DNA from: Candidatus Hydrogenedens sp. | GTDB lineage: Bacteria > Hydrogenedentota > Hydrogenedentia > Hydrogenedentales > Hydrogenedentaceae | DNA length: 63,086 bases | Assembly: GCA_049968235.1 (NCBI GenBank) | Contig: JBMFRC010000016.1 | Location: forward strand, 1 to 63,086 | Direction of reading: 5' to 3' | Part shown: positions 1 to 63,086 of the stretch, piece by piece | How the letters are laid out: every line of letters starts with the position of its first letter | Numbering within the stretch: position 1 is the stretch's first letter | Program-made: the position numbers and the translations under genes | Notes under the pieces: model-generated | What the model saw: the letters and a program-made list of their open reading frames with translations, nothing else | Databases searched by the model: none | Told to the model about the DNA's origin: nothing

Positions 1-246
1 GGAATAGTAGAAGGCGAAGGTAGTCCAGAAGGTGTAGTAGAAGGAACACCGGAAGGCGAAGGAGTAGTAGAAGGTGAAGGGTCAGTTCAGCCGAAGGAAG
101 GCGAAAATACACCGGAGGCGAATCAGGGATGTGGTTGTTTTGGTGGCAAATCGTTAGGTGATGAGGCATGGTGGAAATATTTGTTGGACTTTGTTTTAGT
201 AGGCATGCTCATACTCACCCTGAGCGGTATGCGAAGAAAGAAATAA
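1..246 (+). CDS. 3' end of a secreted/surface protein gene (5' end cut by the window edge); EGEG-type Gly/Glu linker followed by a CGC motif, a hydrophobic helix and a basic tail
   Basis: Frame 1 is open from base 1 to the TAA at 244-246. The translation ends ...EGEGSVQPKEGENTPEANQGCGCFGGKSLGDEAWWKYLLDFVLVGMLILTLSGMRRKK. This C-terminus is homologous to that of the 55044..56018 protein. Confidence 0.6.
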   Translation, partial: GIVEGEGSPEGVVEGTPEGEGVVEGEGSVQPKEGENTPEANQGCGCFGGKSLGDEAWWKYLLDFVLVGMLILTLSGMRRKK

Positions 247-604
247 AAGGGAATATGTGGACAGTATATTTGTGGTGTTGTAGTTTTGTTTGTGTTACCA
301 TTATCCAGAGTATTCGTTAATACGGACAGGATGTTTGAACTATTGTTGTAGCATAGCCATTCCTGTCGTATATGTAAAGATATATATTTGAATGAGGGTT
401 TTATTTACTACGAACTTTGTTGCAATTCAAGCAAACACCCTGCTCATACTCCATTAGGGCAAAAAATATTTCGTCTATACATTTGTAATATTGCGGGAAT
501 AGAATATTCTAAACAAAGGGTTTTGGATAAGAGCCATTCTATTACAAGGGAAATGTTAAACATTATTGTTTGTAAAGGCGAATAATCATTTACACTGTAT
601 TAAA

Positions 605-1672
605 TCAGAAAAGGATACCTTCTAAAATGTTTTTATGGTCATAAATCCATCTGGCAATAGTTGTGAGGGTTTGTTCAAAAGTTTTATTAGGTTTCCATGG
701 AGATACAGTTTCAATGAGTGTGGTATCTGTTATGTAGTATGGGATGTCTCCGGGACGAGTTTGGGATTTTCGTGCAATTGGGATAGTGTTTTTTGTTATT
801 TGCTGGCATAGAGTGGTTAATTCAAGTAAGGAAAAACTCCTATTCTGTCCTCCACCTATATTAAATCTCCATTGATTTAGTTTTTTATAGTTTTTTATTT
901 GCCAGAGTATAAGATTGCATAAATCTTGAATGTCCAGTAAATCACGGACCTGCTTTCCTGTGCCGTTAAAACCAATATAAGTGAGGGGTTTTTGTGCGAT
1001 ATGATGTGCCAGCCAGAGAGCCACAACCCCCTGGTCAATTTTTCCCATTTGCCAGGGTCCAGCAATAATTCCGCAACGATTTATAATAATCGGTAGATTA
1101 TACATTTCTTTATACTCTTCCAGTATGAGTTCCACAGCCAGTTTTGTAGCACCGTAAAGGGTTCGAGTTCCTTCCAGGGGAAATTGTTCTGTGATTCCTT
1201 TTTCTGAAATGCCTGGAGGCAGGTTTCTGTCTGTGTTTAATATATATCGTGATTCGGTTTCGATGAAAGGTAAGGAATTTATGAGAGGATATGGGTAAAC
1301 TCGGCTGGTGGATAGGAATAAAAAGCCCGAATTATGTTCTTTTGCCCATTGCAGGCAGTTTAATGCCCCTGTGAGATTGGAATGAAGCAGGTATTCTGAT
1401 GAAGAGGAATAGCCAGCGAGGACAGAGGGTTCTGCACTACATTCGATAAGCCAGTCACAAGAAGATATATTTTGTATGTCGGATATATTGCGAATATCCC
1501 CATGAACAAATTCGATATTATATTTTTGTAATCGTCTTACATTAAGTTCAGAACCTCGTCGGTGAAGGTTGTCAAAAGCAATTATATGGCAATTCGGTAA
1601 ATGTTCTTTTAGAAATATGGACAAATTGGCACCGACAAAACCTGCTCCACCGGTAATTAAGATTCGTTTCAT
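605..1672 (-). CDS. NAD-dependent sugar epimerase/dehydratase (extended SDR family)
   Basis: N-terminal Rossmann motif ILITGGAGFVGANL; the length and overall pattern are typical of nucleotide-sugar epimerases such as CDP-paratose or UDP-glucose epimerase. Confidence 0.8.
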   Translation of the reverse strand: MKRILITGGAGFVGANLSIFLKEHLPNCHIIAFDNLHRRGSELNVRRLQKYNIEFVHGDIRNISDIQNISSCDWLIECSAEPSVLAGYSSSSEYLLHSNLTGALNCLQWAKEHNSGFLFLSTSRVYPYPLINSLPFIETESRYILNTDRNLPPGISEKGITEQFPLEGTRTLYGATKLAVELILEEYKEMYNLPIIINRCGIIAGPWQMGKIDQGVVALWLAHHIAQKPLTYIGFNGTGKQVRDLLDIQDLCNLILWQIKNYKKLNQWRFNIGGGQNRSFSLLELTTLCQQITKNTIPIARKSQTRPGDIPYYITDTTLIETVSPWKPNKTFEQTLTTIARWIYDHKNILEGILF

Positions 1673-1725
1673 ATATTGCTTCCGTATTACATTATGTTAT
1701 TCATATCATATTTGAAAAGAATATA

Positions 1726-2862
1726 CTATTTCATTTTTTGGAGGCACTTTTCGTAGATTTCTGAAACGATTTTTGCTTGATATTCCGGCGAAAAATTTCT
1801 AAGTGCTTTCTCGCGGGCATTATTTCCCAATTCTTTGCGATATTCGGGATATTCACATAAATTTCGTATTGCATGATACAGTGACTCGACAGTATCTTCA
1901 ATGATTATGCCATCTTTTTCGTGTTGTATAAGTTCGGGTAGTATCCCGGTATGTGTAGCGATAATAGGTATGCCCATAGCCATATATTCGCGGACGGTAC
2001 GACAGGTTCCATCGGTACCGGGAACGAGATAAACACCAATATCGAATGTATTAAGCATTGCTACATAGTTATCATCGTTCAGGTAGCCTGTAAAAATGAC
2101 ATGTTCTTCCAATCCGAGTTCACGAACGGGACGAAATGCAACTTCTTCTTGTTTTGTGCCTCTACCAACGATAATGAGATTTAACTTCCAGCCTTCCTGA
2201 ATGAGCGCATGGAGTGCGGAAAAAAGGAGTTCGTATTTGCGATGGGTTTGTATTCTTGCGACAATCCCTAAAGTTATGGAGTTTTCGGGAAGTTCCAATT
2301 TTACTTCGGGTAAAGGGCGATTGGGATTAAATCGTTGCAGGTCTATAGATAAAGGAATTAAAGGGCATTGTTCGGGGGAAAGGTTATAGTGTTCCATGTC
2401 TTGTTTCTGTGCGATGAGTGAAGGTTCGAGAATGACATCGGTTTTGGGAATTAGTGTTTTTATTTTATCTGGCAATCCTTCCCCGTAATGATTGGATCGG
2501 AATAAAATTTGATTAGCAGTTTTTATTCGTACTCCAAGTCTATGGTCATTATCCAGATGACAATGAATAATTTGCGGGGGATCTTCTTGAATAATTCTGT
2601 TTAATTTTTTTTGGTCGAGGTAATCTTTGATGATATTTCTATGTTTAGAAAGAAAGAGGTTGCGGTAAACAGGAATGTTCCAATGGAGTGCAGTGTCATA
2701 AACCCGATTATATTTGTCCTCAGGAATGCCTTTCACACTGCATCCAAAACGGATATCCCAGCCCAAATCCTTTAGTTTATTAATAAGCGTTAAAACAGGC
2801 TCCGCAGGACCTGTCCAACGATAGTTACTAAAAAGGTGTAAAATTTTGGGTTTTGATGCCAT
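1726..2862 (-). CDS. Glycosyltransferase family 4 (GT-B, retaining)
   Basis: C-terminal GT4 signature GIPIIATHTGILPELIQHEKDGIIIE (an EX7E-like motif); 378 aa. Confidence 0.75.
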   Translation of the reverse strand: MASKPKILHLFSNYRWTGPAEPVLTLINKLKDLGWDIRFGCSVKGIPEDKYNRVYDTALHWNIPVYRNLFLSKHRNIIKDYLDQKKLNRIIQEDPPQIIHCHLDNDHRLGVRIKTANQILFRSNHYGEGLPDKIKTLIPKTDVILEPSLIAQKQDMEHYNLSPEQCPLIPLSIDLQRFNPNRPLPEVKLELPENSITLGIVARIQTHRKYELLFSALHALIQEGWKLNLIIVGRGTKQEEVAFRPVRELGLEEHVIFTGYLNDDNYVAMLNTFDIGVYLVPGTDGTCRTVREYMAMGIPIIATHTGILPELIQHEKDGIIIEDTVESLYHAIRNLCEYPEYRKELGNNAREKALRNFSPEYQAKIVSEIYEKCLQKMK

Positions 2863-2874
2863 ACAAGGGAAAGA

Positions 2875-5800
2875 TTATGTTGTTGATTCTACAAGTTCGT
2901 TCAATTTTATAGAGACTATTTCAGAAACACCTCGTTCTTGCTGAGTTATACCGATGATTGCATCGGCACATGCCATTGTTTGTTTATTATGGGTAATAAT
3001 AATAAATTGAGATTTTTTTGAGAATTCCTTGACGATTTCAAGGAAACGACAAATATTTGTATCATCCAGCGGTGCATCAACTTCATCAAGAATACAAAAA
3101 GGACTGGGTTTTGTCTGAAAGATAGCAAAAAGTAAGGCAATAGCAGTGAGGGCCTGTTCTCCACCGGAGAGTTGATGAATAGATTGAGGCTTTTTACCGG
3201 GGGGGCGTGCTTCAATTTCAATGCCCGATTCCAGAGGGTCATTTTCATCAATGAGGTATATACGAGCATGCCCACCATTGAAAAGACGACGGAAAAATTC
3301 CTTAAAATATTCTCCGACCTGTCTGAAAGTTTGTGTAAACATTGAGAGGACAGTTTCATCAATTCGACGAATAACTTCCTGTAATTTCTCTTTTGCCTGA
3401 TTAAGGTCTTTTTGCTGAGCGGAGAGGAAATCATATCGTTTCAATAATTCTTCATATTCTTCCACTGCCATAGGGTTTACGGTGCCCATTCGTTGTATTT
3501 GTTGGCGGATTTGTTCTATTTGCTCGTTTCGCTCGGTTTCATCCCATTCATCTGCACCTACTTCACCCGAGGAAATAGTATCCAAATCGATTTGATATTC
3601 TTCTGAAATACGCTGACGAAGAAATTCCGATTGCTGACGAATCTGTGAGAACTCTAATTCTAATTGATGGAGTTGCTCTTGTTCCTGTTGAACTTGCTGA
3701 CGGAGTTCTTTCATCATTCGGGATGTTTCTTCAAAAGATTGGATGTGTTGTTGATATTGTTCTTGAACCTGAACCAATTCTTGTTGTGCTTTTTGTCGTA
3801 GTTCATTGAATTGCGACAATTGTGTTCGTGTTTCAGAGATTTTTTCATGCAGAGATTGTATCTTATTTAGAAAGTCCTGTATTTGTTGCTTTGATTCATC
3901 CGAAGAGGATGTAATTCGATTGTATTCATTTTTAAGACGAAGAATATTGTTGTCAATTTCTTGAATCTGAGATAGAACCCCTGTAAATTGAACTTTTAGT
4001 TCTGTTAAATTTTGTCGTTTTTGTTCCATCAATTCCCGCAATTCTTGTAATTGTTGTTGTTTCTGTTGTATTTCACTTTTTAATTGTGTGTCATCCTGTA
4101 ATATGAGAGAGGCTTCTTCGTCGGTTTTTGTCATTTCATTTTTAATTTTCTCTATTTCGTTACTGAGGTCGGTTTGAGAACCTTGAAGTTGCTGTAGTAA
4201 TTGATGCACTTGTTCTTGCTGGGCAATGACACGAGCATGTTCTATTTGTATTTGCTGAACCTGATTTAATATTAAATTCTTTTGATTTTGAAGATGAAGG
4301 ATTTGTTGATGTAACGAAGAAGATTGTTCTTTAAGTTGAGAAGAATGATTTCGATTCTTTTGTATTTCTTGTTGTGTTTTTTTCTGTTGTTTCTGTAATT
4401 CCTCGATTTCAGAGACCCGGGAGAGGAGTCCGCGGGCTTCATGTTTTGTCCGACCACCGGTAACTGCTCCCGATTGATTGATGATTTCACCTTCCATCGT
4501 TACCAGTTTTGGGTAATGTTGATGATGTTTCGCTATTTGTATTGCATCATCAATGGTTTGAACCAAATAAGTGTTATATAACAGGTATTGGAGGGCAGGA
4601 AGTATTTCTTTATCAGCATATACGAAATGAATAGCAGGACCAATCAAGCCCGGGTATTGTTGTAATTCGGGATAGGTGTTGGTGTTTCCTGGTCGTAGTG
4701 TATCGAGAGGCAAGAAAGTAACTCTTCCTGCCCAATGTTCTTTTAAGAAGGTAATGGCTATCTTTGCAGATTCTGCTGTCTGGACAACAATATTATTTAT
4801 ATTTCCGCCCAATGCAGATTCAATGGCTAATTCATATCCGCGTTCTGTGCGGATTAAGTCCCCCACCGGTCCTAAAATCTGTTCCCCTCCTAAAATACCT
4901 TCATGCTTTGCATTCATAACTGCACGAACGCCACCCGCAAAACCTTCATATTTTTCACGAAGTTCATTCAGAGAGTTGAGTCTTGCCTCCAGTCTGCTTA
5001 AGTTTTCACGGAGTTCCTGATGTTTCACTTCCTCCTGAGATATTGCTTGCTCTATTTTTTGTAGGTTCTGCTGAACCTTTTCAATTTCTTCGGATAGTTG
5101 TTTAATTTCACTCTGTTTATTTTCAATTTCAAATAGAAATTTTTGTCTTTCTTGCTCTAATTTCTGATATGTTTCCTCATTATTGTGGATTATCTCTTGA
5201 ATTTCAGTAATCTGTTTCTGGAGAGTTTGTTGTTGAGATTGGAGAACCTGAATACGGGACTGAATTTGATTTTTTGAATGAATCTGTTCCAGCAGGAATT
5301 GTTGTTTTTGCTGGAGTTCTAATTCTGAGCGATGAATATATCGTAATTGTTCATCTTCTTCTTGTTTTAATCCCTGTATAATCGTTTCCAGATCCTGTAT
5401 TTGCTGGGATAATATTACTTTCTTTTGTCCTAATTGCAGGGTTTCCGATTCAATTTCCTGTAAACGTTGGAACAATGCTTCTTTTTCATCTTCAGATGAT
5501 TTCTTCCGCATATTAAGGAATTCAATTTCTTTTTGGTGAAGTCCCAACTGGGATTCGAAATGTTCTAATTTGGTTTCAACTTCGTGGAGATGTTCGCGTT
5601 TGTCCGATAATGCTTTTTCAATTTCTGACCGCTGTAAGTAATTCTGTTCTTCCTGTGCCTCCAATTGGGTAAGTTTGTCTAATTGGGTAATGTAGTTATG
5701 CTTTTTCTCGTTAAGTTCTTGTTTAAAATCATGGATTTTTTCCTGGAGTGTGTTATATAGGAACCAGGCGTTACGCACTTCCAGTTCTTTTAACTTTTGA

Positions 5801-6456
5801 GTTAAGTTTCTATATCGTTGGGCTATTTGAGCCTGCCGTTTTAAACTTCGGAGTTGTCTTTCCACCTCTGCAATAACATCGTGGAGACGAAGTAGATTTT
5901 GTTCAGCAGATTCTAATTTACGTAGGGCGATTTTTCTCCGTGATTTGTATCGAACAATTCCCGCAACTTCTTCAAAAAGATACCGTCGGTCTTCAGGATG
6001 GGTGCTGATAATTAAGTCTATCTTTCCCTGCCCAATAATGGAATACGAATCTGTTCCGATACCCGTATCCATAAATAATTCTGTAATATCTTTAAGACGG
6101 CAGGGTGCTTTATTTAAGAAATATTCTCCTTCACCGGAACGATAAACCTTTCGTGTTACCTGCACTTCTGAATACTCTAACGGCAATTTCCCATCATGGT
6201 TATCGAAGTATATAGTAGTCTCTGCCATACCGAGTGCAGAACGATTTTCACTGCCATTAAATATGACTTCTGCCATTTGTGTTGTACGCAGTTCGCGGGT
6301 ACTTTGTTCACCGAGAACCCAGCGGATAGCATCCAGAATATTACTCTTTCCACAGCCGTTGGGACCTACAATAACTGTAATCCCCGGATTGAAAGATAGA
6401 ACTGTTCGTTCTGCAAAAGATTTAAACCCAATAAGTTCTATCTGCTTGAGATACAT
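2875..6456 (-). CDS. smc: Chromosome segregation protein SMC
   Basis: 1193 aa. N-terminal Walker A FKSFAERTVLSFNPGITVIVGPNGCGKSNILDAI, long coiled coils, a central hinge, and a C-terminal LSGGE signature (QLSGGEQALTAIALLFAIF) with a Walker B CILDEVDAPLDD. Confidence 0.95.
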   Translation of the reverse strand: MYLKQIELIGFKSFAERTVLSFNPGITVIVGPNGCGKSNILDAIRWVLGEQSTRELRTTQMAEVIFNGSENRSALGMAETTIYFDNHDGKLPLEYSEVQVTRKVYRSGEGEYFLNKAPCRLKDITELFMDTGIGTDSYSIIGQGKIDLIISTHPEDRRYLFEEVAGIVRYKSRRKIALRKLESAEQNLLRLHDVIAEVERQLRSLKRQAQIAQRYRNLTQKLKELEVRNAWFLYNTLQEKIHDFKQELNEKKHNYITQLDKLTQLEAQEEQNYLQRSEIEKALSDKREHLHEVETKLEHFESQLGLHQKEIEFLNMRKKSSEDEKEALFQRLQEIESETLQLGQKKVILSQQIQDLETIIQGLKQEEDEQLRYIHRSELELQQKQQFLLEQIHSKNQIQSRIQVLQSQQQTLQKQITEIQEIIHNNEETYQKLEQERQKFLFEIENKQSEIKQLSEEIEKVQQNLQKIEQAISQEEVKHQELRENLSRLEARLNSLNELREKYEGFAGGVRAVMNAKHEGILGGEQILGPVGDLIRTERGYELAIESALGGNINNIVVQTAESAKIAITFLKEHWAGRVTFLPLDTLRPGNTNTYPELQQYPGLIGPAIHFVYADKEILPALQYLLYNTYLVQTIDDAIQIAKHHQHYPKLVTMEGEIINQSGAVTGGRTKHEARGLLSRVSEIEELQKQQKKTQQEIQKNRNHSSQLKEQSSSLHQQILHLQNQKNLILNQVQQIQIEHARVIAQQEQVHQLLQQLQGSQTDLSNEIEKIKNEMTKTDEEASLILQDDTQLKSEIQQKQQQLQELRELMEQKRQNLTELKVQFTGVLSQIQEIDNNILRLKNEYNRITSSSDESKQQIQDFLNKIQSLHEKISETRTQLSQFNELRQKAQQELVQVQEQYQQHIQSFEETSRMMKELRQQVQQEQEQLHQLELEFSQIRQQSEFLRQRISEEYQIDLDTISSGEVGADEWDETERNEQIEQIRQQIQRMGTVNPMAVEEYEELLKRYDFLSAQQKDLNQAKEKLQEVIRRIDETVLSMFTQTFRQVGEYFKEFFRRLFNGGHARIYLIDENDPLESGIEIEARPPGKKPQSIHQLSGGEQALTAIALLFAIFQTKPSPFCILDEVDAPLDDTNICRFLEIVKEFSKKSQFIIITHNKQTMACADAIIGITQQERGVSEIVSIKLNELVESTT

Positions 6457-6512
6457 AATTGTTTCCTATTTACCTCCGAAGTCTTCAACATTATATAAAA
6501 AATGAAAAGAAT

Positions 6513-7307
6513 TTACATAGAAACGGGCTTCCTGAACATTACCCGTTCAATTTGGAGTGCTTTTCCACTTTTCTCATCAATTTCTATCAATACCGCATTG
6601 AAAACAGAAGGACCACTGGCTACTTCCCACTTTTTGGGAATACCCGTAATAAATCGAGTAAGGACACGATTTACTTCCATACCAATAACAGAATGATAGG
6701 GTCCGCACATGCCCACATCTGAAATATATGCAGTTCCGCCGGGTAGAATCCATTCATCTGCTGTTTGCACATGAGTGTGGGTTCCGAGAATAGCGCTACA
6801 CTTCCCATCCAGATGCCATGCAAGAGCAATTTTTTCTGCGGTAGCTTCTGCATGAATATCTATGATAATAACATGCGTTTCTTTAGAAATTTCATTAATT
6901 ACTTCCTCAGCCCGTCGAAAGGGACAATCAATGGGTTCCATAAACACTCTACCTAATAAGGAAATAATGGCAACTTTGATGCCGTTGCGGGCAGTTAGAA
7001 ACATGTAGTTTTTTCCCGGTGTGGCAGGGGGAAGATTTGCTGGTTTTACCACATCTATATCATTTTCCAGAGAAGAAACGATGGAATCATAACGCCAGAT
7101 GTGGTTCCCTAATGTGAAGCCATTAATACCTGTTTTCCGAAGGGATTGAAGTGTTTCCGGTGTAACCCCCAATCCCCCGGCACTATTTTCTGCATTGGCG
7201 ATAACGAGGTCAATATCATGTTCTTTTGTTATTTGTGGGAGAATTTCCTGAACAATATTTCGACCGGGCTTGCCAATAATATCACCTAAAAAAAGAACCT
7301 TCACCAT
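6513..7307 (-). CDS. ymdB: YmdB-like metallophosphoesterase (TIGR00282 family; 2',3'-cyclic-nucleotide phosphodiesterase-like)
   Basis: Opening MVKVLFLGDIIGKPGRNIV...ANAENSAGGLGVT...GNHIWR parallels B. subtilis YmdB (MRILFIGDVVG...NGENAAHGKG...GNHTWD). It lies immediately downstream of rny, as in the Firmicute rny-ymdB operon. Confidence 0.8.
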   Translation of the reverse strand: MVKVLFLGDIIGKPGRNIVQEILPQITKEHDIDLVIANAENSAGGLGVTPETLQSLRKTGINGFTLGNHIWRYDSIVSSLENDIDVVKPANLPPATPGKNYMFLTARNGIKVAIISLLGRVFMEPIDCPFRRAEEVINEISKETHVIIIDIHAEATAEKIALAWHLDGKCSAILGTHTHVQTADEWILPGGTAYISDVGMCGPYHSVIGMEVNRVLTRFITGIPKKWEVASGPSVFNAVLIEIDEKSGKALQIERVMFRKPVSM

Positions 7308-7346
7308 ATAAGTCCCTTACATATAAAAATAAGATTAATTTTATGA

Positions 7347-8912
7347 TTATTTTGCAGTTTCAACGGCGCGTGTTTCGCGAACGACAGTAACCTTGATTTG
7401 CCCGGGATAAGTAAGTTCTGTTTCAATCTTTCGTGCTAAATCACGGGCGAGAACGGATGCTTCTGCGTCGCTGATCTGGTTCGGTTGTACCATAACACGG
7501 ACTTCACGACCTGCCTGTATTGCAAAGGCTTTGTCCACACCGGAGAAAGAATTGCAGATATTCTCCAGTTGTTCTAAACGTTTCAGATAGATTTGTAAAC
7601 TTTCACTTCTCGCTCCGGGTCGTGATGCGGACATAGCATCAGCGGATTGGATAAGCACCGCCAAAATAGAATTGGACGGCATATCCCCATGATGAGCGCC
7701 AATGGCGTTGGCTATGGTATCAGATTCGCCATATCGTTTGGCTAAATCATGCCCCAGAACAGCATGAGCACCTTCAACTTCATGGGTTAATGCTTTTCCT
7801 ATATCATGGATAAGTCCAGCACGTTTTGCTTCCTGAACATTTAATCCTAATTCCGCTGCCATAATTCCCGTTAAATGTGAAACTTCGATTGAATGACGCA
7901 AAACATTTTGACCGTATGAAGTGCGGAAACTTAATTTCCCTAATAGTTTAACAATTTCAGGATGAAGTCCATGCACATCCGCTTCTAAACAGGCTTCTTC
8001 ACCTCGCTCACGAATGGTTTGATTAAGTTCCTCTGTAATTTTTTCTACCAGTTCTTCAATACGGGCGGGATGAATTCTTCCATCCTGTATCATCCGTTCT
8101 AAGGTAAGTTTGGCGATTTGACGGCGAACCGGGTCAAAACCCGAGATAATAACCGCTTCGGGTGTATCATCAATGATGATATTTACGCCGGTAGCATTTT
8201 CTAATGTGCGAATGTTCCGTCCTTCACGACCAATAATTCTCCCTTTCATTTCTTCGTTGGGCAAAGCAACGACAGTTACAGTCGTCTCTGCAACATGGTC
8301 AACAGCACAACGCTGAATGGCTTCGCCAATAATCCATTTGGCTCGTTTATCCGCCTCTTCTTTTAATTCCTCTTCAATCCGTTTTAATTGCAAGGCACAA
8401 TCCCGTTTTACCTCGGTTTCAAGCATGGAAAATAACTCTCTGCGTGCTTGCTCGGAGGTCATACCTGCAATGGTTTCAAGTCGTTTGACCTGTTCCTGTT
8501 GAAGGGCAATTATACGTTCTCGTTCTTTATCTAATTGCTTTTCGCGAGAGACGAGTTCCCGTTCCTGCGTACTTAATTGAATGGCGGTCTTATCCAATGC
8601 TTCGGCGCGTTTTTCTATAATTTCTTCCTTAGACTGAATTCTCTTTTCGAGATTGGCAATTTCTCGCCTCATTTCGCGCCCTTCTGCTTCCATTTTTTGA
8701 CGCATTTCTACTTCAATTTCACGGGCTCTTGTTTTGGCATCACGGATAATTGCAGCGGATTCTCGTTCAGCATCGGTAACTTTCTGGGCAAATTCGCGAT
8801 AAGCACGACTTAATATGCTATTTGCACGAACTCGGACTACAAAAAAAGTTGCTAAAATGCCGAAAAGTATCCCTGCAATCCCGCCTCCGATTGCGTAATA
8901 TACCATTAACAT
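7347..8912 (-). CDS. rny: Ribonuclease Y
   Basis: 521 aa. N-terminal transmembrane helix, coiled coil, KH domain ([15 protein letters not shown]), HD domain (LIHDIGKA) and a C-terminal [16 protein letters not shown]. It aligns closely with B. subtilis Rny along its whole length. An AGGAGG ribosome-binding site sits 8 nt upstream of the minus-strand ATG. Confidence 0.95.
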
Positions 8913-8971
8913 ATCAAATTCCTCCTTCTTTCTTAGAAAAGGACGGACAAGGAATTTTTGGAGGGGTTACA

Positions 8972-9019
8972 AATAGCAGAAACTTATACCCTGCATAGGA
9001 TTATGGAGTTTCTGCTATT
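8972..9019. promoter_or_regulatory. Perfect 13-bp inverted repeat with a 22-nt spacer in the rny upstream region
   Basis: AATAGCAGAAACT at 8972-8984 and AGTTTCTGCTATT at 9007-9019 are exact reverse complements. The element lies about 60 nt upstream of the rny start codon on the minus strand, inside a 550-bp AT-rich spacer. Confidence 0.35.
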
Positions 9020-9466
9020 AAAAGCAATGAATACGATGACATAAAATATTCATTGAATTGCAAAAAATATAAAGAACACAACCTCTTTTTTAGGTGTGTT
9101 TTTCTATCGTTATACATATGTTTCCTAACCCCTCGAAAAATATCTTTTTCCTTTCCAGTACCTTTTCACAGGGTTTAATTTTATTTTCATTATTGAAACA
9201 TTAATTTTTTTATGGTTATATACCATTAATATCTGAAAATTATTATACCTTTTTTAGAACTTAAAAATAAAATTGGATTAGATGAAAACACATAAACTTT
9301 GAACTACCTGTTGAGAAATAAAATTTTTAAAAAAGGTACTTTTTGACTTGACTTTTTGTTTTTTTTATGATATATTTATATGTGTCAAGGCTGTAGGTAG
9401 TCTTGAAGTGTTTTATAAAATTAAATATAACAACAACAAACCCTAACTATTAGGGAGGAGTAAACT

Positions 9467-10720
9467 ATGTTAAAACAAAAATCTTTATTAATGCTGTTGC
9501 TCGTAGGTTTGGTCGTTGGGCTGAGTGCTCCCAGTTTTGCAGTTCAACCACCACCTAACCCAAGTGAACTTGACTTCTGTGCTTTGTTAGATGGTGCCTA
9601 TAACCTCGTTACAAATGAATTTGCATTCTTGTTAGAGTTATTAGGTGATGACGCCGCATTATTAACAACGGTGCAATGTTCTGTTTGTGATATCAATGGC
9701 GGAATTGTAGATAACCGGCCGACACCCAACGGAATGCTGGATGGAAATTATGAACTCCGTATCATCAAAGAATTGATTCAGAATCCAACTCAGTATGCTA
9801 GCTTGGCTTCGGGAACATTACCTGGACAAATTAAGCAGGGTGTGAATCCCACCGATGTGATTAATGCATACAACGCAAACTATCAGATGTTATATACCGA
9901 TGGAATGAATACATTCTTAAATGCAACATTACCTGCCTTATGGCCCATCTTACAACAAATGTATCCAAATGTTGTTCCTCCATTATGTACAGCTCCCAAT
10001 ACACCTCCGGGTTGTATTGATAAGTCTCTTATCGTAACATTATTCCGTAATTTGTTAATGGTTCTTGCCGGTTTTGCAACAGAAGGTGATGATGCCAGTG
10101 CTGGGAGTGTTGCTACCGTTGCAGGTTTATTGGCGTTATGCGATGTGTTAAGTCAGGGTTCTTGTCTTGTAAATGATATTGTAACTGACCCAAATGCTTA
10201 TGAGAGATTACCTGAATTTTTATCCAAAGATGGTGATGCGGATGGTGACGGTTATACCAACTATGCAGAATACCAGGCATTTGCTAATGTGAAAGGTCCG
10301 GGTGATGCATTTATCGCCGCAGTATTGGACCCGTCGGTTTATCCGGGATATGTACCTCCTGCGGGAGACAAAGTAAATATTTATCCGAGTGGAACAATTA
10401 AAGTAGAAGAAGGCGGAACTATCGACTTGAGAGTAGAAGTAAAAAATATGGTCGGAACTGTAGGTTATCAATGGACCCATAATGGCGAAGACCTCGGAGT
10501 TACTCAACCACGTTTGATAATTCGGAATGTGACCAATGCAGATGCGGGGAATTATCAATGTGTAGTTACGGATGAAGCCAAAGGTACCTATGCATCATCA
10601 GTAGTTGTTGTTCAAATACTTCCCGAAGGGACAATTCCTGTCGCAGGCGGTCTCGGTCTTGCAGTAATTACAGCACTTTGCTCCGCAGGTGGTGTAATGG
10701 TTATTCGTCGCAGAAAGTAA
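9467..10720 (+). CDS. Secreted protein with an N-terminal signal peptide, a C-terminal Ig-like domain and a PEP-CTERM-like membrane-anchor tail
   Basis: GGGAGGAG ribosome-binding site at 9452-9459. Signal peptide MLKQKSLLMLLLVGLVVGLSAPSFA. Ig-like stretch GNYQCVVTDEAKGTYASSVVVV. The tail is LPEGTIPVAGGLGLAVITALCSAGGVMVIRRRK. Confidence 0.7.
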   Translation: MLKQKSLLMLLLVGLVVGLSAPSFAVQPPPNPSELDFCALLDGAYNLVTNEFAFLLELLGDDAALLTTVQCSVCDINGGIVDNRPTPNGMLDGNYELRIIKELIQNPTQYASLASGTLPGQIKQGVNPTDVINAYNANYQMLYTDGMNTFLNATLPALWPILQQMYPNVVPPLCTAPNTPPGCIDKSLIVTLFRNLLMVLAGFATEGDDASAGSVATVAGLLALCDVLSQGSCLVNDIVTDPNAYERLPEFLSKDGDADGDGYTNYAEYQAFANVKGPGDAFIAAVLDPSVYPGYVPPAGDKVNIYPSGTIKVEEGGTIDLRVEVKNMVGTVGYQWTHNGEDLGVTQPRLIIRNVTNADAGNYQCVVTDEAKGTYASSVVVVQILPEGTIPVAGGLGLAVITALCSAGGVMVIRRRK

Positions 10721-10760
10721 TTGAAGCGTCAAAATAATTTTGAATAACAAAAAATTATAA

Positions 10761-10794
10761 GGGAATCTCGTAGGAGGTTCCCTTTTGTTTTTTA
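10761..10794 (+). terminator. Rho-independent terminator
   Basis: Hairpin GGGAATCTC-GTAG-GAGGTTCCC followed by TTTTGTTTTTT, 40 nt after the stop codon of the 9467..10720 gene. Confidence 0.7.
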
Positions 10795-11672
10795 TTAAGA
10801 ATAAATGAGACTTCTGAACAAGTGGTATAAGAAGTTATGGTATAAATTATACATGTTTTTACGAGACAAAATCCCTATGAGAAATTAAAATACAAAAGTC
10901 TGTATCTTTACTTTTGCCCATTTTATTTGTTATTTTCTGTGCGTTTTGCCGTCTTCTTATTACCTATGCATATCTCACCTCTTACTTCCTTAATTCCCCA
11001 TATATCTGCTTCAAATTATATACAGTCTTTAGCAGGAAATGATATGTTCCTTTCTCTTTACCTCTCCTTGCCCTCCGTGGTGAAAAAAATATAAGCAACC
11101 ACAGGAAAATCATCACTCACTGCTCAACAGTGCTTAAAATAGTAAGGTAGGAAACATCCGCTCTCCCCAGGTTGCTTTATATAATCCTCTCTATACTCAC
11201 CTATGCTTAAATTCCTTCCATAGTATCATCTCTTGTACCTATCTCAAAAAAACATCTACATCGAGTCGGCTTCCGATGTGTCATTTCGTAATTTGTAAAA
11301 CTTGTTTGTTCTATCTCTTTTACCATACTGCATGGACCTTTCTTCATTTTTAGTTTTTCCTTGTTTTGTTATTCGACCCGAAATACTTCTGCTCTATTTA
11401 TATTATTTCTTTCTCTTCTCGTTTCATTTGTTATTACCACCTTCCCGTATATAATTCATATCATCTAATTCGGATGACTTATTCAGAGGTCTCATATATT
11501 AAAAGATGAACAAATTGTTTTTGTTTGTGGAACCACATTTTCCTAAATTAGAAGGTATAAGCAAGATATTTGTGTAACCAGATAATTATTCCTTTCATAA
11601 TTATCCCGTCAATTAGTGCGGTGGTAAAGAAGCATAGGAAAATATTTTTTGCAGGTAAATCAGAAATTAAAT

Positions 11673-11700
11673 TTGACAACGGACTGTTAATTTATATATA
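11673..11700 (+). promoter_or_regulatory. Candidate sigma-70 promoter of the csoR-like operon
   Basis: TTGACA at 11673-11678, a 16-nt spacer, then TATATA at 11695-11700, about 45 nt upstream of the ATG at 11745. Confidence 0.5.
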
Positions 11701-11703
11701 CTA

Positions 11704-11720
11704 ATACATAGTATATGTAT
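11704..11720 (+). promoter_or_regulatory. Candidate operator: inverted repeat ATACATA-gta-TATGTAT next to the -10 element
   Basis: The 7-bp arms are exact reverse complements. The outer ATAC...GTAT ends resemble the ends of described CsoR-family operators, though the core here is AT-rich. Confidence 0.35.
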
Positions 11721-11744
11721 ATTATCCGATTAAGGAGAAATATT

Positions 11745-12026
11745 ATGCAAAAAGAAGAAGAAAAGAAGAAAAAAATTGTTGAACGACTTAATCGAATTGA
11801 AGGGCAAATTCGAGGACTTCGTGTGATGATAGAAAAAGAAAAGCCCTGTTTTGATGTTTTAAAGCAGGTTTCTGCAGTTCGTGGAGCCCTTCGTTCTTTA
11901 GGCCAGGTCATTTTACAGCAACATCTCAATGAGTGCCTATTATCTTTTGGTGAAAATGAAGAAAAGATAAAAGAATTTAAAGATAACCTTGTTCACTTGT
12001 TTTCAAAAATTTGTTCCAGTGAATAA
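11745..12026 (+). CDS. CsoR/RcnR-family (DUF156) metal/persulfide-sensing transcriptional repressor; CstR-like by context
   Basis: AAGGAG at 11732-11737, 7 nt before the ATG at 11745. I prefer this start to the ORF-track start at 11715. The IERLNRIEGQIRGL helix is the CsoR signature. Cys (KPCFD) and His-x3-Cys (HLNEC) fill the W-X-Y-Z sensing positions. Confidence 0.85.
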   Translation: MQKEEEKKKKIVERLNRIEGQIRGLRVMIEKEKPCFDVLKQVSAVRGALRSLGQVILQQHLNECLLSFGENEEKIKEFKDNLVHLFSKICSSE

Positions 12027-12053
12027 AAATTAACAATATAAGGAGATATATCC

Positions 12054-14498
12054 ATGATAAAGAAACGAGTTATTATTGTAGGCGGTGTAGCCGGTGGAAT
12101 GAGTTGTGCTACACGTCTAAAAAGGTTAAATGACAGCCTGGAAGTAATTGTATTTGAAAAAGGGGGTGATGTCGCCTATGCTAATTGTGGGATGCCTTAT
12201 CATATAGGGGGCATTATTTCTGACCGTTCTCTGCTTTTAGTTCAAACTGAAAAAGGTTTACAGGGCAGGTATGGATTGGATGTTCGCACACATCATGAGG
12301 TTATTGCAGTTAACCGTGAAAAGAAAGAAGTCTCTGTCCGTAATTTAACTAATAATACAGTTTTAACTTTTCCATACGATGTTCTTGTTTTAGCAACGGG
12401 TTCTATTCCCTTAGTTCCCCCGATACCGGGTGTGGATAGTCCAAAAGTTTTTGTCTTAAATCATCTAAGTGATATGGATAAGATTATGAATATATTACCT
12501 GAAAGTAAACATGTCAGTGTTATTGGTGCTGGTTTTATTGGTCTGGAATTAGCGGAAAATTTAAGACACCGCGGTTTAGAGGTGTCCCTTATTGAAATGC
12601 AGGACCATGTAATGCCGCGTATGGATACAGAAATGACAATTCCTATATTACAAGAACTTTTATTTAACAAAGTGAATGTATATTTACAGGAAACAGCCCA
12701 GAAAATTGAAGATGGTCGTGTTTATCTTAAAAGTGGTAAGACAGTGAATAGCGATTTTGTGTGTTTGTGTGCAGGGGTTAGACCTAATACTCAATTAGCG
12801 AAAGAGGCAGGTCTGGAACTTTCCCAAACAGGACATATTCGTGTAAATGAATATATGCAGACGAACGACCCGGATATTTATGCGGTTGGTGATGTTGTAG
12901 AAGTAGCGGATATTGTTACGGGAGGTAGAACTGCGGTTCCCTTAGCCGGACCTGCAAACCGACAGGGTCGTGTTTGTGCAGACCATATTTGTGGGAGAAA
13001 TACCCCGTTTGGTGGTATTCAAGGGACGGGAATTGTCAAAGTATTCAATATTGCTGTTGCACAAACAGGCATTACAGAAGCCCAGGCAAAGGCAATGTCT
13101 CTTACCTATCGGAGAGCCTACATACACCCCATGCAACATCCCCGTTACTATCCGGGTGCACAGCCGGTAAGTGTAAAAATAATATTCAATAACGAAGGGA
13201 ATATATTGGGAGCACAGGTAGTAGGTTCTGAAGGGGTTGAAAGCATGATAAATACTTTAGCCATGGCAATTCGCCACCGCAAAACGGTTTATGATTTGGA
13301 AGATGAGGAACTTGCATATTCTCCACAATGGGGCGGAGCTAAACATGGTATTAATATGGTGGGATATGTAGCGTCAAATATACTGCGAGGAGATGTAGAG
13401 ATTGCAGAACCGGATAATATTCCATCCGGTGCCTACATTTTAGATGTGCGTGAACCTGCAGAAGCAGAAGCGGGTGCTATTCCTGATGCTACCCTTATAC
13501 CTGTTGACCAGTTACGAAGCCGGGTGTCTGAAATCCCGCGGGATAGGGTTATAGTTATCTATTGTGCAGTAGGTTTAAGAGGTTATATCGCATACCGATT
13601 TTTGAAACAACAAGGGTTTCAGGTATTGAATTTAAATGGAGGTTTCCGCTCATGGTCGTGGTTCCATAAGAAACCTACTGTAATTACACCACCCCCTACA
13701 ACAGGTATTCCCCTATCCGAAACAGCACCAGCGGATGACTCTGTGGTTGTTCCGGAGAAACACCGTCTTGATGTCTCCGGTATGCAGTGTCCCGGACCTA
13801 TTATGAAAGTAAAAGAGGTAATGGAAAAACTTCAACCGGGCGATTTATTGGAGGTATATACGACGGATGTTGGTTTTACTTGTGATGTTCCTGCATGGTG
13901 TTCTAAAACCGGGAACCGTGTATTACAGGTCCGTCCTGAAGGAAAAGGCTATCTCGTAGAGATAGTAAAAGGAGAGGCGACGCCAGAGGCCTCATCCGAA
14001 ATTGTGCCTTCCTGTAAATCCCCTGATAAAAAAGCGGTAACGATTATTTGTTTTTCCAATGATTTAGACCGTGTTATGGCAGGATTTGTAATTGCCAATG
14101 GTGCAGTCGCTATGGGATACAAAACGACGATTTTCTTTACCTTCTGGGGATTAAATGTTCTTCGTAAGGAAATGAAAGTGCGAGTAAAGAAGGGATTTTT
14201 AGAAAAGATGTTCGGTCTTATGATGCCCCGAGGAGTAAATAAACTGAAATTATCTAAAATGAACATGGGTGGAATGGGTACCCAAATGATGAAGTATGTA
14301 ATGAAGATTAAAAATGTTATGTCCTTACCGGAACTGATGAAAACCGCTATTGATTCAGGTGTACAATTCGTTGCTTGTTCCATGTCTATGGATGTGATGG
14401 GAATCAAAAAAGAGGAATTAATCGATAATGTTGAAGTAGGTGGTGTGGGCTACTATTTAGGAGAGGCTGGGAATGCAACTATCAATTTGTTTGTTTAA
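12054..14498 (+). CDS. Four-domain fusion: CoA-disulfide/persulfide reductase (pyridine nucleotide-disulfide oxidoreductase), rhodanese, TusA and DsrE/DsrF-like
   Basis: FAD motif VIIVGGVAGG. CoADR single-Cys motif YANCGMPYH. A second Rossmann fold VSVIGAGFIGLE. Rhodanese active site VIYCAVGLRG (aa ~500). TusA CPxP motif MQCPGPIMKVKE (aa ~590). The C-terminal ~140 aa look like DsrE/TusD (FVACSMSM). AAGGAG ribosome-binding site upstream. Confidence 0.85.
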   Translation: MIKKRVIIVGGVAGGMSCATRLKRLNDSLEVIVFEKGGDVAYANCGMPYHIGGIISDRSLLLVQTEKGLQGRYGLDVRTHHEVIAVNREKKEVSVRNLTNNTVLTFPYDVLVLATGSIPLVPPIPGVDSPKVFVLNHLSDMDKIMNILPESKHVSVIGAGFIGLELAENLRHRGLEVSLIEMQDHVMPRMDTEMTIPILQELLFNKVNVYLQETAQKIEDGRVYLKSGKTVNSDFVCLCAGVRPNTQLAKEAGLELSQTGHIRVNEYMQTNDPDIYAVGDVVEVADIVTGGRTAVPLAGPANRQGRVCADHICGRNTPFGGIQGTGIVKVFNIAVAQTGITEAQAKAMSLTYRRAYIHPMQHPRYYPGAQPVSVKIIFNNEGNILGAQVVGSEGVESMINTLAMAIRHRKTVYDLEDEELAYSPQWGGAKHGINMVGYVASNILRGDVEIAEPDNIPSGAYILDVREPAEAEAGAIPDATLIPVDQLRSRVSEIPRDRVIVIYCAVGLRGYIAYRFLKQQGFQVLNLNGGFRSWSWFHKKPTVITPPPTTGIPLSETAPADDSVVVPEKHRLDVSGMQCPGPIMKVKEVMEKLQPGDLLEVYTTDVGFTCDVPAWCSKTGNRVLQVRPEGKGYLVEIVKGEATPEASSEIVPSCKSPDKKAVTIICFSNDLDRVMAGFVIANGAVAMGYKTTIFFTFWGLNVLRKEMKVRVKKGFLEKMFGLMMPRGVNKLKLSKMNMGGMGTQMMKYVMKIKNVMSLPELMKTAIDSGVQFVACSMSMDVMGIKKEELIDNVEVGGVGYYLGEAGNATINLFV

Positions 14499-14525
14499 TT
14501 CGTATGTTATAAAATACAATCTACG

Positions 14526-15293
14526 ATGGATGCATTTGAATTAAAAAGAAAATTACTAGAGAAAATACATTATTGCAAGCCCAGAAGGTATGCTATTATA
14601 TACTGTCATGTTCTCTGGCGGGAAATAGCCTATTATTCTTCTATTTCTCCGCATGTTTACGATTATTTCTTTTTAGAACAGGGTTTGCATGATGCCCCTC
14701 AGTGTCTTCATGAACGACTGCAACAAAAAATAGATGAGATAGACACCTTAAAATACGATGCTATTTTAATAGGTTATGGCTTGTGCAGTAATGGAACCTT
14801 ACATATCACATCGAAACATACACCATTAGTTTTTGTAAAAGCCCACGATTGTATAACCTTCTTTCTAGGGAGCCGTGAACGGTATCGAGAATGTTTTAAT
14901 CAATTTCCAGGTATTTATTGGTTTACTCCCGGCTGGATTGAAGACAGTGTTATGCCCGGTCCGGATAGAGAAAAGGCAATTCGTGAATTATTGTCTGAAA
15001 TCTATGGAGATGAGAATCGGGATTATCTGATAGAATCGCTGGAAACCTGGAAGAAGAAATATCGCTGTGTAGGTTACATAGATTTGGGTGTCGGAAACCG
15101 TGAATTAGCCAAAGAATATACCCGACTTTCAGCCCAGTATTTAGGCTGGGAATATTATGAATTTCGAGGAGACCCTATATTATTAATTCGCTGGTTATTA
15201 GGGGAATGGGAATATTCGGATGATTTTATTATTCTACCTCCGGGGAAAAAATTAAAACCAACCTTTGATGATGAAATCGCTACAGTAGAATAA
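14526..15293 (+). CDS. Cys-rich hypothetical protein, apparently co-transcribed with the CoADR fusion
   Basis: Only a 27-nt gap after the upstream gene. 255 aa with several Cys residues (HYCKPRR, IIYCHV, GYGLCSNG, AHDCITF). No motif I can name with confidence. Confidence 0.55.
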   Translation: MDAFELKRKLLEKIHYCKPRRYAIIYCHVLWREIAYYSSISPHVYDYFFLEQGLHDAPQCLHERLQQKIDEIDTLKYDAILIGYGLCSNGTLHITSKHTPLVFVKAHDCITFFLGSRERYRECFNQFPGIYWFTPGWIEDSVMPGPDREKAIRELLSEIYGDENRDYLIESLETWKKKYRCVGYIDLGVGNRELAKEYTRLSAQYLGWEYYEFRGDPILLIRWLLGEWEYSDDFIILPPGKKLKPTFDDEIATVE

Positions 15294-15306
15294 AAAAACC
15301 TGGTTT

Positions 15307-16086
15307 TTGACATTTGTAAATATGTCTCCAACATCCCATCTAAAAAAAGGTAAGGTATATATAGGGACCAGTGGTTGGAGTTATCCTCATTGGGCAAAAG
15401 GAACTTTTTACCCCAAATCTGTGCCTACACAAAACTGGTTACAATACTATGCCTCTATTTTCAATGGAGTTGAAGTGAATTCTACATTCTATAGATTACC
15501 CAATCTATCTCTATTGCAAAAATGGAACAATGTTACCCCTCCCAATTTTACTTTTTCCATAAAAATATGGCGTCGAATATCCCACGATTTGCGATTGCGA
15601 AATGTCCAGAAGGAAATACAGGACTTTTATCAGTCTGTTTTACCTTTACAAGAAAAAACAAAAGTATTTTTATTACAGGCACCCCCTTCTTTTGTACCGG
15701 ATGTAAGTTTGCTCAATGAGTTTTTCTCTACATGGCAGGAAGTATTCAAGAGGAATCTTTTAGCAGTAGAACTACGAAATAAAAAGGGGTTTAGTGAAGA
15801 AGTCTTTGATGCGATGAGGAAATATAATGTTTCTTTATGTCTGGAAGATTATAAAAGTTGTAGTATTGATGATGTAACTACAGCAGATTGGCTTTATATC
15901 CGCAGACATGGACCTACAGGTAAATATCAAGGAGAATACACACAACAACAATTAAAAATAGAAGCAGAAAAAATAACGCGTTATATTACCTCTGGAAGAG
16001 ATGTTTTTATCTTTTTTAATAATGATTTCAATGCATATGCTCCTAAAAACGCACTGCAATTGATGTGTTTACTACAGGGTACATAA
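15307..16086 (+). CDS. DUF72 (UPF0759) family protein
   Basis: IGTSGWSYPHW...FYP...YF..VEVNSTFY is the hallmark N-terminus of DUF72 proteins. It sits 13 nt after the upstream gene. Confidence 0.8.
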   Translation: MTFVNMSPTSHLKKGKVYIGTSGWSYPHWAKGTFYPKSVPTQNWLQYYASIFNGVEVNSTFYRLPNLSLLQKWNNVTPPNFTFSIKIWRRISHDLRLRNVQKEIQDFYQSVLPLQEKTKVFLLQAPPSFVPDVSLLNEFFSTWQEVFKRNLLAVELRNKKGFSEEVFDAMRKYNVSLCLEDYKSCSIDDVTTADWLYIRRHGPTGKYQGEYTQQQLKIEAEKITRYITSGRDVFIFFNNDFNAYAPKNALQLMCLLQGT

Positions 16087-16119
16087 AAAGAGAGCATGAA
16101 AAATACATACTCTCTTTTT
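16085..16119. terminator. Bidirectional intrinsic terminator between convergent genes
   Basis: A 12-bp stem AAAGAGAGCATG / CATACTCTCTTT (one mismatch) with a 7-nt loop, flanked by an A-tract on the 5' side and a T-tract on the 3' side. It lies between the DUF72 stop (16086) and the stop of the 16140..17384 gene. Confidence 0.5.
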
Positions 16120-16139
16120 AGTAGTATCTAAATTTTAAT

Positions 16140-17384
16140 TTATCCTTCGCGGATTTCACGTTTTTCAGGGTCATAAATCTGCCGTTTACCTGTGTCATAA
16201 GCAATCATTGCCATGATACAAGCAACTGCATGTTGATAACCTGCATCTATACTTGCGTTGGGTTCATTTCCATTACGCATACATTGCAACCAATCCAAAA
16301 TATGGTCTGGATGTTCCACAGGTTCAATTTCCACTTTTTCCTTCAAAGCATCTGTTTTTGTAAAAGCACCATCAGGCAATAATATGGGATTGTTCCAATC
16401 CTGAAGGTCCATCAAGCCTTGATTCCCAAAAATCTTAAACGAATTACCCGCACCATTACCAAAATTTGTAGAATAGGAGACCATAAATCCTTCGGGATAT
16501 GTCCATAACACTTGAATATGGTCGGGACAGGTAAAATTGTATTTATCTTTCCATGTGTAAATGCCACCAGAACAAACAGCTGTCTTAGGGAATTTTGCAC
16601 CTGTGATATAATGTACAAGGTCGATGAAATGACTACCCCAACCGGGTATCGCTCCATCTGAAAATTCACGATACCCATACCATGCTGAACAGAATACGGG
16701 GTCAAAAGGTTTATCCGTTACACCCGAAGTAAATTCCTTCCAGTTCACATCTTCCGGTTTTAAGTCTTCACGAATATGCCGATACCAATAGGGGCGAGAA
16801 TCATTTCGACACTGTTCTACCCGACCCACAGTGCCAAGAATACCCGATTTATAAACTTCTTTCGCTCCGGTAAAACTGGGATAACTTCGTAATTGTGTTC
16901 CTATCTGGACAACAACCTTGTTTTCCTTTACCGCATCATAAGCAGAAATAAGTTCTTTCATATTCTTTGCTAATGGTTTTTCGCAATAAACATGTTTCTT
17001 TGCTCTGGCGGATGCTTCAAGATGTAAGCAATGCACATGGTCAGCCGAAGCAATTACTACCGCATCTACTTCCGCCTTTGACAGTAGGTCCTGATACGAC
17101 TCGAATTGTTGGGGGTCTTTGCCATATACATCTTTTACCATCTGAGCCATTTGTTCCCGGTTCCCTTTCCATGGGTCACAAACAGCGATAATATCTACAT
17201 TTTCTCTTTGACGATATGCACTGATTTGTTCAAAATGATTACGCGACCTACCTCCACAACCTATCATGCCGATAGCAATACGGTCATTGGCACCCGCGAT
17301 GCGAGAATAACTTAATGCGGAAAGAGTTACAGCAGTTCCAATCCCTGCTGTTTTAAGAAAATCACGACGCGTTTTTGGTTTCAT
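16140..17384 (-). CDS. Tat-exported Gfo/Idh/MocA-family NAD(P)-dependent oxidoreductase, copy 1
   Basis: Twin-arginine signal MKPKTRRDFLKTAGIGTAVTLSALSYSRIAGA, then a Rossmann motif IGMIGCGGRS. The Gfo/Idh/MocA pattern runs throughout. Confidence 0.85.
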   Translation of the reverse strand: MKPKTRRDFLKTAGIGTAVTLSALSYSRIAGANDRIAIGMIGCGGRSRNHFEQISAYRQRENVDIIAVCDPWKGNREQMAQMVKDVYGKDPQQFESYQDLLSKAEVDAVVIASADHVHCLHLEASARAKKHVYCEKPLAKNMKELISAYDAVKENKVVVQIGTQLRSYPSFTGAKEVYKSGILGTVGRVEQCRNDSRPYWYRHIREDLKPEDVNWKEFTSGVTDKPFDPVFCSAWYGYREFSDGAIPGWGSHFIDLVHYITGAKFPKTAVCSGGIYTWKDKYNFTCPDHIQVLWTYPEGFMVSYSTNFGNGAGNSFKIFGNQGLMDLQDWNNPILLPDGAFTKTDALKEKVEIEPVEHPDHILDWLQCMRNGNEPNASIDAGYQHAVACIMAMIAYDTGKRQIYDPEKREIREG

Positions 17385-17405
17385 AAATTTTCTCCTTCAA
17401 TAGGT

Positions 17406-18650
17406 TTAACCTTCCTGAATTACTCGTTTAGTATGGTCATAAATCTGTCGTTTACCTGTATCATAAGCAATCATTGCCATAATACATGCTACCGCATGTT
17501 GGTAACCCGCGTCAATATTTGCATTTGGTTCATTCCCGTTACGCATGCATTGTAACCAATCTAAAATATGGTCAGGACGCTCTATGGGTTCAATTTCTTT
17601 CTTTTCTTTTAGTGCGTCTGTTTTTGTAAATGCACCATCAGGAAGTAAAACAGGATTATTCCAATCCTGTAAGTCCATCAATCCCTGATTTCCAAAAATC
17701 TTAAAAGAATTGCCAGCACCGTTCCCAAAGTTAGTGGAATAAGACACCATAAATCCTTCCGGATATTTCCATAGCACCTGAATATGGTCAGGGCAGGAGA
17801 AATTATATTCATCTTTCCATGTATAGATATCGCCTGAACAAACCGCACTTTCCGGAAATTGGGCGCCGGTAATGTAGTGCACCAAATCTATAAAATGACT
17901 TCCCCATTGAGGGATAGGTCCATCTGAAAAATCACGGTAACCATACCATGCGGAACATAGAACCGGATTAAACGGTTTATCTGTTACACCGGCTGTAAAT
18001 TCCTTCCAGTTAACATCTGCCGGATTTAAGTCAGTTACGATTTTCGAATACCAATACGGTTTATTCCCATTTCTACATTGTTCTACCCGACTTACTTTTC
18101 CGAGAATACCCGATTTATATGACTCGCGAGCACCTGTAAAACTGGGATAACTCCGCAATTGTGTCCCAATTTGAACTATAACTTTATTATCTTTAACCGC
18201 ATCATAAGCAGAGATAAGTTCTTTCATATGGTTCGCTAATGGCTTCTCACAGTAAGCGTGTTTCTTCATCTTTGCAGTTGCTTCTAATTGGCGAGCATGC
18301 ACATGGTCTGCGGAAGCAATTACTACCGCATCCACTTTCGCCTTTGACAGGAGGTCCTGATACGACTCAAATTGTTGTGGGTCTTTGCCATATACATCTT
18401 TTACCATTTTCGCCATTTTTTCTCGTTTCTCTTTCCACGGGTCGCAAACGGCAATAATTTCTACATTTTCTTTATCTTTATAGGCGCTGATTTGTTTAAA
18501 ATGGTCATGAGACCTACCTCCACAACCTATCATACCGATAGTAATCCGGTCATTCGCTCCTGCAATTCGTGAATAAGTTAATGCAGATAAGGTAACTGCT
18601 GTGCTTAAAGATGCAGTCTTTAGAAATTCTCTACGCGTTTTCTCTTTCAT
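17406..18650 (-). CDS. Tat-exported Gfo/Idh/MocA-family oxidoreductase, copy 2 (tandem paralog)
   Basis: About 85% identical in protein to copy 1. I prefer the start at MKEKTRREFLKT (18650) by analogy with the paralog. The ORF-track start is 18668. Confidence 0.85.
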   Translation of the reverse strand: MKEKTRREFLKTASLSTAVTLSALTYSRIAGANDRITIGMIGCGGRSHDHFKQISAYKDKENVEIIAVCDPWKEKREKMAKMVKDVYGKDPQQFESYQDLLSKAKVDAVVIASADHVHARQLEATAKMKKHAYCEKPLANHMKELISAYDAVKDNKVIVQIGTQLRSYPSFTGARESYKSGILGKVSRVEQCRNGNKPYWYSKIVTDLNPADVNWKEFTAGVTDKPFNPVLCSAWYGYRDFSDGPIPQWGSHFIDLVHYITGAQFPESAVCSGDIYTWKDEYNFSCPDHIQVLWKYPEGFMVSYSTNFGNGAGNSFKIFGNQGLMDLQDWNNPVLLPDGAFTKTDALKEKKEIEPIERPDHILDWLQCMRNGNEPNANIDAGYQHAVACIMAMIAYDTGKRQIYDHTKRVIQEG

Positions 18651-18949
18651 AAAATTTTCTCCAATCACAATATTAGTTATTTACAATGATTATGTTCCAA
18701 AAACTATTTCATACATTACTACATTATTTTCTATTGTTTCAAAATGTATTTTTTGTCCCTCACTCTCGAACCAATCTACTGGATAAAAATTTTTTATGCC
18801 AACAAACTTTTTAAGTAAGGAGGGATGCTTATGCTACATTTGATATAATAGAGCAAAAGAATGTCTTTACTACAAAATGACATTTTGTTTTATATTTTTC
18901 ATGTAATGCAAATATGTCTATGGAGATAATTATTAGAAAAGTCCATATA

Positions 18950-20695
18950 TTACTTTTCCCCCCCTATTTGCTGTAAAACTTCTTTATCCCAATGAAGTGG
19001 AATAGAATCTTTCTGAAGCATTTGTTGAAATTGTTCCAACAAATTGGAATTGTTTCTAACCTGACGGGGTAGAAGATTATTTTGTTTACAAAATGATAGA
19101 AGGCAACCGACTGCTTCTCCAATATGCCATTCAACCTGATGAAGACGATATGCTCCGTTGGTAATATGTGTAGTTCCTATATTTTTTGCAACAGGTAGCA
19201 TGTTTTCAATTCGTTTGGGTATTAAGGCTCCTAAAGGTATCTGGAAAGGTAACGAATCTACATCGAAATAATTTTTACCATTGGTTCGTGGGTGTAGGTC
19301 AATACGATAATAACCAATACCCACAGTATCTTTGAAAAATTCGGGGGTGATATAATCCTGTGTTTTAAACATTTCTTTTCGGGCATCTTTCCCAATGTGT
19401 TGTTCACATATTGTAAATTCCGCTTTAATTCGTCTTGCTTCACGGATATAGGGTCTCATGGCGAACCCATCTTCTGTTCCGGTAACATCGGGACGTAGTC
19501 GCAAACCTTTCCATCCTGTTCCACCATCGGGACGGGCTACTTCGGTTTGTAACCAATAAAAGAGGGCAAGACTTAATTCTTTGGCTTTTCTTTCATGATA
19601 TAAATCTTCTTCTTTCGTTTTGTTTTCAATAATATTTCCCAAAAAATAATCATTTTGAGGCCAATTGACAATCGTTATGCTGTAAGGAATAATGTTTGTG
19701 TCAAAAATATTCCTATCCAAAATTTGACGGTAATTCCACCAACTTGCTTTAGTCTGTCCTGTCGGGTCAAATGGCATGGTACGGAGTTGTAAAGTTACAG
19801 GATGTGTTGCTGTTAGGCTTAATAAAGGACCTGTCCATGGGGGGGCTAACTTAGGAATGAATGAACGCCAAAAATCATAATTTTTAGGTTTGTTAATTTG
19901 GTGGTTTCCCTCCGGTTCATAATCCATAGCAAAACACCATGTGCATGCCTGCATCGCATGAGGGTTAGATTTCGTAGAAGCATGAGGTTCTCCAGTCTCT
20001 TTTTGCGACTCCATACCGGTAACATATTCTACTTTCCCTAAAGGGAGCAATTCTCCTGTTTCCGTAGCATCGATAAAATAAGGAGCGGAAAGCCAAATAT
20101 CGTTCCCTGTTTCTAAGGAAGAAACCTTAACAGCGGAGAAATAATCATTATTTGTTTCTACCAATACAGGGATGTGTTTCTTTAATACAACAAGTTTTTT
20201 CCCTGATATGTAAGGAGAAAGAAGAGTTTCAATTACCTGTGCACTAACACGAGGTTCATGGCAGATTCGTGAAACATTCCCATTTCCGGGGTTTAATTTG
20301 GGATTATTTTTGTGTTCTTCAAGTAAGGGATAATTCTTACGGTAAAAATCACGAATTGCATTTCGGAACTGTTTATATCTTTCTGTAGAACCTTTATCTT
20401 CCACCCATGGGTTTTCATCTGGCGGAACAGCCTGCGAAGTCATCTGTCCTCCCAGCCATAAAGTTTCCTCTGTAATGATTACGGATAATCCATGTTGCAA
20501 TGCAGATAAGGCACATGCCACTCCTCCTACACCACCACCAATTATGACCACATCTGCTTTTATTAGTTCCATTTTCCTCTGTTTCTTATTAAAAATTTTT
20601 TCCGAATTACGAGGTTTAATGGCACTACTTTTTGAAGAGGATACATATAAAATAGGGGATGTTCCTAACGCTAATAAGAAATTTCTACGTTTCAT
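18950..20695 (-). CDS. FAD-dependent oxidoreductase (FAD_oxidored family) with an N-terminal Tat-like signal
   Basis: MKRRNFLLALGTS, then DVVIIGGGVGGVACALSALQHGLSVIITEE (a GxGxxG FAD fold). Confidence 0.75.
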   Translation of the reverse strand: MKRRNFLLALGTSPILYVSSSKSSAIKPRNSEKIFNKKQRKMELIKADVVIIGGGVGGVACALSALQHGLSVIITEETLWLGGQMTSQAVPPDENPWVEDKGSTERYKQFRNAIRDFYRKNYPLLEEHKNNPKLNPGNGNVSRICHEPRVSAQVIETLLSPYISGKKLVVLKKHIPVLVETNNDYFSAVKVSSLETGNDIWLSAPYFIDATETGELLPLGKVEYVTGMESQKETGEPHASTKSNPHAMQACTWCFAMDYEPEGNHQINKPKNYDFWRSFIPKLAPPWTGPLLSLTATHPVTLQLRTMPFDPTGQTKASWWNYRQILDRNIFDTNIIPYSITIVNWPQNDYFLGNIIENKTKEEDLYHERKAKELSLALFYWLQTEVARPDGGTGWKGLRLRPDVTGTEDGFAMRPYIREARRIKAEFTICEQHIGKDARKEMFKTQDYITPEFFKDTVGIGYYRIDLHPRTNGKNYFDVDSLPFQIPLGALIPKRIENMLPVAKNIGTTHITNGAYRLHQVEWHIGEAVGCLLSFCKQNNLLPRQVRNNSNLLEQFQQMLQKDSIPLHWDKEVLQQIGGEK

Positions 20696-20855
20696 ATCAA
20701 AATCCTTTTTATTTTAATTAAAAAATATAAAGTTTTATGTAAAATTTTGAAACCATTTTTTTTGAATAATAGTCATAACTTTCACTAAAAGAGTGGTATC
20801 TTTTAAACTTTAACAACTATAACACAAAAAAACAAACAAATAAAGGAGATTCAAT

Positions 20856-21317
20856 ATGAAAAGAATCCTTATTAGCTCTCTCGTTGTAATGTCTATGGTC
20901 GCTATGTTTTCTATTCTGGGCTGTGCCGGAATGGGGAAAGGTCCATCAGATGAGGAATTAATCCGTGCTACCATAGATAAAGTTAAAACCGCATTAGAAG
21001 CCAAAAACATTGATATGTTGATGGAAACTTTGGCTGACGATTTTGAGCATCCGGAAGTCGGCGGGAAACAGGAAGTTCGTCCCATGCTTCAATTAGGTCT
21101 TGAATCCGGTTATGCGGATGAAGGCAAAGTGGATTTAGGAAATATGCAGATTAAAATTAATGATGATGGAACAGCCTCTGCATATCCAATTGACCTAAGC
21201 AGTGTTGCAGGTGCGGTTTCTGTAGAACTTGTTTTGAAAAAATATGAAGTAACCAATGATAAAGGGAAAAAAGTTCCTGCATGGTTAGTTAAGACTGTCA
21301 ATGTTGATGGACTATAA
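20856..21317 (+). CDS. Small lipoprotein
   Basis: AAGGAG ribosome-binding site. The signal peptide ends in the lipobox FSILGCAG. Confidence 0.6.
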   Translation: MKRILISSLVVMSMVAMFSILGCAGMGKGPSDEELIRATIDKVKTALEAKNIDMLMETLADDFEHPEVGGKQEVRPMLQLGLESGYADEGKVDLGNMQIKINDDGTASAYPIDLSSVAGAVSVELVLKKYEVTNDKGKKVPAWLVKTVNVDGL

Positions 21318-21357
21318 TAGTTTCTAAAATAAGTATATTTTATACTCTCTGTTTTTT

Positions 21358-21392
21358 CCCGATGGCTTTTTTAAGCCATCGGGAAGGTTTTT
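21358..21392 (+). terminator. Rho-independent terminator
   Basis: Perfect 10-bp stem CCCGATGGCT / AGCCATCGGG with a TTTTTA loop, followed by AAGGTTTTT. Confidence 0.8.
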
Positions 21393-21503
21393 AAATGAGA
21401 TATGATAGATACCTTAGATGAAATAGAAATAAGTTTTTCATTATAATGTTTTTCTTATTAATAATATATTTGTAAAAATTAAATATAAAAATAAAGAAAA
21501 ACA

Positions 21504-22871
21504 ATGTCTATAGGGAAAAAAACTAAAAAAATAGGGATAATTACCTTAGGGTGTGATAAGAATACAGTTGATAATGAATATATAGCAGGTCTACTGGAAG
21601 ATTCAGGGTATAAAGTAATACCGTTAGATACTTTTAATTCGGAAGAGAGTTTTGATGTAATCTTACTAAATACTTGCGGTTTTATTTTAGATGCAAAAAA
21701 GCAGTCTATTGATATGATTGCTGAAATAGCAGAAAACAAGAGAAAAAGAAGGAACCCGTCAAGATTCTTTGTTTTTGGGTGTTTAGCCCAGCGATATCCA
21801 CAGGAATTATGGGAAGAGTTTCCGGAAATTGACGGATTAGTAGGGGTAGGACAACTGGAAACCTTACTAAGGTACATTCAAGATGAAGATTTACCGCGTT
21901 ATCAAAAAATTTGTTGTTTAAAGAAACCCATTGTAAGTGTGGATAGATATATCCGTAGAAAAATTATTACCCCATCTGCCTATTCTTTTCTAAAAATTGC
22001 AGATGGTTGTTCCCATTCCTGTTCCTTTTGTGCTATTCCCAAAATAAAAGGACCTTACCATTCTGTACCCATGGATACTCTTTTACAAGAAGCAGAATAT
22101 CTGATTGGACAAGGTATAAAGGAAATTAATCTAATTGCTCAGGATATAACCCGTTATGGTAGAGATTTGAAAAAAAAGTATGGCTTGTCTGAACTAATTC
22201 AGGAATTAGCAAAATTGAGGGGAGATTTTTGGATACGCTGTCTCTATGTATTGCCATCAGGGATAACGAAAAAACTTTTACAGGTTATGGAAACAGAACC
22301 TAAGGTAGCCCATTATTTAGATATACCTGTTCAACATATAGATAAAAAAATACTTCGTTTAATGAATCGCCCCGGCTGGAATAAAGATGTTATTAAGATG
22401 TTACAGGAAATACGAAATTTCATACCTGATATAGTTTTCCGAACCACAATCATTTTAGGTTTTCCTGGAGAGAGTTTCAGAGCATTTCAGCAGTTAATAA
22501 ACGGGATAGAACAAATCCGTTTTGAACGATTGGGTTCTTTCATTTTTTCTCCGGAAGAAGATACCCCCGCCATAGATTTGCCCCAAAAAGTAGGGAAACT
22601 GGTAGCGGAACGACGCTATCATATTCTTATGGAAACACAGGCAGAAATATCATATGAATTTAACAAAAGTCGCATAGGTAAAGAATACAAAGTTTTAATT
22701 GATGACTATGATAAAGAAAAGAAACTTTGGATAGGCAGGTCGTATGCAGAAGCACCGGATGTTGATGGTGTTATCTGGATAACCTCTCCCAAAAACTTAC
22801 AGATAGGTGAATTTTATCAAGTAAAGATAAGAACAGCAGAGATATATGACCTTTATGGAGAGGTTGTATAA
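21504..22871 (+). CDS. rimO: Ribosomal protein S12 methylthiotransferase RimO (radical SAM MTTase with TRAM domain)
   Basis: KKIGIITLGCDKNTVDNEYIAGLLEDSGY parallels the E. coli RimO N-terminus. Radical SAM motif CSHSCSFC. C-terminal TRAM-like domain. 455 aa. Confidence 0.8.
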   Translation: MSIGKKTKKIGIITLGCDKNTVDNEYIAGLLEDSGYKVIPLDTFNSEESFDVILLNTCGFILDAKKQSIDMIAEIAENKRKRRNPSRFFVFGCLAQRYPQELWEEFPEIDGLVGVGQLETLLRYIQDEDLPRYQKICCLKKPIVSVDRYIRRKIITPSAYSFLKIADGCSHSCSFCAIPKIKGPYHSVPMDTLLQEAEYLIGQGIKEINLIAQDITRYGRDLKKKYGLSELIQELAKLRGDFWIRCLYVLPSGITKKLLQVMETEPKVAHYLDIPVQHIDKKILRLMNRPGWNKDVIKMLQEIRNFIPDIVFRTTIILGFPGESFRAFQQLINGIEQIRFERLGSFIFSPEEDTPAIDLPQKVGKLVAERRYHILMETQAEISYEFNKSRIGKEYKVLIDDYDKEKKLWIGRSYAEAPDVDGVIWITSPKNLQIGEFYQVKIRTAEIYDLYGEVV

Positions 22872-23073
22872 ATATTCCTATTACTTGTCTCCTTGTTGTT
22901 ATGTATTGTATAGATTTAATAACCTGCTTTTTAAAATTTAAGAAAAAAAATAAAAAAGCAAGCGATTTTTAACATAGAACATACAGAGGAATACAGGAAA
23001 CAACGACAATATGCTGACTACTGTTTTTTTCTCTATTTTGCTCTTGTAATAGCGATTCAATAAATATCTAAAT

Positions 23074-23754
23074 CTAAAATTTGGGACCTTCTACATCAAA
23101 GAACATACCTTCGATTGGAATGTATTCAAAACGGACTACATTTTTGTAGGGAATAATTTCTACTACACGAATATTATCAAACTCATCACCAACTCGTGCA
23201 GCAACTCGTTTCTTTTCACCCGTGATGCGATTAATAACTTCGACGAAAATGGTCGTTTGCCCCGTATCTTTATCTTCAAGGAAGCCGCGTATAAAAACTT
23301 TAGGTTGTGCAACTAATTGTTCGCCCCGCATTTTTAATCGTCGTAATGCTTCACTTTTTGCCCCTAATGTTTCGTATATATCAATACATGCCAACGCGAG
23401 AACCCAGCGATTGTTATCTTTGGCAATTTTTGCCCACTGAGCCACCTCTTTAGCCACCTCTTTACAGGCTTCCTGGGCTAATGGATTATCCGCGTACTTT
23501 TGGACGAAATTGAATACATCGTTTATCACCTGTAATCTTATATCTTCGCGAATATAGGGATAATTTACATTGGGAGAGAATGGTATATACATCTGAATGG
23601 GGGATAGTATTTCATTTAGTTGTTTCAAAAAATCTTCTTTGGTTTGAGGAATTTCCTCTGTCTTTTTCGTTTCTTTGGGTCTACACGCTGTAAATATGAT
23701 TATGATAAATAAACAAATAATGAGTGGTAATATATAATTTTTGTTAAATCTCAT
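23074..23754 (-). CDS. Hypothetical lipoprotein
   Basis: N-terminal transmembrane/signal segment with lipobox-like FTACRP. No recognisable catalytic motif. Confidence 0.5.
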   Translation of the reverse strand: MRFNKNYILPLIICLFIIIIFTACRPKETKKTEEIPQTKEDFLKQLNEILSPIQMYIPFSPNVNYPYIREDIRLQVINDVFNFVQKYADNPLAQEACKEVAKEVAQWAKIAKDNNRWVLALACIDIYETLGAKSEALRRLKMRGEQLVAQPKVFIRGFLEDKDTGQTTIFVEVINRITGEKKRVAARVGDEFDNIRVVEIIPYKNVVRFEYIPIEGMFFDVEGPKF

Positions 23755-23874
23755 GGAAACCCTTTTCGTTGTATAGTGAAGAATTACAATAGATTATTTT
23801 TGGTAATTATTTATATAAACACATTATAATTAAATTCCTTTCAATAAAAAAACGAAAGAAAAGGTAATGTTTGG

Positions 23875-25248
23875 GTGACATCGGAAATTTTGGATATAGA
23901 ACAAAGGCATATCTGGTCGGTCTCAGAATTGAACCGAAAGATTCGTGATTTGCTGGAGGAAGAAATTGGCTATATCTGGCTTAACGGAGAAATATCGAAC
24001 TGGCGAGTCGCTCCTTCCGGTCATGCTTATTTTACATTGAAAGACGCAGATAGCGAGATTACCTCTGCCATGTTCCGGAGTTATCTCCAGAATATAAGGT
24101 TTCAGCCTGAGAATGGTATGGAGGTGCTTGTTTATGGACAGATTACAGTATATGAAAAGAGAGGAACTCATCAAATCATTGTTGAACAAATGGAACCTAA
24201 GGGTATCGGAGCCCTTCAATTAGCATTTGAACAATTGAAAAAAAAATTAGAAGCGGAAGGATTGTTTGACCCTGCTCATAAAAAGAAGTTACCTATTCTA
24301 CCTAAAGTAATTGGAATAGTAACTTCTCCATCCGGAGCGGCAATACGGGACATATTAAAAGTATTGTCGCGTCGTTTTGCGAATATACATGTTATTCTTT
24401 ATCCTGCACGGGTGCAGGGGAAAGAAGCGAGTTCGGAGATTGTTGCAGGAATTCAATATCTGGACCAATACGGTGTGGATGTTATTATTGTTGGTAGGGG
24501 GGGTGGTTCTATTGAGGACCTCTGGTCTTTTAATGAAGAGATTGTTGTTCGTGCAGTATATAATGCGAAAACGCCTATTATCTCGGCGGTAGGGCATGAA
24601 ATTGATTTTACACTTACAGATTTTTCCGCCGATGTTCGTGCTCCGACTCCTTCTGCCGCTGCAGAAATGGTTATTCAGGACCAGACCGTTTTATGGGATA
24701 CGATACAAACACGTAAACAAAAGTTGGTTCGAGCGATTAAACAAATTGCCCAGCGTTATTCTCACCGACTTGAACTGGCTCAACAGCGCCGTGGTTTCCA
24801 GAGTATCCATAATATCATTCGTGATAATTTACTTTGTTTGATGGATTACAGGAAGCAACTGGAGGATTGGTGGGAGTGGGAAAAGGAGGCATTGCATTCG
24901 CGAATACAAAAGGCAATGTATGCTTTGCAAATTATGTCCCCTCAATCAAGAATTCAATCACAAAAAGAGAAACTGGACTACATAAAGAAACAGTTAGAAC
25001 AAAAAATAAATGTTACTTTTCAGGATAGAAAATCAAAATATATGTTCCATGTGGCTAAATTAGAGGCACTCAGTCCGTTGAAAGTATTAGGTCGTGGATA
25101 CGCACTTGTATGGCTTGAACCGGAGCATAAATTAGTTCGATGTGTGGAACAACTGGGTATAGGTAATTCCGTGAAAATGCAATTTTCAGATGGTATTGCA
25201 AATGCCATTGTTAAAACTATAGAACATAAAAAGGATGAACAACCATGA
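23875..25248 (+). CDS. xseA: Exodeoxyribonuclease VII large subunit
   Basis: GTG start. N-terminal OB fold ([14 protein letters not shown]...[10 protein letters not shown]...GHAYFTLKD) and central catalytic region ([17 protein letters not shown]...[19 protein letters not shown]). Confidence 0.9.
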
Positions 25249-25622
25249 AAGAAAAGCACGAAAAACCTGTTTATGGCAATTTTGAAAAAGACCTGGAAAA
25301 ATTGGAACAAATTGTTCAAAATTTAGAAAAAGGGGAATTAACATTAGAAGAAGCCCTAAAACAATTTGAAGAGGGAATTCGTCTCGCGAGACAATGTGAA
25401 AAAGCCCTTTCCGAAGCGGAACGGAAAATAGAAATACTTTTAAAGAATGAAGATGGAGTAATAGAAGCGAAACCCTTTGAACTTTCTGATACAGATAATG
25501 GAGAGGATGTATCCTCAAATATATCCGTAAATTCTGAGAAGGTTACTCAACCGCGAACAAAAAAAACAAGTTATAAAGAGAATTCTTCTGAAATCGATAT
25601 TAACGAGGACTTACCTTTCTGA
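25245..25622 (+). CDS. xseB: Exodeoxyribonuclease VII small subunit, with a ~45-aa acidic/Ser-rich C-terminal extension
   Basis: ATGA overlap with xse[45 protein letters not shown] is the XseB core. 125 aa, where XseB is usually 70-80 aa. Confidence 0.8.
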
Positions 25623-26524
25623 TGGATATATTCAATGCATTGAGAAACAAATTTCATAAGGAGAAAGTGGAACAATTTCTTCTTGATAAGGGCAGACAAA
25701 CGGAAAAAGCCATTCGTGGGTATTTATCCCAATTAAAATGTCCTATTCCGGGACTTATTGAAGCCATGGAATACAGTCTTTTTGCAGGTGGAAAACGACT
25801 CCGTCCCGCATTGGTTTTAGGGTCTGCTGAACTATTTGATGGAAATATACAAAATGTGATGCCCTCCGCATGTGCCATCGAAATGATACATACCTATTCC
25901 CTTATCCATGATGATTTGCCTGCTTTGGATAATGATGACTTTCGAAGAGGCAAACCAACCCTACATAAAGTATATGGTGAATCAGTTGCCCTTCTGGCGG
26001 GAGATGGATTATTAACACTGGCATTTGAATTATTAGCAAGTACAGGAAATGCGGAGGTCGTGATGGAGGTTGCTCATTCAGCAGGTGTTAATGGTATGGT
26101 AGGTGGGCAATATCTGGATATAAAAGCAGAAGGAACACTTGTATCTATGGAAACTTTGCAAGAAATACACCGAAAAAAGACAGGTGCTTTGATTTGTGTA
26201 TCATTACGATGTGGAGCCTTGCTTTCCAATGCCCCTGCTGAAGGTTTACAAACAATAACAGAATACGGAAAACATTTAGGGCTTGCTTTTCAGATTGTAG
26301 ATGATATTTTGAATGTAACTGGTGATGAAAAAACCTTAGGAAAACCTGTCGGAAGTGATAAAGAACATAAAAAATCTACCTATCCCGCCCTGTTAGGTTT
26401 ACAAAAGGCTCAGGAGTTAGCCTTGGAACATACTCAAAAAGCGATTTCAACTTTGAACTATTTGGGCGATAAGGCAGAAATTTTCCGACAATTGGCTTTG
26501 TATATGCTTTTCCGCAATCACTAA
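25622..26524 (+). CDS. ispA: Farnesyl/geranyl diphosphate synthase (polyprenyl synthetase)
   Basis: First DDxxD motif LIHDDLPALDNDDFRRGKPT. Second motif FQIVDDILNVTGD. Conserved xseB-ispA linkage. Confidence 0.9.
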   Translation: MDIFNALRNKFHKEKVEQFLLDKGRQTEKAIRGYLSQLKCPIPGLIEAMEYSLFAGGKRLRPALVLGSAELFDGNIQNVMPSACAIEMIHTYSLIHDDLPALDNDDFRRGKPTLHKVYGESVALLAGDGLLTLAFELLASTGNAEVVMEVAHSAGVNGMVGGQYLDIKAEGTLVSMETLQEIHRKKTGALICVSLRCGALLSNAPAEGLQTITEYGKHLGLAFQIVDDILNVTGDEKTLGKPVGSDKEHKKSTYPALLGLQKAQELALEHTQKAISTLNYLGDKAEIFRQLALYMLFRNH

Positions 26525-26549
26525 AAAAGGGACTGATGTTATCTAATAC

Positions 26550-28259
26550 ATGAATACTCACATTAAAGAAGTTATACAAAATGTTTTAGAAAATAAGTGG
26601 AGATATAATTTACAAAATATTTCCATACGAAATACTGTTCCTATAGATATTACGGACAAATTAATTGCCTTTACACTTTGTGTAGTATTTATTGCTTTTG
26701 CTTTATGGATAGGCATTGTTAGTTCCCGACCTTTTCAATGGCCCTTTAATTGGGATACCCTTCGCGATATAGGAATTGCACAAACCTTCCTTGATAAGAC
26801 TTACCCTGAAGACCCTATATTAAAAGGAGAAATTAATTGGTATAACCCCCTAACGGGATTTGTAATTGCCCTATCCAGCAAAATACTCGATACATCATTA
26901 CCCAAAACATGTATGCAAATAGGTCCCTTTTTGCAGTTATTGCTACCTATTGCAGTGATGTTATTAGCATGGAATTGTTGGGGACCATGGGCAGGTTTCT
27001 TATCTATAACATACTTTATTTTTGCAAGACACCCTTATCTACCCGAGTGGATGTATTCCTCTTATTCCCCCTGGCTAATAGCACCCCAGTGGGGGAAAAC
27101 ATTTTTTTTCTTAACAATTCTTATGTTTATTCTTTATGCTGAGAAAAAGAAACACCTATTTTCTATTTTATGTGGAGTGTTTTTAGGGCTGGGATTTCTC
27201 ACACACACGGCAGTTTTAATAGAAGCGGGATTATTTATTGCTTTGTATTCCCTTGTTAAGATTATCCAGTTTTCTCGTTCTTCCCTGAGACAGGAACTTA
27301 TACAATACCTCAAAGGAATAGGTATCCTTCTGGGGATAGCACTTTTTTTGAGCAGTCCTTATTGGTTACCCATTTTTATTCGTTATCGATTCATTATTCG
27401 CAATCCCTATCCATCTCTTTATGTAACCTCAGCCCTTGAATTGAAAAATCTTCCAACAACTTTGCTAAAAAGTGCTAATGGTTTTACTGTGATAGGTGTT
27501 ATCTCTATTTTATTTTTCTTTATCCACAGAAAAAAACAAGAATTATGGTGGTTGAGGATATGGACAGTAGTGGTCCTTCTTTTAGTATTTCAACAGATAA
27601 TATCTCAGTGTTTATACTATTATGGCTTTGCATTTCCAGCATTTTTTCCTCCCCATCACACCTTTATGTCCGTTCATGCGTTAATAGGATTCTGGTTTGT
27701 TTACGGCTCTCTTCAGGTAGCAGGGGTGATTGTTCATTTTTTCCAACGCAGAAACATTCATTACTGGCTTCAGAAGGGAATATACCTTGTTGTTTTATCT
27801 TTGATATTCCTTATGGGTGTGACTACTTTGGTAAGACCTATTCCACCACTACACGAAATCTATCGCGGAATGGAAGTAAATAAATTGGCACATGATGTTG
27901 CTCGATTTGATAACGTTTATAAATGGATATTAAATAATACAACACCTCAGGACTTATTTTTATGTGATGAGGTTACAGGAATCTGGACAGTTATGCCTGC
28001 AGGTAGAAAACTGGTTTATACCATGATGTTTTACATGAACCCTTATTGTGAAATAGGCTACCGTATAGGATTCCTTAATTATATATGGAATCCACTCCGA
28101 GAACAGCGGTATAGTGATTTTCTTGCTCTCTGTCAACAAAAAAAACTGAACTATATTCTTTTACGGCATACGGATGAAAATAAACCTCTTCTGGATAAAA
28201 TGAAAAAAATACATAAATGTTATGAAGACCATCAGGTTGTTATATACAAAATTCCATAA
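26550..28259 (+). CDS. Polytopic integral membrane protein (>=10 predicted transmembrane segments); possible GT-C-type glycosyltransferase
   Basis: 569 aa, dominated by hydrophobic helices, with a roughly 150-aa hydrophilic C-terminal domain. Convergent with the GT-C-like operon. Confidence 0.5.
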   Translation: MNTHIKEVIQNVLENKWRYNLQNISIRNTVPIDITDKLIAFTLCVVFIAFALWIGIVSSRPFQWPFNWDTLRDIGIAQTFLDKTYPEDPILKGEINWYNPLTGFVIALSSKILDTSLPKTCMQIGPFLQLLLPIAVMLLAWNCWGPWAGFLSITYFIFARHPYLPEWMYSSYSPWLIAPQWGKTFFFLTILMFILYAEKKKHLFSILCGVFLGLGFLTHTAVLIEAGLFIALYSLVKIIQFSRSSLRQELIQYLKGIGILLGIALFLSSPYWLPIFIRYRFIIRNPYPSLYVTSALELKNLPTTLLKSANGFTVIGVISILFFFIHRKKQELWWLRIWTVVVLLLVFQQIISQCLYYYGFAFPAFFPPHHTFMSVHALIGFWFVYGSLQVAGVIVHFFQRRNIHYWLQKGIYLVVLSLIFLMGVTTLVRPIPPLHEIYRGMEVNKLAHDVARFDNVYKWILNNTTPQDLFLCDEVTGIWTVMPAGRKLVYTMMFYMNPYCEIGYRIGFLNYIWNPLREQRYSDFLALCQQKKLNYILLRHTDENKPLLDKMKKIHKCYEDHQVVIYKIP

Positions 28260-28261
28260 TT

Positions 28262-30520
28262 TTATTTTAGTAAAGAATAGTCAATATCTTTTTTTAAATG
28301 TTCTGTTGGGATTTGTAAATCTTCCGCTCTATGAAAAGCCTTTTCCACCGCATTTTTATCGCAGGTAATTGCAGAAGGGTGATAAATAAAGTGCCAGCCA
28401 ATGGGTAAAACAGGCTGGAGATGAAATAGCAAGGACCAGCACCAATTAGCAGTTGTAACATTGGATAATCTATCGCAGGTTTGTCCCCAGAACCACCAGA
28501 ATAATGGTTCTTTGTTACATTCTTTAATCAATTGTGCGAAATAGGAGAATGCTCCTTCGTAATCCTGTTCTGCAAAACATTTTACGCCATTCCAGAAAAG
28601 GACCGATAGGTCTTCTTGTGATGTGGCATAATATAGTAATATGCATTCTTTCTCAAAATTTACTTTTGTTGAAAACCCTTCATAAAATTGAACTATCTGA
28701 TTTGGGTTCTGTTCCCATGCGTGCTTTAATAAGTACTCTGCTTGGTTATATTTTTTTAATCGTGCCAACTCCATAGCACACCGAACAAAATGGAAACCTG
28801 TGCGGTCATGATCATAGCGGTGTCTCTTATAAAATATACCTGATGCAAGGCTTGCTTCACTAAATAATTTTCTCGTTAATTTTTTTATGTCTAAATTTAT
28901 TGTGAATATGTTTTCACATTTCAATTTTTGTAAAGAGGAAATTTGATATAGATATATTTTCTGTTCGCCGGGTAAGGTATAAACAAAGAAGTAAAATCCA
29001 TATTGTTTCAATACCGAAGGAAATGTATTTAAGCCTGTTCCATATACATCCGGGATAACAATCCATATCTTCGTTTTTTCTATCTGGTTTGTACCTAAAC
29101 TATTAAAATAAACCTGTGTTAGATTTGCCAATCCCTCCTCAGTATATGCATCTGTTACAGGCAAGGAAATATCTTCATTATTGAGCCTAAAAATGGGCAT
29201 CCAGAAGGGGTCGCGAATTATTACCAAGTCGTGCATCCCTTGATTTTGGGAAATAATTCTCCCTACTCCTTTCCAGTCCATTCGCCATGAACTTTGCGAC
29301 ATAATTCCTATTGGATAAAGAAGCACAACTATAAGAAGGACAATAGCAAACCATTTAATCCATTTTCTTGATTGTGAAAGGAAATAGGCAATCCCAATGA
29401 AATGTAATGGAATGAGAAAGACAATATACCTCGTTGTAAAAACAGGTGGTCCAAGTCGTGCAAGGCAGAACAGTAAAAAAGGAGGGATAGTAAATAAGAC
29501 AAGGAAGAAAAAAGAAATGTGAAATGTATTATCTCTTCGTATCCACCTACGAATAGTTTCATATACCAAACCCAACAAACCTAACAAAGAAAAAAGAACA
29601 AGAGCCAACTCAAAACCTTTTTGAGAGTAATGTAAAATAGACCCAATAATGGAGGACGAATACTGCCACGGATGTGATATACCTATCGGGCAAATTCCCC
29701 CTTTCCCAACAATATTAAGAACAAAAGGAAATGATAATAACTCCCAGAATGAAGGTTTAAGATAATATCGGTGTAATTCACCGGGTTGAGGTGGAATGGT
29801 TAAAATCCAACTGAACCATGGGATTAAAAATATGGAATGTATAATAATTAGAGCAATCGATTTTCTTATATATCTTTTTCCCTTATATGGCACAGCAATT
29901 AAAAGTAAGAACTCTGTAGCCCATATAATTACCCCGATATGGTGTGTCCATAACAACATTTGATTGACAAGTATCCAGAATATAAGGGTTCGATTATTGG
30001 ACATGTTATCCATCACCTTCATGAACAAGAAAAACGAACCCCAGACCAGAAAAAGGTATGCTATATACATCCGTGCTTCCTGTCCAATAAAGATAAGAGC
30101 AGGGGAGAGAGTTATCCCTATGCAGACGAGAGTTTTCGTACCGGCAGGTAACTTACCTTGCCGTTCCAGTTTGTTTGTAATAACCCAGAACATAAGATAG
30201 AAACCTATCCAGATACAGATACTTAACAAACGAATAGAAACAATCCCTGTTCCTGAGTATCTTCCCCAGAGGTATTGACATAAAGGAAACAAAATGCCAC
30301 CGTAAGGATATGTATTCCTTTGTTCTTTTATGAAATGAAATACGGAATGGAGATTTAGATTGGCTATGCATGCATATTCTTCCAGCGAAATGGACTCTTG
30401 AGAAATTCTATATAGACGGAGTAATATCCCGACAATTAGAAAAAAAAGAAAGAAAAAAACGTCATAGTTGATGTTTTGTTTTGAATTTAACAGTATTTTG
30501 TTCTTACTTAGAAGAATCAT
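28262..30520 (-). CDS. GT-C fold membrane glycosyltransferase (ArnT/PMT-like, GT39/GT83-type) with a C-terminal soluble TPR-like domain
   Basis: 752 aa. Transmembrane helix 1 is followed by the acidic loop motif SLEEYACI, at the position of the DE/DExxY motif of ArnT/PMT enzymes. About 11 transmembrane helices precede a 350-aa soluble domain. Confidence 0.55.
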   Translation of the reverse strand: MILLSKNKILLNSKQNINYDVFFFLFFLIVGILLRLYRISQESISLEEYACIANLNLHSVFHFIKEQRNTYPYGGILFPLCQYLWGRYSGTGIVSIRLLSICIWIGFYLMFWVITNKLERQGKLPAGTKTLVCIGITLSPALIFIGQEARMYIAYLFLVWGSFFLFMKVMDNMSNNRTLIFWILVNQMLLWTHHIGVIIWATEFLLLIAVPYKGKRYIRKSIALIIIHSIFLIPWFSWILTIPPQPGELHRYYLKPSFWELLSFPFVLNIVGKGGICPIGISHPWQYSSSIIGSILHYSQKGFELALVLFSLLGLLGLVYETIRRWIRRDNTFHISFFFLVLFTIPPFLLFCLARLGPPVFTTRYIVFLIPLHFIGIAYFLSQSRKWIKWFAIVLLIVVLLYPIGIMSQSSWRMDWKGVGRIISQNQGMHDLVIIRDPFWMPIFRLNNEDISLPVTDAYTEEGLANLTQVYFNSLGTNQIEKTKIWIVIPDVYGTGLNTFPSVLKQYGFYFFVYTLPGEQKIYLYQISSLQKLKCENIFTINLDIKKLTRKLFSEASLASGIFYKRHRYDHDRTGFHFVRCAMELARLKKYNQAEYLLKHAWEQNPNQIVQFYEGFSTKVNFEKECILLYYATSQEDLSVLFWNGVKCFAEQDYEGAFSYFAQLIKECNKEPLFWWFWGQTCDRLSNVTTANWCWSLLFHLQPVLPIGWHFIYHPSAITCDKNAVEKAFHRAEDLQIPTEHLKKDIDYSLLK

Positions 30521-32675
30521 ACAATTTGTATCGCTCTATATTTTCTCGAACATTTCTGAAATCCCATGCATATCTCCAATGCTTGTTATAACCTTTGATA
30601 GAATTATCCTGGGGTACAGCCAGAGTTATTAAAAAAGGTTCCATAGATGGGTTCTCTGCCCGATAAAGCCCACAAAATGAAGTTTCATATCCCTTCGGTA
30701 TCTCAATCCCTTTCCACGCCCCACGAACCCATATAATAGGTTCCTGATTATTAAAGACAATCTCATTTCTTGGTTTGATAGTAGATGCAGAGTAAACTAA
30801 GAAATAGATACTTATCCGATGAGGTATGTTTCCCTTAATATACCAATGGAGGAGTGGGTTTAAGGGTTCTGAAAAATCTACTGCGTAATATGTATTATCA
30901 TATCTGGAATAAATAGAAAAGTCTTTTGCTAATTCAAAATCAGCACGTAGAAACTCAAAAGGGGTTTCCATAATAGGCAGTTCGGATACTTTTTCGAAAC
31001 GGGGTAAGGTTTTTGAAGGTTGGAATAAGATGCTCGTTCCAGTATCAATTTGATTGAGATTTACCTTCTCCCAATTCAATTCGCGATAGGAGGTGATAAG
31101 TTTTAATAACTGATGTTTCTGCCATAAAATTAAAGTTGCATATAGTAATGAACAGGAACAGACTACAATTATCAGAACAATAACACCGTTACGCAGTCCG
31201 ATTAAAATACTTTTTCCGGACAATTCTTTTCGATACATACCGTAAAGGGTTGTAAATAATTCATACATAAACAGAATGACAATTCCGTATAAAATAGGGG
31301 TCAGGTGAACTACATGCCGATATTCAAACAAGATGGAGGGATAACCTAATAGATAACCTAAAACTCCGGAGATTAGTATCCCTTTCCAGATATTTTTCAC
31401 ACTCACAATAAAAATTAATCCCAATAATATCCACGGTCCGATATAAGCAAGAGGAATATCCCAATAATAAAAATGGTCAGTGAAAAAAAAGGACCAGGAT
31501 GGTCGGTTAAATTCCGGATGGTTTTGCTTTTGTTCCCTTGTAAAGTTATAAAGTGTCGAGAAACAATTACTACAAGCGGATAGGATGCGACCCCATAAGT
31601 CCGCAGGAAAATGCCATGCAACAGACCTGAAATAAGCCCTACCTGCAGTCCCGTATGCTGGTGATAAATAGTTATCAAAGGGTTCTTCAAAACCTGTTCG
31701 TCGTGCAAAGGACGCAATTGTTGAATGGACAAGCATATCATTGGGTTCATAAACAAGCCGATAGGAAGAATTACCACCCATTAAGGTTTGTTCGATGGTG
31801 CTTGCAAGACCCTGCACCAATGAATGGCTGGATACCGCCCCTTTATCCTCAGCAATTGCTAACAATATAGGATAGCCTGATGCAAGAAAAGATAGCAGAT
31901 AAAGAACGATACAACCTATACTCGCATGAATTTTCTTATAATATAAAAATTTAGCACCAATGATACCTATAAACACCAGCCCTAAAAAGAATAAAATAAG
32001 TACATCCTGGCGAAATCCCAATCCAATGCCTATTACGAAACCTAATACAGATGAAACAATTGTAGTTCTCCATACATACTTATCCGAAAAATAGAACATG
32101 CTTGCTGAAATTGCAAGGAATAGCATAAAAAAAGTAGTTTTTGAATAATCTCGGATAGATGGCAGGAGAAAAAGAAGAGAGGGGGAATTCATGACCAGGC
32201 AAGTTGTTATAAAAGCAGGTACGCTCCCTCCAAATATATACAAAGTAATGTAAACCGCTATTACACTAAGAACGAAAACTATCCCGGCATATATTTTTAA
32301 TACATCCCAGTTTATTCCAAACCATTGCCATAATATACCTATTGTATATATTAGATAGCGATGTGTCCTTACAAAACGGCTGTTATCCCATGTGCCCCAA
32401 TCTTTGGGTAGGTCAGAAAATTGCAGAGAATTTGTTTTCTGTTCCAGAAACAATCGAATGTTTTTTGGATAAGGTGCTTTAGGTGTCGTGAATCCCTGTC
32501 CACAAGCGATAGATATGGCATTTACCAGCCATTCCTGTTCGAACCGATAGTCCCGTCCAATCATTTTGACACGGATTGTTAAATGTTCATAAACAATCCA
32601 TGAAGAGAAAACAACAATGAGTAAAAAAAGGATTAAATCAATAATAATTCTCTTCATTGTATCGTTTTTGTTCAC
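30504..32675 (-). CDS. Polytopic membrane protein, GT-C-like, of unknown specificity
   Basis: 723 aa with more than 12 hydrophobic helices and a C-terminal soluble domain. It overlaps both neighbours (17 nt and 4 nt), indicating translational coupling. Confidence 0.5.
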   Translation of the reverse strand: MNKNDTMKRIIIDLILFLLIVVFSSWIVYEHLTIRVKMIGRDYRFEQEWLVNAISIACGQGFTTPKAPYPKNIRLFLEQKTNSLQFSDLPKDWGTWDNSRFVRTHRYLIYTIGILWQWFGINWDVLKIYAGIVFVLSVIAVYITLYIFGGSVPAFITTCLVMNSPSLLFLLPSIRDYSKTTFFMLFLAISASMFYFSDKYVWRTTIVSSVLGFVIGIGLGFRQDVLILFFLGLVFIGIIGAKFLYYKKIHASIGCIVLYLLSFLASGYPILLAIAEDKGAVSSHSLVQGLASTIEQTLMGGNSSYRLVYEPNDMLVHSTIASFARRTGFEEPFDNYLSPAYGTAGRAYFRSVAWHFPADLWGRILSACSNCFSTLYNFTREQKQNHPEFNRPSWSFFFTDHFYYWDIPLAYIGPWILLGLIFIVSVKNIWKGILISGVLGYLLGYPSILFEYRHVVHLTPILYGIVILFMYELFTTLYGMYRKELSGKSILIGLRNGVIVLIIVVCSCSLLYATLILWQKHQLLKLITSYRELNWEKVNLNQIDTGTSILFQPSKTLPRFEKVSELPIMETPFEFLRADFELAKDFSIYSRYDNTYYAVDFSEPLNPLLHWYIKGNIPHRISIYFLVYSASTIKPRNEIVFNNQEPIIWVRGAWKGIEIPKGYETSFCGLYRAENPSMEPFLITLAVPQDNSIKGYNKHWRYAWDFRNVRENIERYKLYDSSK

Positions 32676-34249
32676 TTATTATCCGGGTTATCACGGGTGT
32701 TATTGTTATTGTATTTTAACATAATGTTCAAACTATCCTGTGCCAGTCCGTCATCCGGGTAATATCGTAAACACTCCTGATACATCTCAATACTTTTTTT
32801 AATCTCTCCTCTGTTGGCAAATACATTCCCTGACAACCGCATAGCAATTCGGGAATAGGGGTGTTTTTTTAGAAATTCCTGAGCCACTTCATTGGCTTGA
32901 GCAATGTTTTTTGTTTTTAATAACCAATCAATCAATTGCATATTAATCTTTTCATCATTTTGATTAAGTTTATATGCATACATATATCCTTCAACTATCT
33001 TTTCTTCTATTTTATCTCCGAGTTCTTCCGTTAATTGTTTTTCTTTTTCAGAAATAATTTCTTGGGAGATGGGGTCAATAATCACTGCCTTCTGCATCTG
33101 TAACTGTAACAATTCTGTCGCATGATTCCATCCTAAATAATGAGAACAATCTTCCATACTTATCAAAGGAATATCTCCTTTTTCCGTTATAATATTGCGT
33201 TTTTTCAGAATAGTTGAAATTGCCTTAAACCACTCGCACGCGAGCAGATAATTCCCCTCAAATGTGAAGTGAATATTATCACAGAAATACTCATAACCTG
33301 GAATACCCTGCGGACTCTTCTTTGCAAGTATTCCATCCACATCGACCAGATGCACATTTTTTGAAAATATTTTGCATGTATCCACAATACATTTATTCAT
33401 TTCTGTCGGTTCAAAACGGATGGTATCCCATTCCTCTTTTTTTTTGCCAAATTTCCTGTTATAGGATAAAGTTCCTACAATTACATCTGCATGAGCATAC
33501 ATTCCTGCATAAATCATATCCCTTAGGTTATTTTTATATAGTTTTAGGGTTCTTTTCCCCTGTCCTTGTTTTGGAAGAAATGGGAATAAGTCCTTTGGTT
33601 TTTGTTCACGCCACTTTGTACTCTGACTTTGTTCAAATAATTGCACCATTCGAAGATGTTTTAAATAAGTATGTAACCGAATCATAGTATTCGTTCTTAA
33701 AAAAGGAACTGAATACAGTAAGGAATGTTCCCCATAAGGACCAATTGTTTCGTTATTCCCCATGTAAATGATAAAGAAATCCGGCGATAGTTTCGAGCAT
33801 GCCTTTGCCAGGAAATAAAGAACATGGGAATTGATACCCGGGCACGATACATTATATATTTCCCAATTTTTCTCGGGGATAGAGTACTTTAATATAACTT
33901 CTAACTGTCTTACCGAAGATTCCAGTCCATACATTGCAGATTCCCCAAAAACAAATATTCGAAGGGTATCTTTATTTTTTTGTTCTGGGACATAAAAATC
34001 AAGATGGTCCCAATTTACAAAATCGTGCAGTGGAATATTAAAAAATTGTTGATAAAAACTGCGATTAGGGACAGATAGGGTTAGTGTGCTGAAATGTTTT
34101 TGTATAAGAGGTTGTCGGTCTTCGCCCTTGTTTAAGAATCGTAAAGAACATTCAAATAAAAAAAGAATCAATAAAGGTAATAGCCATAGCACGAGTTGAA
34201 TAAAGAGGAATAGTACCTTTCTTCGGAACAGTTTTTGATGTGTCTTCAT
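32672..34249 (-). CDS. SGNH/GDSL-type hydrolase domain protein with an N-terminal transmembrane anchor and C-terminal TPR repeats
   Basis: N-terminal transmembrane segment. Block-I-like RIFVFGESAMYG. C-terminal TPR-like region (YQECLRYYPDDGLAQDSLNIML). Confidence 0.5.
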   Translation of the reverse strand: MKTHQKLFRRKVLFLFIQLVLWLLPLLILFLFECSLRFLNKGEDRQPLIQKHFSTLTLSVPNRSFYQQFFNIPLHDFVNWDHLDFYVPEQKNKDTLRIFVFGESAMYGLESSVRQLEVILKYSIPEKNWEIYNVSCPGINSHVLYFLAKACSKLSPDFFIIYMGNNETIGPYGEHSLLYSVPFLRTNTMIRLHTYLKHLRMVQLFEQSQSTKWREQKPKDLFPFLPKQGQGKRTLKLYKNNLRDMIYAGMYAHADVIVGTLSYNRKFGKKKEEWDTIRFEPTEMNKCIVDTCKIFSKNVHLVDVDGILAKKSPQGIPGYEYFCDNIHFTFEGNYLLACEWFKAISTILKKRNIITEKGDIPLISMEDCSHYLGWNHATELLQLQMQKAVIIDPISQEIISEKEKQLTEELGDKIEEKIVEGYMYAYKLNQNDEKINMQLIDWLLKTKNIAQANEVAQEFLKKHPYSRIAMRLSGNVFANRGEIKKSIEMYQECLRYYPDDGLAQDSLNIMLKYNNNNTRDNPDNK

Positions 34250-34291
34250 GAAACAGATATTTCCTGATACAATATAAAGTCAAAAATCTTA

Positions 34292-35296
34292 TTATATATC
34301 TCGCTTCCATTTTTCACGAACGATAAACGCAGGAATACGGTATAAAGCGAGGAAAGAACGCATCGCAAATTCACCGATAATAGAGAGTATTGCTACAATA
34401 ATCAGCAACGAAAAAACGATAACATTCAAAATTAGCCCGGGGGTAATCTCCTTCATAATGCTATAATCCAGGAAGAAGGCAGAAAGGATACGGAGAAAGA
34501 ACAAAAATCCGAAGATAACACATAATATCGCCATCCATTGGAACAAACGTGGAGACATGCGTACCAGATTGTCCATGTTGTATTGCCAGAGACGCCAGAA
34601 GGTATATCCAGATTTCCCATAAGGTCGTGGAAAATGTTGAACGGGCACCTCCACACATCGTCCCGCACGCGAAACCACATCCGCAGTACGGAAAATATTA
34701 AAAGGACCGTATTCAAAAGCACGAACAAGGTCTGCTCGATAAATTTTATAAGTACAGCCGAAATCGGTCAGCGGGATACCGGAAGATTTCCGCATAATCC
34801 AATTAGCAACCTTTGATGGAATGCGTCGGAGAATACTATCCTGTCGTTGTATGCGACACCCGCTTACAACATCAAAACCCTCATCATATTTCTCTATTAA
34901 CTTAGGGACATCTTCAGGTGCTAATTGTAAATCACTATCTATAAGTATAATTGCTTTACCGCGTGCATCCATAATACCTGCGGTAACGCCTGCCTGTTGT
35001 CCTGAATTGCGATATAAATTAATTACTGAAAAAACCCGTTCATCCTCCTTGTAAATTTCTTTTAATATTTCCCATGTTCTGTCGGTACTCCCATCATTTA
35101 CAAATATTATTTCATATGACCTTCCTGTTTTTTCTAAGGTATCTTTTAGACGGCGATGAAATTCACGGATACTTCGTTCTTCATAATAACAACTGATAAC
35201 TATAGAAAACTCTATATCTGAATGCTTTGTATCTATAGCCATCCCTTTATACCTCATTCCCTGATATAGATAGTTCATTTCTCTTGGCAATGGCAA
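34292..35296 (-). CDS. GT2 polyprenyl-phosphate sugar synthase (ArnC/DPM1/GtrB-like)
   Basis: FSIVISCYYEE...EIIFVNDGSTDRT (GT-A DxD region) plus two C-terminal transmembrane helices. The real start may be the internal Met near 35245, which would abut the upstream stop. Confidence 0.8.
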   Translation of the reverse strand: MPLPREMNYLYQGMRYKGMAIDTKHSDIEFSIVISCYYEERSIREFHRRLKDTLEKTGRSYEIIFVNDGSTDRTWEILKEIYKEDERVFSVINLYRNSGQQAGVTAGIMDARGKAIILIDSDLQLAPEDVPKLIEKYDEGFDVVSGCRIQRQDSILRRIPSKVANWIMRKSSGIPLTDFGCTYKIYRADLVRAFEYGPFNIFRTADVVSRAGRCVEVPVQHFPRPYGKSGYTFWRLWQYNMDNLVRMSPRLFQWMAILCVIFGFLFFLRILSAFFLDYSIMKEITPGLILNVIVFSLLIIVAILSIIGEFAMRSFLALYRIPAFIVREKWKRDI

Positions 35297-36029
35297 AAAT
35301 AGACCCGCACATGTCTGGATATTCCAAACCTAAACGATATAATCCATCAATTTGAGATGGTCCCAAAATGCCGGAACGATATAATTGGTCTAATTGGAAA
35401 TCTGCCAATATTTTTAGAAAGATACCCCCTTGATGAATTATTTTAAATCCTTCATGTTCCAGGTCACGGTTTAACCGAACACGGTCGTACATCCTTCGAT
35501 GCCCGTGCTGAATGTCATGTGGTGTAAAATCGTCCAATTCTTCTAATATACGCATATGTCGGGCTAATTGACGGGACAAAGCACGTGAATTAGGAACCAC
35601 GACATAAAGAATGCCATCGGGTAATAGCAATCTTCGAACTCTATTTAACAAAACGGAAATATCCAGGACATGCTCCAATACATATATAGCAAAGATAACA
35701 TCATATTGTCTACCTGTCTTTTCAAGGGTTAATTCTTCGAAAAGAGAGGAAATAAAGCGGACATTGGGAAGATTCTTCTTTTTCCCTTCCCAGATAAAAG
35801 ATGCATTTCCCTCTGCCACATCTAACTCGAACAGCAAAGGAGCTAGCATCTCTGTATCAACACCTTCCGCATATCCTAGTTGAAGTCCTACCATCTTCTG
35901 ATGCAGATAGGGTTGAATGGTCCGCACAATAAGTTCCCGTATAACACGGTCTTGCATGGACCCTTTTGTATATGTCTTTCCTACATGTTCAATAAATTCA
36001 TGTTCATCCATACCATAAACTCCAATCAA
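35247..36029 (-). CDS. Class I SAM-dependent methyltransferase
   Basis: Methyltransferase motif-I region (VGLQLGYAEG) and a post-I acidic region (DVIFAIYVLEHV). Confidence 0.7.
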   Translation of the reverse strand: MIGVYGMDEHEFIEHVGKTYTKGSMQDRVIRELIVRTIQPYLHQKMVGLQLGYAEGVDTEMLAPLLFELDVAEGNASFIWEGKKKNLPNVRFISSLFEELTLEKTGRQYDVIFAIYVLEHVLDISVLLNRVRRLLLPDGILYVVVPNSRALSRQLARHMRILEELDDFTPHDIQHGHRRMYDRVRLNRDLEHEGFKIIHQGGIFLKILADFQLDQLYRSGILGPSQIDGLYRLGLEYPDMCGSIFAIAKRNELSISGNEV

Positions 36030-37362
36030 TCAAACTTTCTATCATATCTACGCTGAACACAGGTATTTTTAATGTCTCATACACTTCCTTGCGTTCCTGA
36101 TAGGAGTCGTCAATGAATATAGGTTTCTTCGATTGAATATAGGACGATTTTTTTTCTCCTTCGTGCAATTCAATAAATGTATTTATTAGTTTATCCAATC
36201 CCAATGAATGTAATGAAATTTCATATTCCCCTTTATGTCGTGTAAGCACAGTTACAGGAATGCCGGCTCCCTTACATTGTATCAGAAATAAAACTACAGG
36301 ATAGTTTAACTTTCCATGAATAACCAGACAATCATCATAATCAATATAAACATGGTCAAAAAAATAGGGTTTCTTTGTATGGGATTGCAATAATGGAGAA
36401 ATGAAAGCTTTGGGAAAATAATTAAATAAACATCTCTGCATTTCCTGTGGGAAAGGCTGTTCCGTAATCTCCACAGGTATACGCAGGGCATCGTAAACAG
36501 TTAGTAACGGTAAATTAACCCCACGATTGCGAAAAAGACCCATTCCTCCACTAACCCGTGGGGCAATTTCAAGGAGAACCAACTCACCATTAGCCCTCTC
36601 TTTCATCTGAAAAAACCAGGCACCTCGAAGTTTTAGATGCTTATTAATTACCTCTGCAAAGCGTATAAATCTATAGCGATTGGTTACCTGCGTATCAACA
36701 CTAATTCCATGAGATATGCGAATACGCTCCCGTGCCCCTGAAAAGATTAATTCCCCTACATAGTTTGTAAAACAATCAATGGTATATTCCTTCCCGGGTA
36801 GATATTCTAAAATGAGTAAATTTTTTTTATTTTCCAGTATTCCTTCCAGTTCCTTCTGGCTTTCTACACGAAAAACCCCTTTTGACCCTTCACCTATCTT
36901 TGGTTTTAAAAATACAGGAAAATAAGGGATTTGATGGGGCTGTTTAAATACTTTCGGAATAGATAATATCCCATCGAAATATTTATAAGTTTTCTCTTTA
37001 TCCCGACAAATCCGACAGGTCTTCACCGGGGAGATTAAAACTTTGCAAGGTAAATCGTGCTGATGCTCCGCCAAATATAATCCTGCTGTATCATGAGCGG
37101 GGAAAATAAAATCAATTTTTAATTTTTCCAATAGCGAACAGAATCTTTTTAGGAAGGACCTTTCGTTTACAAAGGGTAGTCCGGTGTAGTAATGTTTGAA
37201 CAGCATACCCCCCGGATCATTTTCGAGGCTGGTGGCACCAAATAATTCTATATGCTGAGAATAGGACAAAGAACGAAATATTTCAAGTCCTATTTCTGTC
37301 CCTCCCGGAAAAATCATTACACGGACAGGCTTTTTTAATTTTGAAGTGTCCCTTCTTTTCAT
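36004..37362 (-). CDS. ATP-grasp ligase domain fused to a C-terminal HAD-like phosphatase domain
   Basis: N-terminal pre-ATP-grasp and ATP-grasp pattern (VRVMIFPGGTEIGLEIFRSL...KPKIGEGSKGV...LILEYLPGKEYTIDCF). The C-terminal ~110 aa carry HAD-like motifs (YIDYDDCLV...IFIDDS). Confidence 0.6.
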   Translation of the reverse strand: MKRRDTSKLKKPVRVMIFPGGTEIGLEIFRSLSYSQHIELFGATSLENDPGGMLFKHYYTGLPFVNERSFLKRFCSLLEKLKIDFIFPAHDTAGLYLAEHQHDLPCKVLISPVKTCRICRDKEKTYKYFDGILSIPKVFKQPHQIPYFPVFLKPKIGEGSKGVFRVESQKELEGILENKKNLLILEYLPGKEYTIDCFTNYVGELIFSGARERIRISHGISVDTQVTNRYRFIRFAEVINKHLKLRGAWFFQMKERANGELVLLEIAPRVSGGMGLFRNRGVNLPLLTVYDALRIPVEITEQPFPQEMQRCLFNYFPKAFISPLLQSHTKKPYFFDHVYIDYDDCLVIHGKLNYPVVLFLIQCKGAGIPVTVLTRHKGEYEISLHSLGLDKLINTFIELHEGEKKSSYIQSKKPIFIDDSYQERKEVYETLKIPVFSVDMIESLIDWSLWYG

Positions 37363-38522
37363 GTCTCAGCCCATTCAGGAAAAATTTTTATCATCTCACA
37401 AATTTTTATAACATATTCATGGGGTAAATTCCCATACATAGGCAAACATAAAACTCGTTCTGCTGTTTCATCTGCGTTAGGTGTCGGTATTTGAGGAATA
37501 TCGACTCTTTTTGCATAATAGGAGATGCGATTGCATAAGGGGTAAAAATATTTTCGCACAATCACATTACATTGGCGAAGTCTATTGAACAATTCATCCC
37601 GTGAAATACCATACTTCATTTTATCTACCTCAATAGGGAAGTAAGCATAATTCCAATCACAGTCTTTGGGTTCTGTAACCGTTCGAATCCCGGGGCAAGC
37701 ACTTAACTTTTCACAATATAATTTGTATAAATCTTTCCTTTTCCTTATTTCTTCTGCTACTTTTGGCAATGATGCAAGACCAAAAGCAGATGAAAGTTCG
37801 TTCATTTTTCCATTAATTCCAACGCCGACGACAGTTTCTTCATCAGCAATTCCGAAATTTTTCATTAAATATGCCATTCGTGCCTGTTCCGGTTTATGAC
37901 AGATCAAAGCTCCACCTTCTGCTGTTGTAAATAGTTTAGTTGCATGAAAACTCAACACGGATAAGTCCCCGTAATCACATAAAGAACGTCCTCGATACCA
38001 ACATCCAAAGGTATGTGCGGAATCGTATATTATCGGTATAGAATATTTTCTTGATAATTTAGAGAAAGCGTCAACATCGCAAGGTATTCCATAAACATGC
38101 ACCGGTAAAATGGCTTTTGTGTTCGGAGTTATATATCTCTCTACCATTTGTGGGTCCAAATTATATCCACCCGACTGAATATCGCAAAACACAGGTTTCA
38201 ATCCGTTCCAACAAATAATATGAGGTGTAGCCGGGAAAGTAAAGGGAGTTGTGATAACCTCTCCTTCTTTTATATCCAGTATCTTTAATGCTATCAGTAG
38301 GGCTATAGTCCCGTTGCAAAATAGAACCAATTCCGATACATTTAGAAATTTTTTTAGTTCAGATGTAAACTGCTGATGCCAGTAGGCTTCATTTGTAAGC
38401 CAGAGCGTCTCCCAGATTTTTGAAAGAAAAGAACTATACTCTACCTCTGCAGGCATCATGGGTCGTGTTACATATACTGTTTCCGGAAATCGTTCTTGCT
38501 CGATATATTCATTTAATTCCAT
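37359..38522 (-). CDS. DegT/DnrJ/EryC1/StrS-family PLP-dependent sugar aminotransferase (ArnB-like)
   Basis: SFHATKLFTTAEGGALI contains the PLP-binding Lys. I prefer the start at MELNEY (38522). The ORF-track start at 38645 would overlap the divergent gene. Confidence 0.85.
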   Translation of the reverse strand: MELNEYIEQERFPETVYVTRPMMPAEVEYSSFLSKIWETLWLTNEAYWHQQFTSELKKFLNVSELVLFCNGTIALLIALKILDIKEGEVITTPFTFPATPHIICWNGLKPVFCDIQSGGYNLDPQMVERYITPNTKAILPVHVYGIPCDVDAFSKLSRKYSIPIIYDSAHTFGCWYRGRSLCDYGDLSVLSFHATKLFTTAEGGALICHKPEQARMAYLMKNFGIADEETVVGVGINGKMNELSSAFGLASLPKVAEEIRKRKDLYKLYCEKLSACPGIRTVTEPKDCDWNYAYFPIEVDKMKYGISRDELFNRLRQCNVIVRKYFYPLCNRISYYAKRVDIPQIPTPNADETAERVLCLPMYGNLPHEYVIKICEMIKIFPEWAET

Positions 38523-38615
38523 ATTTTCGATAACCTCATTTCGAAGATGACAACTAAAACCCGTTACAATAATACAATAAATTTTATTTAGTTTAACATA
38601 ATCGGTGTCATTATT

Positions 38616-39665
38616 ATGAATAAACAAAAATATTCGGAAATACAATCAAAAGATTATCCTTACAAAAATAAGGGTATTCATGTTCTTGTAAACATAGGCT
38701 TATTTCTTGCAAGTCTTCTTCTTTGTTTTACTATTGCAGAAATATTTTTTGCCTATTGGGAAATGAAACTTCTCAAATCTATGGGGGTGTTTATACCCGT
38801 TGACCCGCGTTACGATGGTTCTGCATGGGAAGTAGACCCCATGCAGGCAAACCGTTTTACATGGCAATCGGATGGAAACAGTATTGTTCACATTCGCTCT
38901 AAAAATAAAAAACTTATGTATGAACTGCGACCCAATTCGGTAATTTCCGGAATGATAAAAATTAATTCGGATGGTTTTCGTGACCGTGAATTTTCTCGCG
39001 AGAAGCCACATCATGTGTTTCGAATCGCAGTAGTTGGAGATTCTGTTACTTTTGGCTGGAGACAAAGATTGGAAGATACCTATCCCAAAAAATTAGAACA
39101 ACTCCTTCAAGCAAATAACAAAACAAACACACAAATTGAAGTGCTAAATTTTGGAATAGGTGGTTATAATGCAGAGCAGGAGGTTGAACTTATAAAAACA
39201 AAGGTGCTTAATTATAATCCTGACCTTATACTTATCGGTTTTTGTCCGAACGATGGGCAAATCGGTTTCGATGGTGGGCTCTGGTGGCATTTTTTTCGCG
39301 GACCTTCCCGAACAATTTCTTTTCTCAAACTCCTGTATTTATACAATAAGTATAAGCATGATGACCTTGCATTGTTAAAAAATCCTTATTCGGAATTGGC
39401 AGAACTATCAAGGCAGAAAAATATTCCTGTTTGTGTATGCATTTTCCCGATGTTGCAGGGAGATAAACTCTGGTGTCCACCCCGTTTTATTCCTTTATTA
39501 GATGAATTAAAAATTCCTTATATTAATCTTATTCCGGAATTTGAAAAGAAAAATGTACCGGAACTTTTATTAGACGTAGTGCATTTTACGGTAGCAGGGC
39601 ATTATTTTGTTGCAGAACAGATATACCATTATCTTACGGAAAACAAAATAATCTCCTTACAATGA
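38616..39665 (+). CDS. SGNH/GDSL hydrolase family protein with an N-terminal transmembrane anchor
   Basis: N-terminal transmembrane helix. Block I RIAVVGDSVTFGW and block III LILIGFCPND. Confidence 0.6.
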   Translation: MNKQKYSEIQSKDYPYKNKGIHVLVNIGLFLASLLLCFTIAEIFFAYWEMKLLKSMGVFIPVDPRYDGSAWEVDPMQANRFTWQSDGNSIVHIRSKNKKLMYELRPNSVISGMIKINSDGFRDREFSREKPHHVFRIAVVGDSVTFGWRQRLEDTYPKKLEQLLQANNKTNTQIEVLNFGIGGYNAEQEVELIKTKVLNYNPDLILIGFCPNDGQIGFDGGLWWHFFRGPSRTISFLKLLYLYNKYKHDDLALLKNPYSELAELSRQKNIPVCVCIFPMLQGDKLWCPPRFIPLLDELKIPYINLIPEFEKKNVPELLLDVVHFTVAGHYFVAEQIYHYLTENKIISLQ

Positions 39666-39744
39666 GAAATGTAACAAGTCCGGCAAATCAGACGAGGCTG
39701 GCGAGTCTAACAGGTCTGATAAGTCCGACAGGTCCAACTCCGGT

Positions 39745-41214
39745 TTACGCATTTCCCTTAACTTTATGGATAATACTTGTCGTTGATTGTCCTTCTACAC
39801 CGGGAATAAGTGCAATTCGACCACCATAACTCTCTACAAATCGCCGCTCAGGCTGAACCAATGTATCTATCGTATAATCCCCTCCTTTAGCGTATACATC
39901 TGGTTTTAACTGTTTAATTATTGGGAGAGGAGATTTCTCATCAAATAGAACAATGTAATCCACGCACTCAAGAGCGGACAACACCAATGCACGATTGTGT
40001 TCATTAATGACCGGTCTACCCTCTCCTTTTATTTGACGCACTGAGCGGTCACTGTTCAAACCTACAATCAATACATCTCCTTCATTCTTTGCTCGCATGA
40101 GATAGGTAATGTGACCCACATGCAGGATATCAAAACAGCCATTTGTCCATACAATCTTCTTGTTTTGTTCTTTCAATTGCTGAACAATCTTTTTTAATTG
40201 CGGCAATGTCTTCAATTTGAAAGGACCACCAGCACTTAAAAGAGCCTGCTCGACCTCTTCTCGGGAAACAGTAACTACTCCATGCTGGGCTACCGCTACA
40301 CCCGCAGATGTGTTTCCCAATACTGCACATTCATAAAGATTTGCTCCTGCAACTAAGGCTAAAGCAACTGTTGCGGTTACTGTATCGCCGGCTCCTGTTA
40401 CATCAATAACCTGAACGGGAGCAATTGGAACATCTTCAATTTTGCCGTTTTCATAAAAAATAGTTATGCCATCGGGTCCACGCGTTATCATTGCATTTTT
40501 TGCCGATTTAAGTAAAAATTTTCCCGCTTTTTTCAGTGTTTCATAATCTACAACATGGATGCCTGTGGCAATACCTGCTTCTTTATCGTTCGGAAGTATT
40601 ACATCAAAACCCTTAAAAATATTAGCCCGTGCACGGGAATCCGCAACGGTAATTAAATTATACTTTTTGGCACATTCTGTTAAGGCGGACAATACCTCAG
40701 GCGTTATAACAGAGGATACCTGGTCTCCCACCATAATTACATCCACCTTTTTGGCTACTTTATATATATTTTTGATGATTTGTTCTTCTACTTTACCCGA
40801 AATAGGTTTAGGACGTGGGGTATCTGTGCGGAGAACCTCTTGTGTGGGAATATTATGTCCACCTGCCCGAAGTTTCCCATATGTGTTTGTAGGTCGTGTC
40901 GGGTCAACCACAAGATAATCAATGTTTACATTTCGTTTCTGAAATTCATTCCTTAAAATTTCTGCATTTGAGTCCGCACCCACGACGCCCAACATATAGA
41001 CCATAGCACCAAGGGCAGAAGCATTGCAGGCAGCATTTCCTGCGGCTCCAGGATTATATCGGCGTTCTAATACCTCCAATACAGGAATCGGGGCTTCCAG
41101 ACTTACTTCTGTAACCTTGCCATAAACATTCTCATCTAAGTAAATATCTCCAATAGCAAGAACTCGCACTTTATCAAATTTTGATAATAGAGAAAAAAGC
41201 CGTTTTGTATCCAT
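39745..41214 (-). CDS. hldE: Bifunctional D-beta-D-heptose 7-phosphate kinase / D-beta-D-heptose 1-phosphate adenylyltransferase
   Basis: N-terminal PfkB/ribokinase-like domain (VLAIGDIYLDENVYGKVTEVSLEAPIPVLEV). C-terminal cytidylyltransferase-like domain (IVWTNGCFDILHVGHITYL...VGLNSD...RPVINEHNRALVLSALECVDYIVLF...KGGDY) matches RfaE domain II. Confidence 0.9.
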   Translation of the reverse strand: MDTKRLFSLLSKFDKVRVLAIGDIYLDENVYGKVTEVSLEAPIPVLEVLERRYNPGAAGNAACNASALGAMVYMLGVVGADSNAEILRNEFQKRNVNIDYLVVDPTRPTNTYGKLRAGGHNIPTQEVLRTDTPRPKPISGKVEEQIIKNIYKVAKKVDVIMVGDQVSSVITPEVLSALTECAKKYNLITVADSRARANIFKGFDVILPNDKEAGIATGIHVVDYETLKKAGKFLLKSAKNAMITRGPDGITIFYENGKIEDVPIAPVQVIDVTGAGDTVTATVALALVAGANLYECAVLGNTSAGVAVAQHGVVTVSREEVEQALLSAGGPFKLKTLPQLKKIVQQLKEQNKKIVWTNGCFDILHVGHITYLMRAKNEGDVLIVGLNSDRSVRQIKGEGRPVINEHNRALVLSALECVDYIVLFDEKSPLPIIKQLKPDVYAKGGDYTIDTLVQPERRFVESYGGRIALIPGVEGQSTTSIIHKVKGNA

Positions 41215-41368
41215 ATTTTAACCCTTATCCCAGTTTGTTAGTTTAAAAACTTAATCAATTGTATTTCAAAACGAATAAATACTTCAATATTTTATCAAAA
41301 TACAGGGTTGGAAATACGACTATAGTTTTAATGTTAAAAGGTTAACCGATTTTGTCAGTAAAGATGAG

Positions 41369-41397
41369 TTGCAAAACGATTATATATATGGTATTAT
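41369..41397 (+). promoter_or_regulatory. Candidate sigma-70 promoter of groEL
   Basis: TTGCAA at 41369-74, a 17-nt spacer, then TATTAT at 41392-97. The CIRCE element follows immediately. Confidence 0.55.
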
Positions 41398-41398
41398 A

Positions 41399-41425
41399 TT
41401 AGCACTCACCATAAGTGAGTGCTAA
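41399..41425 (+). promoter_or_regulatory. CIRCE element (HrcA operator)
   Basis: TTAGCACTC-ACCATAAGT-GAGTGCTAA is an exact match to the consensus TTAGCACTC-N9-GAGTGCTAA. It lies about 75 nt upstream of the groEL ATG. Confidence 0.9.
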
Positions 41426-41475
41426 CAGAAATCAAAACTATAAAATATTACTTTCCTTGAATGAACTTGTTTTAA

Positions 41476-43116
<1,641 letters not shown>

Positions 43117-43142
43117 TCAAAATAACTGATATATAGAGATTT

Positions 43143-43178
43143 AGGAGGGAAGTTCAAACTTCCCTCCTTTTTCTTTTA
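43143..43178 (+). terminator. Rho-independent terminator after groEL
   Basis: Stem AGGAGGGAAGTT / AACTTCCCTCCT followed by TTTTTCTTTT. Confidence 0.75.
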
Positions 43179-43323
43179 CTCATAAACAAGACAATTTACA
43201 TGATGGTATTTTTTCCTATCTATTTTATTCTGTTGTCATTATAAGTATGAAATTCATTTTAATTACCCTTTATTGCTACAATATAGAGTGTTAAAAAGAA
43301 GTAATCGATAAGAAAATGAAAGT

Positions 43324-45501
43324 ATGAAATCACCTCGTAAACCTAATAAAAAAGATTTTTTATTTGATTTGTTTGGATTTCCTATACTGCCGATACAGGG
43401 TGCTTTGCGTGTAAAGAAAAAGGATGGTCATATTGAGCCTTTTAGTATTCAGAAATTAGCAGAATCTATTAGAAAGGCTCTTCAATCGGCGGAGGTAGAC
43501 GAAAATGGATTGGATTACAGTTTTGCCACTGCTGTAAAAACCTATCTACGCGAGTGTCATGGGCTTGAGGCTATTATATCTAGCCAGGAAATTAATGCTA
43601 TAACCATTCAGGTGCTTCAAGAAATGGGACAGACCCGAACAGTTCGCCATTATAAAGAATTCTCCCGTCAAAAGCACCTTCAGCAACATCTTATTGCAAA
43701 TACTAAAATCCCTTCAACTCAGCCCCGAAAAAAAACGGAAGTACCCTCTAATGGATATATCTATCTCTTCCAAAAAGACAGCGACATGATTACAGAGAAG
43801 ATACACTATTTATTGGAACCGTTGCAGATAAAAAAGGATATTCAAGAAAATATTATTAAACAGGTGTTGGAGATACTTAATGGGATTCAATGTCAGCATC
43901 CTTCATTGGGTTTTCTTAGTGAATTATGTTCAATGTTATTAAAGAAAGAAAAAATTTTAATTCCTCATAAACATTCTTTACTCAATCTTCATACAAACGA
44001 CTGTATCGAAATCATTAAAAGTATCAACACAGGTAAAATAACGCCACTTAATACAGATATTTTTTTAGGGAAAAAAGTAAAAGAGCAGGTATCTCGTTCG
44101 TTAATATTCTCTTCGGATGTTATTGATGCCCACGATAAGGGGTATATTTACATACATATATTGGACCAACCCGATAAATTAGGGTCTCTTTATCAATCTG
44201 CACTTTTTTTGTGGTTATGTGGTAAGAACAAGACTTCTACCATCCATACTCCTCATGATTTCTGGGATTTGCTTAAGAACACGTACTCTCAATGGAAGGA
44301 TTTTTTCATAAATCCGGTAACCTTCTGGGGAGTTAATTGGGCTATTGCACCATTATTAAAAGGGCTGGAGGGAAATGATTACAAAAATTGGCTATTTCGA
44401 TGGTTAGAAGAGTGTGAAAGAATTAGCGAAGAAAATCCGGGGATACAGGTGGTTCTTGATTGGGCAGTACCCGAGAAATGGGCAACTGCTTATGCATTCG
44501 GTAATTGCGGAAAAAATTTAGGAACAGCCTATTCTGCTTATCAACAAACAGCACAAGAGATGATGACGGATATTTTGGCATGTATTTGCAATAGAGAAAA
44601 GAATTTATCCTCAGCCCATCCATTTATATGGCGGTTTAATCTACCCTTACAAATTGCTCCATCCCATGCTTTTCTACCTTTGCTTGTTTCCTGTGTGGAA
44701 GATAAGGAAATCCCCGTAACAGTGGGATTTATCCCCCTTGATTCTTCTGTCGATATATCTCCTCAAATTAGTCTGGGAGGAATTACCATTAATCTTGTTC
44801 GCCTTGCCTATAAAAATCCAACAGAAACGGGTTTTTATTCTGCAGTTTTTCAAACGATCTTGTTAGTAATCCGCGTTTATGAGGAGATACTGAATTTTTT
44901 ATCAGGATATTACGGAGATACAAAGGGAGGTATCTGGAAATATTTGTTAGAGCAAATCTATAAAACCCCCGGTGAAGTTCCTTCATTCACCACTTTTCCT
45001 TTCAATTTATTTCTTAGTGGAACGAGAGAGGCTTTACATATACTAAACGCTAATAAAGAAGTGAATAATAACGAAATGTGGACAAGAGCAGAAAATCTAC
45101 TGAAAAAAATCAGGAGTATGGTTTCAAGTTGTATTAAAGATAAGAATCTCAAAATACAGTTATGTTTAGAAACAAATACAGATATTTTAAGGAAGTTGGC
45201 TCAAAAAGATATGGATGACCTCTATGACTTATTTGTTCAATTAAAGCGAGAAGAACCTTTTCAATTTATTCCTCAGTATGCGGATGAAATAGCACCGCTT
45301 TTGTTTTATCATCCGGATGAACTTATCCCTCAATTTAAAATGCTATTTAACATAGCACAGTTGCTGGATATTCCTGTTAGAACTCATTTTGCTCCTCAAC
45401 GTGTTTGGGATAGTTTGCTTCTGGGAGAAGTAATACATCTATTTGCTCAGACAAATGAAAAGAATGCCCCCGTTTTATTAAGATTTATTCCCTCTGAGTA
45501 A
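43324..45501 (+). CDS. ATP-cone domain protein with a ~630-aa uncharacterised C-terminal region
   Basis: Residues ~28-110, LRVKKKDGHIEPFSIQKLAESIRKAL..., are a clear match to the ATP-cone consensus (V.KRDG..EPFd..KI...i..A). I do not recognise a glycyl-radical RVCGY motif, a C-terminal Zn ribbon or an NxCxE thiyl loop. Confidence 0.6.
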   Translation: MKSPRKPNKKDFLFDLFGFPILPIQGALRVKKKDGHIEPFSIQKLAESIRKALQSAEVDENGLDYSFATAVKTYLRECHGLEAIISSQEINAITIQVLQEMGQTRTVRHYKEFSRQKHLQQHLIANTKIPSTQPRKKTEVPSNGYIYLFQKDSDMITEKIHYLLEPLQIKKDIQENIIKQVLEILNGIQCQHPSLGFLSELCSMLLKKEKILIPHKHSLLNLHTNDCIEIIKSINTGKITPLNTDIFLGKKVKEQVSRSLIFSSDVIDAHDKGYIYIHILDQPDKLGSLYQSALFLWLCGKNKTSTIHTPHDFWDLLKNTYSQWKDFFINPVTFWGVNWAIAPLLKGLEGNDYKNWLFRWLEECERISEENPGIQVVLDWAVPEKWATAYAFGNCGKNLGTAYSAYQQTAQEMMTDILACICNREKNLSSAHPFIWRFNLPLQIAPSHAFLPLLVSCVEDKEIPVTVGFIPLDSSVDISPQISLGGITINLVRLAYKNPTETGFYSAVFQTILLVIRVYEEILNFLSGYYGDTKGGIWKYLLEQIYKTPGEVPSFTTFPFNLFLSGTREALHILNANKEVNNNEMWTRAENLLKKIRSMVSSCIKDKNLKIQLCLETNTDILRKLAQKDMDDLYDLFVQLKREEPFQFIPQYADEIAPLLFYHPDELIPQFKMLFNIAQLLDIPVRTHFAPQRVWDSLLLGEVIHLFAQTNEKNAPVLLRFIPSE

Positions 45502-45559
45502 AAGCGGATTATACTACAGACCCGATTTTTGAATTTGTCTAATGTCTCGGATAAATTGT

Positions 45560-47107
45560 TTATTCCCACTCAATTGTTGCAGGGGGTTTTGATGTTATAT
45601 CCGTTAACACACGATTAATTCCTGAAACTTCATTACAAATACGGCTGGCAGTTCTTTGAAGAATATCCGGAGAGAATCGGAACCAATCCGCAGTCATAGC
45701 GTCTTCAGATGTAACAGCACGAAGAACACATACCTCCTTATAAGTTCTTTCATCACCTTGAACTCCTACACTTTTGACAGGGAGCAAACAAACAAAAGCC
45801 TGCCAGATTTGATTATACAAACCGGCTTTTCGAATTTCATCAATGAATATAGTATCCGCTTCTCGTAAGGTATCCAATCGTTCCGCAGTTACTTCGCCAA
45901 TGCATCGAACTGCAAGACCGGGCCCCGGAAAGGGATGCCGATGTATAATTTCATCCGGTATTCCTAACTGTTTGCCAACATCTCGGACCTCATCTTTGAA
46001 CAATTCACGAAGCGGTTCTATCAATTGTAAATTCATCTTCTCGGGAAGTCCGCCAACATTGTGGTGACTTTTAATAGTCGAAGAAGGACCCCCTGTTGCA
46101 GATATAGATTCAATAACATCAGGATATAATGTTCCCTGAGCAAGGAAAGATAGGTCTCCTAATTTTTTGGCTTCCTCTTCAAATATTTCTATAAATAGTG
46201 TGCCGATAATTTTCCGTTTTTGTTCCGGGTCTGTTATCCCTTTCAGAGCCGATAGGAACCGTTCTTGCGCCTTAACACAATGCAGGTTTATATGAAAGTT
46301 ATCGCGAAATACCTTTTCCACCATCTCAGGCTCACCTTTTCGCAATAGTCCGTTATCTACAAATACACAGTGCAGATTATCTCCGATAGCACGGTGCAAC
46401 AGTACTGCGGTAACACTGGAATCAACGCCACCACTAAGGGCACATAAAACTTTCTTCCCATTGATTTTTTCCTGTAATTCTTGAATGGTTTGCGTTATAA
46501 AATTGCCCATAGTCCATGTAGAGTCTGTCCCGCAAATAGCATGGACAAAGTTGGATATAATTTTTTGTCCTTCCGGTGTATGCACTACTTCCGGATGAAA
46601 CTGCACTCCATAAAGTTTCCGTTCCGGATTACCAATTACTGCAAAGGGACAATTCTCCGTTGCCCCCATTGGTATAAAACCGGGGGGAATTGCAGTTACC
46701 TGGTCGCCGTGGCTCATCCAGACAGGTGTTTCCTTATGGACACCTTTTAGCAACTCCGAATTCCCTTTATGCTTTAAATATGCAATTCCGTATTCTTTCT
46801 GATGTGCAGGTTCTACCTTACCACCAAACAATTGAGCGAATATTTGAACGCCATAGCAAATACCCAATATCGGAACTTGTAAATCAAAAATTTCCAGTTT
46901 GGGCAGAGGAGCATTGGGTTGATGGACGCTGGCAGGTCCACCACTCAGCACAATGCCTGCTAAATTTGGAATGTTAATCTTTTCAAGAGATACATTATAA
47001 GGAAGAATAATACTGTAAACGCCTGCCTCTCGGATGCGTCGTGCTATGAGTTTGCTATATTGAGCACCAAAATCAAGAACAATAATTACAGGTCCTTTGT
47101 ATTCCAT
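45560..47107 (-). CDS. guaA: GMP synthase (glutamine-hydrolysing)
   Basis: Class I GATase domain (VIIVLDFGAQYSKLIARRIRE...GICYG). ATP-pyrophosphatase P-loop SGGVDSSV. C-terminal dimerisation domain ending IEWE. Confidence 0.95.
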   Translation of the reverse strand: MEYKGPVIIVLDFGAQYSKLIARRIREAGVYSIILPYNVSLEKINIPNLAGIVLSGGPASVHQPNAPLPKLEIFDLQVPILGICYGVQIFAQLFGGKVEPAHQKEYGIAYLKHKGNSELLKGVHKETPVWMSHGDQVTAIPPGFIPMGATENCPFAVIGNPERKLYGVQFHPEVVHTPEGQKIISNFVHAICGTDSTWTMGNFITQTIQELQEKINGKKVLCALSGGVDSSVTAVLLHRAIGDNLHCVFVDNGLLRKGEPEMVEKVFRDNFHINLHCVKAQERFLSALKGITDPEQKRKIIGTLFIEIFEEEAKKLGDLSFLAQGTLYPDVIESISATGGPSSTIKSHHNVGGLPEKMNLQLIEPLRELFKDEVRDVGKQLGIPDEIIHRHPFPGPGLAVRCIGEVTAERLDTLREADTIFIDEIRKAGLYNQIWQAFVCLLPVKSVGVQGDERTYKEVCVLRAVTSEDAMTADWFRFSPDILQRTASRICNEVSGINRVLTDITSKPPATIEWE

Positions 47108-47113
47108 AATTGA

Positions 47114-48718
<1,605 letters not shown>

Positions 48719-48739
48719 TTATCTTTTGGCATGCACAAT

Positions 48740-49678
48740 TTATGGAAGGCGTATAGGAATATTTATGGGTTTTCCTCCGCGTATAACTTGAACATTCAGT
48801 TCTTTTACCCCTTTAAGTTTTTCATACAACGGCATTGCTTGTGAAAAATCTGTGATAGGATAACCATTTACAGAGGAGATTATATCCCCATCCTTAAAAC
48901 CGAGAGCGTTTGCATAAGGTATTTGATTAATGTTAGGAACAGCAAGGCCAATAGGTTTCCCCGATTCATCACGAGCCACTGTCGGTGTGTGTTGCATTAA
49001 TAGTTGACTCGGGTCTATCTTTGTTTCATTAAAATTAATTTTTGATGCATCAATATAAGGCATATTAGAAGCAGAAAAAGTTCCCGTATAAACTTCATTC
49101 CCTTTCGCTTTTAGAACTGTTTTTTCTTTCTCTTCCTCTTTTTTCTCATCAACCTTCTTTTCTGTTTTATAAGATATTTGAGTTAAACTTTTGCTCTTAC
49201 GATAATCACGTGGTGCCAGCGGTGAAGTGTCCGCCCACAACCCTTTTTTTTCACGAATAGCCTCTGCACAAAGCTTTTTAAGTGTCAGTGCATCTTTAGC
49301 ATTTTCATCATCCCACCATGCGTAACCCTCTTTTATTAAAATCTCACTCAAGTTATCTCCCTCTTCTGTGAAAACATTGCAGACGCGATAATCTAAATTA
49401 TCTGTTGTCAGGATTTCTACATCTACTTCCTTATCCCCGATTTTTTCTTTAAGAAACTGTTTCGCTTCCGCATAAAATTTCTGTCCCTCCTCAGGGCTAT
49501 CCACACCATATATCCGTATCTTTATTGCCTGAGAGTTATCTCCACTTGTTTGTGCAACAAAAGAATCCCCTTCCAATATATCCATGACCTTGCACTTTGC
49601 ACTCTCTTCCGATTGTATGGTTTTTGCTATTAAGGACACAAACAAAACAACAAGAACAAATATAAGAGACTTTTTCAT
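48740..49678 (-). CDS. Secreted thermonuclease (SNase-like) fused to a C-terminal PDZ domain
   Basis: Signal peptide MKKSLIFVLVVLFVSLIA. SNase core (VMDILEGDSFVAQ...IKIRIYGVDSPE...KEVDVEIL). C-terminal PDZ-like domain (GFKDGDIISSVNGYPITDFSQAM...VQVIRGGKPINI). Confidence 0.7.
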   Translation of the reverse strand: MKKSLIFVLVVLFVSLIAKTIQSEESAKCKVMDILEGDSFVAQTSGDNSQAIKIRIYGVDSPEEGQKFYAEAKQFLKEKIGDKEVDVEILTTDNLDYRVCNVFTEEGDNLSEILIKEGYAWWDDENAKDALTLKKLCAEAIREKKGLWADTSPLAPRDYRKSKSLTQISYKTEKKVDEKKEEEKEKTVLKAKGNEVYTGTFSASNMPYIDASKINFNETKIDPSQLLMQHTPTVARDESGKPIGLAVPNINQIPYANALGFKDGDIISSVNGYPITDFSQAMPLYEKLKGVKELNVQVIRGGKPINIPIRLP

Positions 49679-49817
49679 AACCTCAAATCCTATTTTTTTT
49701 ATCTTATATATATTCTACAACAAATCATTTTTAAAATAAATAGACTATAATTTTGAACCTATAGGACTGTGATGAATTAGTGTTAACAATATTCGTTTAT
49801 ATATAAACATAAATATT

Positions 49818-51845
49818 TTATTTTACCGTTAAGGTATAAATCTTTGTTTGAACTTGTTTGTCAGGTCCCTGAACCTGCAACTCAACAGAATATTCGCCTG
49901 GTGAAGGGAAAGTATAAGTGAAAGATGGCTCTTTGAATTTATCTTTTCCCTGTATTGTCCATACGCATTTTTTTATCAGGGTCTCCACAGGATAGTTTAG
50001 ACTAGCTCCCTCAGGAAAATCATCGCCTATGGAGACAGGTAATTTCCCGGGAGGCATGGCAATAAGTTCCTTTAGAGAGAATGTGTATGGTTGATTGGGT
50101 TTTAGAGATATATCGTGCATTACAGAACGAAAACGAAAAGACGGGAAACCTACAAGGGTTTCCGCAATTGCCTTTATGGCTATCTGATAAGCGGGAGGTT
50201 CCGCATAGGCAATTAGAATAGCATCTGCCTTTTTGGCACAGGAAAGAGCCTTCGGATGTCCTAAAACAACAACCACTACTTTTGACCCTTTTTCTTTCAA
50301 TCGGTTTATTAATTCTTCTTGCTCTGTTAATCGTAATGAGGAAACAACAATGCATATTATTATCGGTGCTTTACCGATATTCTTTTCTGCACGCTCTATC
50401 TCAAATGTTTGAAGATAACCCAATCGAAGTGATGAAGGCATCGGTTGTAAGCCGATATTCTTATGGTATTTTCGCAGGGCTTCATCTAATTCTTTCACAC
50501 CCACGGCTCCTGTGATGCCGATACCCGCGACAGAACCTTTTATTAAGGGCAAAACATTATCATTGTTTCTTACCAGTGTTATTGAATTTTTTAAGATGTA
50601 ATACGAATCATCAAAAATGTCACCTCCTGTCTTTGTTAATTCTCCAGGTTTTACTCCTTTTTCCTCTTTTGAAGGAGTGTCTTTATCCGCAAATTGAATG
50701 TCCTTCAATGCTTTGATATGCGAATATGCTTCTTCAATCTGTGATGCAAGAATTTCCTGACGTTGAACTGCATAACAAACACGCTCAATGGCACGACCAG
50801 CAGTATTTGATGGACCACGATAATATAAAACATCAGCCCCATTTCTTAATGCTTCCAGTGCCGATTCAGAAGGGTCCATAAATTGTAAGACCTCTGGAGC
50901 ATCCAAGGGACCTGCTATAATCACACCATTAAAACTCAACTTTTTGCGGAGCCAATCGTGTATTACCGCCCTCGAAATGCAAGCCGGTTTCCCCTGGGGG
51001 TCTAATGTCGGAACTAAAGTTGTTCCCACATGAATGATAGGACAACCTTTGTCAATAAAGCATTTATAAGGCAATACATCATTATCTAACAGGTACTGTT
51101 CGGGTGTAAGTAACACTGCTGGCTGGATACCTTCGCGATTTGTTTGCCCTCCAGGAAAGTCCATAGGAACCATAAGTATTCTGGGCAAATTCCAGAGGTT
51201 GAACATCTGAATAGCCACTTCGGATGCTGTCTGAGCATTGGAGCCCAGAGAATGTAAATTACTATGGGCTTTCGGTAATAATGATGCCAGACTTAAATGG
51301 GGACCTAACATCATATTTAATTTTAATCCCTGAATATAACTCTCCCATAGATGGACAATTTTTTCTATATTTGCTGTGTCCGGGTTGGCAGAAAGAGCCA
51401 ATAAAGGTGGCAGGTTAATATAAGGAGATGGGGCTCCCCGTTCCCGTTCAATTACATCATATAAATCTCCGGCTAACCACAAGGGTAATTCTGCATTGCG
51501 AACAGAAAATTTTAGCCCTGCAATATATTCCTCTGCTTGTTTGGGTTCAATAATTTGAGGAATTACTACCCCTGCAGGTGTGTATTGAGATAAAAAATTA
51601 CGGTCTCCCGATAAAGTTCCATGTGTACCCTGTAATGTAATCAAGAACAGTTGGCTGATTTTTAATCGAAGTTCGTCTTCTGTTTTTTTCTCTTTTGAAG
51701 ACACACTACTATCCATGTTTTCCTTCTTTTCTTTTTCATGAATTTGAACTTCGTCACTCTTTATGGCTTCCGGTAGGGCTATCTTATTATCAGTACCCAA
51801 TGTTCCCAGCAAAAAGATAAAATAAAAAAACATATTTTCCTCCAA
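49818..51845 (-). CDS. Secreted protein with a GH3 N-terminal-domain-like fold (NagZ-like) and a C-terminal PKD/Ig-like domain; catalytic motifs not clearly conserved
   Basis: HDWLRKKLSFNGVIIAGPLD...ALRNGADVLYY resembles the GH3 lr.elgf.GvvvSD...alkAG.D region, but the usual SD nucleophile context reads AGPLD. The C-terminal ~90 aa (SFTYTFPSPGEYSVELQVQG) are PKD-like. Confidence 0.4.
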   Translation of the reverse strand: MEENMFFYFIFLLGTLGTDNKIALPEAIKSDEVQIHEKEKKENMDSSVSSKEKKTEDELRLKISQLFLITLQGTHGTLSGDRNFLSQYTPAGVVIPQIIEPKQAEEYIAGLKFSVRNAELPLWLAGDLYDVIERERGAPSPYINLPPLLALSANPDTANIEKIVHLWESYIQGLKLNMMLGPHLSLASLLPKAHSNLHSLGSNAQTASEVAIQMFNLWNLPRILMVPMDFPGGQTNREGIQPAVLLTPEQYLLDNDVLPYKCFIDKGCPIIHVGTTLVPTLDPQGKPACISRAVIHDWLRKKLSFNGVIIAGPLDAPEVLQFMDPSESALEALRNGADVLYYRGPSNTAGRAIERVCYAVQRQEILASQIEEAYSHIKALKDIQFADKDTPSKEEKGVKPGELTKTGGDIFDDSYYILKNSITLVRNNDNVLPLIKGSVAGIGITGAVGVKELDEALRKYHKNIGLQPMPSSLRLGYLQTFEIERAEKNIGKAPIIICIVVSSLRLTEQEELINRLKEKGSKVVVVVLGHPKALSCAKKADAILIAYAEPPAYQIAIKAIAETLVGFPSFRFRSVMHDISLKPNQPYTFSLKELIAMPPGKLPVSIGDDFPEGASLNYPVETLIKKCVWTIQGKDKFKEPSFTYTFPSPGEYSVELQVQGPDKQVQTKIYTLTVK

Positions 51846-52075
51846 AATAGGTAATACTGCATACTAATTATAGTATTTCCGTTAGATATATTGTAACAAT
51901 TAATCTTGACATTATTGAATAAATTTAATTTAAGATTTGTAGCAGGATAAATGGGAAAATAATTTATTTTTTTTCTTTCTGTAAATTTATTGCATTTATT
52001 TTTTAATAAAAGGAGGAAAAATGCACATAGGTGAATATAGAAGAGGTATTATTTAGCATGAAAAGTTAAGTATCT

Positions 52076-53386
52076 CTATTCTGGTAAAGGTTTTCCCTTT
52101 GTTTCTGGAGCGAATGGTAAAATACCTAAACCTATAAGAAACACAACGGAAATCATGACACCTGCCTGACGTATACCAAATCGTTGTGCTAAACTTCCGA
52201 ATGTATATGGTGCAAAGGCAGAGATATATCGTGCCACATTGTAGCAGAAGCCTACTCCTGTAGACCTTAAGCGGGTCGGATATAATTCGGGGAAATAAAC
52301 GGCATACCCTGAAAAGATAGCCAGGAGCATAAATCCCATTGAGAAAAATAATACAACTGCTATACCGAAAGAGTTTGTAACAATAAATGCGATGGGTATT
52401 ACAATCAAACAACCCAATAAGGCTAAAGCAAAGGCTATTTTACGCCCGGACCGTTTTGCCACATATCCATAACACAATGCCCCTAAAAAACATCCAAAAT
52501 TTTGAGCCATCACTGCTAGACTAACTTTTATTTCTGTAACTTTTTTTAACTCGGATAAATTGTCCGGGTTCAGGATTTTTCGTAATAGTTCTGCGGACCA
52601 TACGCTAATTCCCCAAAAACCCACAACTCCCACAGTCGCTAAAACAATACCCACAATGGTATTTTTTCGCCAACGAGGGTCACCAAATAATTCACGAATA
52701 GACCCCAGATTTTCCTCGCCTTTTTGTGCTTTTTCCTTCGCATCATGCCATAATTGAGGTTCACGGATATACCATAAAATAATGAATACTAAAATTCCGG
52801 GTAAAATTCCCACCAGAAATATATATCTCCAAACGGTATCTACAGAGGAAACCATACTTGTTAAGGTAAGGTTAATAACTCCTGACATCATATTTCCGAT
52901 TGCAGACATGGATTGTAAGAAAGCAAGTGCTGTGGGTCGGGAATGGTGCGGAAAAGTTTCTGCAACCAGAGCTGCTCCTGCTGCGAATTCCCCACCTATT
53001 CCTAAACCGGTTAGAAATCGTAATATAACAAACTGAATCCAGTTTTGCGATAAGCCACTTAACCCGGTAAAGCCCGCATACATTAATATCGTTATTGCCA
53101 TCGTTTTTGTGCGTCCTAAACGATCTCCTACCATTCCAAAAAATAAGCCTCCCGTTGCCCAGCCCAGCATCATACACATAGTTGCCATTCCAATATACCA
53201 ATTTAAATCACTATCTGCTACCCCTGGTAATAATGACCTCATAGCGGGTTGTTTTGCAAAGACATATAACCATTGGTCCATCGTATCGAACATCCAGCCT
53301 ATAATTGCCACCGCCAAGACAAGATAATGGTACCCGGTTAAGCCTTCTGTCCATCGTTTTTGGTCTGATATTGCCTGTTTGCTCAT
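52076..53386 (-). CDS. MFS transporter
   Basis: Twelve-transmembrane pattern with MFS motif A-like loops (GMVGDRLGRTKT; AKRSGRK). Confidence 0.85.
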   Translation of the reverse strand: MSKQAISDQKRWTEGLTGYHYLVLAVAIIGWMFDTMDQWLYVFAKQPAMRSLLPGVADSDLNWYIGMATMCMMLGWATGGLFFGMVGDRLGRTKTMAITILMYAGFTGLSGLSQNWIQFVILRFLTGLGIGGEFAAGAALVAETFPHHSRPTALAFLQSMSAIGNMMSGVINLTLTSMVSSVDTVWRYIFLVGILPGILVFIILWYIREPQLWHDAKEKAQKGEENLGSIRELFGDPRWRKNTIVGIVLATVGVVGFWGISVWSAELLRKILNPDNLSELKKVTEIKVSLAVMAQNFGCFLGALCYGYVAKRSGRKIAFALALLGCLIVIPIAFIVTNSFGIAVVLFFSMGFMLLAIFSGYAVYFPELYPTRLRSTGVGFCYNVARYISAFAPYTFGSLAQRFGIRQAGVMISVVFLIGLGILPFAPETKGKPLPE

Positions 53387-53421
53387 TAATATTACTCCTT
53401 ATTAGAGTATTTTTTATTACA

Positions 53422-54288
53422 TTATGTTACGGTATAATTCATCAATTCTTCTATAAATGCATGTTTATCAAAATAAAGGTTAATAATATCAATTAACAGT
53501 CTGTTATTTAAACCTGCCATGGTCCAAACATCTTCTCGTAAAGGATGTAATTCATGTTCATAAGCAGAAAGCCCTGATGCTCGAACAATATAATCTGCAA
53601 CACATAATGAAGCACAAATGAGTTGCTGTCGTTCATTTTTAGCGTCCCAGGGTTCATGATGATATTGGACAGCGGTGCATAAATCCTCCGATAACTTCCA
53701 CTCCTCTGCAATTTTTCCGCCTACCTGAGCATGGTCAACGCCGATAATTTGTTGTTCTATCGCTATCCATGAGCCATAACCACCTTCCTTCGCACAATGA
53801 CAGACTCCTGCCCAATGTTTAGGTAAAAACTCCAATAAAAACATTTTACCTATATCATGAAGCAAACCGAAAACAAAACCCGTATCTCCTTTTGTATATA
53901 CTTCTTTCAATGGTCCCATAGATACTACAGAATCCATTGCAACCCCTACTGCAACACTATGCATCACCATATTCTGTGCCATCTTTCCCATTTGAGAGAA
54001 AACGGTCGCAGTAATTACTAAATTGCGAATTACTTTTGTTCCCAGTAAAACAATTGCATGTTCGATAGAGGTAACTTTTTGTCCTAAACCGTAATATGCG
54101 GAATTAACCAATCTTAGTAATTTGAATGAGATGGAAGGGTCTAATGAAATGGCATGGGACAAATCTGCAAGTTTTGTGTTTGGGTTCTCAATAATTGCCA
54201 AAATGTTTTGAACAGATGCAGGAAGACTTGGAAGAGTTACTGTTTCCGATAAAAGGTTTTCAACTGTGTATTTTGTTAACTCTTCCAT
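53422..54288 (-). CDS. HDOD domain protein
   Basis: LPSLPASVQNILAIIENPNTKLADLSHAISLDPSISFKLLRLVNSAYYGL...LLGTKVIRNLV is the HDOD consensus. HD-like residues (HDIGK) are retained. Confidence 0.8.
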   Translation of the reverse strand: MEELTKYTVENLLSETVTLPSLPASVQNILAIIENPNTKLADLSHAISLDPSISFKLLRLVNSAYYGLGQKVTSIEHAIVLLGTKVIRNLVITATVFSQMGKMAQNMVMHSVAVGVAMDSVVSMGPLKEVYTKGDTGFVFGLLHDIGKMFLLEFLPKHWAGVCHCAKEGGYGSWIAIEQQIIGVDHAQVGGKIAEEWKLSEDLCTAVQYHHEPWDAKNERQQLICASLCVADYIVRASGLSAYEHELHPLREDVWTMAGLNNRLLIDIINLYFDKHAFIEELMNYTVT

Positions 54289-54324
54289 AGTAATGAAAAA
54301 ATCTTATCGTATGTTAGAACTTTT

Positions 54325-54585
54325 CTATTTTATTTCTAATGGAATTAGAGACCGTTCCCCAAAAACTCTTTCCTGTACACAACAAATATCTATTAAGTCT
54401 TCAGGGGTTATATAATCTAATAAGTTTTCAACAGGAATAATTTCTCGCTTCTCTCCCTCTTTCTGGAATACGATTACAGCATGCTGTTCTTTTCCATATT
54501 TCCCAATAAGAACAACTACACCCTTTCGTCCATCCTTTAACTGGACCATGCGTAAAATTGCAGAACCCTGCCTTTTCCAATTCAT
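54325..54585 (-). CDS. Small hypothetical protein (86 aa)
   Basis: ORF sits in a tight operon (4-nt gap upstream, 36-nt gap downstream). No recognisable motif. Confidence 0.4.
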   Translation of the reverse strand: MNWKRQGSAILRMVQLKDGRKGVVVLIGKYGKEQHAVIVFQKEGEKREIIPVENLLDYITPEDLIDICCVQERVFGERSLIPLEIK

Positions 54586-54588
54586 TTG

Positions 54589-54954
54589 TTAAAATAAAAA
54601 TTCTGGTTCTAATATAGGCTGAAAGTTTACTTCTTTATCGGTAACAGGGAAAGTAACCGCTTCAAATACTCCTGTTCCCGTTCTCATAACTGCGCGGGCG
54701 GTACCTAAAACAGGAACAACACCGAACAAATAACCAAAAGGCTTCCCTTCCTTCAATTTTTTATCAAAGGTCAGGGGTATTTCAGCCCATCCGAACATAA
54801 TATTAGATAAACCTCTCCCTAACTTTGTCAGTGATTTTTCAAATCGTGTCGGTTTAGGTAAATCCTCATCCGGATTATATTCCTGTGCAAAAACGAGGAT
54901 GGGTTGAACAAATAAAGAGAACAAAAGCATCAACAAGATTACTTTCTTATACAT
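54589..54954 (-). CDS. Small secreted protein; possible exosortase-system-associated TIGR04073-like family
   Basis: Signal peptide MYKKVILLMLLFSLFVQPILVFA, then KLGRGLSNIMFGWAEIPLT. My recollection of the family signature (RG..N...GW.EIP) is tentative. Confidence 0.3.
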   Translation of the reverse strand: MYKKVILLMLLFSLFVQPILVFAQEYNPDEDLPKPTRFEKSLTKLGRGLSNIMFGWAEIPLTFDKKLKEGKPFGYLFGVVPVLGTARAVMRTGTGVFEAVTFPVTDKEVNFQPILEPEFLF

Positions 54955-55043
54955 ATTTATATCTCCATCAAATCATAAATTTCTATTGTATTATAAATAG
55001 TCTATCAGATTTTATCAAAATTGTCAAGAAATATTTCAACTTT

Positions 55044-56018
55044 CTATTTATTTTTTGTCATTCCGGAACAAAAACCTAAAACAACAAAACTCATTCCTAA
55101 CACACATAGGTTTCCTAATAATTGTTTAATTCCACCCAGTCCCTTCTGCTGATTACATCCACACGAGAATGGAAATGGATTCTCTCCTTCTCCCTCGCCT
55201 TCACCTTCTCCCTCTATAGAACCTTCTCCTTCTTGAGGTGTAACCGGTGTATATTGAACATCTAAAGAAACCTTTTCATTTGCAATTATATTCACCTGGG
55301 TAGAAGCAGGCTTTGTCCAATTAGGAACATCATTAAACTCTATTGTATATGTGCCAATATCCTTTGTTACGGTAATCCCACTTGCACGGTAAATCGTTTC
55401 TCCTGCAAATCTCCACATTGCACCTGCTTTTACTGCATTCTGTGGTGAAATATTTACGACCAAATTTCCTTGCTCGCGGGAATAACTGGCAGATATATCG
55501 TTAATAATATCTGCCTGTAAATCGACCATTATCTTTCCAGGGACATTCCATCCGGATACTTTCTTAAATTCTATTTCATATTCATCTACTGGCACATCCG
55601 TTTCTACTTCTCCACTATTTTTCCATGTTTCCTGTCCTGCCCTCCGCCATTGTGCTCCTCCATCTATAACTTCATTTGGGAAAAGGGTAATTCTTAATGA
55701 ACCTTTTAACCGTTCATATATACCCACTTCATTTGTTGTTTTCCCTTTGATAAGTGATACCTGCTTGCTGACAGGTGCTCTCCACCCTTTTATTTCACCC
55801 TTAAATTCAATGGTATAAATCCCCTGTGCCAGAACTAACATCTTACCGGAGGAATACCACTCACTATTGAATTCTTTGATCTTCCAGCCAGATCCTAAAC
55901 TATTTATCTCTTCAGGGTGCAATGTTACTGTTAAAACAGCACTCTCCGTTTGTGCATTACCTCTACTATTTATAAACAGAAAACTTATCAGAAAAACTAT
56001 CAATAAATATCGTTTCAT
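55044..56018 (-). CDS. Secreted protein with three ~80-aa internal repeats, an EGEGEGEGE linker and a C-terminal CGC-motif / transmembrane / basic-tail module
   Basis: Signal peptide MKRYLLIVFLISFLFINSRGNA. Three repeats share W..G....SG......YTIEF....GW..P. The C-terminus is ...GEGEGEGEGENPFPFSCGCNQQKGLGGIKQLLGNLCVLGMSFVVLGFCSGMTKNK. Confidence 0.7.
   Translation of the reverse strand: MKRYLLIVFLISFLFINSRGNAQTESAVLTVTLHPEEINSLGSGWKIKEFNSEWYSSGKMLVLAQGIYTIEFKGEIKGWRAPVSKQVSLIKGKTTNEVGIYERLKGSLRITLFPNEVIDGGAQWRRAGQETWKNSGEVETDVPVDEYEIEFKKVSGWNVPGKIMVDLQADIINDISASYSREQGNLVVNISPQNAVKAGAMWRFAGETIYRASGITVTKDIGTYTIEFNDVPNWTKPASTQVNIIANEKVSLDVQYTPVTPQEGEGSIEGEGEGEGEGENPFPFSCGCNQQKGLGGIKQLLGNLCVLGMSFVVLGFCSGMTKNK
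55180..55245 (-). repeat. Coding low-complexity (GAG-GGN)n repeat encoding the EGEGEG linker
   Basis: The plus strand reads ctcgccttcaccttctccctc... Compare the GVVEGEG-type repeats at 1-100 in the partial first gene. Confidence 0.7.
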
Positions 56019-56219
56019 AAAACAATAAACTCCTTTTACATATATTATAATAAAATATCAAGTTTATTCAAGAAAATATTTCATAACAATTATTTTTCTA
56101 TTTATTCATCGAAATATCACACTTTGTCAACATTTTAATTGCAGTATTGATAATAAAAATAATTTACCAGTAACTCTTTACTTTTTATATAATATATCAT
56201 TATTGAAAAGGAATCATCA

Positions 56220-57491
56220 ATGAATTTAAATCTTATAAGTGAAGAGATATCATTAAATCATTTTGATGTTTTAGTTCGTACCAACGCAATTCGGTCTTTA
56301 TTAAAAAAATATCATCAGAAATCTCCCGACACATCTTTTCGTCTTTTCAATCTTCATTGTCATAGTTTCTTCTCTTATAATGGATATGGACTTTCTCCAA
56401 CTGCATTGGTGTGGAAAGCATTACAAAATAATTTTTATGCATTAGGACTTGTAGATTTTGATGTTTTAGATGGGGTAGAAGAATTTTTAAATTCCTGCAA
56501 CCTATGTAAGATAAAAGGTTGTGCCGGTTTTGAAACTCGAATTTTTGTCCCACAGTTTGCACAACATGAAATAAATTCTCCGGGTGAACCTGGTATAAGT
56601 TATCATATAGGAATGGGCTTCACTACCAAAAAGATAAAAAAAGTGCATGTTCTGAAGAAACTAAAACAAATAGCTCAGAATCGTATCCGTGTAATGCTTG
56701 AACGAGTAAATGATTATTTATCGCCCCTTACTATCGATTATGAGAAAGAAGTAATTCCTCTAACACCTGCAGGAAATCCTACAGAAAGGCACTTATGCAC
56801 AGCCTATTATGAAAAAAGCAAGCAGCAATTCCCGAATGTGAAAGACTTTGTTCTTTTTTGGTCTGAAAAACTCAAAATTTCAGAGGTTGATATCGAGAAA
56901 AATATTGCAAACCCTGTTGAATTTCAGAACCTACTACGAGCCAAACTTATGAAATCCAGAGGTCCGGGGTATGTTCCGGCAAAACCTGAAAATTTTCCTA
57001 CGCTTATAGAGGTGAATGAATTTATTCTTGCCAATGGTGCAATTCCCACATTTGCATGGCTTGATGGTACCAGTTCCGGAGAACAAAACATTGAAGAATT
57101 ATTAAATATAATGCTTGCTTCCGGTGTATATGCTGTTAATATCATCCCTGACCGTAATTGGAATATAAACAATCTGGAGCAAAAACAAATTAAATTAAAG
57201 AACCTGAATAATTTTATTTCGCTTGCATCTGAATTATCTTTACCCATATTTATTGGTACGGAACTAAATGCACCGGGACAAAAATTTGTAGATAATATCG
57301 ATACTCCTGAACTCCAGCCCTATTATCAACTATTCTTAGATGGTGTACACATTGCCTATGCTCATACTATTCTCGAACAATCCGCAGGTATGGGCTTTAC
57401 AAGTTACTGGTCTCGAAATTATTTTGCAAATAATAAAGAGCGTTATGAGTTTTTTAAAGAAATAGGGGAACGATTAACCCCTGTTCTATAA
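56220..57491 (+). CDS. PHP-domain (polymerase/histidinol-phosphatase-like) metal-dependent phosphoesterase family protein
   Basis: FNLHCHSFFSYNGYG matches the PHP motif I (h.HCHS..S.DG). 423 aa. Confidence 0.55.
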   Translation: MNLNLISEEISLNHFDVLVRTNAIRSLLKKYHQKSPDTSFRLFNLHCHSFFSYNGYGLSPTALVWKALQNNFYALGLVDFDVLDGVEEFLNSCNLCKIKGCAGFETRIFVPQFAQHEINSPGEPGISYHIGMGFTTKKIKKVHVLKKLKQIAQNRIRVMLERVNDYLSPLTIDYEKEVIPLTPAGNPTERHLCTAYYEKSKQQFPNVKDFVLFWSEKLKISEVDIEKNIANPVEFQNLLRAKLMKSRGPGYVPAKPENFPTLIEVNEFILANGAIPTFAWLDGTSSGEQNIEELLNIMLASGVYAVNIIPDRNWNINNLEQKQIKLKNLNNFISLASELSLPIFIGTELNAPGQKFVDNIDTPELQPYYQLFLDGVHIAYAHTILEQSAGMGFTSYWSRNYFANNKERYEFFKEIGERLTPVL

Positions 57492-57544
57492 TTAATATAC
57501 AAAACACTTATACATTCCATTAGTAACAAATAGGACAAAAAATT

Positions 57545-58777
57545 ATGAGTTCTAATCCGCAACCACTACCCATGAAACAAAAAAGAATTCGAAAAAGAAG
57601 CCTTCTTCCATGGCTAATTGGAATTTTATTCTGGGGAATATTCCTCCTCTGGTATCAATATACTCCCAGTCAGGATACCATAGAATTTTTTTATTCCTGC
57701 GGTTTGTATCGTGCAAACACGCTTATCTTCTCACTTATACAACAAACAACAACCCATTCTATTGCTCTATGGTTTTTTCCATTATCTATCCTTTTGTTCC
57801 TTATTTTAGGAATTGCAAACTGGATTTATGTCCGAAAAAAACAAAACAAATCCCATTTCTGGGGAATATTTTGGTTTGTGAAATGGATATTTATCTTAAG
57901 TGGATTTTTACTTGTATCATATCTATTTCTTTGGGGAGCAGGCTATCAACGAAAACCTATCGAAGAAAAATTAAAACTTGAAATGGTCAACCCCGAAGAG
58001 ACTGAAATAAGACAAATAATGGAAGAATTACTTGTTATCATTAATAGCGATAATATTCCGCGAGAACAACGAGATCCAGAACAGAGTATTCAAAAAATCT
58101 CAAAATCTATGCAAACAATTATATCGGAGTGGGATGGAGTACCGATATATCTACCTGCACGAGTTCGCAAAACCCCGCCCGGACTTTTCCTTTTTAATAG
58201 TACTTCGGGTATGTGTTTTCCTTTTACTTTAGAACCTCATGTTGATGGTGCTCTGCCCCCACATGCTTTCGTTGCTACTTCTGCTCATGAATTAGCACAC
58301 ATTGCGGGTATTTGTGGGGAAGCGGAAGCCAGTTTTGTAGGTTATGTAAGTGCATTAAATACGGATGACCCTTTTGCCCGTTATTCAAGTGCTTTAGACA
58401 TTTATGAACGGTTGGCTTCTTTTCTGCCAGGAGAGGAAAGAAAGAAAGCCATCGAACAGTTGCCTCCGGAGGCTCAACAGGACTTAAAAGAAGAACGTGA
58501 AATTGCAAATAAATATCGCGTTAAATGGTTTTCGGAAATATCATGGAAAGCCTATGATAAATATTTGAAAACTCAAGGAGTCAAAGAAGGAGTTCGTGAT
58601 TACGGGAGAGTCACAAATCTTCTGATAGCAGGATTACGAAAAGGAATTATTAAATTACCAAAACTTCCTGAAAACAATTTTATCGATAAAGAAAGAACAA
58701 TCTCACCTCAGGAAGAACCTATTGAACAGTTAGAAAAGACACCCGAAAAATCAGAAACAGATAATCCCAATATATAA
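57545..58777 (+). CDS. Membrane-anchored putative zinc metallopeptidase (HExxH; DUF3810-like)
   Basis: Three N-terminal transmembrane helices. HELAH within SAHELAHIAGICGEAEASFVGYV. The family assignment is from memory. Confidence 0.5.
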   Translation: MSSNPQPLPMKQKRIRKRSLLPWLIGILFWGIFLLWYQYTPSQDTIEFFYSCGLYRANTLIFSLIQQTTTHSIALWFFPLSILLFLILGIANWIYVRKKQNKSHFWGIFWFVKWIFILSGFLLVSYLFLWGAGYQRKPIEEKLKLEMVNPEETEIRQIMEELLVIINSDNIPREQRDPEQSIQKISKSMQTIISEWDGVPIYLPARVRKTPPGLFLFNSTSGMCFPFTLEPHVDGALPPHAFVATSAHELAHIAGICGEAEASFVGYVSALNTDDPFARYSSALDIYERLASFLPGEERKKAIEQLPPEAQQDLKEEREIANKYRVKWFSEISWKAYDKYLKTQGVKEGVRDYGRVTNLLIAGLRKGIIKLPKLPENNFIDKERTISPQEEPIEQLEKTPEKSETDNPNI

Positions 58778-58882
58778 TTCATTTTTCTATGATATGCTTT
58801 GAAAACACAATCAGACAGCATTACTTGTTTTATATGAATTCCTATATAATATTCATGAAATTTAAAATCAAGAGGGAAAAGT

Positions 58883-59506
58883 ATGGCTATAAATCTTGCA
58901 GTTTTATTATCCGGGAGTGGAACTACTTTGCAGAATTTAATTGACCGTATCAAAGCGGGTACATTATCTGCTACCATTAAAATCGTTATTTCGTCGAAAA
59001 CAAACGCATACGGTTTACAACGGGCACAACAAAACAATATTCCTACTGCAGTAATTCGTCCGAAAGATTATGAGAACTTTTATTCATTTAATCAATCTCT
59101 CTGGAATACAATTCGCCAATATCCTGTTGACCTTGTTGTCTTAGCCGGCTACTTATCTTTAATCGATGTTCCTCCTGATTTCACGCATCGAATTATGAAT
59201 GTTCACCCAGCGTTAATACCCTCTTTTTGTGGGAAAGGTATGTATGGACATCACGTGCATGAAGCAGTTATTCAGTCAGGTGTTAAAATTACAGGGTGCA
59301 CAGTCCATTTTGTAGATGAACACTATGACCACGGCCCTATAATTCTTCAAGAAGCAGTTCCTGTCCTTGATGATGATACCCCTGAGACATTAGCAGAACG
59401 GGTACAGGCCAAAGAAAGAGAACTCTATCCAATGGCTATCCAGTTATTCGCAGAAAAACGACTAAAAATCGAAGGTAATAAAGTTCGAATTCTCACCTCA
59501 AAATAA
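58883..59506 (+). CDS. purN: Phosphoribosylglycinamide formyltransferase
   Basis: AVLLSGSGTTLQNL...NVHPALIPSFCGKGMYGHHVHEAVIQSGVKITGCTVHFVDEHYDHGPII is the canonical PurN (formyl-transferase) sequence. Confidence 0.9.
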   Translation: MAINLAVLLSGSGTTLQNLIDRIKAGTLSATIKIVISSKTNAYGLQRAQQNNIPTAVIRPKDYENFYSFNQSLWNTIRQYPVDLVVLAGYLSLIDVPPDFTHRIMNVHPALIPSFCGKGMYGHHVHEAVIQSGVKITGCTVHFVDEHYDHGPIILQEAVPVLDDDTPETLAERVQAKERELYPMAIQLFAEKRLKIEGNKVRILTSK

Positions 59507-59530
59507 CCATTCAAACTATAGGACAAAAAA

Positions 59531-60526
59531 ATGTCCGACAAAATACCTCTCTGTTTAAGTAATGGTAAACTCAACCCCGAATCGATTCGATGGGACTCGT
59601 ATCCTTTTGTCCATGCAGAGTTATATAAACATTGGGGACGAAAAAAGCAATGGATGTATTGGGCTATAGTATCTCCTAAAGGAGTTTTTGCTACCGTAAT
59701 TGCAAATGTTGATTACATGAAAATAGGTTCTGTATATTTTGCAAAGTTTAATACATCTCAAGTGATGGAAAGAACAAAAATTCAGTTTTCTAAAAGAAAC
59801 TTTTACCTCCCCCCATCCCCTTATGAAGATGCACAATTTACAAACCCTTCCATGAAATTAACATATAAAACATTACCTGATACAACTATTTTAACAGTTC
59901 AAACAACAATTCAAAGAAATCACTTCTCTGCTGAAATAGAAATAGCCCGGGATATATCCTTTCCAACTTTAAATGTTGTTATTCCATGGTCATCTACACG
60001 ATTTCAATTTACATCCAAACAACTTCCTTTTCCGGCAAAAGGAAAAATTTTATGGGGTAATGAAGCATTTAATTTTGACGAAAAAGAAACTTTTGCATGT
60101 CTCGACTATGGTTCGGGTAAATGGAAATATAAAACAGATTGGAACTGGTCTGCGGGATATGGATATGACACAAATGGCAGAAAGGTAGCATTAAATTTAG
60201 GCGGACTCTGGACAGATGGAACCGGACAAAATGAAAATGGCTTGTGGCTTGAAAATCACTTCTATAAAATTTATGAAGAAGTAAAATTTACATGGAATCA
60301 CAGCAATCCCTTTGATACATGGAGTATTAAGACCGAAACATCCGATAATATAAACTTAACATTCAAGCCATTCCATATCCGTCCTGATGCAACAAACCTG
60401 ATTGTTTTGAAATCGAAAGTAGTCCAGTGCTTTGGTAATTTTTATGGAACTATGAGAGTAGATGATGAAAATATTATTATCGATTCTCTAATAGGTTGGG
60501 CAGAAGAGCATCACGCTCTATGGTAA
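59531..60526 (+). CDS. Hypothetical protein (331 aa), W/Y/G-rich
   Basis: Intact ORF. No motif I can assign with confidence. Confidence 0.45.
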   Translation: MSDKIPLCLSNGKLNPESIRWDSYPFVHAELYKHWGRKKQWMYWAIVSPKGVFATVIANVDYMKIGSVYFAKFNTSQVMERTKIQFSKRNFYLPPSPYEDAQFTNPSMKLTYKTLPDTTILTVQTTIQRNHFSAEIEIARDISFPTLNVVIPWSSTRFQFTSKQLPFPAKGKILWGNEAFNFDEKETFACLDYGSGKWKYKTDWNWSAGYGYDTNGRKVALNLGGLWTDGTGQNENGLWLENHFYKIYEEVKFTWNHSNPFDTWSIKTETSDNINLTFKPFHIRPDATNLIVLKSKVVQCFGNFYGTMRVDDENIIIDSLIGWAEEHHALW

Positions 60527-60712
60527 AAATTTGTCAAACCCGATACCACATAAATTTCAATTTATCACTATAAACATTTTATTTTGATTTTTATTTCGAA
60601 AATATATAAAATAAAAGAATAAAGAAAGGCTTACATGGGTTTATAATACCAATTATAGATAACTATAATATCTCATCTTACATATTATTTTGTTAAAACA
60701 AAGGATAAAAAA

Positions 60713-61984
60713 ATGCGTTGGGAAAAGAAAAAAATAGATGGAAGTAAATCTAAAATTATGAGATTTACAAAAACAGAAGCCTCTACTATCCGTTCTCCAG
60801 AACAATCTTCCGGAGCGAAAACTACCGACAACACTTTAAAAATACAGTCTCTTAAAGAATTACTCCAGCAAATAGGACATATTCCCAAAGAAAAACTCAA
60901 TGAAGCCTTACTTGAATCACAAAAAACAGGAAAATTTGTTGGAGAAATACTTGAAGAAAAAGGACTTATAAGTAATGATACCATCCTTTCATTACTTATT
61001 AAGCAATGTAAAACCCCTCTGGTTAGTCTCCTGAGTTATTCAATAGATAGAGAAATTCTAAAAATAATACCTCATGAAATATGCGATAAATATAAGATTC
61101 TTCCGATTGACAAACTAGGAAATACTATTACTCTCGCAATGGTTAACCCTATGGATATTGATGCAATTGAGGTAGCAAAACAATATTGTGGTAATCATCA
61201 AATCAGACCTATATTATGCTCTTACAAAGAATTTGAACGTGTGAAAACAAGATATACACCCTCTCAAAAACAGGAAGATAAAACTATCAATCAACAACCC
61301 CCTCCTGAAAAACCTATAACATCAACACCACTTCCAATTCTAGAAGAAGTAAAAGATGAAACCATCCCTGAAGCCATAATCATAGATACGGATTCTCTTG
61401 ACCCGGAAACGGAGGAGCAGATACAAAAAGAAAATGCTCTTCTTCATACTGTATTTACGGAACCTATCTCTGAAAATACAACCTTAAAATTTTTAGAAAG
61501 TCATAAAGACGACTTATCTATTCACGACCTTGCCACATCCATGATAAGTAGTCTTCAAGGTTCTTACGAGTTACTTATCCGGAAAATAAAACTTTTTCAT
61601 GGATTGACTACGGAAGAGATTGCAAATATTTTTGCTTATTGCAAACAGATTCAATTAGATGCGGGAGAAATTTTATTTAATAAAGGGGATATTGGAAAGA
61701 GTTTATATGTTCTAATAAGTGGTGAAATAGAAATTTTTGATGAAGAAAAACATATATGCTTTCTATCACCAGGCGAAATGTTGGGTGAGATGTCAGTCAT
61801 AACTAAAAACAAAAGAAGTGCAAGTGCCCGTGCTGTTGAAGAATCAGTCCTTCTGGATTTAGATTTAAACATTATATACCGCTTTATTCCATCTATCGTT
61901 GCTATCAAACTACTTACAAATATTATCTTTACTCTTAGCGAACGGCTAACTTCAATTACTTCAAAAATTCAACAACCATCCTAA
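60713..61984 (+). CDS. Signalling protein: N-terminal T2SSE_N / MshEN-like domain and a C-terminal cyclic-nucleotide-binding (CAP_ED) domain, with no ATPase domain
   Basis: VGEILEEKGLISNDTILSLLIKQ fits the MshEN motif (R)LGxxL(V/I)xxG(I/F)(L/V)x4Lx3LxxQ. A second T2SSE_N half (ILPIDKLGNTITLAMVNP) follows. The C-terminus (LFHGLTTEEIANIFAYCKQIQLDAGEILFNKGDIGKSLYVLISGEIEI...LSPGEMLGEMSVI...RSASARA) is a cNMP-binding fold with a G-E-x-x-G...R-S/T-A phosphate-binding cassette. Confidence 0.7.
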   Translation: MRWEKKKIDGSKSKIMRFTKTEASTIRSPEQSSGAKTTDNTLKIQSLKELLQQIGHIPKEKLNEALLESQKTGKFVGEILEEKGLISNDTILSLLIKQCKTPLVSLLSYSIDREILKIIPHEICDKYKILPIDKLGNTITLAMVNPMDIDAIEVAKQYCGNHQIRPILCSYKEFERVKTRYTPSQKQEDKTINQQPPPEKPITSTPLPILEEVKDETIPEAIIIDTDSLDPETEEQIQKENALLHTVFTEPISENTTLKFLESHKDDLSIHDLATSMISSLQGSYELLIRKIKLFHGLTTEEIANIFAYCKQIQLDAGEILFNKGDIGKSLYVLISGEIEIFDEEKHICFLSPGEMLGEMSVITKNKRSASARAVEESVLLDLDLNIIYRFIPSIVAIKLLTNIIFTLSERLTSITSKIQQPS

Positions 61985-62098
61985 AAAGTAAGATTCCTTT
62001 AATTCTTTGTATGTGATAGAATATGGTTTTTATTTCTTAATTGCATTTATACAAAATAATTACCAAATAATAAAAATTGTTAATTAAAGAAATAAATT

Positions 62099-62674
62099 AT
62101 GGATAAAAAAAAAGATAGTGAAAAAATTCTTTTAACTACATGGTACCTCGAAATATTCAGTATCCCTGATTTTCCCCCCAAAACTATATCTATTAAAGAT
62201 TTTCACATTGAAAGAATTGAAAAGCCACCTCTGCATTTTTACCGATACTTATACGATACCATCGGTTCTCCATGGACATGGTGGGAACGAAAATTACAAT
62301 CCGACGAACAACTCCTGCAAGAAATACACAAGCCAGAAGTGGAACTCTATGTCCCATATATCCAATTTTTACCTATAGGTATGGTTGAATTAGATTTTCG
62401 TGAATTTCCTCAGGTTCAACTCGCTTATTTTGGAATTTTTCCAGAATACTACAACAAGAAAATTGGGGGATATCTGTTAGATTGGAGTATTCGTTTTGTA
62501 TTTTCAAGAGGAGCAAAAAGATATTGGTTACATACATGTTCCCTAGATAGTCCCAATGCACTACCTGCATATCAAAAAGCAGGATTTCAACTATACAAAA
62601 CAGTTAATGAATATACAGAGCACCCTGAAATACAAATACAAAAAATATATAAGAACAAAAATTTTATAGTTTGA
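62099..62674 (+). CDS. GNAT-family N-acetyltransferase
   Basis: The C-terminal QLAYFGIFPEYYNKKIGGYLL...RYWLHTCSLDSPNALPAYQKAGF resembles GNAT motifs A and B. Confidence 0.55.
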   Translation: MDKKKDSEKILLTTWYLEIFSIPDFPPKTISIKDFHIERIEKPPLHFYRYLYDTIGSPWTWWERKLQSDEQLLQEIHKPEVELYVPYIQFLPIGMVELDFREFPQVQLAYFGIFPEYYNKKIGGYLLDWSIRFVFSRGAKRYWLHTCSLDSPNALPAYQKAGFQLYKTVNEYTEHPEIQIQKIYKNKNFIV

Positions 62675-63086
62675 GATTTTATATCAAATACAGTTTCCTA
62701 AATGTAAAGATATATTTTAAAAACACATACATTTCTGTTATCCTAAAAAAATTTAATTCCTGTAAATATATGTAACATTATCCTGCGAATGCATATAAAT
62801 AATTGGGTAGGAGCAAATAATTATTTACCTTGATGTACATCATTTTATATGTGTCTATCTCATGTGAAATTGAAAGGTACATGCAAAAGAATGGAGCCAT
62901 TTTTACCCCTTACTTTAACATGCATATTCACACATACTCAATGCAATAATCGCAATTGCACAAATAGGCGAAAGCACTTTCTGAAACATAATTTATCCCC
63001 ATCAAACGAGTCCGAACTATCCGACAATTCCGACTTTACACCGCCTGTTTTGCTGTTCAGTTACTATCCCTTAAAAAACGCCCCCC

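Follow-up and report, generated by a model that had tools for sequence, protein, structure and literature searches.

The question raised by this locus is what a run of closely packed minus-strand genes in Candidatus Hydrogenedens produces, and where the product goes. The first-pass annotation had read the run as an Arn-like pathway with three GT-C transferases, lying beside hldE and modifying acceptors such as lipid A. The window, meaning the whole stretch of DNA analysed, is 63,086 nucleotides long. All ORFs were found where that annotation had placed them, including the DegT start at 38522, and are listed below with the intergenic region.

26550-28259, plus strand: ORF for a polytopic protein of 569 aa
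28262-30520, minus strand: ORF for the modelled GT-C-TPR protein, 752 aa
30504-32675, minus strand: ORF for the modelled GT-C protein, 723 aa, overlapping the 752-aa gene by 17 nt
32672-34249, minus strand: ORF for the putative SGNH-TPR protein, 525 aa, overlapping the 723-aa gene by 4 nt
34292-35296, minus strand: ORF for the GT2; likely start Met14 or Met19, near 35257 or 35242
35247-36029, minus strand: ORF for the SAM methyltransferase, about 254-260 aa; start codon uncertain
36004-37362, minus strand: ORF for the ATP-grasp/HAD fusion
37359-38645, minus strand: ORF for the DegT aminotransferase, 387 aa; likely start ATG 38522
38523-38615: AT-rich intergenic region of 93 bp from which the DegT operon and the SGNH gene diverge
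38616-39665, plus strand: SGNH/GDSL hydrolase, 349 aa, divergently transcribed
39745-41214, minus strand: hldE

The conserved unit comprises eight genes, encoding the divergent membrane-anchored SGNH protein, DegT, ATP-grasp/HAD, the methyltransferase, GT2, SGNH-TPR, GT-C and GT-C-TPR. It was seen in seven independent loci, with protein identities of 38-86% and three different downstream contexts. Copies were complete in L002, L007/L010 and L009, complete but frameshifted in L003, and cut by contig ends in L008 (which begins at the methyltransferase), L011 and L012. The seven minus-strand genes are closely packed or overlapping, and their shared orientation and order were invariant across related loci with differing flanks; a gene order common to several independent contigs is beyond chance. 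The cassette is nearly confined to the uncultured phylum Hydrogenedentota, and no cultured organism with the module was found. The 93-bp intergenic region, a candidate regulatory sequence, presumably serves as a promoter shared by the two divergent transcription units; promoter-like consensus matches within it were no commoner than in shuffled sequence.

Both flanking genes fall outside the unit. The 569-aa gene goes with xseA, xseB and the FPP synthase gene, a unit also found without the module. The architecture of its product would suit a GT-C: TM1 leads into a 56-residue loop, the TM helices number about 10, and the C-terminal domain is 135 aa long. Loop residues R72 and D88 are present in every sequence and D69 in at least 90% of a broader set. 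HMM matches among its relatives were weak (DUF6798 in 5/74, PMT_2 in 4/74 with a best value of 4e-5, Dpy19 in 1/74), and profile-profile comparison gave no link to the 752-aa or 723-aa proteins. The proposal of three GT-Cs in one pathway was therefore dropped, as the third gene belongs to the xse unit and these weak matches are the basis for calling its product a GT-C. HldE scored 349.5 bits against the whole-protein model NF008454 (cut-off 521) and 243 against the kinase-domain model TIGR02198 (cut-off 345); only the adenylyltransferase-domain model TIGR02199 was passed (195.5 vs 181.5). At none of the related loci was hldE next to the module, and its relevance to the pathway was discounted.

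The reading preferred here, with a probability of about 55%, is that the cassette glycosylates extracytoplasmic targets with a tailored amino sugar linked to polyprenyl phosphate, and is a three-component (Gtr/Arn-type) system that also tailors its donor. Its product is most likely an acylated, methylated amino sugar that is loaded on a membrane lipid carrier and attached to a cell-surface target.

The DegT protein matched Pfam DegT_DnrJ_EryC1 (E = 1e-91). Against NCBIfam, the DesI model TIGR04427 (287 bits) outscored the ArnB model NF008658 (164 bits, cut-off 631), both matches being under cut-off, and the best PDB match was DesI (2po3, 2.3e-55), compared with about 1e-37 to 1e-39 for ArnB. 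The earlier description as an ArnB-like DegT enzyme thus held for the family, but the protein is nearer DesI (2e-55) than ArnB. Orthologs 63-84% identical were present in every module locus covering that position (L008 starts downstream of it). DesI-type aminotransferases act on 6-deoxyhexoses, not pentoses, and the protein is predicted from sequence to be a DesI-like PLP sugar aminotransferase, acting as an NDP-4-keto-6-deoxyhexose 4-aminotransferase.

The ATP-grasp domain of the next protein (about residues 1-320) is of PRK12767 type, with matches to Pfam ATPgrasp_Ter (3e-21), ATP-grasp_3 and ATP-grasp_4 and to PDB 2pn1, and matched no TupA model in Pfam or NCBIfam. Fused to its C-terminal side is a putative small capless HAD-type domain (about 335-452), which had no HMM match, including in Pfam, and was called from its motifs: HAD motifs I-IV occur in order (DxDx[T/C] at D341/D343, T374, K405, D418-D419) and are invariant in 4 orthologs. 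Full-length relatives of the fusion, from 208 loci in many phyla, keep the HAD domain entire. The protein is predicted to be an amino-sugar N-acyl ligase that also dephosphorylates the acyl group. Of 76 non-module loci, 61 had a DesI-like DegT gene directly upstream in the same orientation, 34 had an SDR gene and 25 had a true RmlA gene (479 bits vs a cut-off of 361); one locus, L083, had an RmlC-type domain. The common company of RmlA and SDR genes with the DegT and ATP-grasp/HAD pair supports N-acylation of a dTDP-4-amino-4,6-dideoxyhexose. The class I SAM-dependent methyltransferase (Pfam Methyltransf_23, 2.2e-16) has orthologs of 47-48% identity directly 3' of the ATP-grasp/HAD gene at three betaproteobacterial loci (Sideroxydans, Gallionella and Burkholderiaceae). 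Comparative genomics lent support to an amino sugar that is both N-acylated and methylated; the earlier suggestion had been N-aminoacylation and/or methylation before transfer.

A tblastn search with RmlA and two SDR dehydratase-type representatives as queries, covering the 63-kb window and the sequence up to 10 kb from the module at each related locus, turned up neither a nucleotidyltransferase nor a 4,6-dehydratase; the sole SDR in the window (605-1672) is of a different subfamily. The surroundings of the cassette therefore leave the keto-sugar source unaccounted for, which counts against the preferred reading. The same absence fits a uronamide route like that of Cj1435-Cj1438, which needs no 4,6-dehydratase. 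Here DegT would convert a phospho-ketone to an amino-alcohol phosphate (e.g. serinol phosphate), which the ATP-grasp domain would join in amide linkage to the C6 carboxylate of a uronic acid; the HAD domain would dephosphorylate the product, and the GT2 and GT-Cs would deliver the uronamide. Such a route would readily explain why a HAD domain is fused here, and experiments in C. jejuni have established the same triad of PLP enzyme, ATP-grasp amidoligase and HAD phosphatase (PMC11800397, PMC11800379). We nevertheless consider it improbable, as Cj1438C is TupA-like whereas the protein here is of the ATPgrasp_Ter, ATP-grasp_3 and PRK12767 kind, the DegT protein is far nearer DesI than any other DegT-family entry in the PDB, and in other phyla the pair lies beside RmlA and SDR genes rather than UDP-glucose dehydrogenase.

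The lipid-loading step of the preferred reading falls to the GT2, the most conserved protein of the module (77-86% identity). It matched Pfam Glycos_transf_2 (4e-31) and, in the PDB, ArnC (3.2e-42, residues 12-301, full length), GtrB (3e-32) and DPMS (1e-17), and has two C-terminal TM helices (about 247-319). The top NCBIfam match was ArnC NF007986, at 157 bits against a cut-off of 529. The earlier ArnC/DPM1-like assignment was borne out, and the protein is, as judged from sequence, a polyprenyl-phosphate glycosyltransferase of the ArnC/GtrB/DPMS type, a family-level assignment and not an ArnC equivalog.

None of the three polytopic proteins (752, 723 and 569 aa) had a Pfam, NCBIfam or PDB sequence match. 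In the 752-aa protein, the SLEEYAC motif singled out by the first-pass annotation was confirmed at residues 45-51, just past TM1, where it is kept in at least 90% of 15 sequences and places the near-invariant E47-E48 in the first outer loop. The membrane part is followed by an alpha/beta domain (about 416-530) and a TPR-like C-terminal domain (about 546-750; TPR profile matches at 7e-8). Its AF2 model (pLDDT 80, pTM 0.74) was matched by Foldseek in the PDB to PglB (1.7e-5), ArnT (4.5e-5) and ALG12 (5.5e-5), and also to AglB and Pmt4. Relatives of this protein form only 14 clusters among 5.8 billion proteins. In the 723-aa protein the TM helices number about 11-13, the first outer loop is 84 residues long, and a beta-sandwich domain (about 535-690) lies at the C-terminus. 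ArnT was among the top structural matches of both models, and Pmt4, Pmt2 and Pmt1 were among those of the GT-C models. The pair combines a polytopic membrane domain and a long first outer loop with conserved E47/E48 and R175/D176/R222/D224, which are candidate catalytic residues. Classification by HMM, which had been proposed for the membrane proteins, gave no PMT or PMT_2 match, but the structural models of the 752-aa and 723-aa proteins matched solved GT-C structures; for the 569-aa protein the weak matches of its relatives were all that was obtained. The two large proteins are GT-C-fold membrane glycosyltransferases according to these models, as had been claimed, and by sequence both fall outside any described CAZy or Pfam family. 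Their orthologs are 38-65% identical across module loci.

The 349-aa protein (Pfam Lipase_GDSL_2 6.9e-10, Lipase_GDSL 2.4e-6) has a K-rich cytoplasmic N-terminus, one TM helix (about residues 22-45) and, outside the cytoplasm, a catalytic domain that contains the blocks GDS, GGYN, PND and DVVH; it occupies the same divergent position in L002, L003, L007, L009, L011 and L012, at 64-77% identity. The 525-aa protein has one N-terminal TM anchor, an SGNH-like domain (about 90-340) and a TPR domain (about 420-515). Pfam matched the SGNH part to Lipase_GDSL only (E = 0.058), and the SGNH call is based on motifs: 8 orthologs all keep the blocks GES 102-104, G138/N140, GNN 164-166 and DNIH 324-327 unchanged, and these are collinear with those of the Pfam-supported 349-aa protein. 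As a profile against the PDB, the 525-aa protein matched TPR entries only, and its C-terminal TPR has Pfam support and profile matches, as low as 1e-14, to the TPRs of CTPR and OGT. It is a putative extracytoplasmic SGNH-like hydrolase or acyltransferase. The domains claimed for the cassette were recovered: DegT, ATP-grasp, methyltransferase, GT2, TPR and GDSL by Pfam, and the HAD and 525-aa SGNH domains as putative assignments from motifs.

With ArnC as the best solved relative of the GT2, ArnT high among the structural matches of both GT-C models, ArnB clearly related to DegT, if less closely than DesI, and the neighbouring hldE showing that the host makes heptose-containing LPS, the locus could be taken for a true Arn-type lipid A system, moving a cationic amino sugar from an undecaprenyl-phosphate donor onto lipid A or the LPS core and conferring cationic-peptide resistance. 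This is very unlikely. The ortholog models scored far under cut-off (ArnC 157/529 bits, ArnB 164/631 bits), and ArnA, ArnD and ArnE/F were not found with Pfam/NCBIfam in about 38/44 window ORFs of at least 150 aa, including all module genes. Moreover, DegT is of the type acting on 6-deoxyhexoses, not pentoses, N-acylation by the ATP-grasp protein would neutralise the amine and so defeat the Arn charge logic, TPR domains are not a feature of ArnT, and the hldE adjacency is not kept at related loci. Nothing points to lipid A as the acceptor; the TPR domains better fit a protein or polymer-machinery acceptor.

The cassette could also consist of two separate halves that merely travel together, with DegT, ATP-grasp/HAD and the methyltransferase feeding a cytoplasmic Leloir glycosyltransferase encoded elsewhere and the GT2, GT-C and SGNH proteins forming a Gtr-like system for a plain hexose or HexNAc. 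Outside Hydrogenedentota, the DegT and ATP-grasp/HAD pair usually lies beside cytoplasmic GT2, GT4 or TagF-type enzymes and ABC or Wzx exporters, and usually without orthologs of these GT-Cs; the GT2 is also far more conserved than the GT-Cs. However, the seven genes are packed or overlapping, and their order is unchanged at loci whose flanks differ and whose proteins are down to 38% identical. No gene for a Leloir glycosyltransferase is linked to the set, and in a few other phyla the pair occurs near a 2-TM GT2 and a protein with 10-14 TM helices. We regard such a functional split as improbable.

Under the preferred reading of a tailored, lipid-linked amino sugar, the DesI-like aminotransferase would make the 4-amino sugar from an NDP-4-keto-6-deoxyhexose, as suggested by homology and by its partners in other phyla. 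This substrate is probably dTDP-linked, with its supply encoded elsewhere in the genome. The ATP-grasp domain would form an acyl phosphate from a carboxylic acid and N-acylate the 4-amino group, and the capless HAD domain would take off a phosphate, pointing to an acyl donor that carries one, for instance a phospho-hydroxy or phospho-amino acid. The SAM methyltransferase would then add a methyl group to the sugar, and the ArnC/GtrB-type GT2 would load the finished sugar on polyprenyl phosphate at the inner membrane face. The lipid-linked sugar would next be flipped. No flippase gene of GtrA, SMR or MATE type was found in the cassette, which has no spare coding space, or seen in related loci; the flippase could be encoded elsewhere. 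Outside the cytoplasm, the two GT-Cs, which may act as a pair given the 17-nt overlap of their genes, would pass the sugar to one or two acceptors, and the two membrane-anchored SGNH proteins may de-acylate or O-acylate the donor or product. One of the GT-Cs and one of the SGNH proteins carry TPR domains, which point to docking on a protein or a polymer-export machine and away from lipid A.

Among known systems, the cassette works like the enterobacterial Arn (PmrHFIJKLM) system, which adds L-Ara4N to lipid A, but is not a member of it. The shared logic is that of a DegT-family aminotransferase acting on a nucleotide keto sugar, N-acylation before lipid loading, loading of polyprenyl phosphate by an ArnC-type GT2 and extracytoplasmic transfer by a GT-C, and to this extent the first-pass reading of an Arn-like pathway stood; membership did not, given the low ArnB and ArnC scores and the missing components. 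ArnA (UDP-GlcA oxidative decarboxylase and formyltransferase), the ArnD deformylase and the ArnE/F flippase were absent from the called genes of related loci. Acylation in the cassette would be by the ATP-grasp/HAD ligase instead of a formyltransferase, the DesI-like DegT points to a 6-deoxyhexose in place of a pentose, and a methyltransferase and two SGNH proteins are added. In place of ArnT (GT83) there are two GT-Cs that match no Pfam family and carry beta-sandwich or TPR domains; neither matches the PMT/PMT_2 HMMs of ArnT in Pfam/NCBIfam, and ArnT is only one of many structural matches.

The three-component periplasmic glycosylation systems (GtrA/GtrB/Gtr*, CsbB/GtcA/YfhO and the GT136 pentofuranose system; PMC11127046) share with the cassette a portable unit of polyprenyl-phosphate sugar synthase and GT-C, both of which are present here. 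The cassette differs in having no dedicated flippase gene, two tandem GT-Cs, three built-in donor-tailoring enzymes and two extracytoplasmic SGNH proteins. The PMT/TMTC O-mannosyltransferases (GT39/GT105) and bacterial PMT_2-TPR proteins have a GT-C membrane domain with an acidic pair past TM1 (DE in those families, EE in the cassette), and the TPR-like C-terminus of the 752-aa protein has a TPR counterpart in TMTCs; however, the window proteins have no PMT or PMT_2 HMM match and no MIR domain, and a protein acceptor is hypothetical.

In C. jejuni HS:2, the PLP enzyme Cj1437/Cj1436, the ATP-grasp amidoligase Cj1438C and the HAD phosphatase Cj1435 act in glucuronamide modification (PMC11800397, PMC11800379), Cj1438C being TupA-like (PMC11800379). 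There, as proposed here, PLP, ATP-grasp and HAD activities add an amide-linked, initially phosphorylated substituent to a sugar. The HS:2 enzymes are separate proteins that act on the growing cytoplasmic capsule chain. The DegT protein of the cassette is closest to NDP-sugar 4-aminotransferases.

Anthrose of Bacillus anthracis is an N-acylated, methylated 4-amino-4,6-dideoxyglucose. The pathways to anthrose and modified viosamine use acyl-CoA/ACP-dependent N-acyltransferases and cytoplasmic Leloir transferases. Modified viosamine, likewise an N-acylated and methylated 4-amino-4,6-dideoxyglucose, is reported to be carried by Pseudomonas syringae flagellin (PMC3927599). The predicted product of the cassette is of the same class, a 4-amino-4,6-dideoxyhexose with an N-acyl and a methyl group, but would be made with an ATP-grasp/HAD ligase and delivered by the polyprenyl-phosphate/GT-C route.

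The gene layout proposed in the first-pass annotation was borne out by the ORF map: the operon comprises seven minus-strand genes between 38522 and 28262, which overlap or have short gaps between them (the 752-aa and 723-aa genes overlap by 17 nt, two further pairs by 4 nt). Features of the operon and its flanks were as follows.

23875-26524, genes upstream of the 569-aa gene
26550-28259 (+), 569-aa polytopic protein, converging on the operon end
28262-30520 (-), 752-aa polytopic protein
30504-32675 (-), 723-aa polytopic protein
32672-34249 (-), 525-aa SGNH-TPR protein
38616-39665 (+), 349-aa protein with a GDSL domain (Pfam/NCBIfam), diverging from the operon start
39745-41214, hldE, beyond the 349-aa gene

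The 349-aa gene and the operon start are separated by an AT-rich spacer of 93 bp. A promoter and terminator scan gave no enrichment relative to shuffled sequence, and the window gave no Rfam or tRNA hits.

Pfam and NCBIfam scans confirmed the domains called earlier in the aminotransferase (DegT, 1e-91), the ATP-grasp protein (ATPgrasp_Ter, ATP-grasp_3, PRK12767-type), the methyltransferase (Methyltransf_23), the GT2 (ArnC as best curated model) and the 525-aa protein (C-terminal TPR repeats). The HAD domain assigned to the ATP-grasp protein had no HMM match, but its motifs (D341-x-D343-x-[T/C], T374, K405, D418-D419) were invariant in four orthologs. Similarly, the SGNH domain of the 525-aa protein was not recovered by HMMs, but its GES, G..N, GNN and DNIH blocks were invariant in eight orthologs and collinear with those of the Pfam-supported GDSL paralog. 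Pfam searches with isolated subdomains returned no match for the HAD region, the 752-aa alpha/beta domain or the 723-aa beta-sandwich. For HldE, the curated cut-off was passed by the adenylyltransferase-domain model only, the whole-protein model reaching 349.5 bits where 521 are required.

Eight genes recur in unchanged order in seven independent loci: a divergent GDSL gene, DegT, ATP-grasp/HAD, methyltransferase, GT2, SGNH-TPR, GT-C (723 type) and GT-C-TPR (752 type). The module is full on contigs L002, L007/L010 and L009, and full but frameshifted on L003; L008, L011 and L012, also among the seven, are cut by contig ends. Across loci, which fall into three distinct downstream contexts, module proteins share 38% to 86% identity; values are highest for the GT2 (77-86%) and lowest for the GT-Cs (38-65%). 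An identical (100%) copy of the 723-aa protein has been deposited as Candidatus Hydrogenedens. All named carriers are Hydrogenedentota MAGs except one bin labelled Nitrospirales; two contigs with module parts, L012 and L001, come from this MAG (GCA_964655185.1, "uncultured Nitrospirales bacterium") and could reflect mis-binning or lateral transfer. The proximity of hldE had been noted, but hldE adjoins the module in no related locus, and both hldE and the 569-aa protein were rejected as system members on the basis of synteny. The system is therefore composed of eight genes with two GT-Cs, and the presence of hldE and of a "third GT-C" beside it is an accident of this genome.

Other neighbours in the window were also recorded. 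At 11715-15293 (+), the gene for a 103-aa CsoR-like repressor comes first, then one for an 814-aa protein that fuses CoA-disulfide-reductase-like, rhodanese, TusA and DsrE domains, and then one for a DUF1638 protein. In L008 this trio directly adjoins the glycosylation module on its downstream side, which indicates local rearrangement between relatives. A GroEL-family chaperonin gene (41500-43116, +) has no groES upstream, and the 285-bp gap between it and hldE contains no plus-strand ORF of at least 40 aa. Two tandem Gfo/Idh/MocA oxidoreductases (16140-18668, -), whose best NCBIfam match, glycoside 3-dehydrogenase (BT_2158 family), was well below cut-off, are unlinked to the module in other loci.

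The 569-aa protein has an architecture compatible with GT-C. Its relatives (n = 74) gave weak HMM matches only, to DUF6798, a member of the GT-C clan, in five, to PMT_2 in four and to Dpy19 in one. This family, which has no Pfam model, comprised 1015 representative clusters at E <= 0.001 and 421 at <= 1e-30 in a profile search, nearly all representatives being 520-600 aa, with R72, D88, W97, P100, H219 and H370 invariant. An FPP synthase gene lies directly upstream of the 569-aa gene in all Hydrogenedentota-type loci seen (the window, L004, L005, L007, L009), preceded by xseA-xseB wherever the contig extends far enough; in L005 this arrangement occurs with no module nearby. The constant position behind FPP synthase suggests a tie to polyprenyl metabolism.

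None of the three polytopic proteins (752, 723 and 569 aa) had a Pfam, NCBIfam or PDB sequence match; single-sequence and family-profile searches against PDB sequences returned TPR matches only, or none. The 752-aa and 723-aa proteins were modelled for this reason. The predicted structure of the 752-aa protein (pLDDT 80, pTM 0.74) was compared using Foldseek, and its best 15 matches were all GT-C enzymes, 7 of them at E <= 0.001; PglB (1.7e-5), ArnT (4.5e-5) and ALG12 (5.5e-5) were followed by AglB and Pmt4 and then by ALG9 and AftB. The C-terminal 200 residues are TPR-like. The acidic SLEEYAC motif noted earlier does lie within a 47-residue loop after TM1, and nearly every homolog retains both of its glutamates; solved GT-C enzymes have a catalytic acidic residue at the same position (PMC11127046). 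Of the three GT-C transferases first proposed, the 752-aa and 723-aa proteins are predicted members of the system, and the 569-aa protein is outside it. Both GT-C assignments within the module are predictions from structure models. Among 5.8 billion proteins, just 14 clusters belong to the 752-aa family. Profile-profile comparison with hhalign found no relation among the three membrane-protein families, so they are not recent paralogs.

Full-length matches of the GT2 were to ArnC (3e-42), GtrB (3e-32) and DPMS (1e-17), and the protein carries two C-terminal TM helices, as is typical of this family. Membership in the Arn pathway was not upheld: every ortholog-level test failed, the ArnB and ArnC models scored far below cut-off, and Pfam/NCBIfam scans of about 38 of the 44 window ORFs of at least 150 aa, every module gene included, found no ArnA, ArnD, ArnE/F or GT83 signature. 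The closest solved relative of the aminotransferase was DesI, a dTDP-4-keto-6-deoxyglucose 4-aminotransferase (2e-55; ArnB, about 1e-37 to 1e-39).

Full-length relatives of the ATP-grasp/HAD protein, HAD domain included, were found in 208 loci at 36-47% identity by an alignment-based scan with one genome per species, in Bacillus, Clostridium, Bacteroidota, CPR phyla, Methanosarcina, Pseudoalteromonas, Marinobacter, Gallionella and others. Partners were counted by local BLAST and neighbour clustering in 76 loci outside the module. A DesI-like DegT gene, as a rule directly upstream in the same orientation, was present in 61/76, an SDR dehydratase-type gene in 34 and true RmlA (479 bits, cut-off 361) in 25; TagF-type, TarI, ABC-transporter or Wzx genes were frequent, and an orthologous methyltransferase followed the ligase directly in three, all betaproteobacterial. 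This neighbour set supports the earlier suggestion of an N-acylated, methylated amino sugar, here an NDP-4-amino sugar, and favours a dTDP-4-amino-4,6-dideoxyhexose over Ara4N. Given the capless HAD domain, we suggest that the acyl group would arrive with a phosphate, which that domain would then remove. A C. jejuni-type glucuronamide route was kept as a rival: it is the sole experimental precedent for cooperation of a PLP enzyme, an ATP-grasp enzyme and a HAD phosphatase, but its ATP-grasp enzyme belongs to a different subfamily according to the literature, and the analogy was retained only as a rival for that reason. No relevant characterised ATP-grasp N-acylase of 4-amino sugars was found in the literature.

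For the preferred dTDP-amino-sugar donor, tblastn searches of the window and module loci for RmlA and SDR genes were negative, and neither a nucleotidyltransferase nor a 4,6-dehydratase gene accompanies the module in any of its Hydrogenedentota loci. An SDR in the window (605-1672) was rejected as a local source of keto sugar (23% identity to the cassette-associated SDR elsewhere).

Outside the module, the DesI-like aminotransferase and ATP-grasp/HAD fusion form a widespread two-gene cassette (208 loci, species-representative set), for which a literature search found no characterised member. Examples in Bacillus pumilus (L031, 5919-14270), Pseudoalteromonas (L068) and Marinobacter (L074) illustrate its setting in teichoic-acid-like or capsule-like clusters with RmlA, SDR, TagF-like enzymes, TarI and ABC transporters. 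In a Gallionella MAG (L071, 6017-14644), a 930-aa TPR and GT41 (OGT-like) protein precedes the DegT, ATP-grasp/HAD and methyltransferase triad, which is followed by a radical SAM/SPASM enzyme and a Methyltransf_24 protein; L056 and L083 are arranged similarly, which hints at use of the same tailored sugar in cytoplasmic protein glycosylation. In a few other phyla the pair also lies near an ArnC/GtrB-like GT2 (2-3 TM), in L051 (810-4852), L061 (9228-13305), L087 (15541-18186) and L046 (3980-4939), the first three also encoding a 680-1030-aa protein with 10-14 TM helices; those of L051 and L061 were compared with the 723-aa family and showed no relation. These loci may be independent couplings of the sugar to a lipid-carrier route.

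The module is best regarded as a previously undescribed, donor-tailoring form of three-component extracytoplasmic glycosylation that, the Nitrospirales-labelled bin aside, is confined to Hydrogenedentota. The most far-reaching reading, to which we assign a probability of roughly 0.3, is tentative. It would have the module make the first ATP-grasp-acylated, methylated 4-amino-4,6-dideoxyhexose carried on polyprenyl phosphate; a heteromeric pair of GT-Cs from two undescribed families, one with TPRs, and two periplasmic SGNH enzymes would form a phylum-specific machine glycosylating envelope proteins or an exported polymer, and the DegT and ATP-grasp/HAD core would represent a widespread, uncharacterised NDP-amino-sugar N-acyl ligase family using a phosphorylated acid. 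If the donor-tailoring model is right, the Und-P sugar and GT-C strategy reaches heavily tailored N-acyl amino-6-deoxy sugars, two predicted GT-C families without a Pfam model would be added, and a first look would be gained at envelope glycobiology in a phylum with no cultured carriers of the module. The DesI-like DegT and ATP-grasp/HAD pair is shared by >200 species, among them cultivable members of Bacillus, Clostridium, Pseudoalteromonas and Marinobacter, and its chemistry would probably account for unassigned N-acyl groups on surface glycans. Since three-component systems are common, the idea itself is no surprise; worthwhile leads are the GT-C families, the ligase-phosphatase fusion and the broad distribution of the uncharacterised pair.

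The module works like the Arn and Gtr systems but is not Arn by orthology. With a GT2 of the ArnC/GtrB/DPMS family and two predicted GT-Cs, it shares the hallmark of three-component periplasmic glycosylation, a polyprenyl-phosphate GT2 with a GT-C (PMC11127046); it differs from that scheme in having no flippase gene and in adding two single-pass, outward-facing SGNH proteins to the conserved unit. With TPRs on one GT-C and on one of its SGNH proteins, the module is reminiscent of TMTC-type protein O-glycosyltransferases and of scaffolds for polymer export, not of lipid A modification enzymes.

Follow-up and report, generated by a model that had tools for sequence, protein, structure and literature searches.

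Two genes at the locus and their neighbourhood

The stretch of DNA analysed here (the window; 63,086 nucleotides) holds two genes whose products share one C-terminal layout, i.e. an EG-rich linker, a Cys-Gly-Cys (CGC) motif, a polar spacer, a single hydrophobic helix and a Lys/Arg cluster. The complete gene, referred to as type 1 (55044..56018, minus strand), encodes an exported surface protein of 324 amino acids in the order signal peptide, three tandem beta-sandwich domains, EG linker and CGC tail. The N-terminal signal peptide, read from the sequence, comprises residues 1–23 (MKRYLLIVFLISFLFINSRGNAQ; 55950..56018, minus strand) with a predicted cleavage position, and is represented in the AlphaFold model by a helix at residues 2–17 and a subsequent low-confidence segment. 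The passenger of three tandem beta-sandwich (Ig-like) domains covers residues 25–262 (55233..55946, minus strand), which were modelled with pLDDT values above 90, and its Foldseek matches were Ig-like domains of pilins, adhesin stalks and TIE proteins; against Pfam and NCBIfam, the passenger had no family match.

Residues 263–299 of the model are disordered. They include the EG-rich linker (residues 265–285, the PQEGEGSIEGEGEGEGEGENPFPFS region; 55164..55226, minus strand; pLDDT below 50), which is retained in the orthologues, and the Cys-Gly-Cys signature (residues 286–288; 55155..55163, minus strand), identified by a DNA pattern match at 55155..55208. In the remaining tail, aligned on its anchor residue (residues 289–324; 55047..55154, minus strand), the polar spacer NQQKGLGGIKQL leads to L-G-N as the helix-start motif; then come the hydrophobic helix LCVLGMSFVVLGFCSGM and, as basic end, TKNK, with the predicted helix at residues 295–321. 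The protein ends in ...EGEGSIEGEGEGEGEGENPFPFSCGCNQQKGLGGIKQLLGNLCVLGMSFVVLGFCSGMTKNK, and the stop codon is at 55044..55046 (minus strand).

Type-1 orthologues (n=12, 42–99% identity) were named Candidatus Hydrogenedens sp. where the source gives a name, and retain the CGC, the helix and the basic end apart from two variants: of 13 such tails examined, 11 have CGC, and the remaining two read CSC and TCKTCG. An exact look-up of the 324-residue protein in assemblies returned no record, and a database relative (P0001) is 99% identical. Scanning around the gene revealed no terminator, and the promoter scan was uninformative, with promoter-like sites not commoner than in shuffled sequence.

Immediately downstream of the type-1 gene is a gene for a secreted protein of 121 amino acids (54589..54954, minus strand) belonging to the “exosortase system-associated” family TIGR04073 (NCBIfam 61.6 bits, cutoff 50), and next to it a conserved hypothetical gene of 86 amino acids (54325..54585, minus strand), with no family match. 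The three genes constitute a syntenic trio, in which the adjacency of the type-1 and TIGR04073 genes is kept in loci L001–L004, L054 and L134. No TIGR04073 homologues were detected beside other tail genes in the fetched loci; TIGR04073, DUF3810 and PHP neighbours were rejected as general partners of the tail, being syntenic only with type-1 orthologues.

The second gene, type 2 (1..246, plus strand), is truncated by the contig edge to its 3′-end of 81 codons, which encodes an EG-rich linker and a CGC tail ending in ...EGEGVVEGEGSVQPKEGENTPEANQGCGCFGGKSLGDEAWWKYLLDFVLVGMLILTLSGMRRKK; the database record of this fragment (P0016), from a Candidatus Hydrogenedens sp. MAG, calls it a partial hypothetical protein. 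Its cysteine motif reads GCGC, the CGC occupying 130..138. The helix-start motif is L-L-D, with its last nucleotide at 189, and RRKK forms the basic end (232..243) ahead of the stop codon (244..246). The tails nearest to that of type 2 were P0019, L035 and L131b. When extension over the left edge was attempted through orthologues of the epimerase gene at 605..1672, synteny broke, and neither a type-2 orthologue nor any tail was found in those loci.

Recurrence of the tail and its two-part signature

The sequence-only reading that preceded this work had quoted both tails exactly, as seen from the ORF translations, which likewise bear out its observation of an EG-rich linker before each. The pattern it proposed for the pair stands in part: CGC-x3-K-x-LG is literal, whereas LL-x2-h-VLGM-x4-L-x-SGM fits only after a shift of one residue and a gap of three. 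Local alignment of the two tails produced a score of 40, a modest similarity reached by 0.6% of full shuffles, by 2.7% of shuffles preserving the head, helix and basic compartments, and by 9.4% of compartment-preserving shuffles in which CGC was also fixed. The HMM of type-1 orthologue tails did not detect the type-2 tail, and reverse detection from the type-2 side was marginal. With pairwise and HMM similarity this weak, the two window tails alone are no proof of a shared module. Anchored on D/N, the tails align without gaps (LG-N-LCVLG-M against LL-D-FVLVG-M), so the core of the earlier alignment is real.

The motif, which might have been confined to these two proteins, recurred when public genomes and metagenomes were scanned with DNA patterns, and 28 non-redundant tails share this build. 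Each has CGC, a spacer of 11–21 residues (median 15), a helix that opens with h-[G/L]-[D/N]-h4-G, and a basic end, and all terminate 18–28 residues past the helix start. In the alignment, D is the anchor residue of 24 tails and N that of 4; 18 tails have G at −1, and 19 have it at +5. Some basic ends are weak, e.g. GGASRS and SYFVKI. The type-1 tail is linked marginally by sequence to the other tails, and has N as its anchor where most have D.

The scan of GTDB genomes for (EG)3...CGC resulted in 42 in-frame matches, about 24 of which were in long or edge-cut ORFs, and 22 of these in-protein matches were CGC, helix and basic tail near the stop; further tails were contributed by the metagenome scan. 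The catalogue is biased, as nearly all members were found by a pattern requiring an (EG)3–4 linker, and only L131b, the type-2 gene and P0019 are without such a run. Strictly C-terminal position, a check proposed in the sequence-only reading, was confirmed in six-frame ORFs of 1.65 Mb, where all tail-HMM matches at E<0.01 were 0–10 residues from the stop.

HMMER searching of a 47-position tail profile against 1.84 billion representatives gave only 4 matches at E≤0.001, of which two were orthologues, one was a related fragment (P0019) and one a repeat protein matched spuriously; such a yield is expected from a profile too short for a database of that size, and is no gauge of the size of the family. 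A word-indexed protein search with the tail-only profile, a method unsuited to a 45-residue domain, returned only the window's own fragment among 12 candidates.

These counts bear on the reading that the likeness of the window tails is compositional coincidence, i.e. two unrelated helices each with a CGC. The pair alignment, which loses significance when shuffles preserve architecture and CGC, and the failed or marginal cross-family HMM detection would agree with coincidence. Against it are the same two-part signature at the same spacing in 28 tails, the proportion of C-terminal tripartite tails among genuine in-frame (EG)3...CGC protein occurrences, and the D/N rule at the helix start, which is not generic: it fits 1 of 16 Myxococcota control tails and 28 of 28 here. 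Coincidence is accordingly regarded as extremely improbable. The shared tail module is proven by recurrence across the 28 tails, not by the pair.

Passengers, search for an enzyme and proposed processing

The 21 passenger regions fell into 11 mutually unrelated clusters, and hence represent at least 11 passenger families. Their domains include GLUG, NosD/beta-helix, CARDB and Ig-like domains, and an HExxH motif was seen by eye in one passenger. Some adhesin-like passengers with beta-helix, CARDB and GLUG domains are huge, from 1000 to over 2300 amino acids. N-terminal signal peptides are visible at intact passenger N-termini. The tails were mostly in Hydrogenedentota, and four genomes had two or more tail genes each: the MAG of the window, AMR_MDS_2428 (L035, L054), OY782877.1 (L060, L089) and USDV_metabat.86 (L082, L101). 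In locus L131, two tail genes are located side by side.

The resemblance to a C-terminal sorting signal pointed out by the sequence-only reading is thus borne out by the C-terminal position, the 11 passenger families, the signal peptides and the occurrence of at least two tails per genome. Haft's operational definition of a sorting signal refers to the same properties, i.e. short C-terminal homology in otherwise unrelated proteins, several per genome, with signal peptides. The sequence data therefore support the tail as a sorting or anchoring signal in behaviour. The signal exists, is strictly C-terminal, is carried by unrelated exported proteins with its two-part signature, and is unmatched by current Pfam and NCBIfam models.

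Neither the window nor about 1.7 Mb of fetched loci (ca. 30 loci) yielded a CPBP, exosortase, rhomboid or other candidate sorting enzyme, on the basis of hydrophobicity and an EExxxR/HxxxN motif filter together with Pfam searches on every polytopic neighbour. The polytopic neighbours were a Na+/H+ antiporter, a 7TM-HD receptor, CNNM, a FtsX/MacB-type permease, SdpI, and several without family match.

The tails probably constitute a C-terminal tripartite sorting signal of the MYXO-CTERM class that is specific to one lineage, chiefly Hydrogenedentota, with cysteine lipidation and CPBP-type cleavage. We infer lipidation, cleavage, enzyme class and final location as follows. The protein would be exported by its N-terminal signal peptide, and the C-terminal helix would keep it in the inner membrane, oriented such that the Lys/Arg end is cytoplasmic and the disordered EG linker and Cys-Gly-Cys are just outside the membrane. 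By analogy with MYXO-CTERM, lipid would be added to one or both cysteines, after which a CPBP/Rce1-type intramembrane glutamic protease, a relative of the myxosortases, would remove the helix; the h-[G/L]-[D/N]-h4-G helix start is the probable recognition element of this protease. The passenger would then stay lipid-anchored and displayed at the cell surface. On the MYXO-CTERM precedent, a CPBP/Rce1-type myxosortase is expected instead of the exosortase or rhombosortase variant suggested by the sequence-only reading.

The same architecture could also be a permanent, uncleaved C-terminal anchor, in which the helix tethers the protein to the inner membrane, and the cysteine pair, close to the membrane surface, serves for acylation, disulfide formation or metal binding. 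A signal peptide, a passenger, a linker, one helix and a positive-inside end are all that a type I membrane protein requires, some of the basic ends are weak, and no processing enzyme was found in the window or fetched loci. However, a conserved D/N, G at +5 and an invariant CGC across unrelated passengers typify recognised and processed signals, and the size of the adhesin-like passengers suggests cell-surface display, which makes an uncleaved anchor rather unlikely, if still of some weight. We also consider it unlikely that the tail represents a sorting system in its own right, belonging to Hydrogenedentota and their relatives, whose cognate enzyme would not be recognisable as a myxosortase, being either a highly divergent subfamily of CPBP or an intramembrane protease unrelated to it, and with two-part recognition, of lipidated Cys-Gly-Cys outside the membrane and of the Asp-Gly helix start inside. 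If true, this would be a new signal-enzyme pair beside sortase, exosortase, rhombosortase and myxosortase.

To our knowledge, Hydrogenedentota are known only from uncultured lineages, and the building of their surface is consequently largely unstudied. A tail HMM would flag surface-displayed adhesin-like and enzyme-like proteins now annotated as hypothetical, including the giants of over 2300 amino acids, and the tail supplies a phylogenetic profile for finding the cognate enzyme. Should the MYXO-CTERM-class reading be correct, cysteine-containing, CPBP-linked sorting signals extend to another phylum, and the Asp/Gly helix-start motif may offer a handle on client recognition by intramembrane sorting proteases.

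Comparison with known sorting signals

Literature searches on a Hydrogenedentota sorting signal, TIGR04073 and myxosortase (2023 onward) gave nothing relevant beyond the myxosortase papers. The tails resemble PEP-CTERM as tripartite C-terminal signals that numerous secreted proteins carry, frequently after a low-complexity linker, and differ from it in their cysteine-based signature; the PEP-CTERM model (TIGR02595) had no match at E≤10 among the tails scanned, and no Pro-Glu-Pro motif is present. Likewise, no Hydrogenedentota-type tail scanned had a match to GlyGly-CTERM (TIGR03501), the rhombosortase signal, or a GlyGly motif.

These absences speak against processing by an exosortase or rhombosortase variant. 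Such a variant or, alternatively, an undescribed protease family would be the dedicated enzyme if the signal were processed by something other than a CPBP protease. The TIGR04073 gene, of a PEP-CTERM accessory family and directly downstream of type 1 in all orthologous loci, suggests an exosortase system by its family name alone; its homologues accompany type-1 orthologues and adjoin no other tail genes, and neither exosortase nor rhomboid was detected near any tail gene in the fetched loci. The lack of a CPBP candidate in the window and fetched loci, and the failure of the tails on every existing Cys-signal HMM, would suit an enzyme of another kind. Yet a CPBP protease is the partner of each of the four Cys-containing tripartite signals described, and processing by a different dedicated enzyme is considered quite improbable.

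Among those signals, CGP-CTERM (Thermococcales) and Synerg-CTERM (Synergistetes), predicted CPBP substrates, are comparable to the present tails as lineage-restricted, Cys-containing tripartite signals. Both are shorter; CGP-CTERM has Cys-Gly-Pro directly before the helix, Synerg-CTERM an invariant Pro inside it, and their HMMs had no match among the tails scanned. JDVT-CTERM (NF033191), with its protease MrtJ (NF033192), shares the Cys-containing tripartite build and a conserved Asp associated with the helix, and its best score was a sub-threshold match (11.9 bits, cutoff 27) to the metagenome tail L204, which has GDP. JDVT-CTERM has a single Cys and a DP nine residues past it, whereas the tails here have two Cys and D/N 11–21 residues past CGC. 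Furthermore, JDVT-CTERM usually has one client per genome, adjoining the CPBP protease MrtJ, unlike the multiple clients in four genomes and the ca. 30 loci with no adjacent CPBP gene.

The statement in the sequence-only reading that CGC matches no nameable signal was mistaken, since GCGC is described as the generic MYXO-CTERM signature (10.1101/2023.06.07.544157; PMC11980579). The tails do not, however, match an existing sorting-signal model, as no Pfam or NCBIfam model reached its cutoff on any tail of this type scanned. Against the MYXO-CTERM models TIGR03901 (TIGR03901.2) and TIGR03382 (cutoffs 20 bits, or 15.85 bits), 19 of the tails tested at E≤10 (the window tails and 18 further tails) had no match, and L204 reached 15.0 bits, below 15.85; Myxococcota positive controls scored 21.6 and 18.5 bits. 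Thus the tails differ from MYXO-CTERM in reaching neither cutoff, and also in the conserved h-[G/L]-[D/N]-h4-G at the helix start (the MYXO-CTERM helix region is described as without charged residues), in a basic end that is Lys-rich in low-GC genomes, and in the host phylum, Hydrogenedentota as opposed to Myxococcota and Bradymonadales. MYXO-CTERM, in which the cysteines are required and cleavage is by MrtX, occurs in genomes encoding a myxosortase (MrtX, MrtC or MrtP, of the CPBP family; core model NF040914), while no CPBP gene was found in the window and fetched loci.

The features in common are the extreme C-terminal tripartite layout, the invariant Cys, often as GCGC as in type 2, and the disordered linker upstream; the same DNA-pattern scan also yielded true MYXO-CTERM tails of Myxococcota, which likewise follow (EG)n linkers. 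The spacer of about 15 residues ahead of the helix is likewise found in TraA, where it is combined with a disordered region. Both signals have many clients per genome with unrelated passengers, and their client genes are not beside an enzyme gene. Altogether, the tail has the appearance of a relative of myxobacterial MYXO-CTERM that has yet to be catalogued.

Two tails in one window

The window, a 63,086-bp contig of a Candidatus Hydrogenedens sp. MAG, has a G+C content of 37%, and a mechanical scan of all its ORFs found the combination of C-terminal Cys motif, helix and basic end in only two. The first is the 324-aa type-1 protein (55044..56018, minus strand), which has a signal-peptide-like N-terminus, a linker (EGEGSIEGEGEGEGEGE) and the tail NPFPFS-CGC-NQQKGLGGIKQLLGNLCVLGMSFVVLGFCSGM-TKNK; its region between signal peptide and linker had no Pfam or NCBIfam match. 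The second is the first gene (1..246, plus strand), open at the left edge, in which an EG-rich linker is followed by the tail NQG-CGC-FGGKSLGDEAWWKYLLDFVLVGMLILTLSGM-RRKK. The tails quoted in the sequence-only reading, which had proposed a shared sorting signal, agreed exactly with both ORF translations.

The best local alignment of the two tails scored 40, which was equalled by 0.6% of full shuffles, by 2.7% of shuffles in which head, helix and basic compartments were kept, and by 9.4% when CGC was also fixed. An HMM of the type-1 orthologous tails alone did not retrieve the first-gene tail, and an HMM built from other tails found type-1 tails at E-values of only 0.025–2.8, no better than for Myxococcota MYXO-CTERM tails. 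As a pair, the two sequences are alike only weakly above chance, so the case for a shared module rests on recurrence elsewhere.

Recurrence and shared signature

The pattern (EG)3, a 4–34 nt gap and Cys-Gly-Cys, searched at DNA level in GTDB species genomes, was found at no fewer than 119 loci. Among the loci listed, the EG repeat and CGC shared a reading frame in 42 matches, of which about 24 were in long or edge-cut ORFs. In 22 of these listed ORF matches, CGC was located 25–63 residues before the stop, with a hydrophobic helix and then a basic cluster after it. The 22 tails made up two groups, one Myxococcota/delta-proteobacterial, the other consisting of Hydrogenedentota tails and very similar ones. 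Three tails of the former group were tested, and all matched NCBIfam MYXO-CTERM models; two had best scores above the cutoff of their model (18.5 against 15.85 bits and 21.6 against 20 bits), and the third, at 16.4 bits, was below its cutoff. The latter group included the Hydrogenedentota loci L018, L035, L054, L060, L082, L089 and L101, and very similar tails in MAGs labelled Nitrospirales or "uncultured bacterium" (L041, L046, L075, L079 and L122). MAGs deposited as "uncultured Nitrospirales bacterium" bear Hydrogenedentota-type tails at L041, L075, L079 and L122, and these co-assembly MAGs are probably mislabelled as Nitrospirales; the label of L041 is doubted because the locus is syntenic with L018 of Hydrogenedentota isolate SKW61, with neighbour genes of 90% and 68% amino-acid identity.

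JGI metagenomes, scanned next with (EG)4 in the pattern, gave further tails, including two genes back to back (820..1572 and 1573..2922; locus L131) on the 132-kb, low-GC contig Ga0116193_1000038 (GC 0.38). The second of these genes encodes a HExxH motif, lacks an (EG)3 run and was detected by the tail HMM only; the tail can thus occur without the canonical linker, and in tandem genes. In 1.65 Mb of six-frame ORFs, all tail-HMM matches at E<0.01 ended 0–10 residues from the stop and none was internal, which bears out a strictly C-terminal signal.

The sequence-only reading withstood its own refuting test: the motif is not confined to the two window proteins from which it had been proposed, has no internal occurrence among these ORFs and passes the cutoff of no existing model. 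It was present in 28 non-redundant tails and on 11 unrelated passenger clusters. The clusters were obtained by BLASTP from 21 passenger regions, each trimmed of its C-terminal 110 residues, and had no mutual BLASTP relation. Passengers ranged from 250 aa to over 2386 aa, with domains including GLUG, NosD/right-handed beta-helix, CARDB, TSP3 and an Ig-like triplet; a HExxH motif was seen by eye in one. Signal peptides were found on intact N-termini, and four genomes had at least two distinct tail genes each, as counted from biased pattern scans. Since unrelated passengers with signal peptides share the tail and two or more tail genes occur per genome, the tail qualifies, in operational terms, as a sorting signal.

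With CGC and the last D/N before the helix as anchors, the 28 tails shared the signature CGC, 11–21 residues (median 15; polar, often aromatic) and h-[G/L]-[D/N]-h-h-h-h-G, followed by 12–18 mainly hydrophobic residues and a Lys/Arg cluster, the chain ending 18–28 residues past D/N. The anchor was D in 24 and N in four of the tails, with Gly at -1 in 18/28 and at +5 in 19/28. On this anchor the window tails align gap-free as LG-N-LCVLG-M (type 1) and LL-D-FVLVG-M (first gene), which is the real core of the "LL...VLGM" column in the sequence-only reading. The D/N rule fitted one of 16 Myxococcota tails, a comparison partly circular for metagenome members, since the HMM that classified them contains the D/N feature, and free of circularity for the nine tails placed by record title or window origin.

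The type-1 protein and other window genes

The 12 type-1 orthologues (42–99% identity) came from Hydrogenedens-like assemblies wherever the source gives a name. Linker, helix and basic end were conserved, as was CGC in all but two (one CSC, one TCKTCG). AlphaFold, run on the orthologue alignment, predicted three tandem beta-sandwich domains at residues 25–262 (pLDDT >90), disorder at 263–299 and a terminal helix at 295–321. By Foldseek, the model resembled Ig-like stalk domains of pilins, adhesins and the B. anthracis TIE protein, as would be expected of a surface-displayed protein.

Directly downstream of the type-1 gene are a TIGR04073 "exosortase system-associated" gene (54589..54954, minus strand; 61.6 bits, cutoff 50) and a gene for an 86-aa hypothetical protein (54325..54585, minus strand), forming a trio that is syntenic in all orthologous loci; HDOD and MFS transporter genes come next. 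A promoter-like site (scoring 11/12) is located between the type-1 and TIGR04073 genes at 55018..54990 (minus strand). None of the other tail genes had a TIGR04073-type neighbour. Being beside type-1 orthologues alone, the TIGR04073 gene bears on the function of the 324-aa protein and says nothing on which enzyme processes the tail; by its family name alone it suggests an exosortase system in the genome. PEP and GlyGly motifs were absent from the tails.

The DUF3810 gene (57545..58777, plus strand), two genes from the type-1 gene and divergent, is syntenic in orthologous loci and absent near other tail genes; its product, with three N-terminal helices and a HEXXH motif (SAHELAHIAG), is a predicted membrane metalloprotease. 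Elsewhere, a 417-aa secreted Ig-domain protein (9467..10720, plus strand), with a counterpart at 946..2202 of locus L244 by size, Ig_3 domain and syntenic position, has a different tripartite tail, ILPEGTIPVAGGLGLAVITALCSAGGVMVIRRRK, and sub-threshold NCBIfam sortase-type matches (GVDTG_CTERM, 16.8 vs 29; Rumino_NPXTG, 15 vs 23.5). This tail may be a second anchoring signal of the same genome, LPxTG-like or otherwise uncatalogued. Three polytopic membrane proteins of 569, 752 and 723 aa (26550..28259, plus; 28262..30520 and 30504..32675, minus), with 9–10 predicted helices and no Pfam or NCBIfam match, may be GT-C-like glycosyltransferases or polymerases of an uncharacterised family. A putative GT2-like gene (34292..35296) and other envelope-type genes are nearby, and a Glycos_transf_1-type gene (1726..2862), assigned via its syntenic L244 counterpart, is farther away.

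Relation to known sorting signals

A comparison of 20 tails, the two of the window and 18 others, with NCBIfam release 20 at E≤10 left 16 of the 18 without any match. L204 was below cutoff for GC_trans_RRR (15.0 vs 15.85 bits) and JDVT-CTERM (11.9 vs 27 bits), L166 had a single weak, irrelevant match to a V-type ATP synthase subunit model, and the first-gene fragment touched, at 12.7 bits, the C-terminal end of a family anchored by MYXO-CTERM. Pfam returned just an irrelevant sub-threshold match. No existing sorting-signal model of either collection reached cutoff. The observation behind the sequence-only reading is confirmed and its interpretation partly supported: the tail is a sorting-type signal outside current models, but the concept is not new. 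Four Cys-containing tripartite signals, MYXO-, JDVT-, Synerg- and CGP-CTERM, have been brought together as predicted substrates of CPBP/Rce1-type intramembrane proteases (10.1101/2023.06.07.544157). The tail is a variant of the known Cys-containing MYXO-CTERM class, and CGC is thus no unprecedented signature.

In the MYXO-CTERM of TraA, which is cut by MrtX, the cysteines are required, the reaction also works in E. coli, and the proposed order is lipidation, cleavage and type II secretion to the surface (mBio 2025, PMC11980579). Most likely, the tails follow this pathway, carried over to the Hydrogenedentota lineage. After Sec export, the C-terminal helix would retain the protein, its basic end facing the cytoplasm; by analogy with MYXO-CTERM, as for all steps past retention, Cys-Gly-Cys would then be lipidated, a CPBP-type protease would read the helix start and cleave, and the protein would be displayed on the surface. 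An exosortase or rhombosortase variant, the enzyme suggested earlier, is less likely. Neither the window nor the roughly 1.7 Mb of loci examined with it had a CPBP, exosortase or rhomboid gene. The tail would be no surprise for a protein-sorting specialist; in a poorly known phylum it is useful as a signal that can be annotated, and it gives phylogenetic profiling a clear target in the discovery of the enzyme.

A third tail subtype was observed on high-GC delta-proteobacterial/Myxococcota contigs (L028, L105, L176, L178 and L192), in which CGC[G/A]C is followed by a short variable stretch, a proline (often GDP or GNP), 0–3 residues, M-[R/K]-x-[N/G/S], a Gly/Phe-rich helix and a long basic end (RHRRRQRLY...), making it longer than standard MYXO-CTERM. 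In addition, (Glu-Gly)n runs directly precede genuine Myxococcota MYXO-CTERM tails (L015, L085, L095, L104, L229 and others). The layout of EG linker and CGC tail is therefore common to different phyla, by either common descent or convergence of the whole module.

In TraA, as in the present tails, disorder precedes the signal and Cys-Cys is some 15 residues away from the helix, so neither EG linker nor spacer is distinctive. The tails differ from MYXO-CTERM in their phylum, Hydrogenedentota, and in a conserved Asp/Asn-Gly helix start, where MYXO-CTERM is described without charged residues, and they score below the cutoffs of the curated signal HMMs. In JDVT-CTERM, by contrast, the DP is inside the helix, nine residues past a single Cys.

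Follow-up and report, generated by a model that had tools for sequence, protein, structure and literature searches.

Published work treats the MshEN domain chiefly as a c-di-GMP receptor carried by pilus and secretion ATPases and by glycosyltransferases. Binding of c-di-GMP by this domain requires two tandem 24-residue motifs (PMC5013675), each of which, according to Wang et al., binds one GMP half of the ligand, and the MshE substitutions G11L and G40I abolish the binding (PMC12002112, PMC5013675). Work on PilF widened the residues accepted at position 1 to R/K/L and revealed that a hydrophobic residue at this position raises the affinity, with Leu being tolerated at position 1 of motif II in PilF GSPII-B (PMC11731258). 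PilF GSPII-A and the N-domain of XpsE, both of MshEN type, do not bind c-di-GMP. When Ser occupied position 1 in PilF GSPII-A constructs, binding was lost completely; the change of Gly3 to Ala caused an approximately 10-fold loss, and the non-Gln residues at position 24 needed reversion for the non-binding domain to be resurrected (PMC12002112). The only combination of MshEN with a cNMP-binding domain in Suppl. Table 4 of Wang et al. 2016 is that of DP2226, and their domain-architecture table contains neither an ATPase-less MshEN-cNMP protein nor an MshEN-DnaA-like protein. Our literature search found no paper on the two-domain MshEN-cNMP architecture, the nearest listed architecture being MshEN-T2SSE-cNMPbind, and pili and second messengers were not mentioned in the Hydrogenedentota papers that it returned. 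Each domain is well known by itself; the ATPase-less combination of the two is an uncharacterised variant.

A gene encoding this combination is present in Candidatus Hydrogenedens sp., an uncultured member of the Hydrogenedentota, within the 63-kb stretch of DNA that was analysed as a whole (hereafter, the window; Table 1). The first-pass annotation had described the product as an MshEN domain fused to a CAP/CRP-type cNMP-binding (CNB) domain, with no ATPase and no DNA-binding helix-turn-helix (HTH), and this architecture is real. Pfam scans matched MshEN (PF05157) at residues 101–187 with 59.9 bits (E = 2.5e-16; cut-off 23.1) and cNMP_binding (PF00027) at residues 314–391 with 66.6 bits (E = 2e-18; cut-off 27.5). 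The same scans gave no match to the T2SSE ATPase core (PF00437) anywhere in the 423 residues and none to an HTH DNA-binding domain, and the chain ends at residue 423, where the HTH of CRP would begin. Among the NCBIfam models, the PilB equivalog TIGR02538 was matched over model positions 2–149 of 564 only, and the CRP model over positions 12–137 of 214 only; therefore, the protein includes no secretion ATPase and no DNA-binding domain. The window protein falls outside the CRP/FNR proteins, the GspE/PilB/MshE ATPases, and the Pycsar effectors. P0001, a partial protein that is 100% identical over the 86% of the query that it covers, is named [quoted passage not shown] by NCBI. A promoter and terminator scan of the locus gave nothing above the shuffled-sequence controls, and promoter-like sites were no commoner than in shuffled sequence.

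Table 1. Features of the MshEN-cNMP_binding locus, in nucleotide positions of the window.
Feature	Position	Strand	Remarks
HDOD/HD gene	53422-54288		~6 kb upstream of the MshEN-cNMP gene
Intergenic region 5' of the gene	60527..60712	+	186 bp
Promoter-like site (single)	60640-60669	+	In the 186-bp intergenic region
Shine-Dalgarno-like AAAGGA	60700-60705	+	7 nt upstream of ATG
MshEN-cNMP_binding ORF	60713..61984	+	ATG start, complete, 423 aa
N-terminal peptide MRWEKKK	60713..60733	+	M1, W3, E4, K5, K6 invariant across orthologues
Variable disordered leader, aa 8-43	60734..60841	+	pLDDT <50
MshEN_N motif I, SLKELLQQIGHIPKEKLNEALLES, aa 46-69	60848..60919	+	Degenerate: S46 at position 1, K48 at position 3, S69 at position 24
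MshEN_N motif II, FVGEILEEKGLISNDTILSLLIKQ, aa 75-98	60935..61006	+	Position 1 invariably Phe; otherwise canonical
MshEN_C, T2SSE_N1-like alpha/beta subdomain, aa 100-185	61010..61267	+	Contains the Pfam MshEN match
Linker, aa 186-268	61268..61516	+	Acidic, Pro/Thr-rich, largely disordered, variable between orthologues
CRP-type cNMP-binding module, aa 269-420	61517..61972	+	N-terminal helix, beta-roll, long C-helix
Phosphate-binding cassette GEMLGEMSVITKNKRSASARA, aa 354-374	61772..61834	+	G358-E359 and R368-S369-A370
C-helix, aa 394-420	61892..61972	+	a/d heptad I398, L401, I405, L408, L412, I415

Both domains were folded in two AlphaFold2 runs of the protein, which used alignments of 17 and 39 sequences. 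The predicted MshEN domain consists of a four-helix N-subdomain and an alpha/beta C-subdomain, and the predicted CNB domain consists of an eight-stranded beta-roll between flanking helices; with the 39-sequence alignment, the pLDDT was ~90 in the beta-roll and 86–93 in MshEN_C. The pTM rose from 0.38 with 17 sequences to 0.61 with 39 sequences, and this rise with the deeper alignment hints at some defined packing between the MshEN and CNB domains. Residues 1–39 and most of residues 186–268 were predicted to be disordered. Two short motifs in the linker, IPEA (residues 218–221) and HTVFTEPI (residues 245–252), are conserved in the 17-orthologue alignment. The MshEN_C region carries a subfamily signature composed of C99, P102, C124, D133, T140, P146, and C169.

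The window protein has 17 full-length orthologues (52–84% identity), every one of which includes both domains. When 1.8 billion cluster representatives were searched exhaustively with a profile and local domain HMMs were then applied, ~40 additional clusters at 50% identity showed this two-domain architecture, and about 45 species had full-length homologues in a scan of the GTDB species genomes. The hosts are essentially all labelled Hydrogenedentota, except for several MAGs with placeholder labels ("uncultured bacterium", "uncultured Nitrospirales"). The MshEN-cNMP family is phylum-wide and, by these labels, essentially confined to Hydrogenedentota. Some Hydrogenedentota genomes carry two copies of the gene.

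In the N-terminal helix of the CNB module, S280, Y285, and R290 are kept in 92–97% of the family. The G-E...R-[ST]-A pattern of PF00027 is present in the phosphate-binding cassette, in which G358-E359 and R368-S369-A370 align with G71-E72 and R82-S83-A84 of E. coli CRP; HMM alignments also place the cassette on PKG, PKA, and CAP. In CRP, PKA, and PKG, the G-E and R-S-A residues are those that touch the cyclic phosphate and the ribose. G358 is kept in 55, E359 in 54, R368 in 54, S/T369 in 50, and A370 in 48 of the 59 family members, which are only ~30% identical overall. Judged by this conservation, the cNMP pocket is under strong constraint, and the cyclic-nucleotide binding predicted in the first-pass annotation is supported by an intact cassette. 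The ligand is predicted to be cAMP or cGMP, between which the sequence does not distinguish. The degenerate motif I of the MshEN domain (described below) would be in keeping with a protein in which both sensor domains are ligand-dead and serve as a purely structural scaffold. However, conservation reaches about 92% at the residues in contact with the cyclic phosphate and ribose, in sequences of such low overall identity, which argues for selection on ligand binding, and we consider a ligand-dead scaffold very unlikely.

The C-helix aligns with the dimerisation helix of CAP, and its N403 is kept in 57 of the 59 family members, the remaining two being gapped at this position. From the heptad pattern and the similarity to CAP, we read it as a CRP-like dimerisation helix. 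A transmembrane reading of the C-terminal segment (Kyte-Doolittle maximum 1.76, residues 391–409) was rejected, given the alignment of this segment with the C-helix of CAP, its a/d heptad, and its polar residues K399, T402, and N403.

We fixed the register of the two MshEN_N motifs by aligning them, with HMMs, to those of PilB and PilF. [quoted passage not shown] By contrast, motif I is degenerate, with S46-L47-K48 instead of (R/K/L)-L-G and S69 instead of Gln. In 17 of 17 orthologues, motif I has no R/K/L at position 1, and Gly3 and Gln24 are likewise missing; position 24 is Ser or Ala within the clade of the window protein. Against the NCBIfam c-di-GMP_motif model NF053729, the window protein scored 28.6 bits, under the cut-off of 38, as did its clade relatives P0015 (33.5 bits) and P0013 (17.8 bits), whereas the MshEN-AAA+ paralogues described below (54–67 bits) and distant family members with an RLG...Q motif I (49–66 bits) scored above it. 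P0064 passed at 49.7 bits although it has neither Arg1 nor Gly3; thus, the cut-off is permissive and does not amount to a functional test.

R/K/L at position 1 of motif I is found in 15% of the cNMP-fused family, compared with 83% of the MshEN-AAA+ (Walker-ATPase) paralogues, which share the same MshEN subfamily signature, and the corresponding figures for Gly at position 3 are 15% and 91%. Therefore, the c-di-GMP half-site has been specifically relaxed in the cNMP-fused family. In a crude neighbour-joining tree of the MshEN domains, calculated without support values, the few canonical-motif members lie near the base of one subclade, and the clade of the window protein forms a separate branch lacking Gly3 and Gln24. 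The tree suggests, as a hint, that a canonical motif I was ancestral and was lost in the branch of the window protein.

These results bear on the dual second-messenger receptor proposed in the first-pass annotation, a single polypeptide that would integrate c-di-GMP bound at MshEN_N with cAMP or cGMP bound at the CNB domain. The cNMP half of the proposal retains an intact site. For the c-di-GMP half, motif II departs from the consensus hardly at all, keeping G3, G10, Q24, and hydrophobic residues at 17 and 21; because hydrophobic residues at position 1 of PilF GSPII-B increase its affinity (PMC11731258), Phe75 could stack on guanine; and an association between MshEN and cNMP-binding domains was seen by Wang et al. 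in MshEN-T2SSE-cNMPbind. However, (i) motif I lacks its canonical positions 1, 3, and 24 in all 17 orthologues; (ii) equivalent published substitutions abolish or strongly cut binding (PMC5013675, PMC12002112); (iii) the NF053729 score is below the cut-off; and (iv) constraint on motif I is selectively weaker in the cNMP-fused family than in the paralogues. Dual messenger binding, which had been the claim of interest at this locus, is thereby weakened, and we regard it as unlikely for the window protein, in which it would have to operate through a non-canonical site. A dual mode is plausible, and likelier than in the window clade, for the ~15% of the family (P0068, P0086, P0093, P0103, and P0115) in which an RLG...Q or LLG...Q motif I accompanies an intact CNB domain; if these minority members bind both ligands, they would be better dual-receptor candidates than the window protein.

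The nearest non-orthologous MshEN relatives of the window protein (~40% identity) are fusions of MshEN to a DnaA/Hda-like AAA+ domain, in which the C-terminal DNA-binding domain of DnaA is missing. These AAA+ paralogues (for example, P0120 and HOK08774.1) differ from the window protein in their C-terminal module and in a motif I that is mostly canonical R/K-L-G, retention of motif I having been tabulated among the paralogues for the AAA+ set only. The same MshEN subtype heads PAS-GGDEF (L052) and FHA-GGDEF (L077) proteins in Hydrogenedentota. The AAA+, PAS-GGDEF, and FHA-GGDEF paralogues resemble the window protein in their MshEN domain and occur in the same genomes. All the classes tabulated (cNMP, Walker-ATPase, and "other") share Phe75, C99, P102, C124, D133, T140, P146, and C169, whereas Geobacter PilB has Tyr, Ala, and Ala at the positions of the three cysteines and lacks Phe75. 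Many of these MshEN-X paralogues also begin with M-x-x-W-x-K/R, a start similar to the MRWEKKK of the window protein. The variant L046 (1254 aa), which is also headed by this MshEN subtype, has a coiled coil of ~850 aa between its MshEN and CNB domains, and this long spacer fits a tether-and-anchor design.

A doubtful, tentatively advanced possibility is that the Hydrogenedentota-specific MshEN subtype serves as a common hub or oligomerisation module, perhaps dependent on a metal or on redox state, and brings the MshEN-X proteins (the cNMP sensor and the PAS-GGDEF, FHA-GGDEF, and DnaA/Hda-like AAA+ proteins) together in one complex. The features to which this hub would relate are the Phe at position 1 of motif II, the invariant Cys99/Cys124/Cys169 triad, and Asp133. 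Such a hub would join cAMP/cGMP to c-di-GMP signalling in trans, with no need for one protein to bind both ligands, and might include the output of a DnaA-like ATPase. The phylum-specific MshEN-X set with its Cys-triad signature is a more intriguing lead than dual binding.

The gene neighbourhood was compared by clustering the ORFs of 37 loci that carry full-length homologues. No neighbour was shared beyond the close clade among these loci; therefore, the gene has no operon partner. In close relatives, the order is PHP - DUF3810 - PurN - DUF2804 - MshEN-cNMP gene - GNAT, with PurN and DUF2804 present in 6 of the 37 loci; the best other neighbour cluster, an ABC ATPase ~3 kb away, is found in 9. 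The neighbours at homologous loci are housekeeping genes (for example, GlnRS, ABC transporters, and oxidoreductases). The upstream HDOD gene, which the first-pass annotation had offered as context, is not a conserved neighbour: it is syntenic in close relatives only, missing in L001, and unlinked outside the close clade, and the linkage was rejected. The annotation had also advised a search for pilus or T2SS operons that the protein might regulate. Pfam scans of about 45 ORFs turned up neither pilus nor T2SS nor cyclase genes in the window, and no pil or gsp genes lie within 10 kb of the 37 homologous loci.

This gene context speaks against a cNMP-controlled regulator of type IV pili or type II secretion, in which the MshEN domain would mimic the N-terminus of PilB or GspE and compete for the PilM/GspL/PilC platform; cAMP would then switch pilus assembly or secretion on or off. 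Such a role would agree with the N-terminal half having the N-domains of PilB, PilF, and MshE as its nearest relatives of solved structure, with the known binding of GspE N1 to GspL, and with cAMP control of pili, which is common. The motility predicted for Hydrogenedentota (PMC11406978) also counts for it. However, besides the lack of pil and gsp genes, the MshEN domain is closer to the non-pilus AAA+ and GGDEF paralogues (~40% identity) than to T2SSE-ATPase matches (26–33%), and its distinct signature (Cys triad and Phe75) is not found in Geobacter PilB. A pilus or secretion regulator is thus an unlikely reading. On a further rival reading, the protein would act in defence, as a Pycsar-like effector or one of another kind, and sense cCMP or cUMP from a phage-activated cyclase through its CNB domain. 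The PADLOC matches to Pycsar effectors are restricted to the generic CNB fold, CAP is a closer relative (33% versus 21% identity), no TIR or transmembrane effector domain is present, and the adjoining genes encode no cyclase (neighbours DUF2804, PurN, and GNAT). The gene is instead a syntenic core gene amid housekeeping genes and is found across the phylum, and a defence role is highly improbable.

The reading that we favour, with moderate confidence, is that the window protein is a soluble, probably homodimeric, CRP-like cAMP/cGMP receptor whose degenerate MshEN domain serves for docking or localisation. Because the c-di-GMP pocket of MshEN has decayed in its first half within this clade, the domain would most likely act in protein docking or localisation, without sensing a second ligand. 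GspL is bound by the non-binding N1 domain of GspE, and the docking role proposed here is modelled on this pair by analogy. The domain content and folds, the intact cNMP site, the degenerate motif I, the phylum restriction, the lack of operon partners, and the paralogue set are observed here, whereas we infer the ligand identity, the dimerisation, the docking role, and the partner. The predicted receptor would have no DNA-binding output, and its CNB domain would be joined to the N-terminal MshEN domain by a long flexible linker. Binding of cNMP at the beta-roll would re-pack the C-helix and the N-helix, and the re-packing would in turn alter how a partner is engaged by the tethered MshEN arms or by the conserved linker motifs. 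Since the same MshEN subtype is carried by AAA+, PAS-GGDEF, and FHA-GGDEF paralogues in the same genomes, the protein may bring cNMP input into an MshEN-centred signalling set. Two observations run against this receptor-and-docking reading: the intact motif II half-site with Phe75 might allow weak or non-canonical nucleotide binding, and the gene context points to no partner for docking.

MshEN is here the N-terminal module of a phylum-wide, ATPase-less protein with a conserved cAMP/cGMP pocket and a decayed c-di-GMP pocket, a natural case in which one sensor has apparently replaced another on a common scaffold. It calls for caution in annotating c-di-GMP receptors from a Pfam MshEN match or a single motif alone, and it points to an unexplored MshEN-centred set (cNMP, GGDEF, and DnaA-like AAA+) in a candidate phylum with no cultured model.

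Comparison with known systems places the window protein as follows. Compared with the N-domain of Vibrio cholerae MshE (PDB 5HTL; PF05157), (i) the window protein has no downstream T2SSE ATPase; (ii) its motif I lacks Arg1, Gly3, and Gln24; (iii) position 1 of its motif II is Phe instead of Arg; and (iv) its MshEN_C has the Cys triad C99, C124, and C169. T. thermophilus PilF GSPII-A (PDB 9G1W) and the Xanthomonas XpsE N-domain likewise combine the MshEN fold with one degenerate motif, in which the altered positions are Ser at 1, non-Gly at 3, and non-Gln at 24. The degenerate half is motif II in GSPII-A and motif I in the window protein, and the GSPII-A and XpsE domains sit on pilus or secretion ATPases, whereas the window MshEN sits on a cNMP sensor. 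In contrast to CRP/CAP (T. thermophilus CAP, 4EV0; E. coli CRP), the window protein has no HTH, its chain stopping at the hinge, and the partner of its CNB domain is an N-terminal MshEN domain connected through a disordered linker of ~85 aa. Desulfotalea psychrophila DP2226 (MshEN-T2SSE-cNMPbind) has an ATPase between the two domains, and the Hydrogenedentota family has none. Bdellovibrio Bd1971 (cNMP-EAL; PMC6717892) couples its cNMP-binding domain to an enzymatic EAL output, whereas the window protein has no enzyme domain.

The MshEN subtype of the MshEN-cNMP protein recurs with other C-terminal modules in paralogues. (i) In loci L044, L045, L057, L062, and L066, the MshEN domain is joined to a DnaA/Hda-like AAA+ ATPase. 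These fusions (proteins P0018–P0054, P0117, and P0120), which are named "DnaA/Hda family protein" by NCBI, retain the canonical c-di-GMP motif in their MshEN domain, and their AAA+ part lacks the C-terminal DNA-binding domain of DnaA. They occur in Hydrogenedentota and in some related candidate phyla, and the architecture has no entry in the domain-architecture table of MshEN proteins of Wang et al. 2016 (Suppl. Table 4). (ii) Two further architectures end in GGDEF, and a third carries a cNMP-binding domain behind a long coiled coil (Table). Single genomes hold several MshEN paralogues; OW818658.1, for example, carries those of loci L042, L058, and L080.

Full-length members of the MshEN-cNMP family are also found in several metagenome-assembled genomes (L021, L029, L038, L040, and L048) with record titles that read "uncultured Nitrospirales/Nitrospiraceae". 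Because all remaining full-length carriers bearing a phylum-level label are Hydrogenedentota, these titles are probably placeholders or mis-assigned.

The upstream HDOD gene, to which the first-pass annotation drew attention, showed no link to the MshEN-cNMP gene: its synteny is confined to close relatives, and it is missing from the lineage of homologue P0013 (locus L001). Elsewhere in the window, four successive large ORFs gave no Pfam match; they adjoin a sugar-modification gene cluster. A further gene encodes a four-part fusion that looks like a sulfur-trafficking protein of the CoA-disulfide/persulfide reductase type.

Features of the window and MshEN paralogues of the same subtype
Feature	Window position or loci	Strand	Size or residues
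Oxidoreductase (pyridine-nucleotide-disulfide)–Rhodanese–TusA–DsrE-like fusion	12054–14498		814 aa
Four ORFs without Pfam match	26550–34249	+; −	569 aa (+); 752, 723, 525 aa (−)
Sugar-modification cluster: GT2, methyltransferase, ATP-grasp, DegT aminotransferase, HldE-like kinase/cytidylyltransferase	34292–41214
Stand-alone HDOD/HD protein	53422–54288	−
Conserved extreme N-terminus	60713–60733		MRWEKKK
MshEN_C cysteine	61007–61009		C99
MshEN_C cysteine	61082–61084		C124
MshEN_C cysteine	61217–61219		C169
Conserved linker motif IPEA	61364–61375		aa 218–221
Conserved linker motif HTVFTEPI	61445–61468		aa 245–252
MshEN-PAS-GGDEF	L052, L055, L058		524 aa
MshEN-FHA-GGDEF	L076, L077, L080		about 490–520 aa
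MshEN–coiled coil (about 850 aa)–cNMP-binding domain	L046		1254 aa

Three short peptides of the MshEN-cNMP protein are conserved. The N-terminal peptide, which follows the family consensus x-x-x-W-x-K-x-K and has similar counterparts in many MshEN-AAA+ paralogues (MLSWRRD and MLGWRKD), may serve as a short motif for docking or membrane association. The other two lie in the disordered linker, the rest of which is variable, and are candidate linear interaction motifs.

Within MshEN_C, the alpha/beta C-subdomain of MshEN, the three cysteines together with D133 are invariant across the MshEN-cNMP family, are kept at about 90% in the paralogous MshEN-X proteins, and could form a putative metal or redox site. 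By contrast, Geobacter PilB has Tyr, Ala, and Ala at the positions of C99, C124, and C169, respectively.
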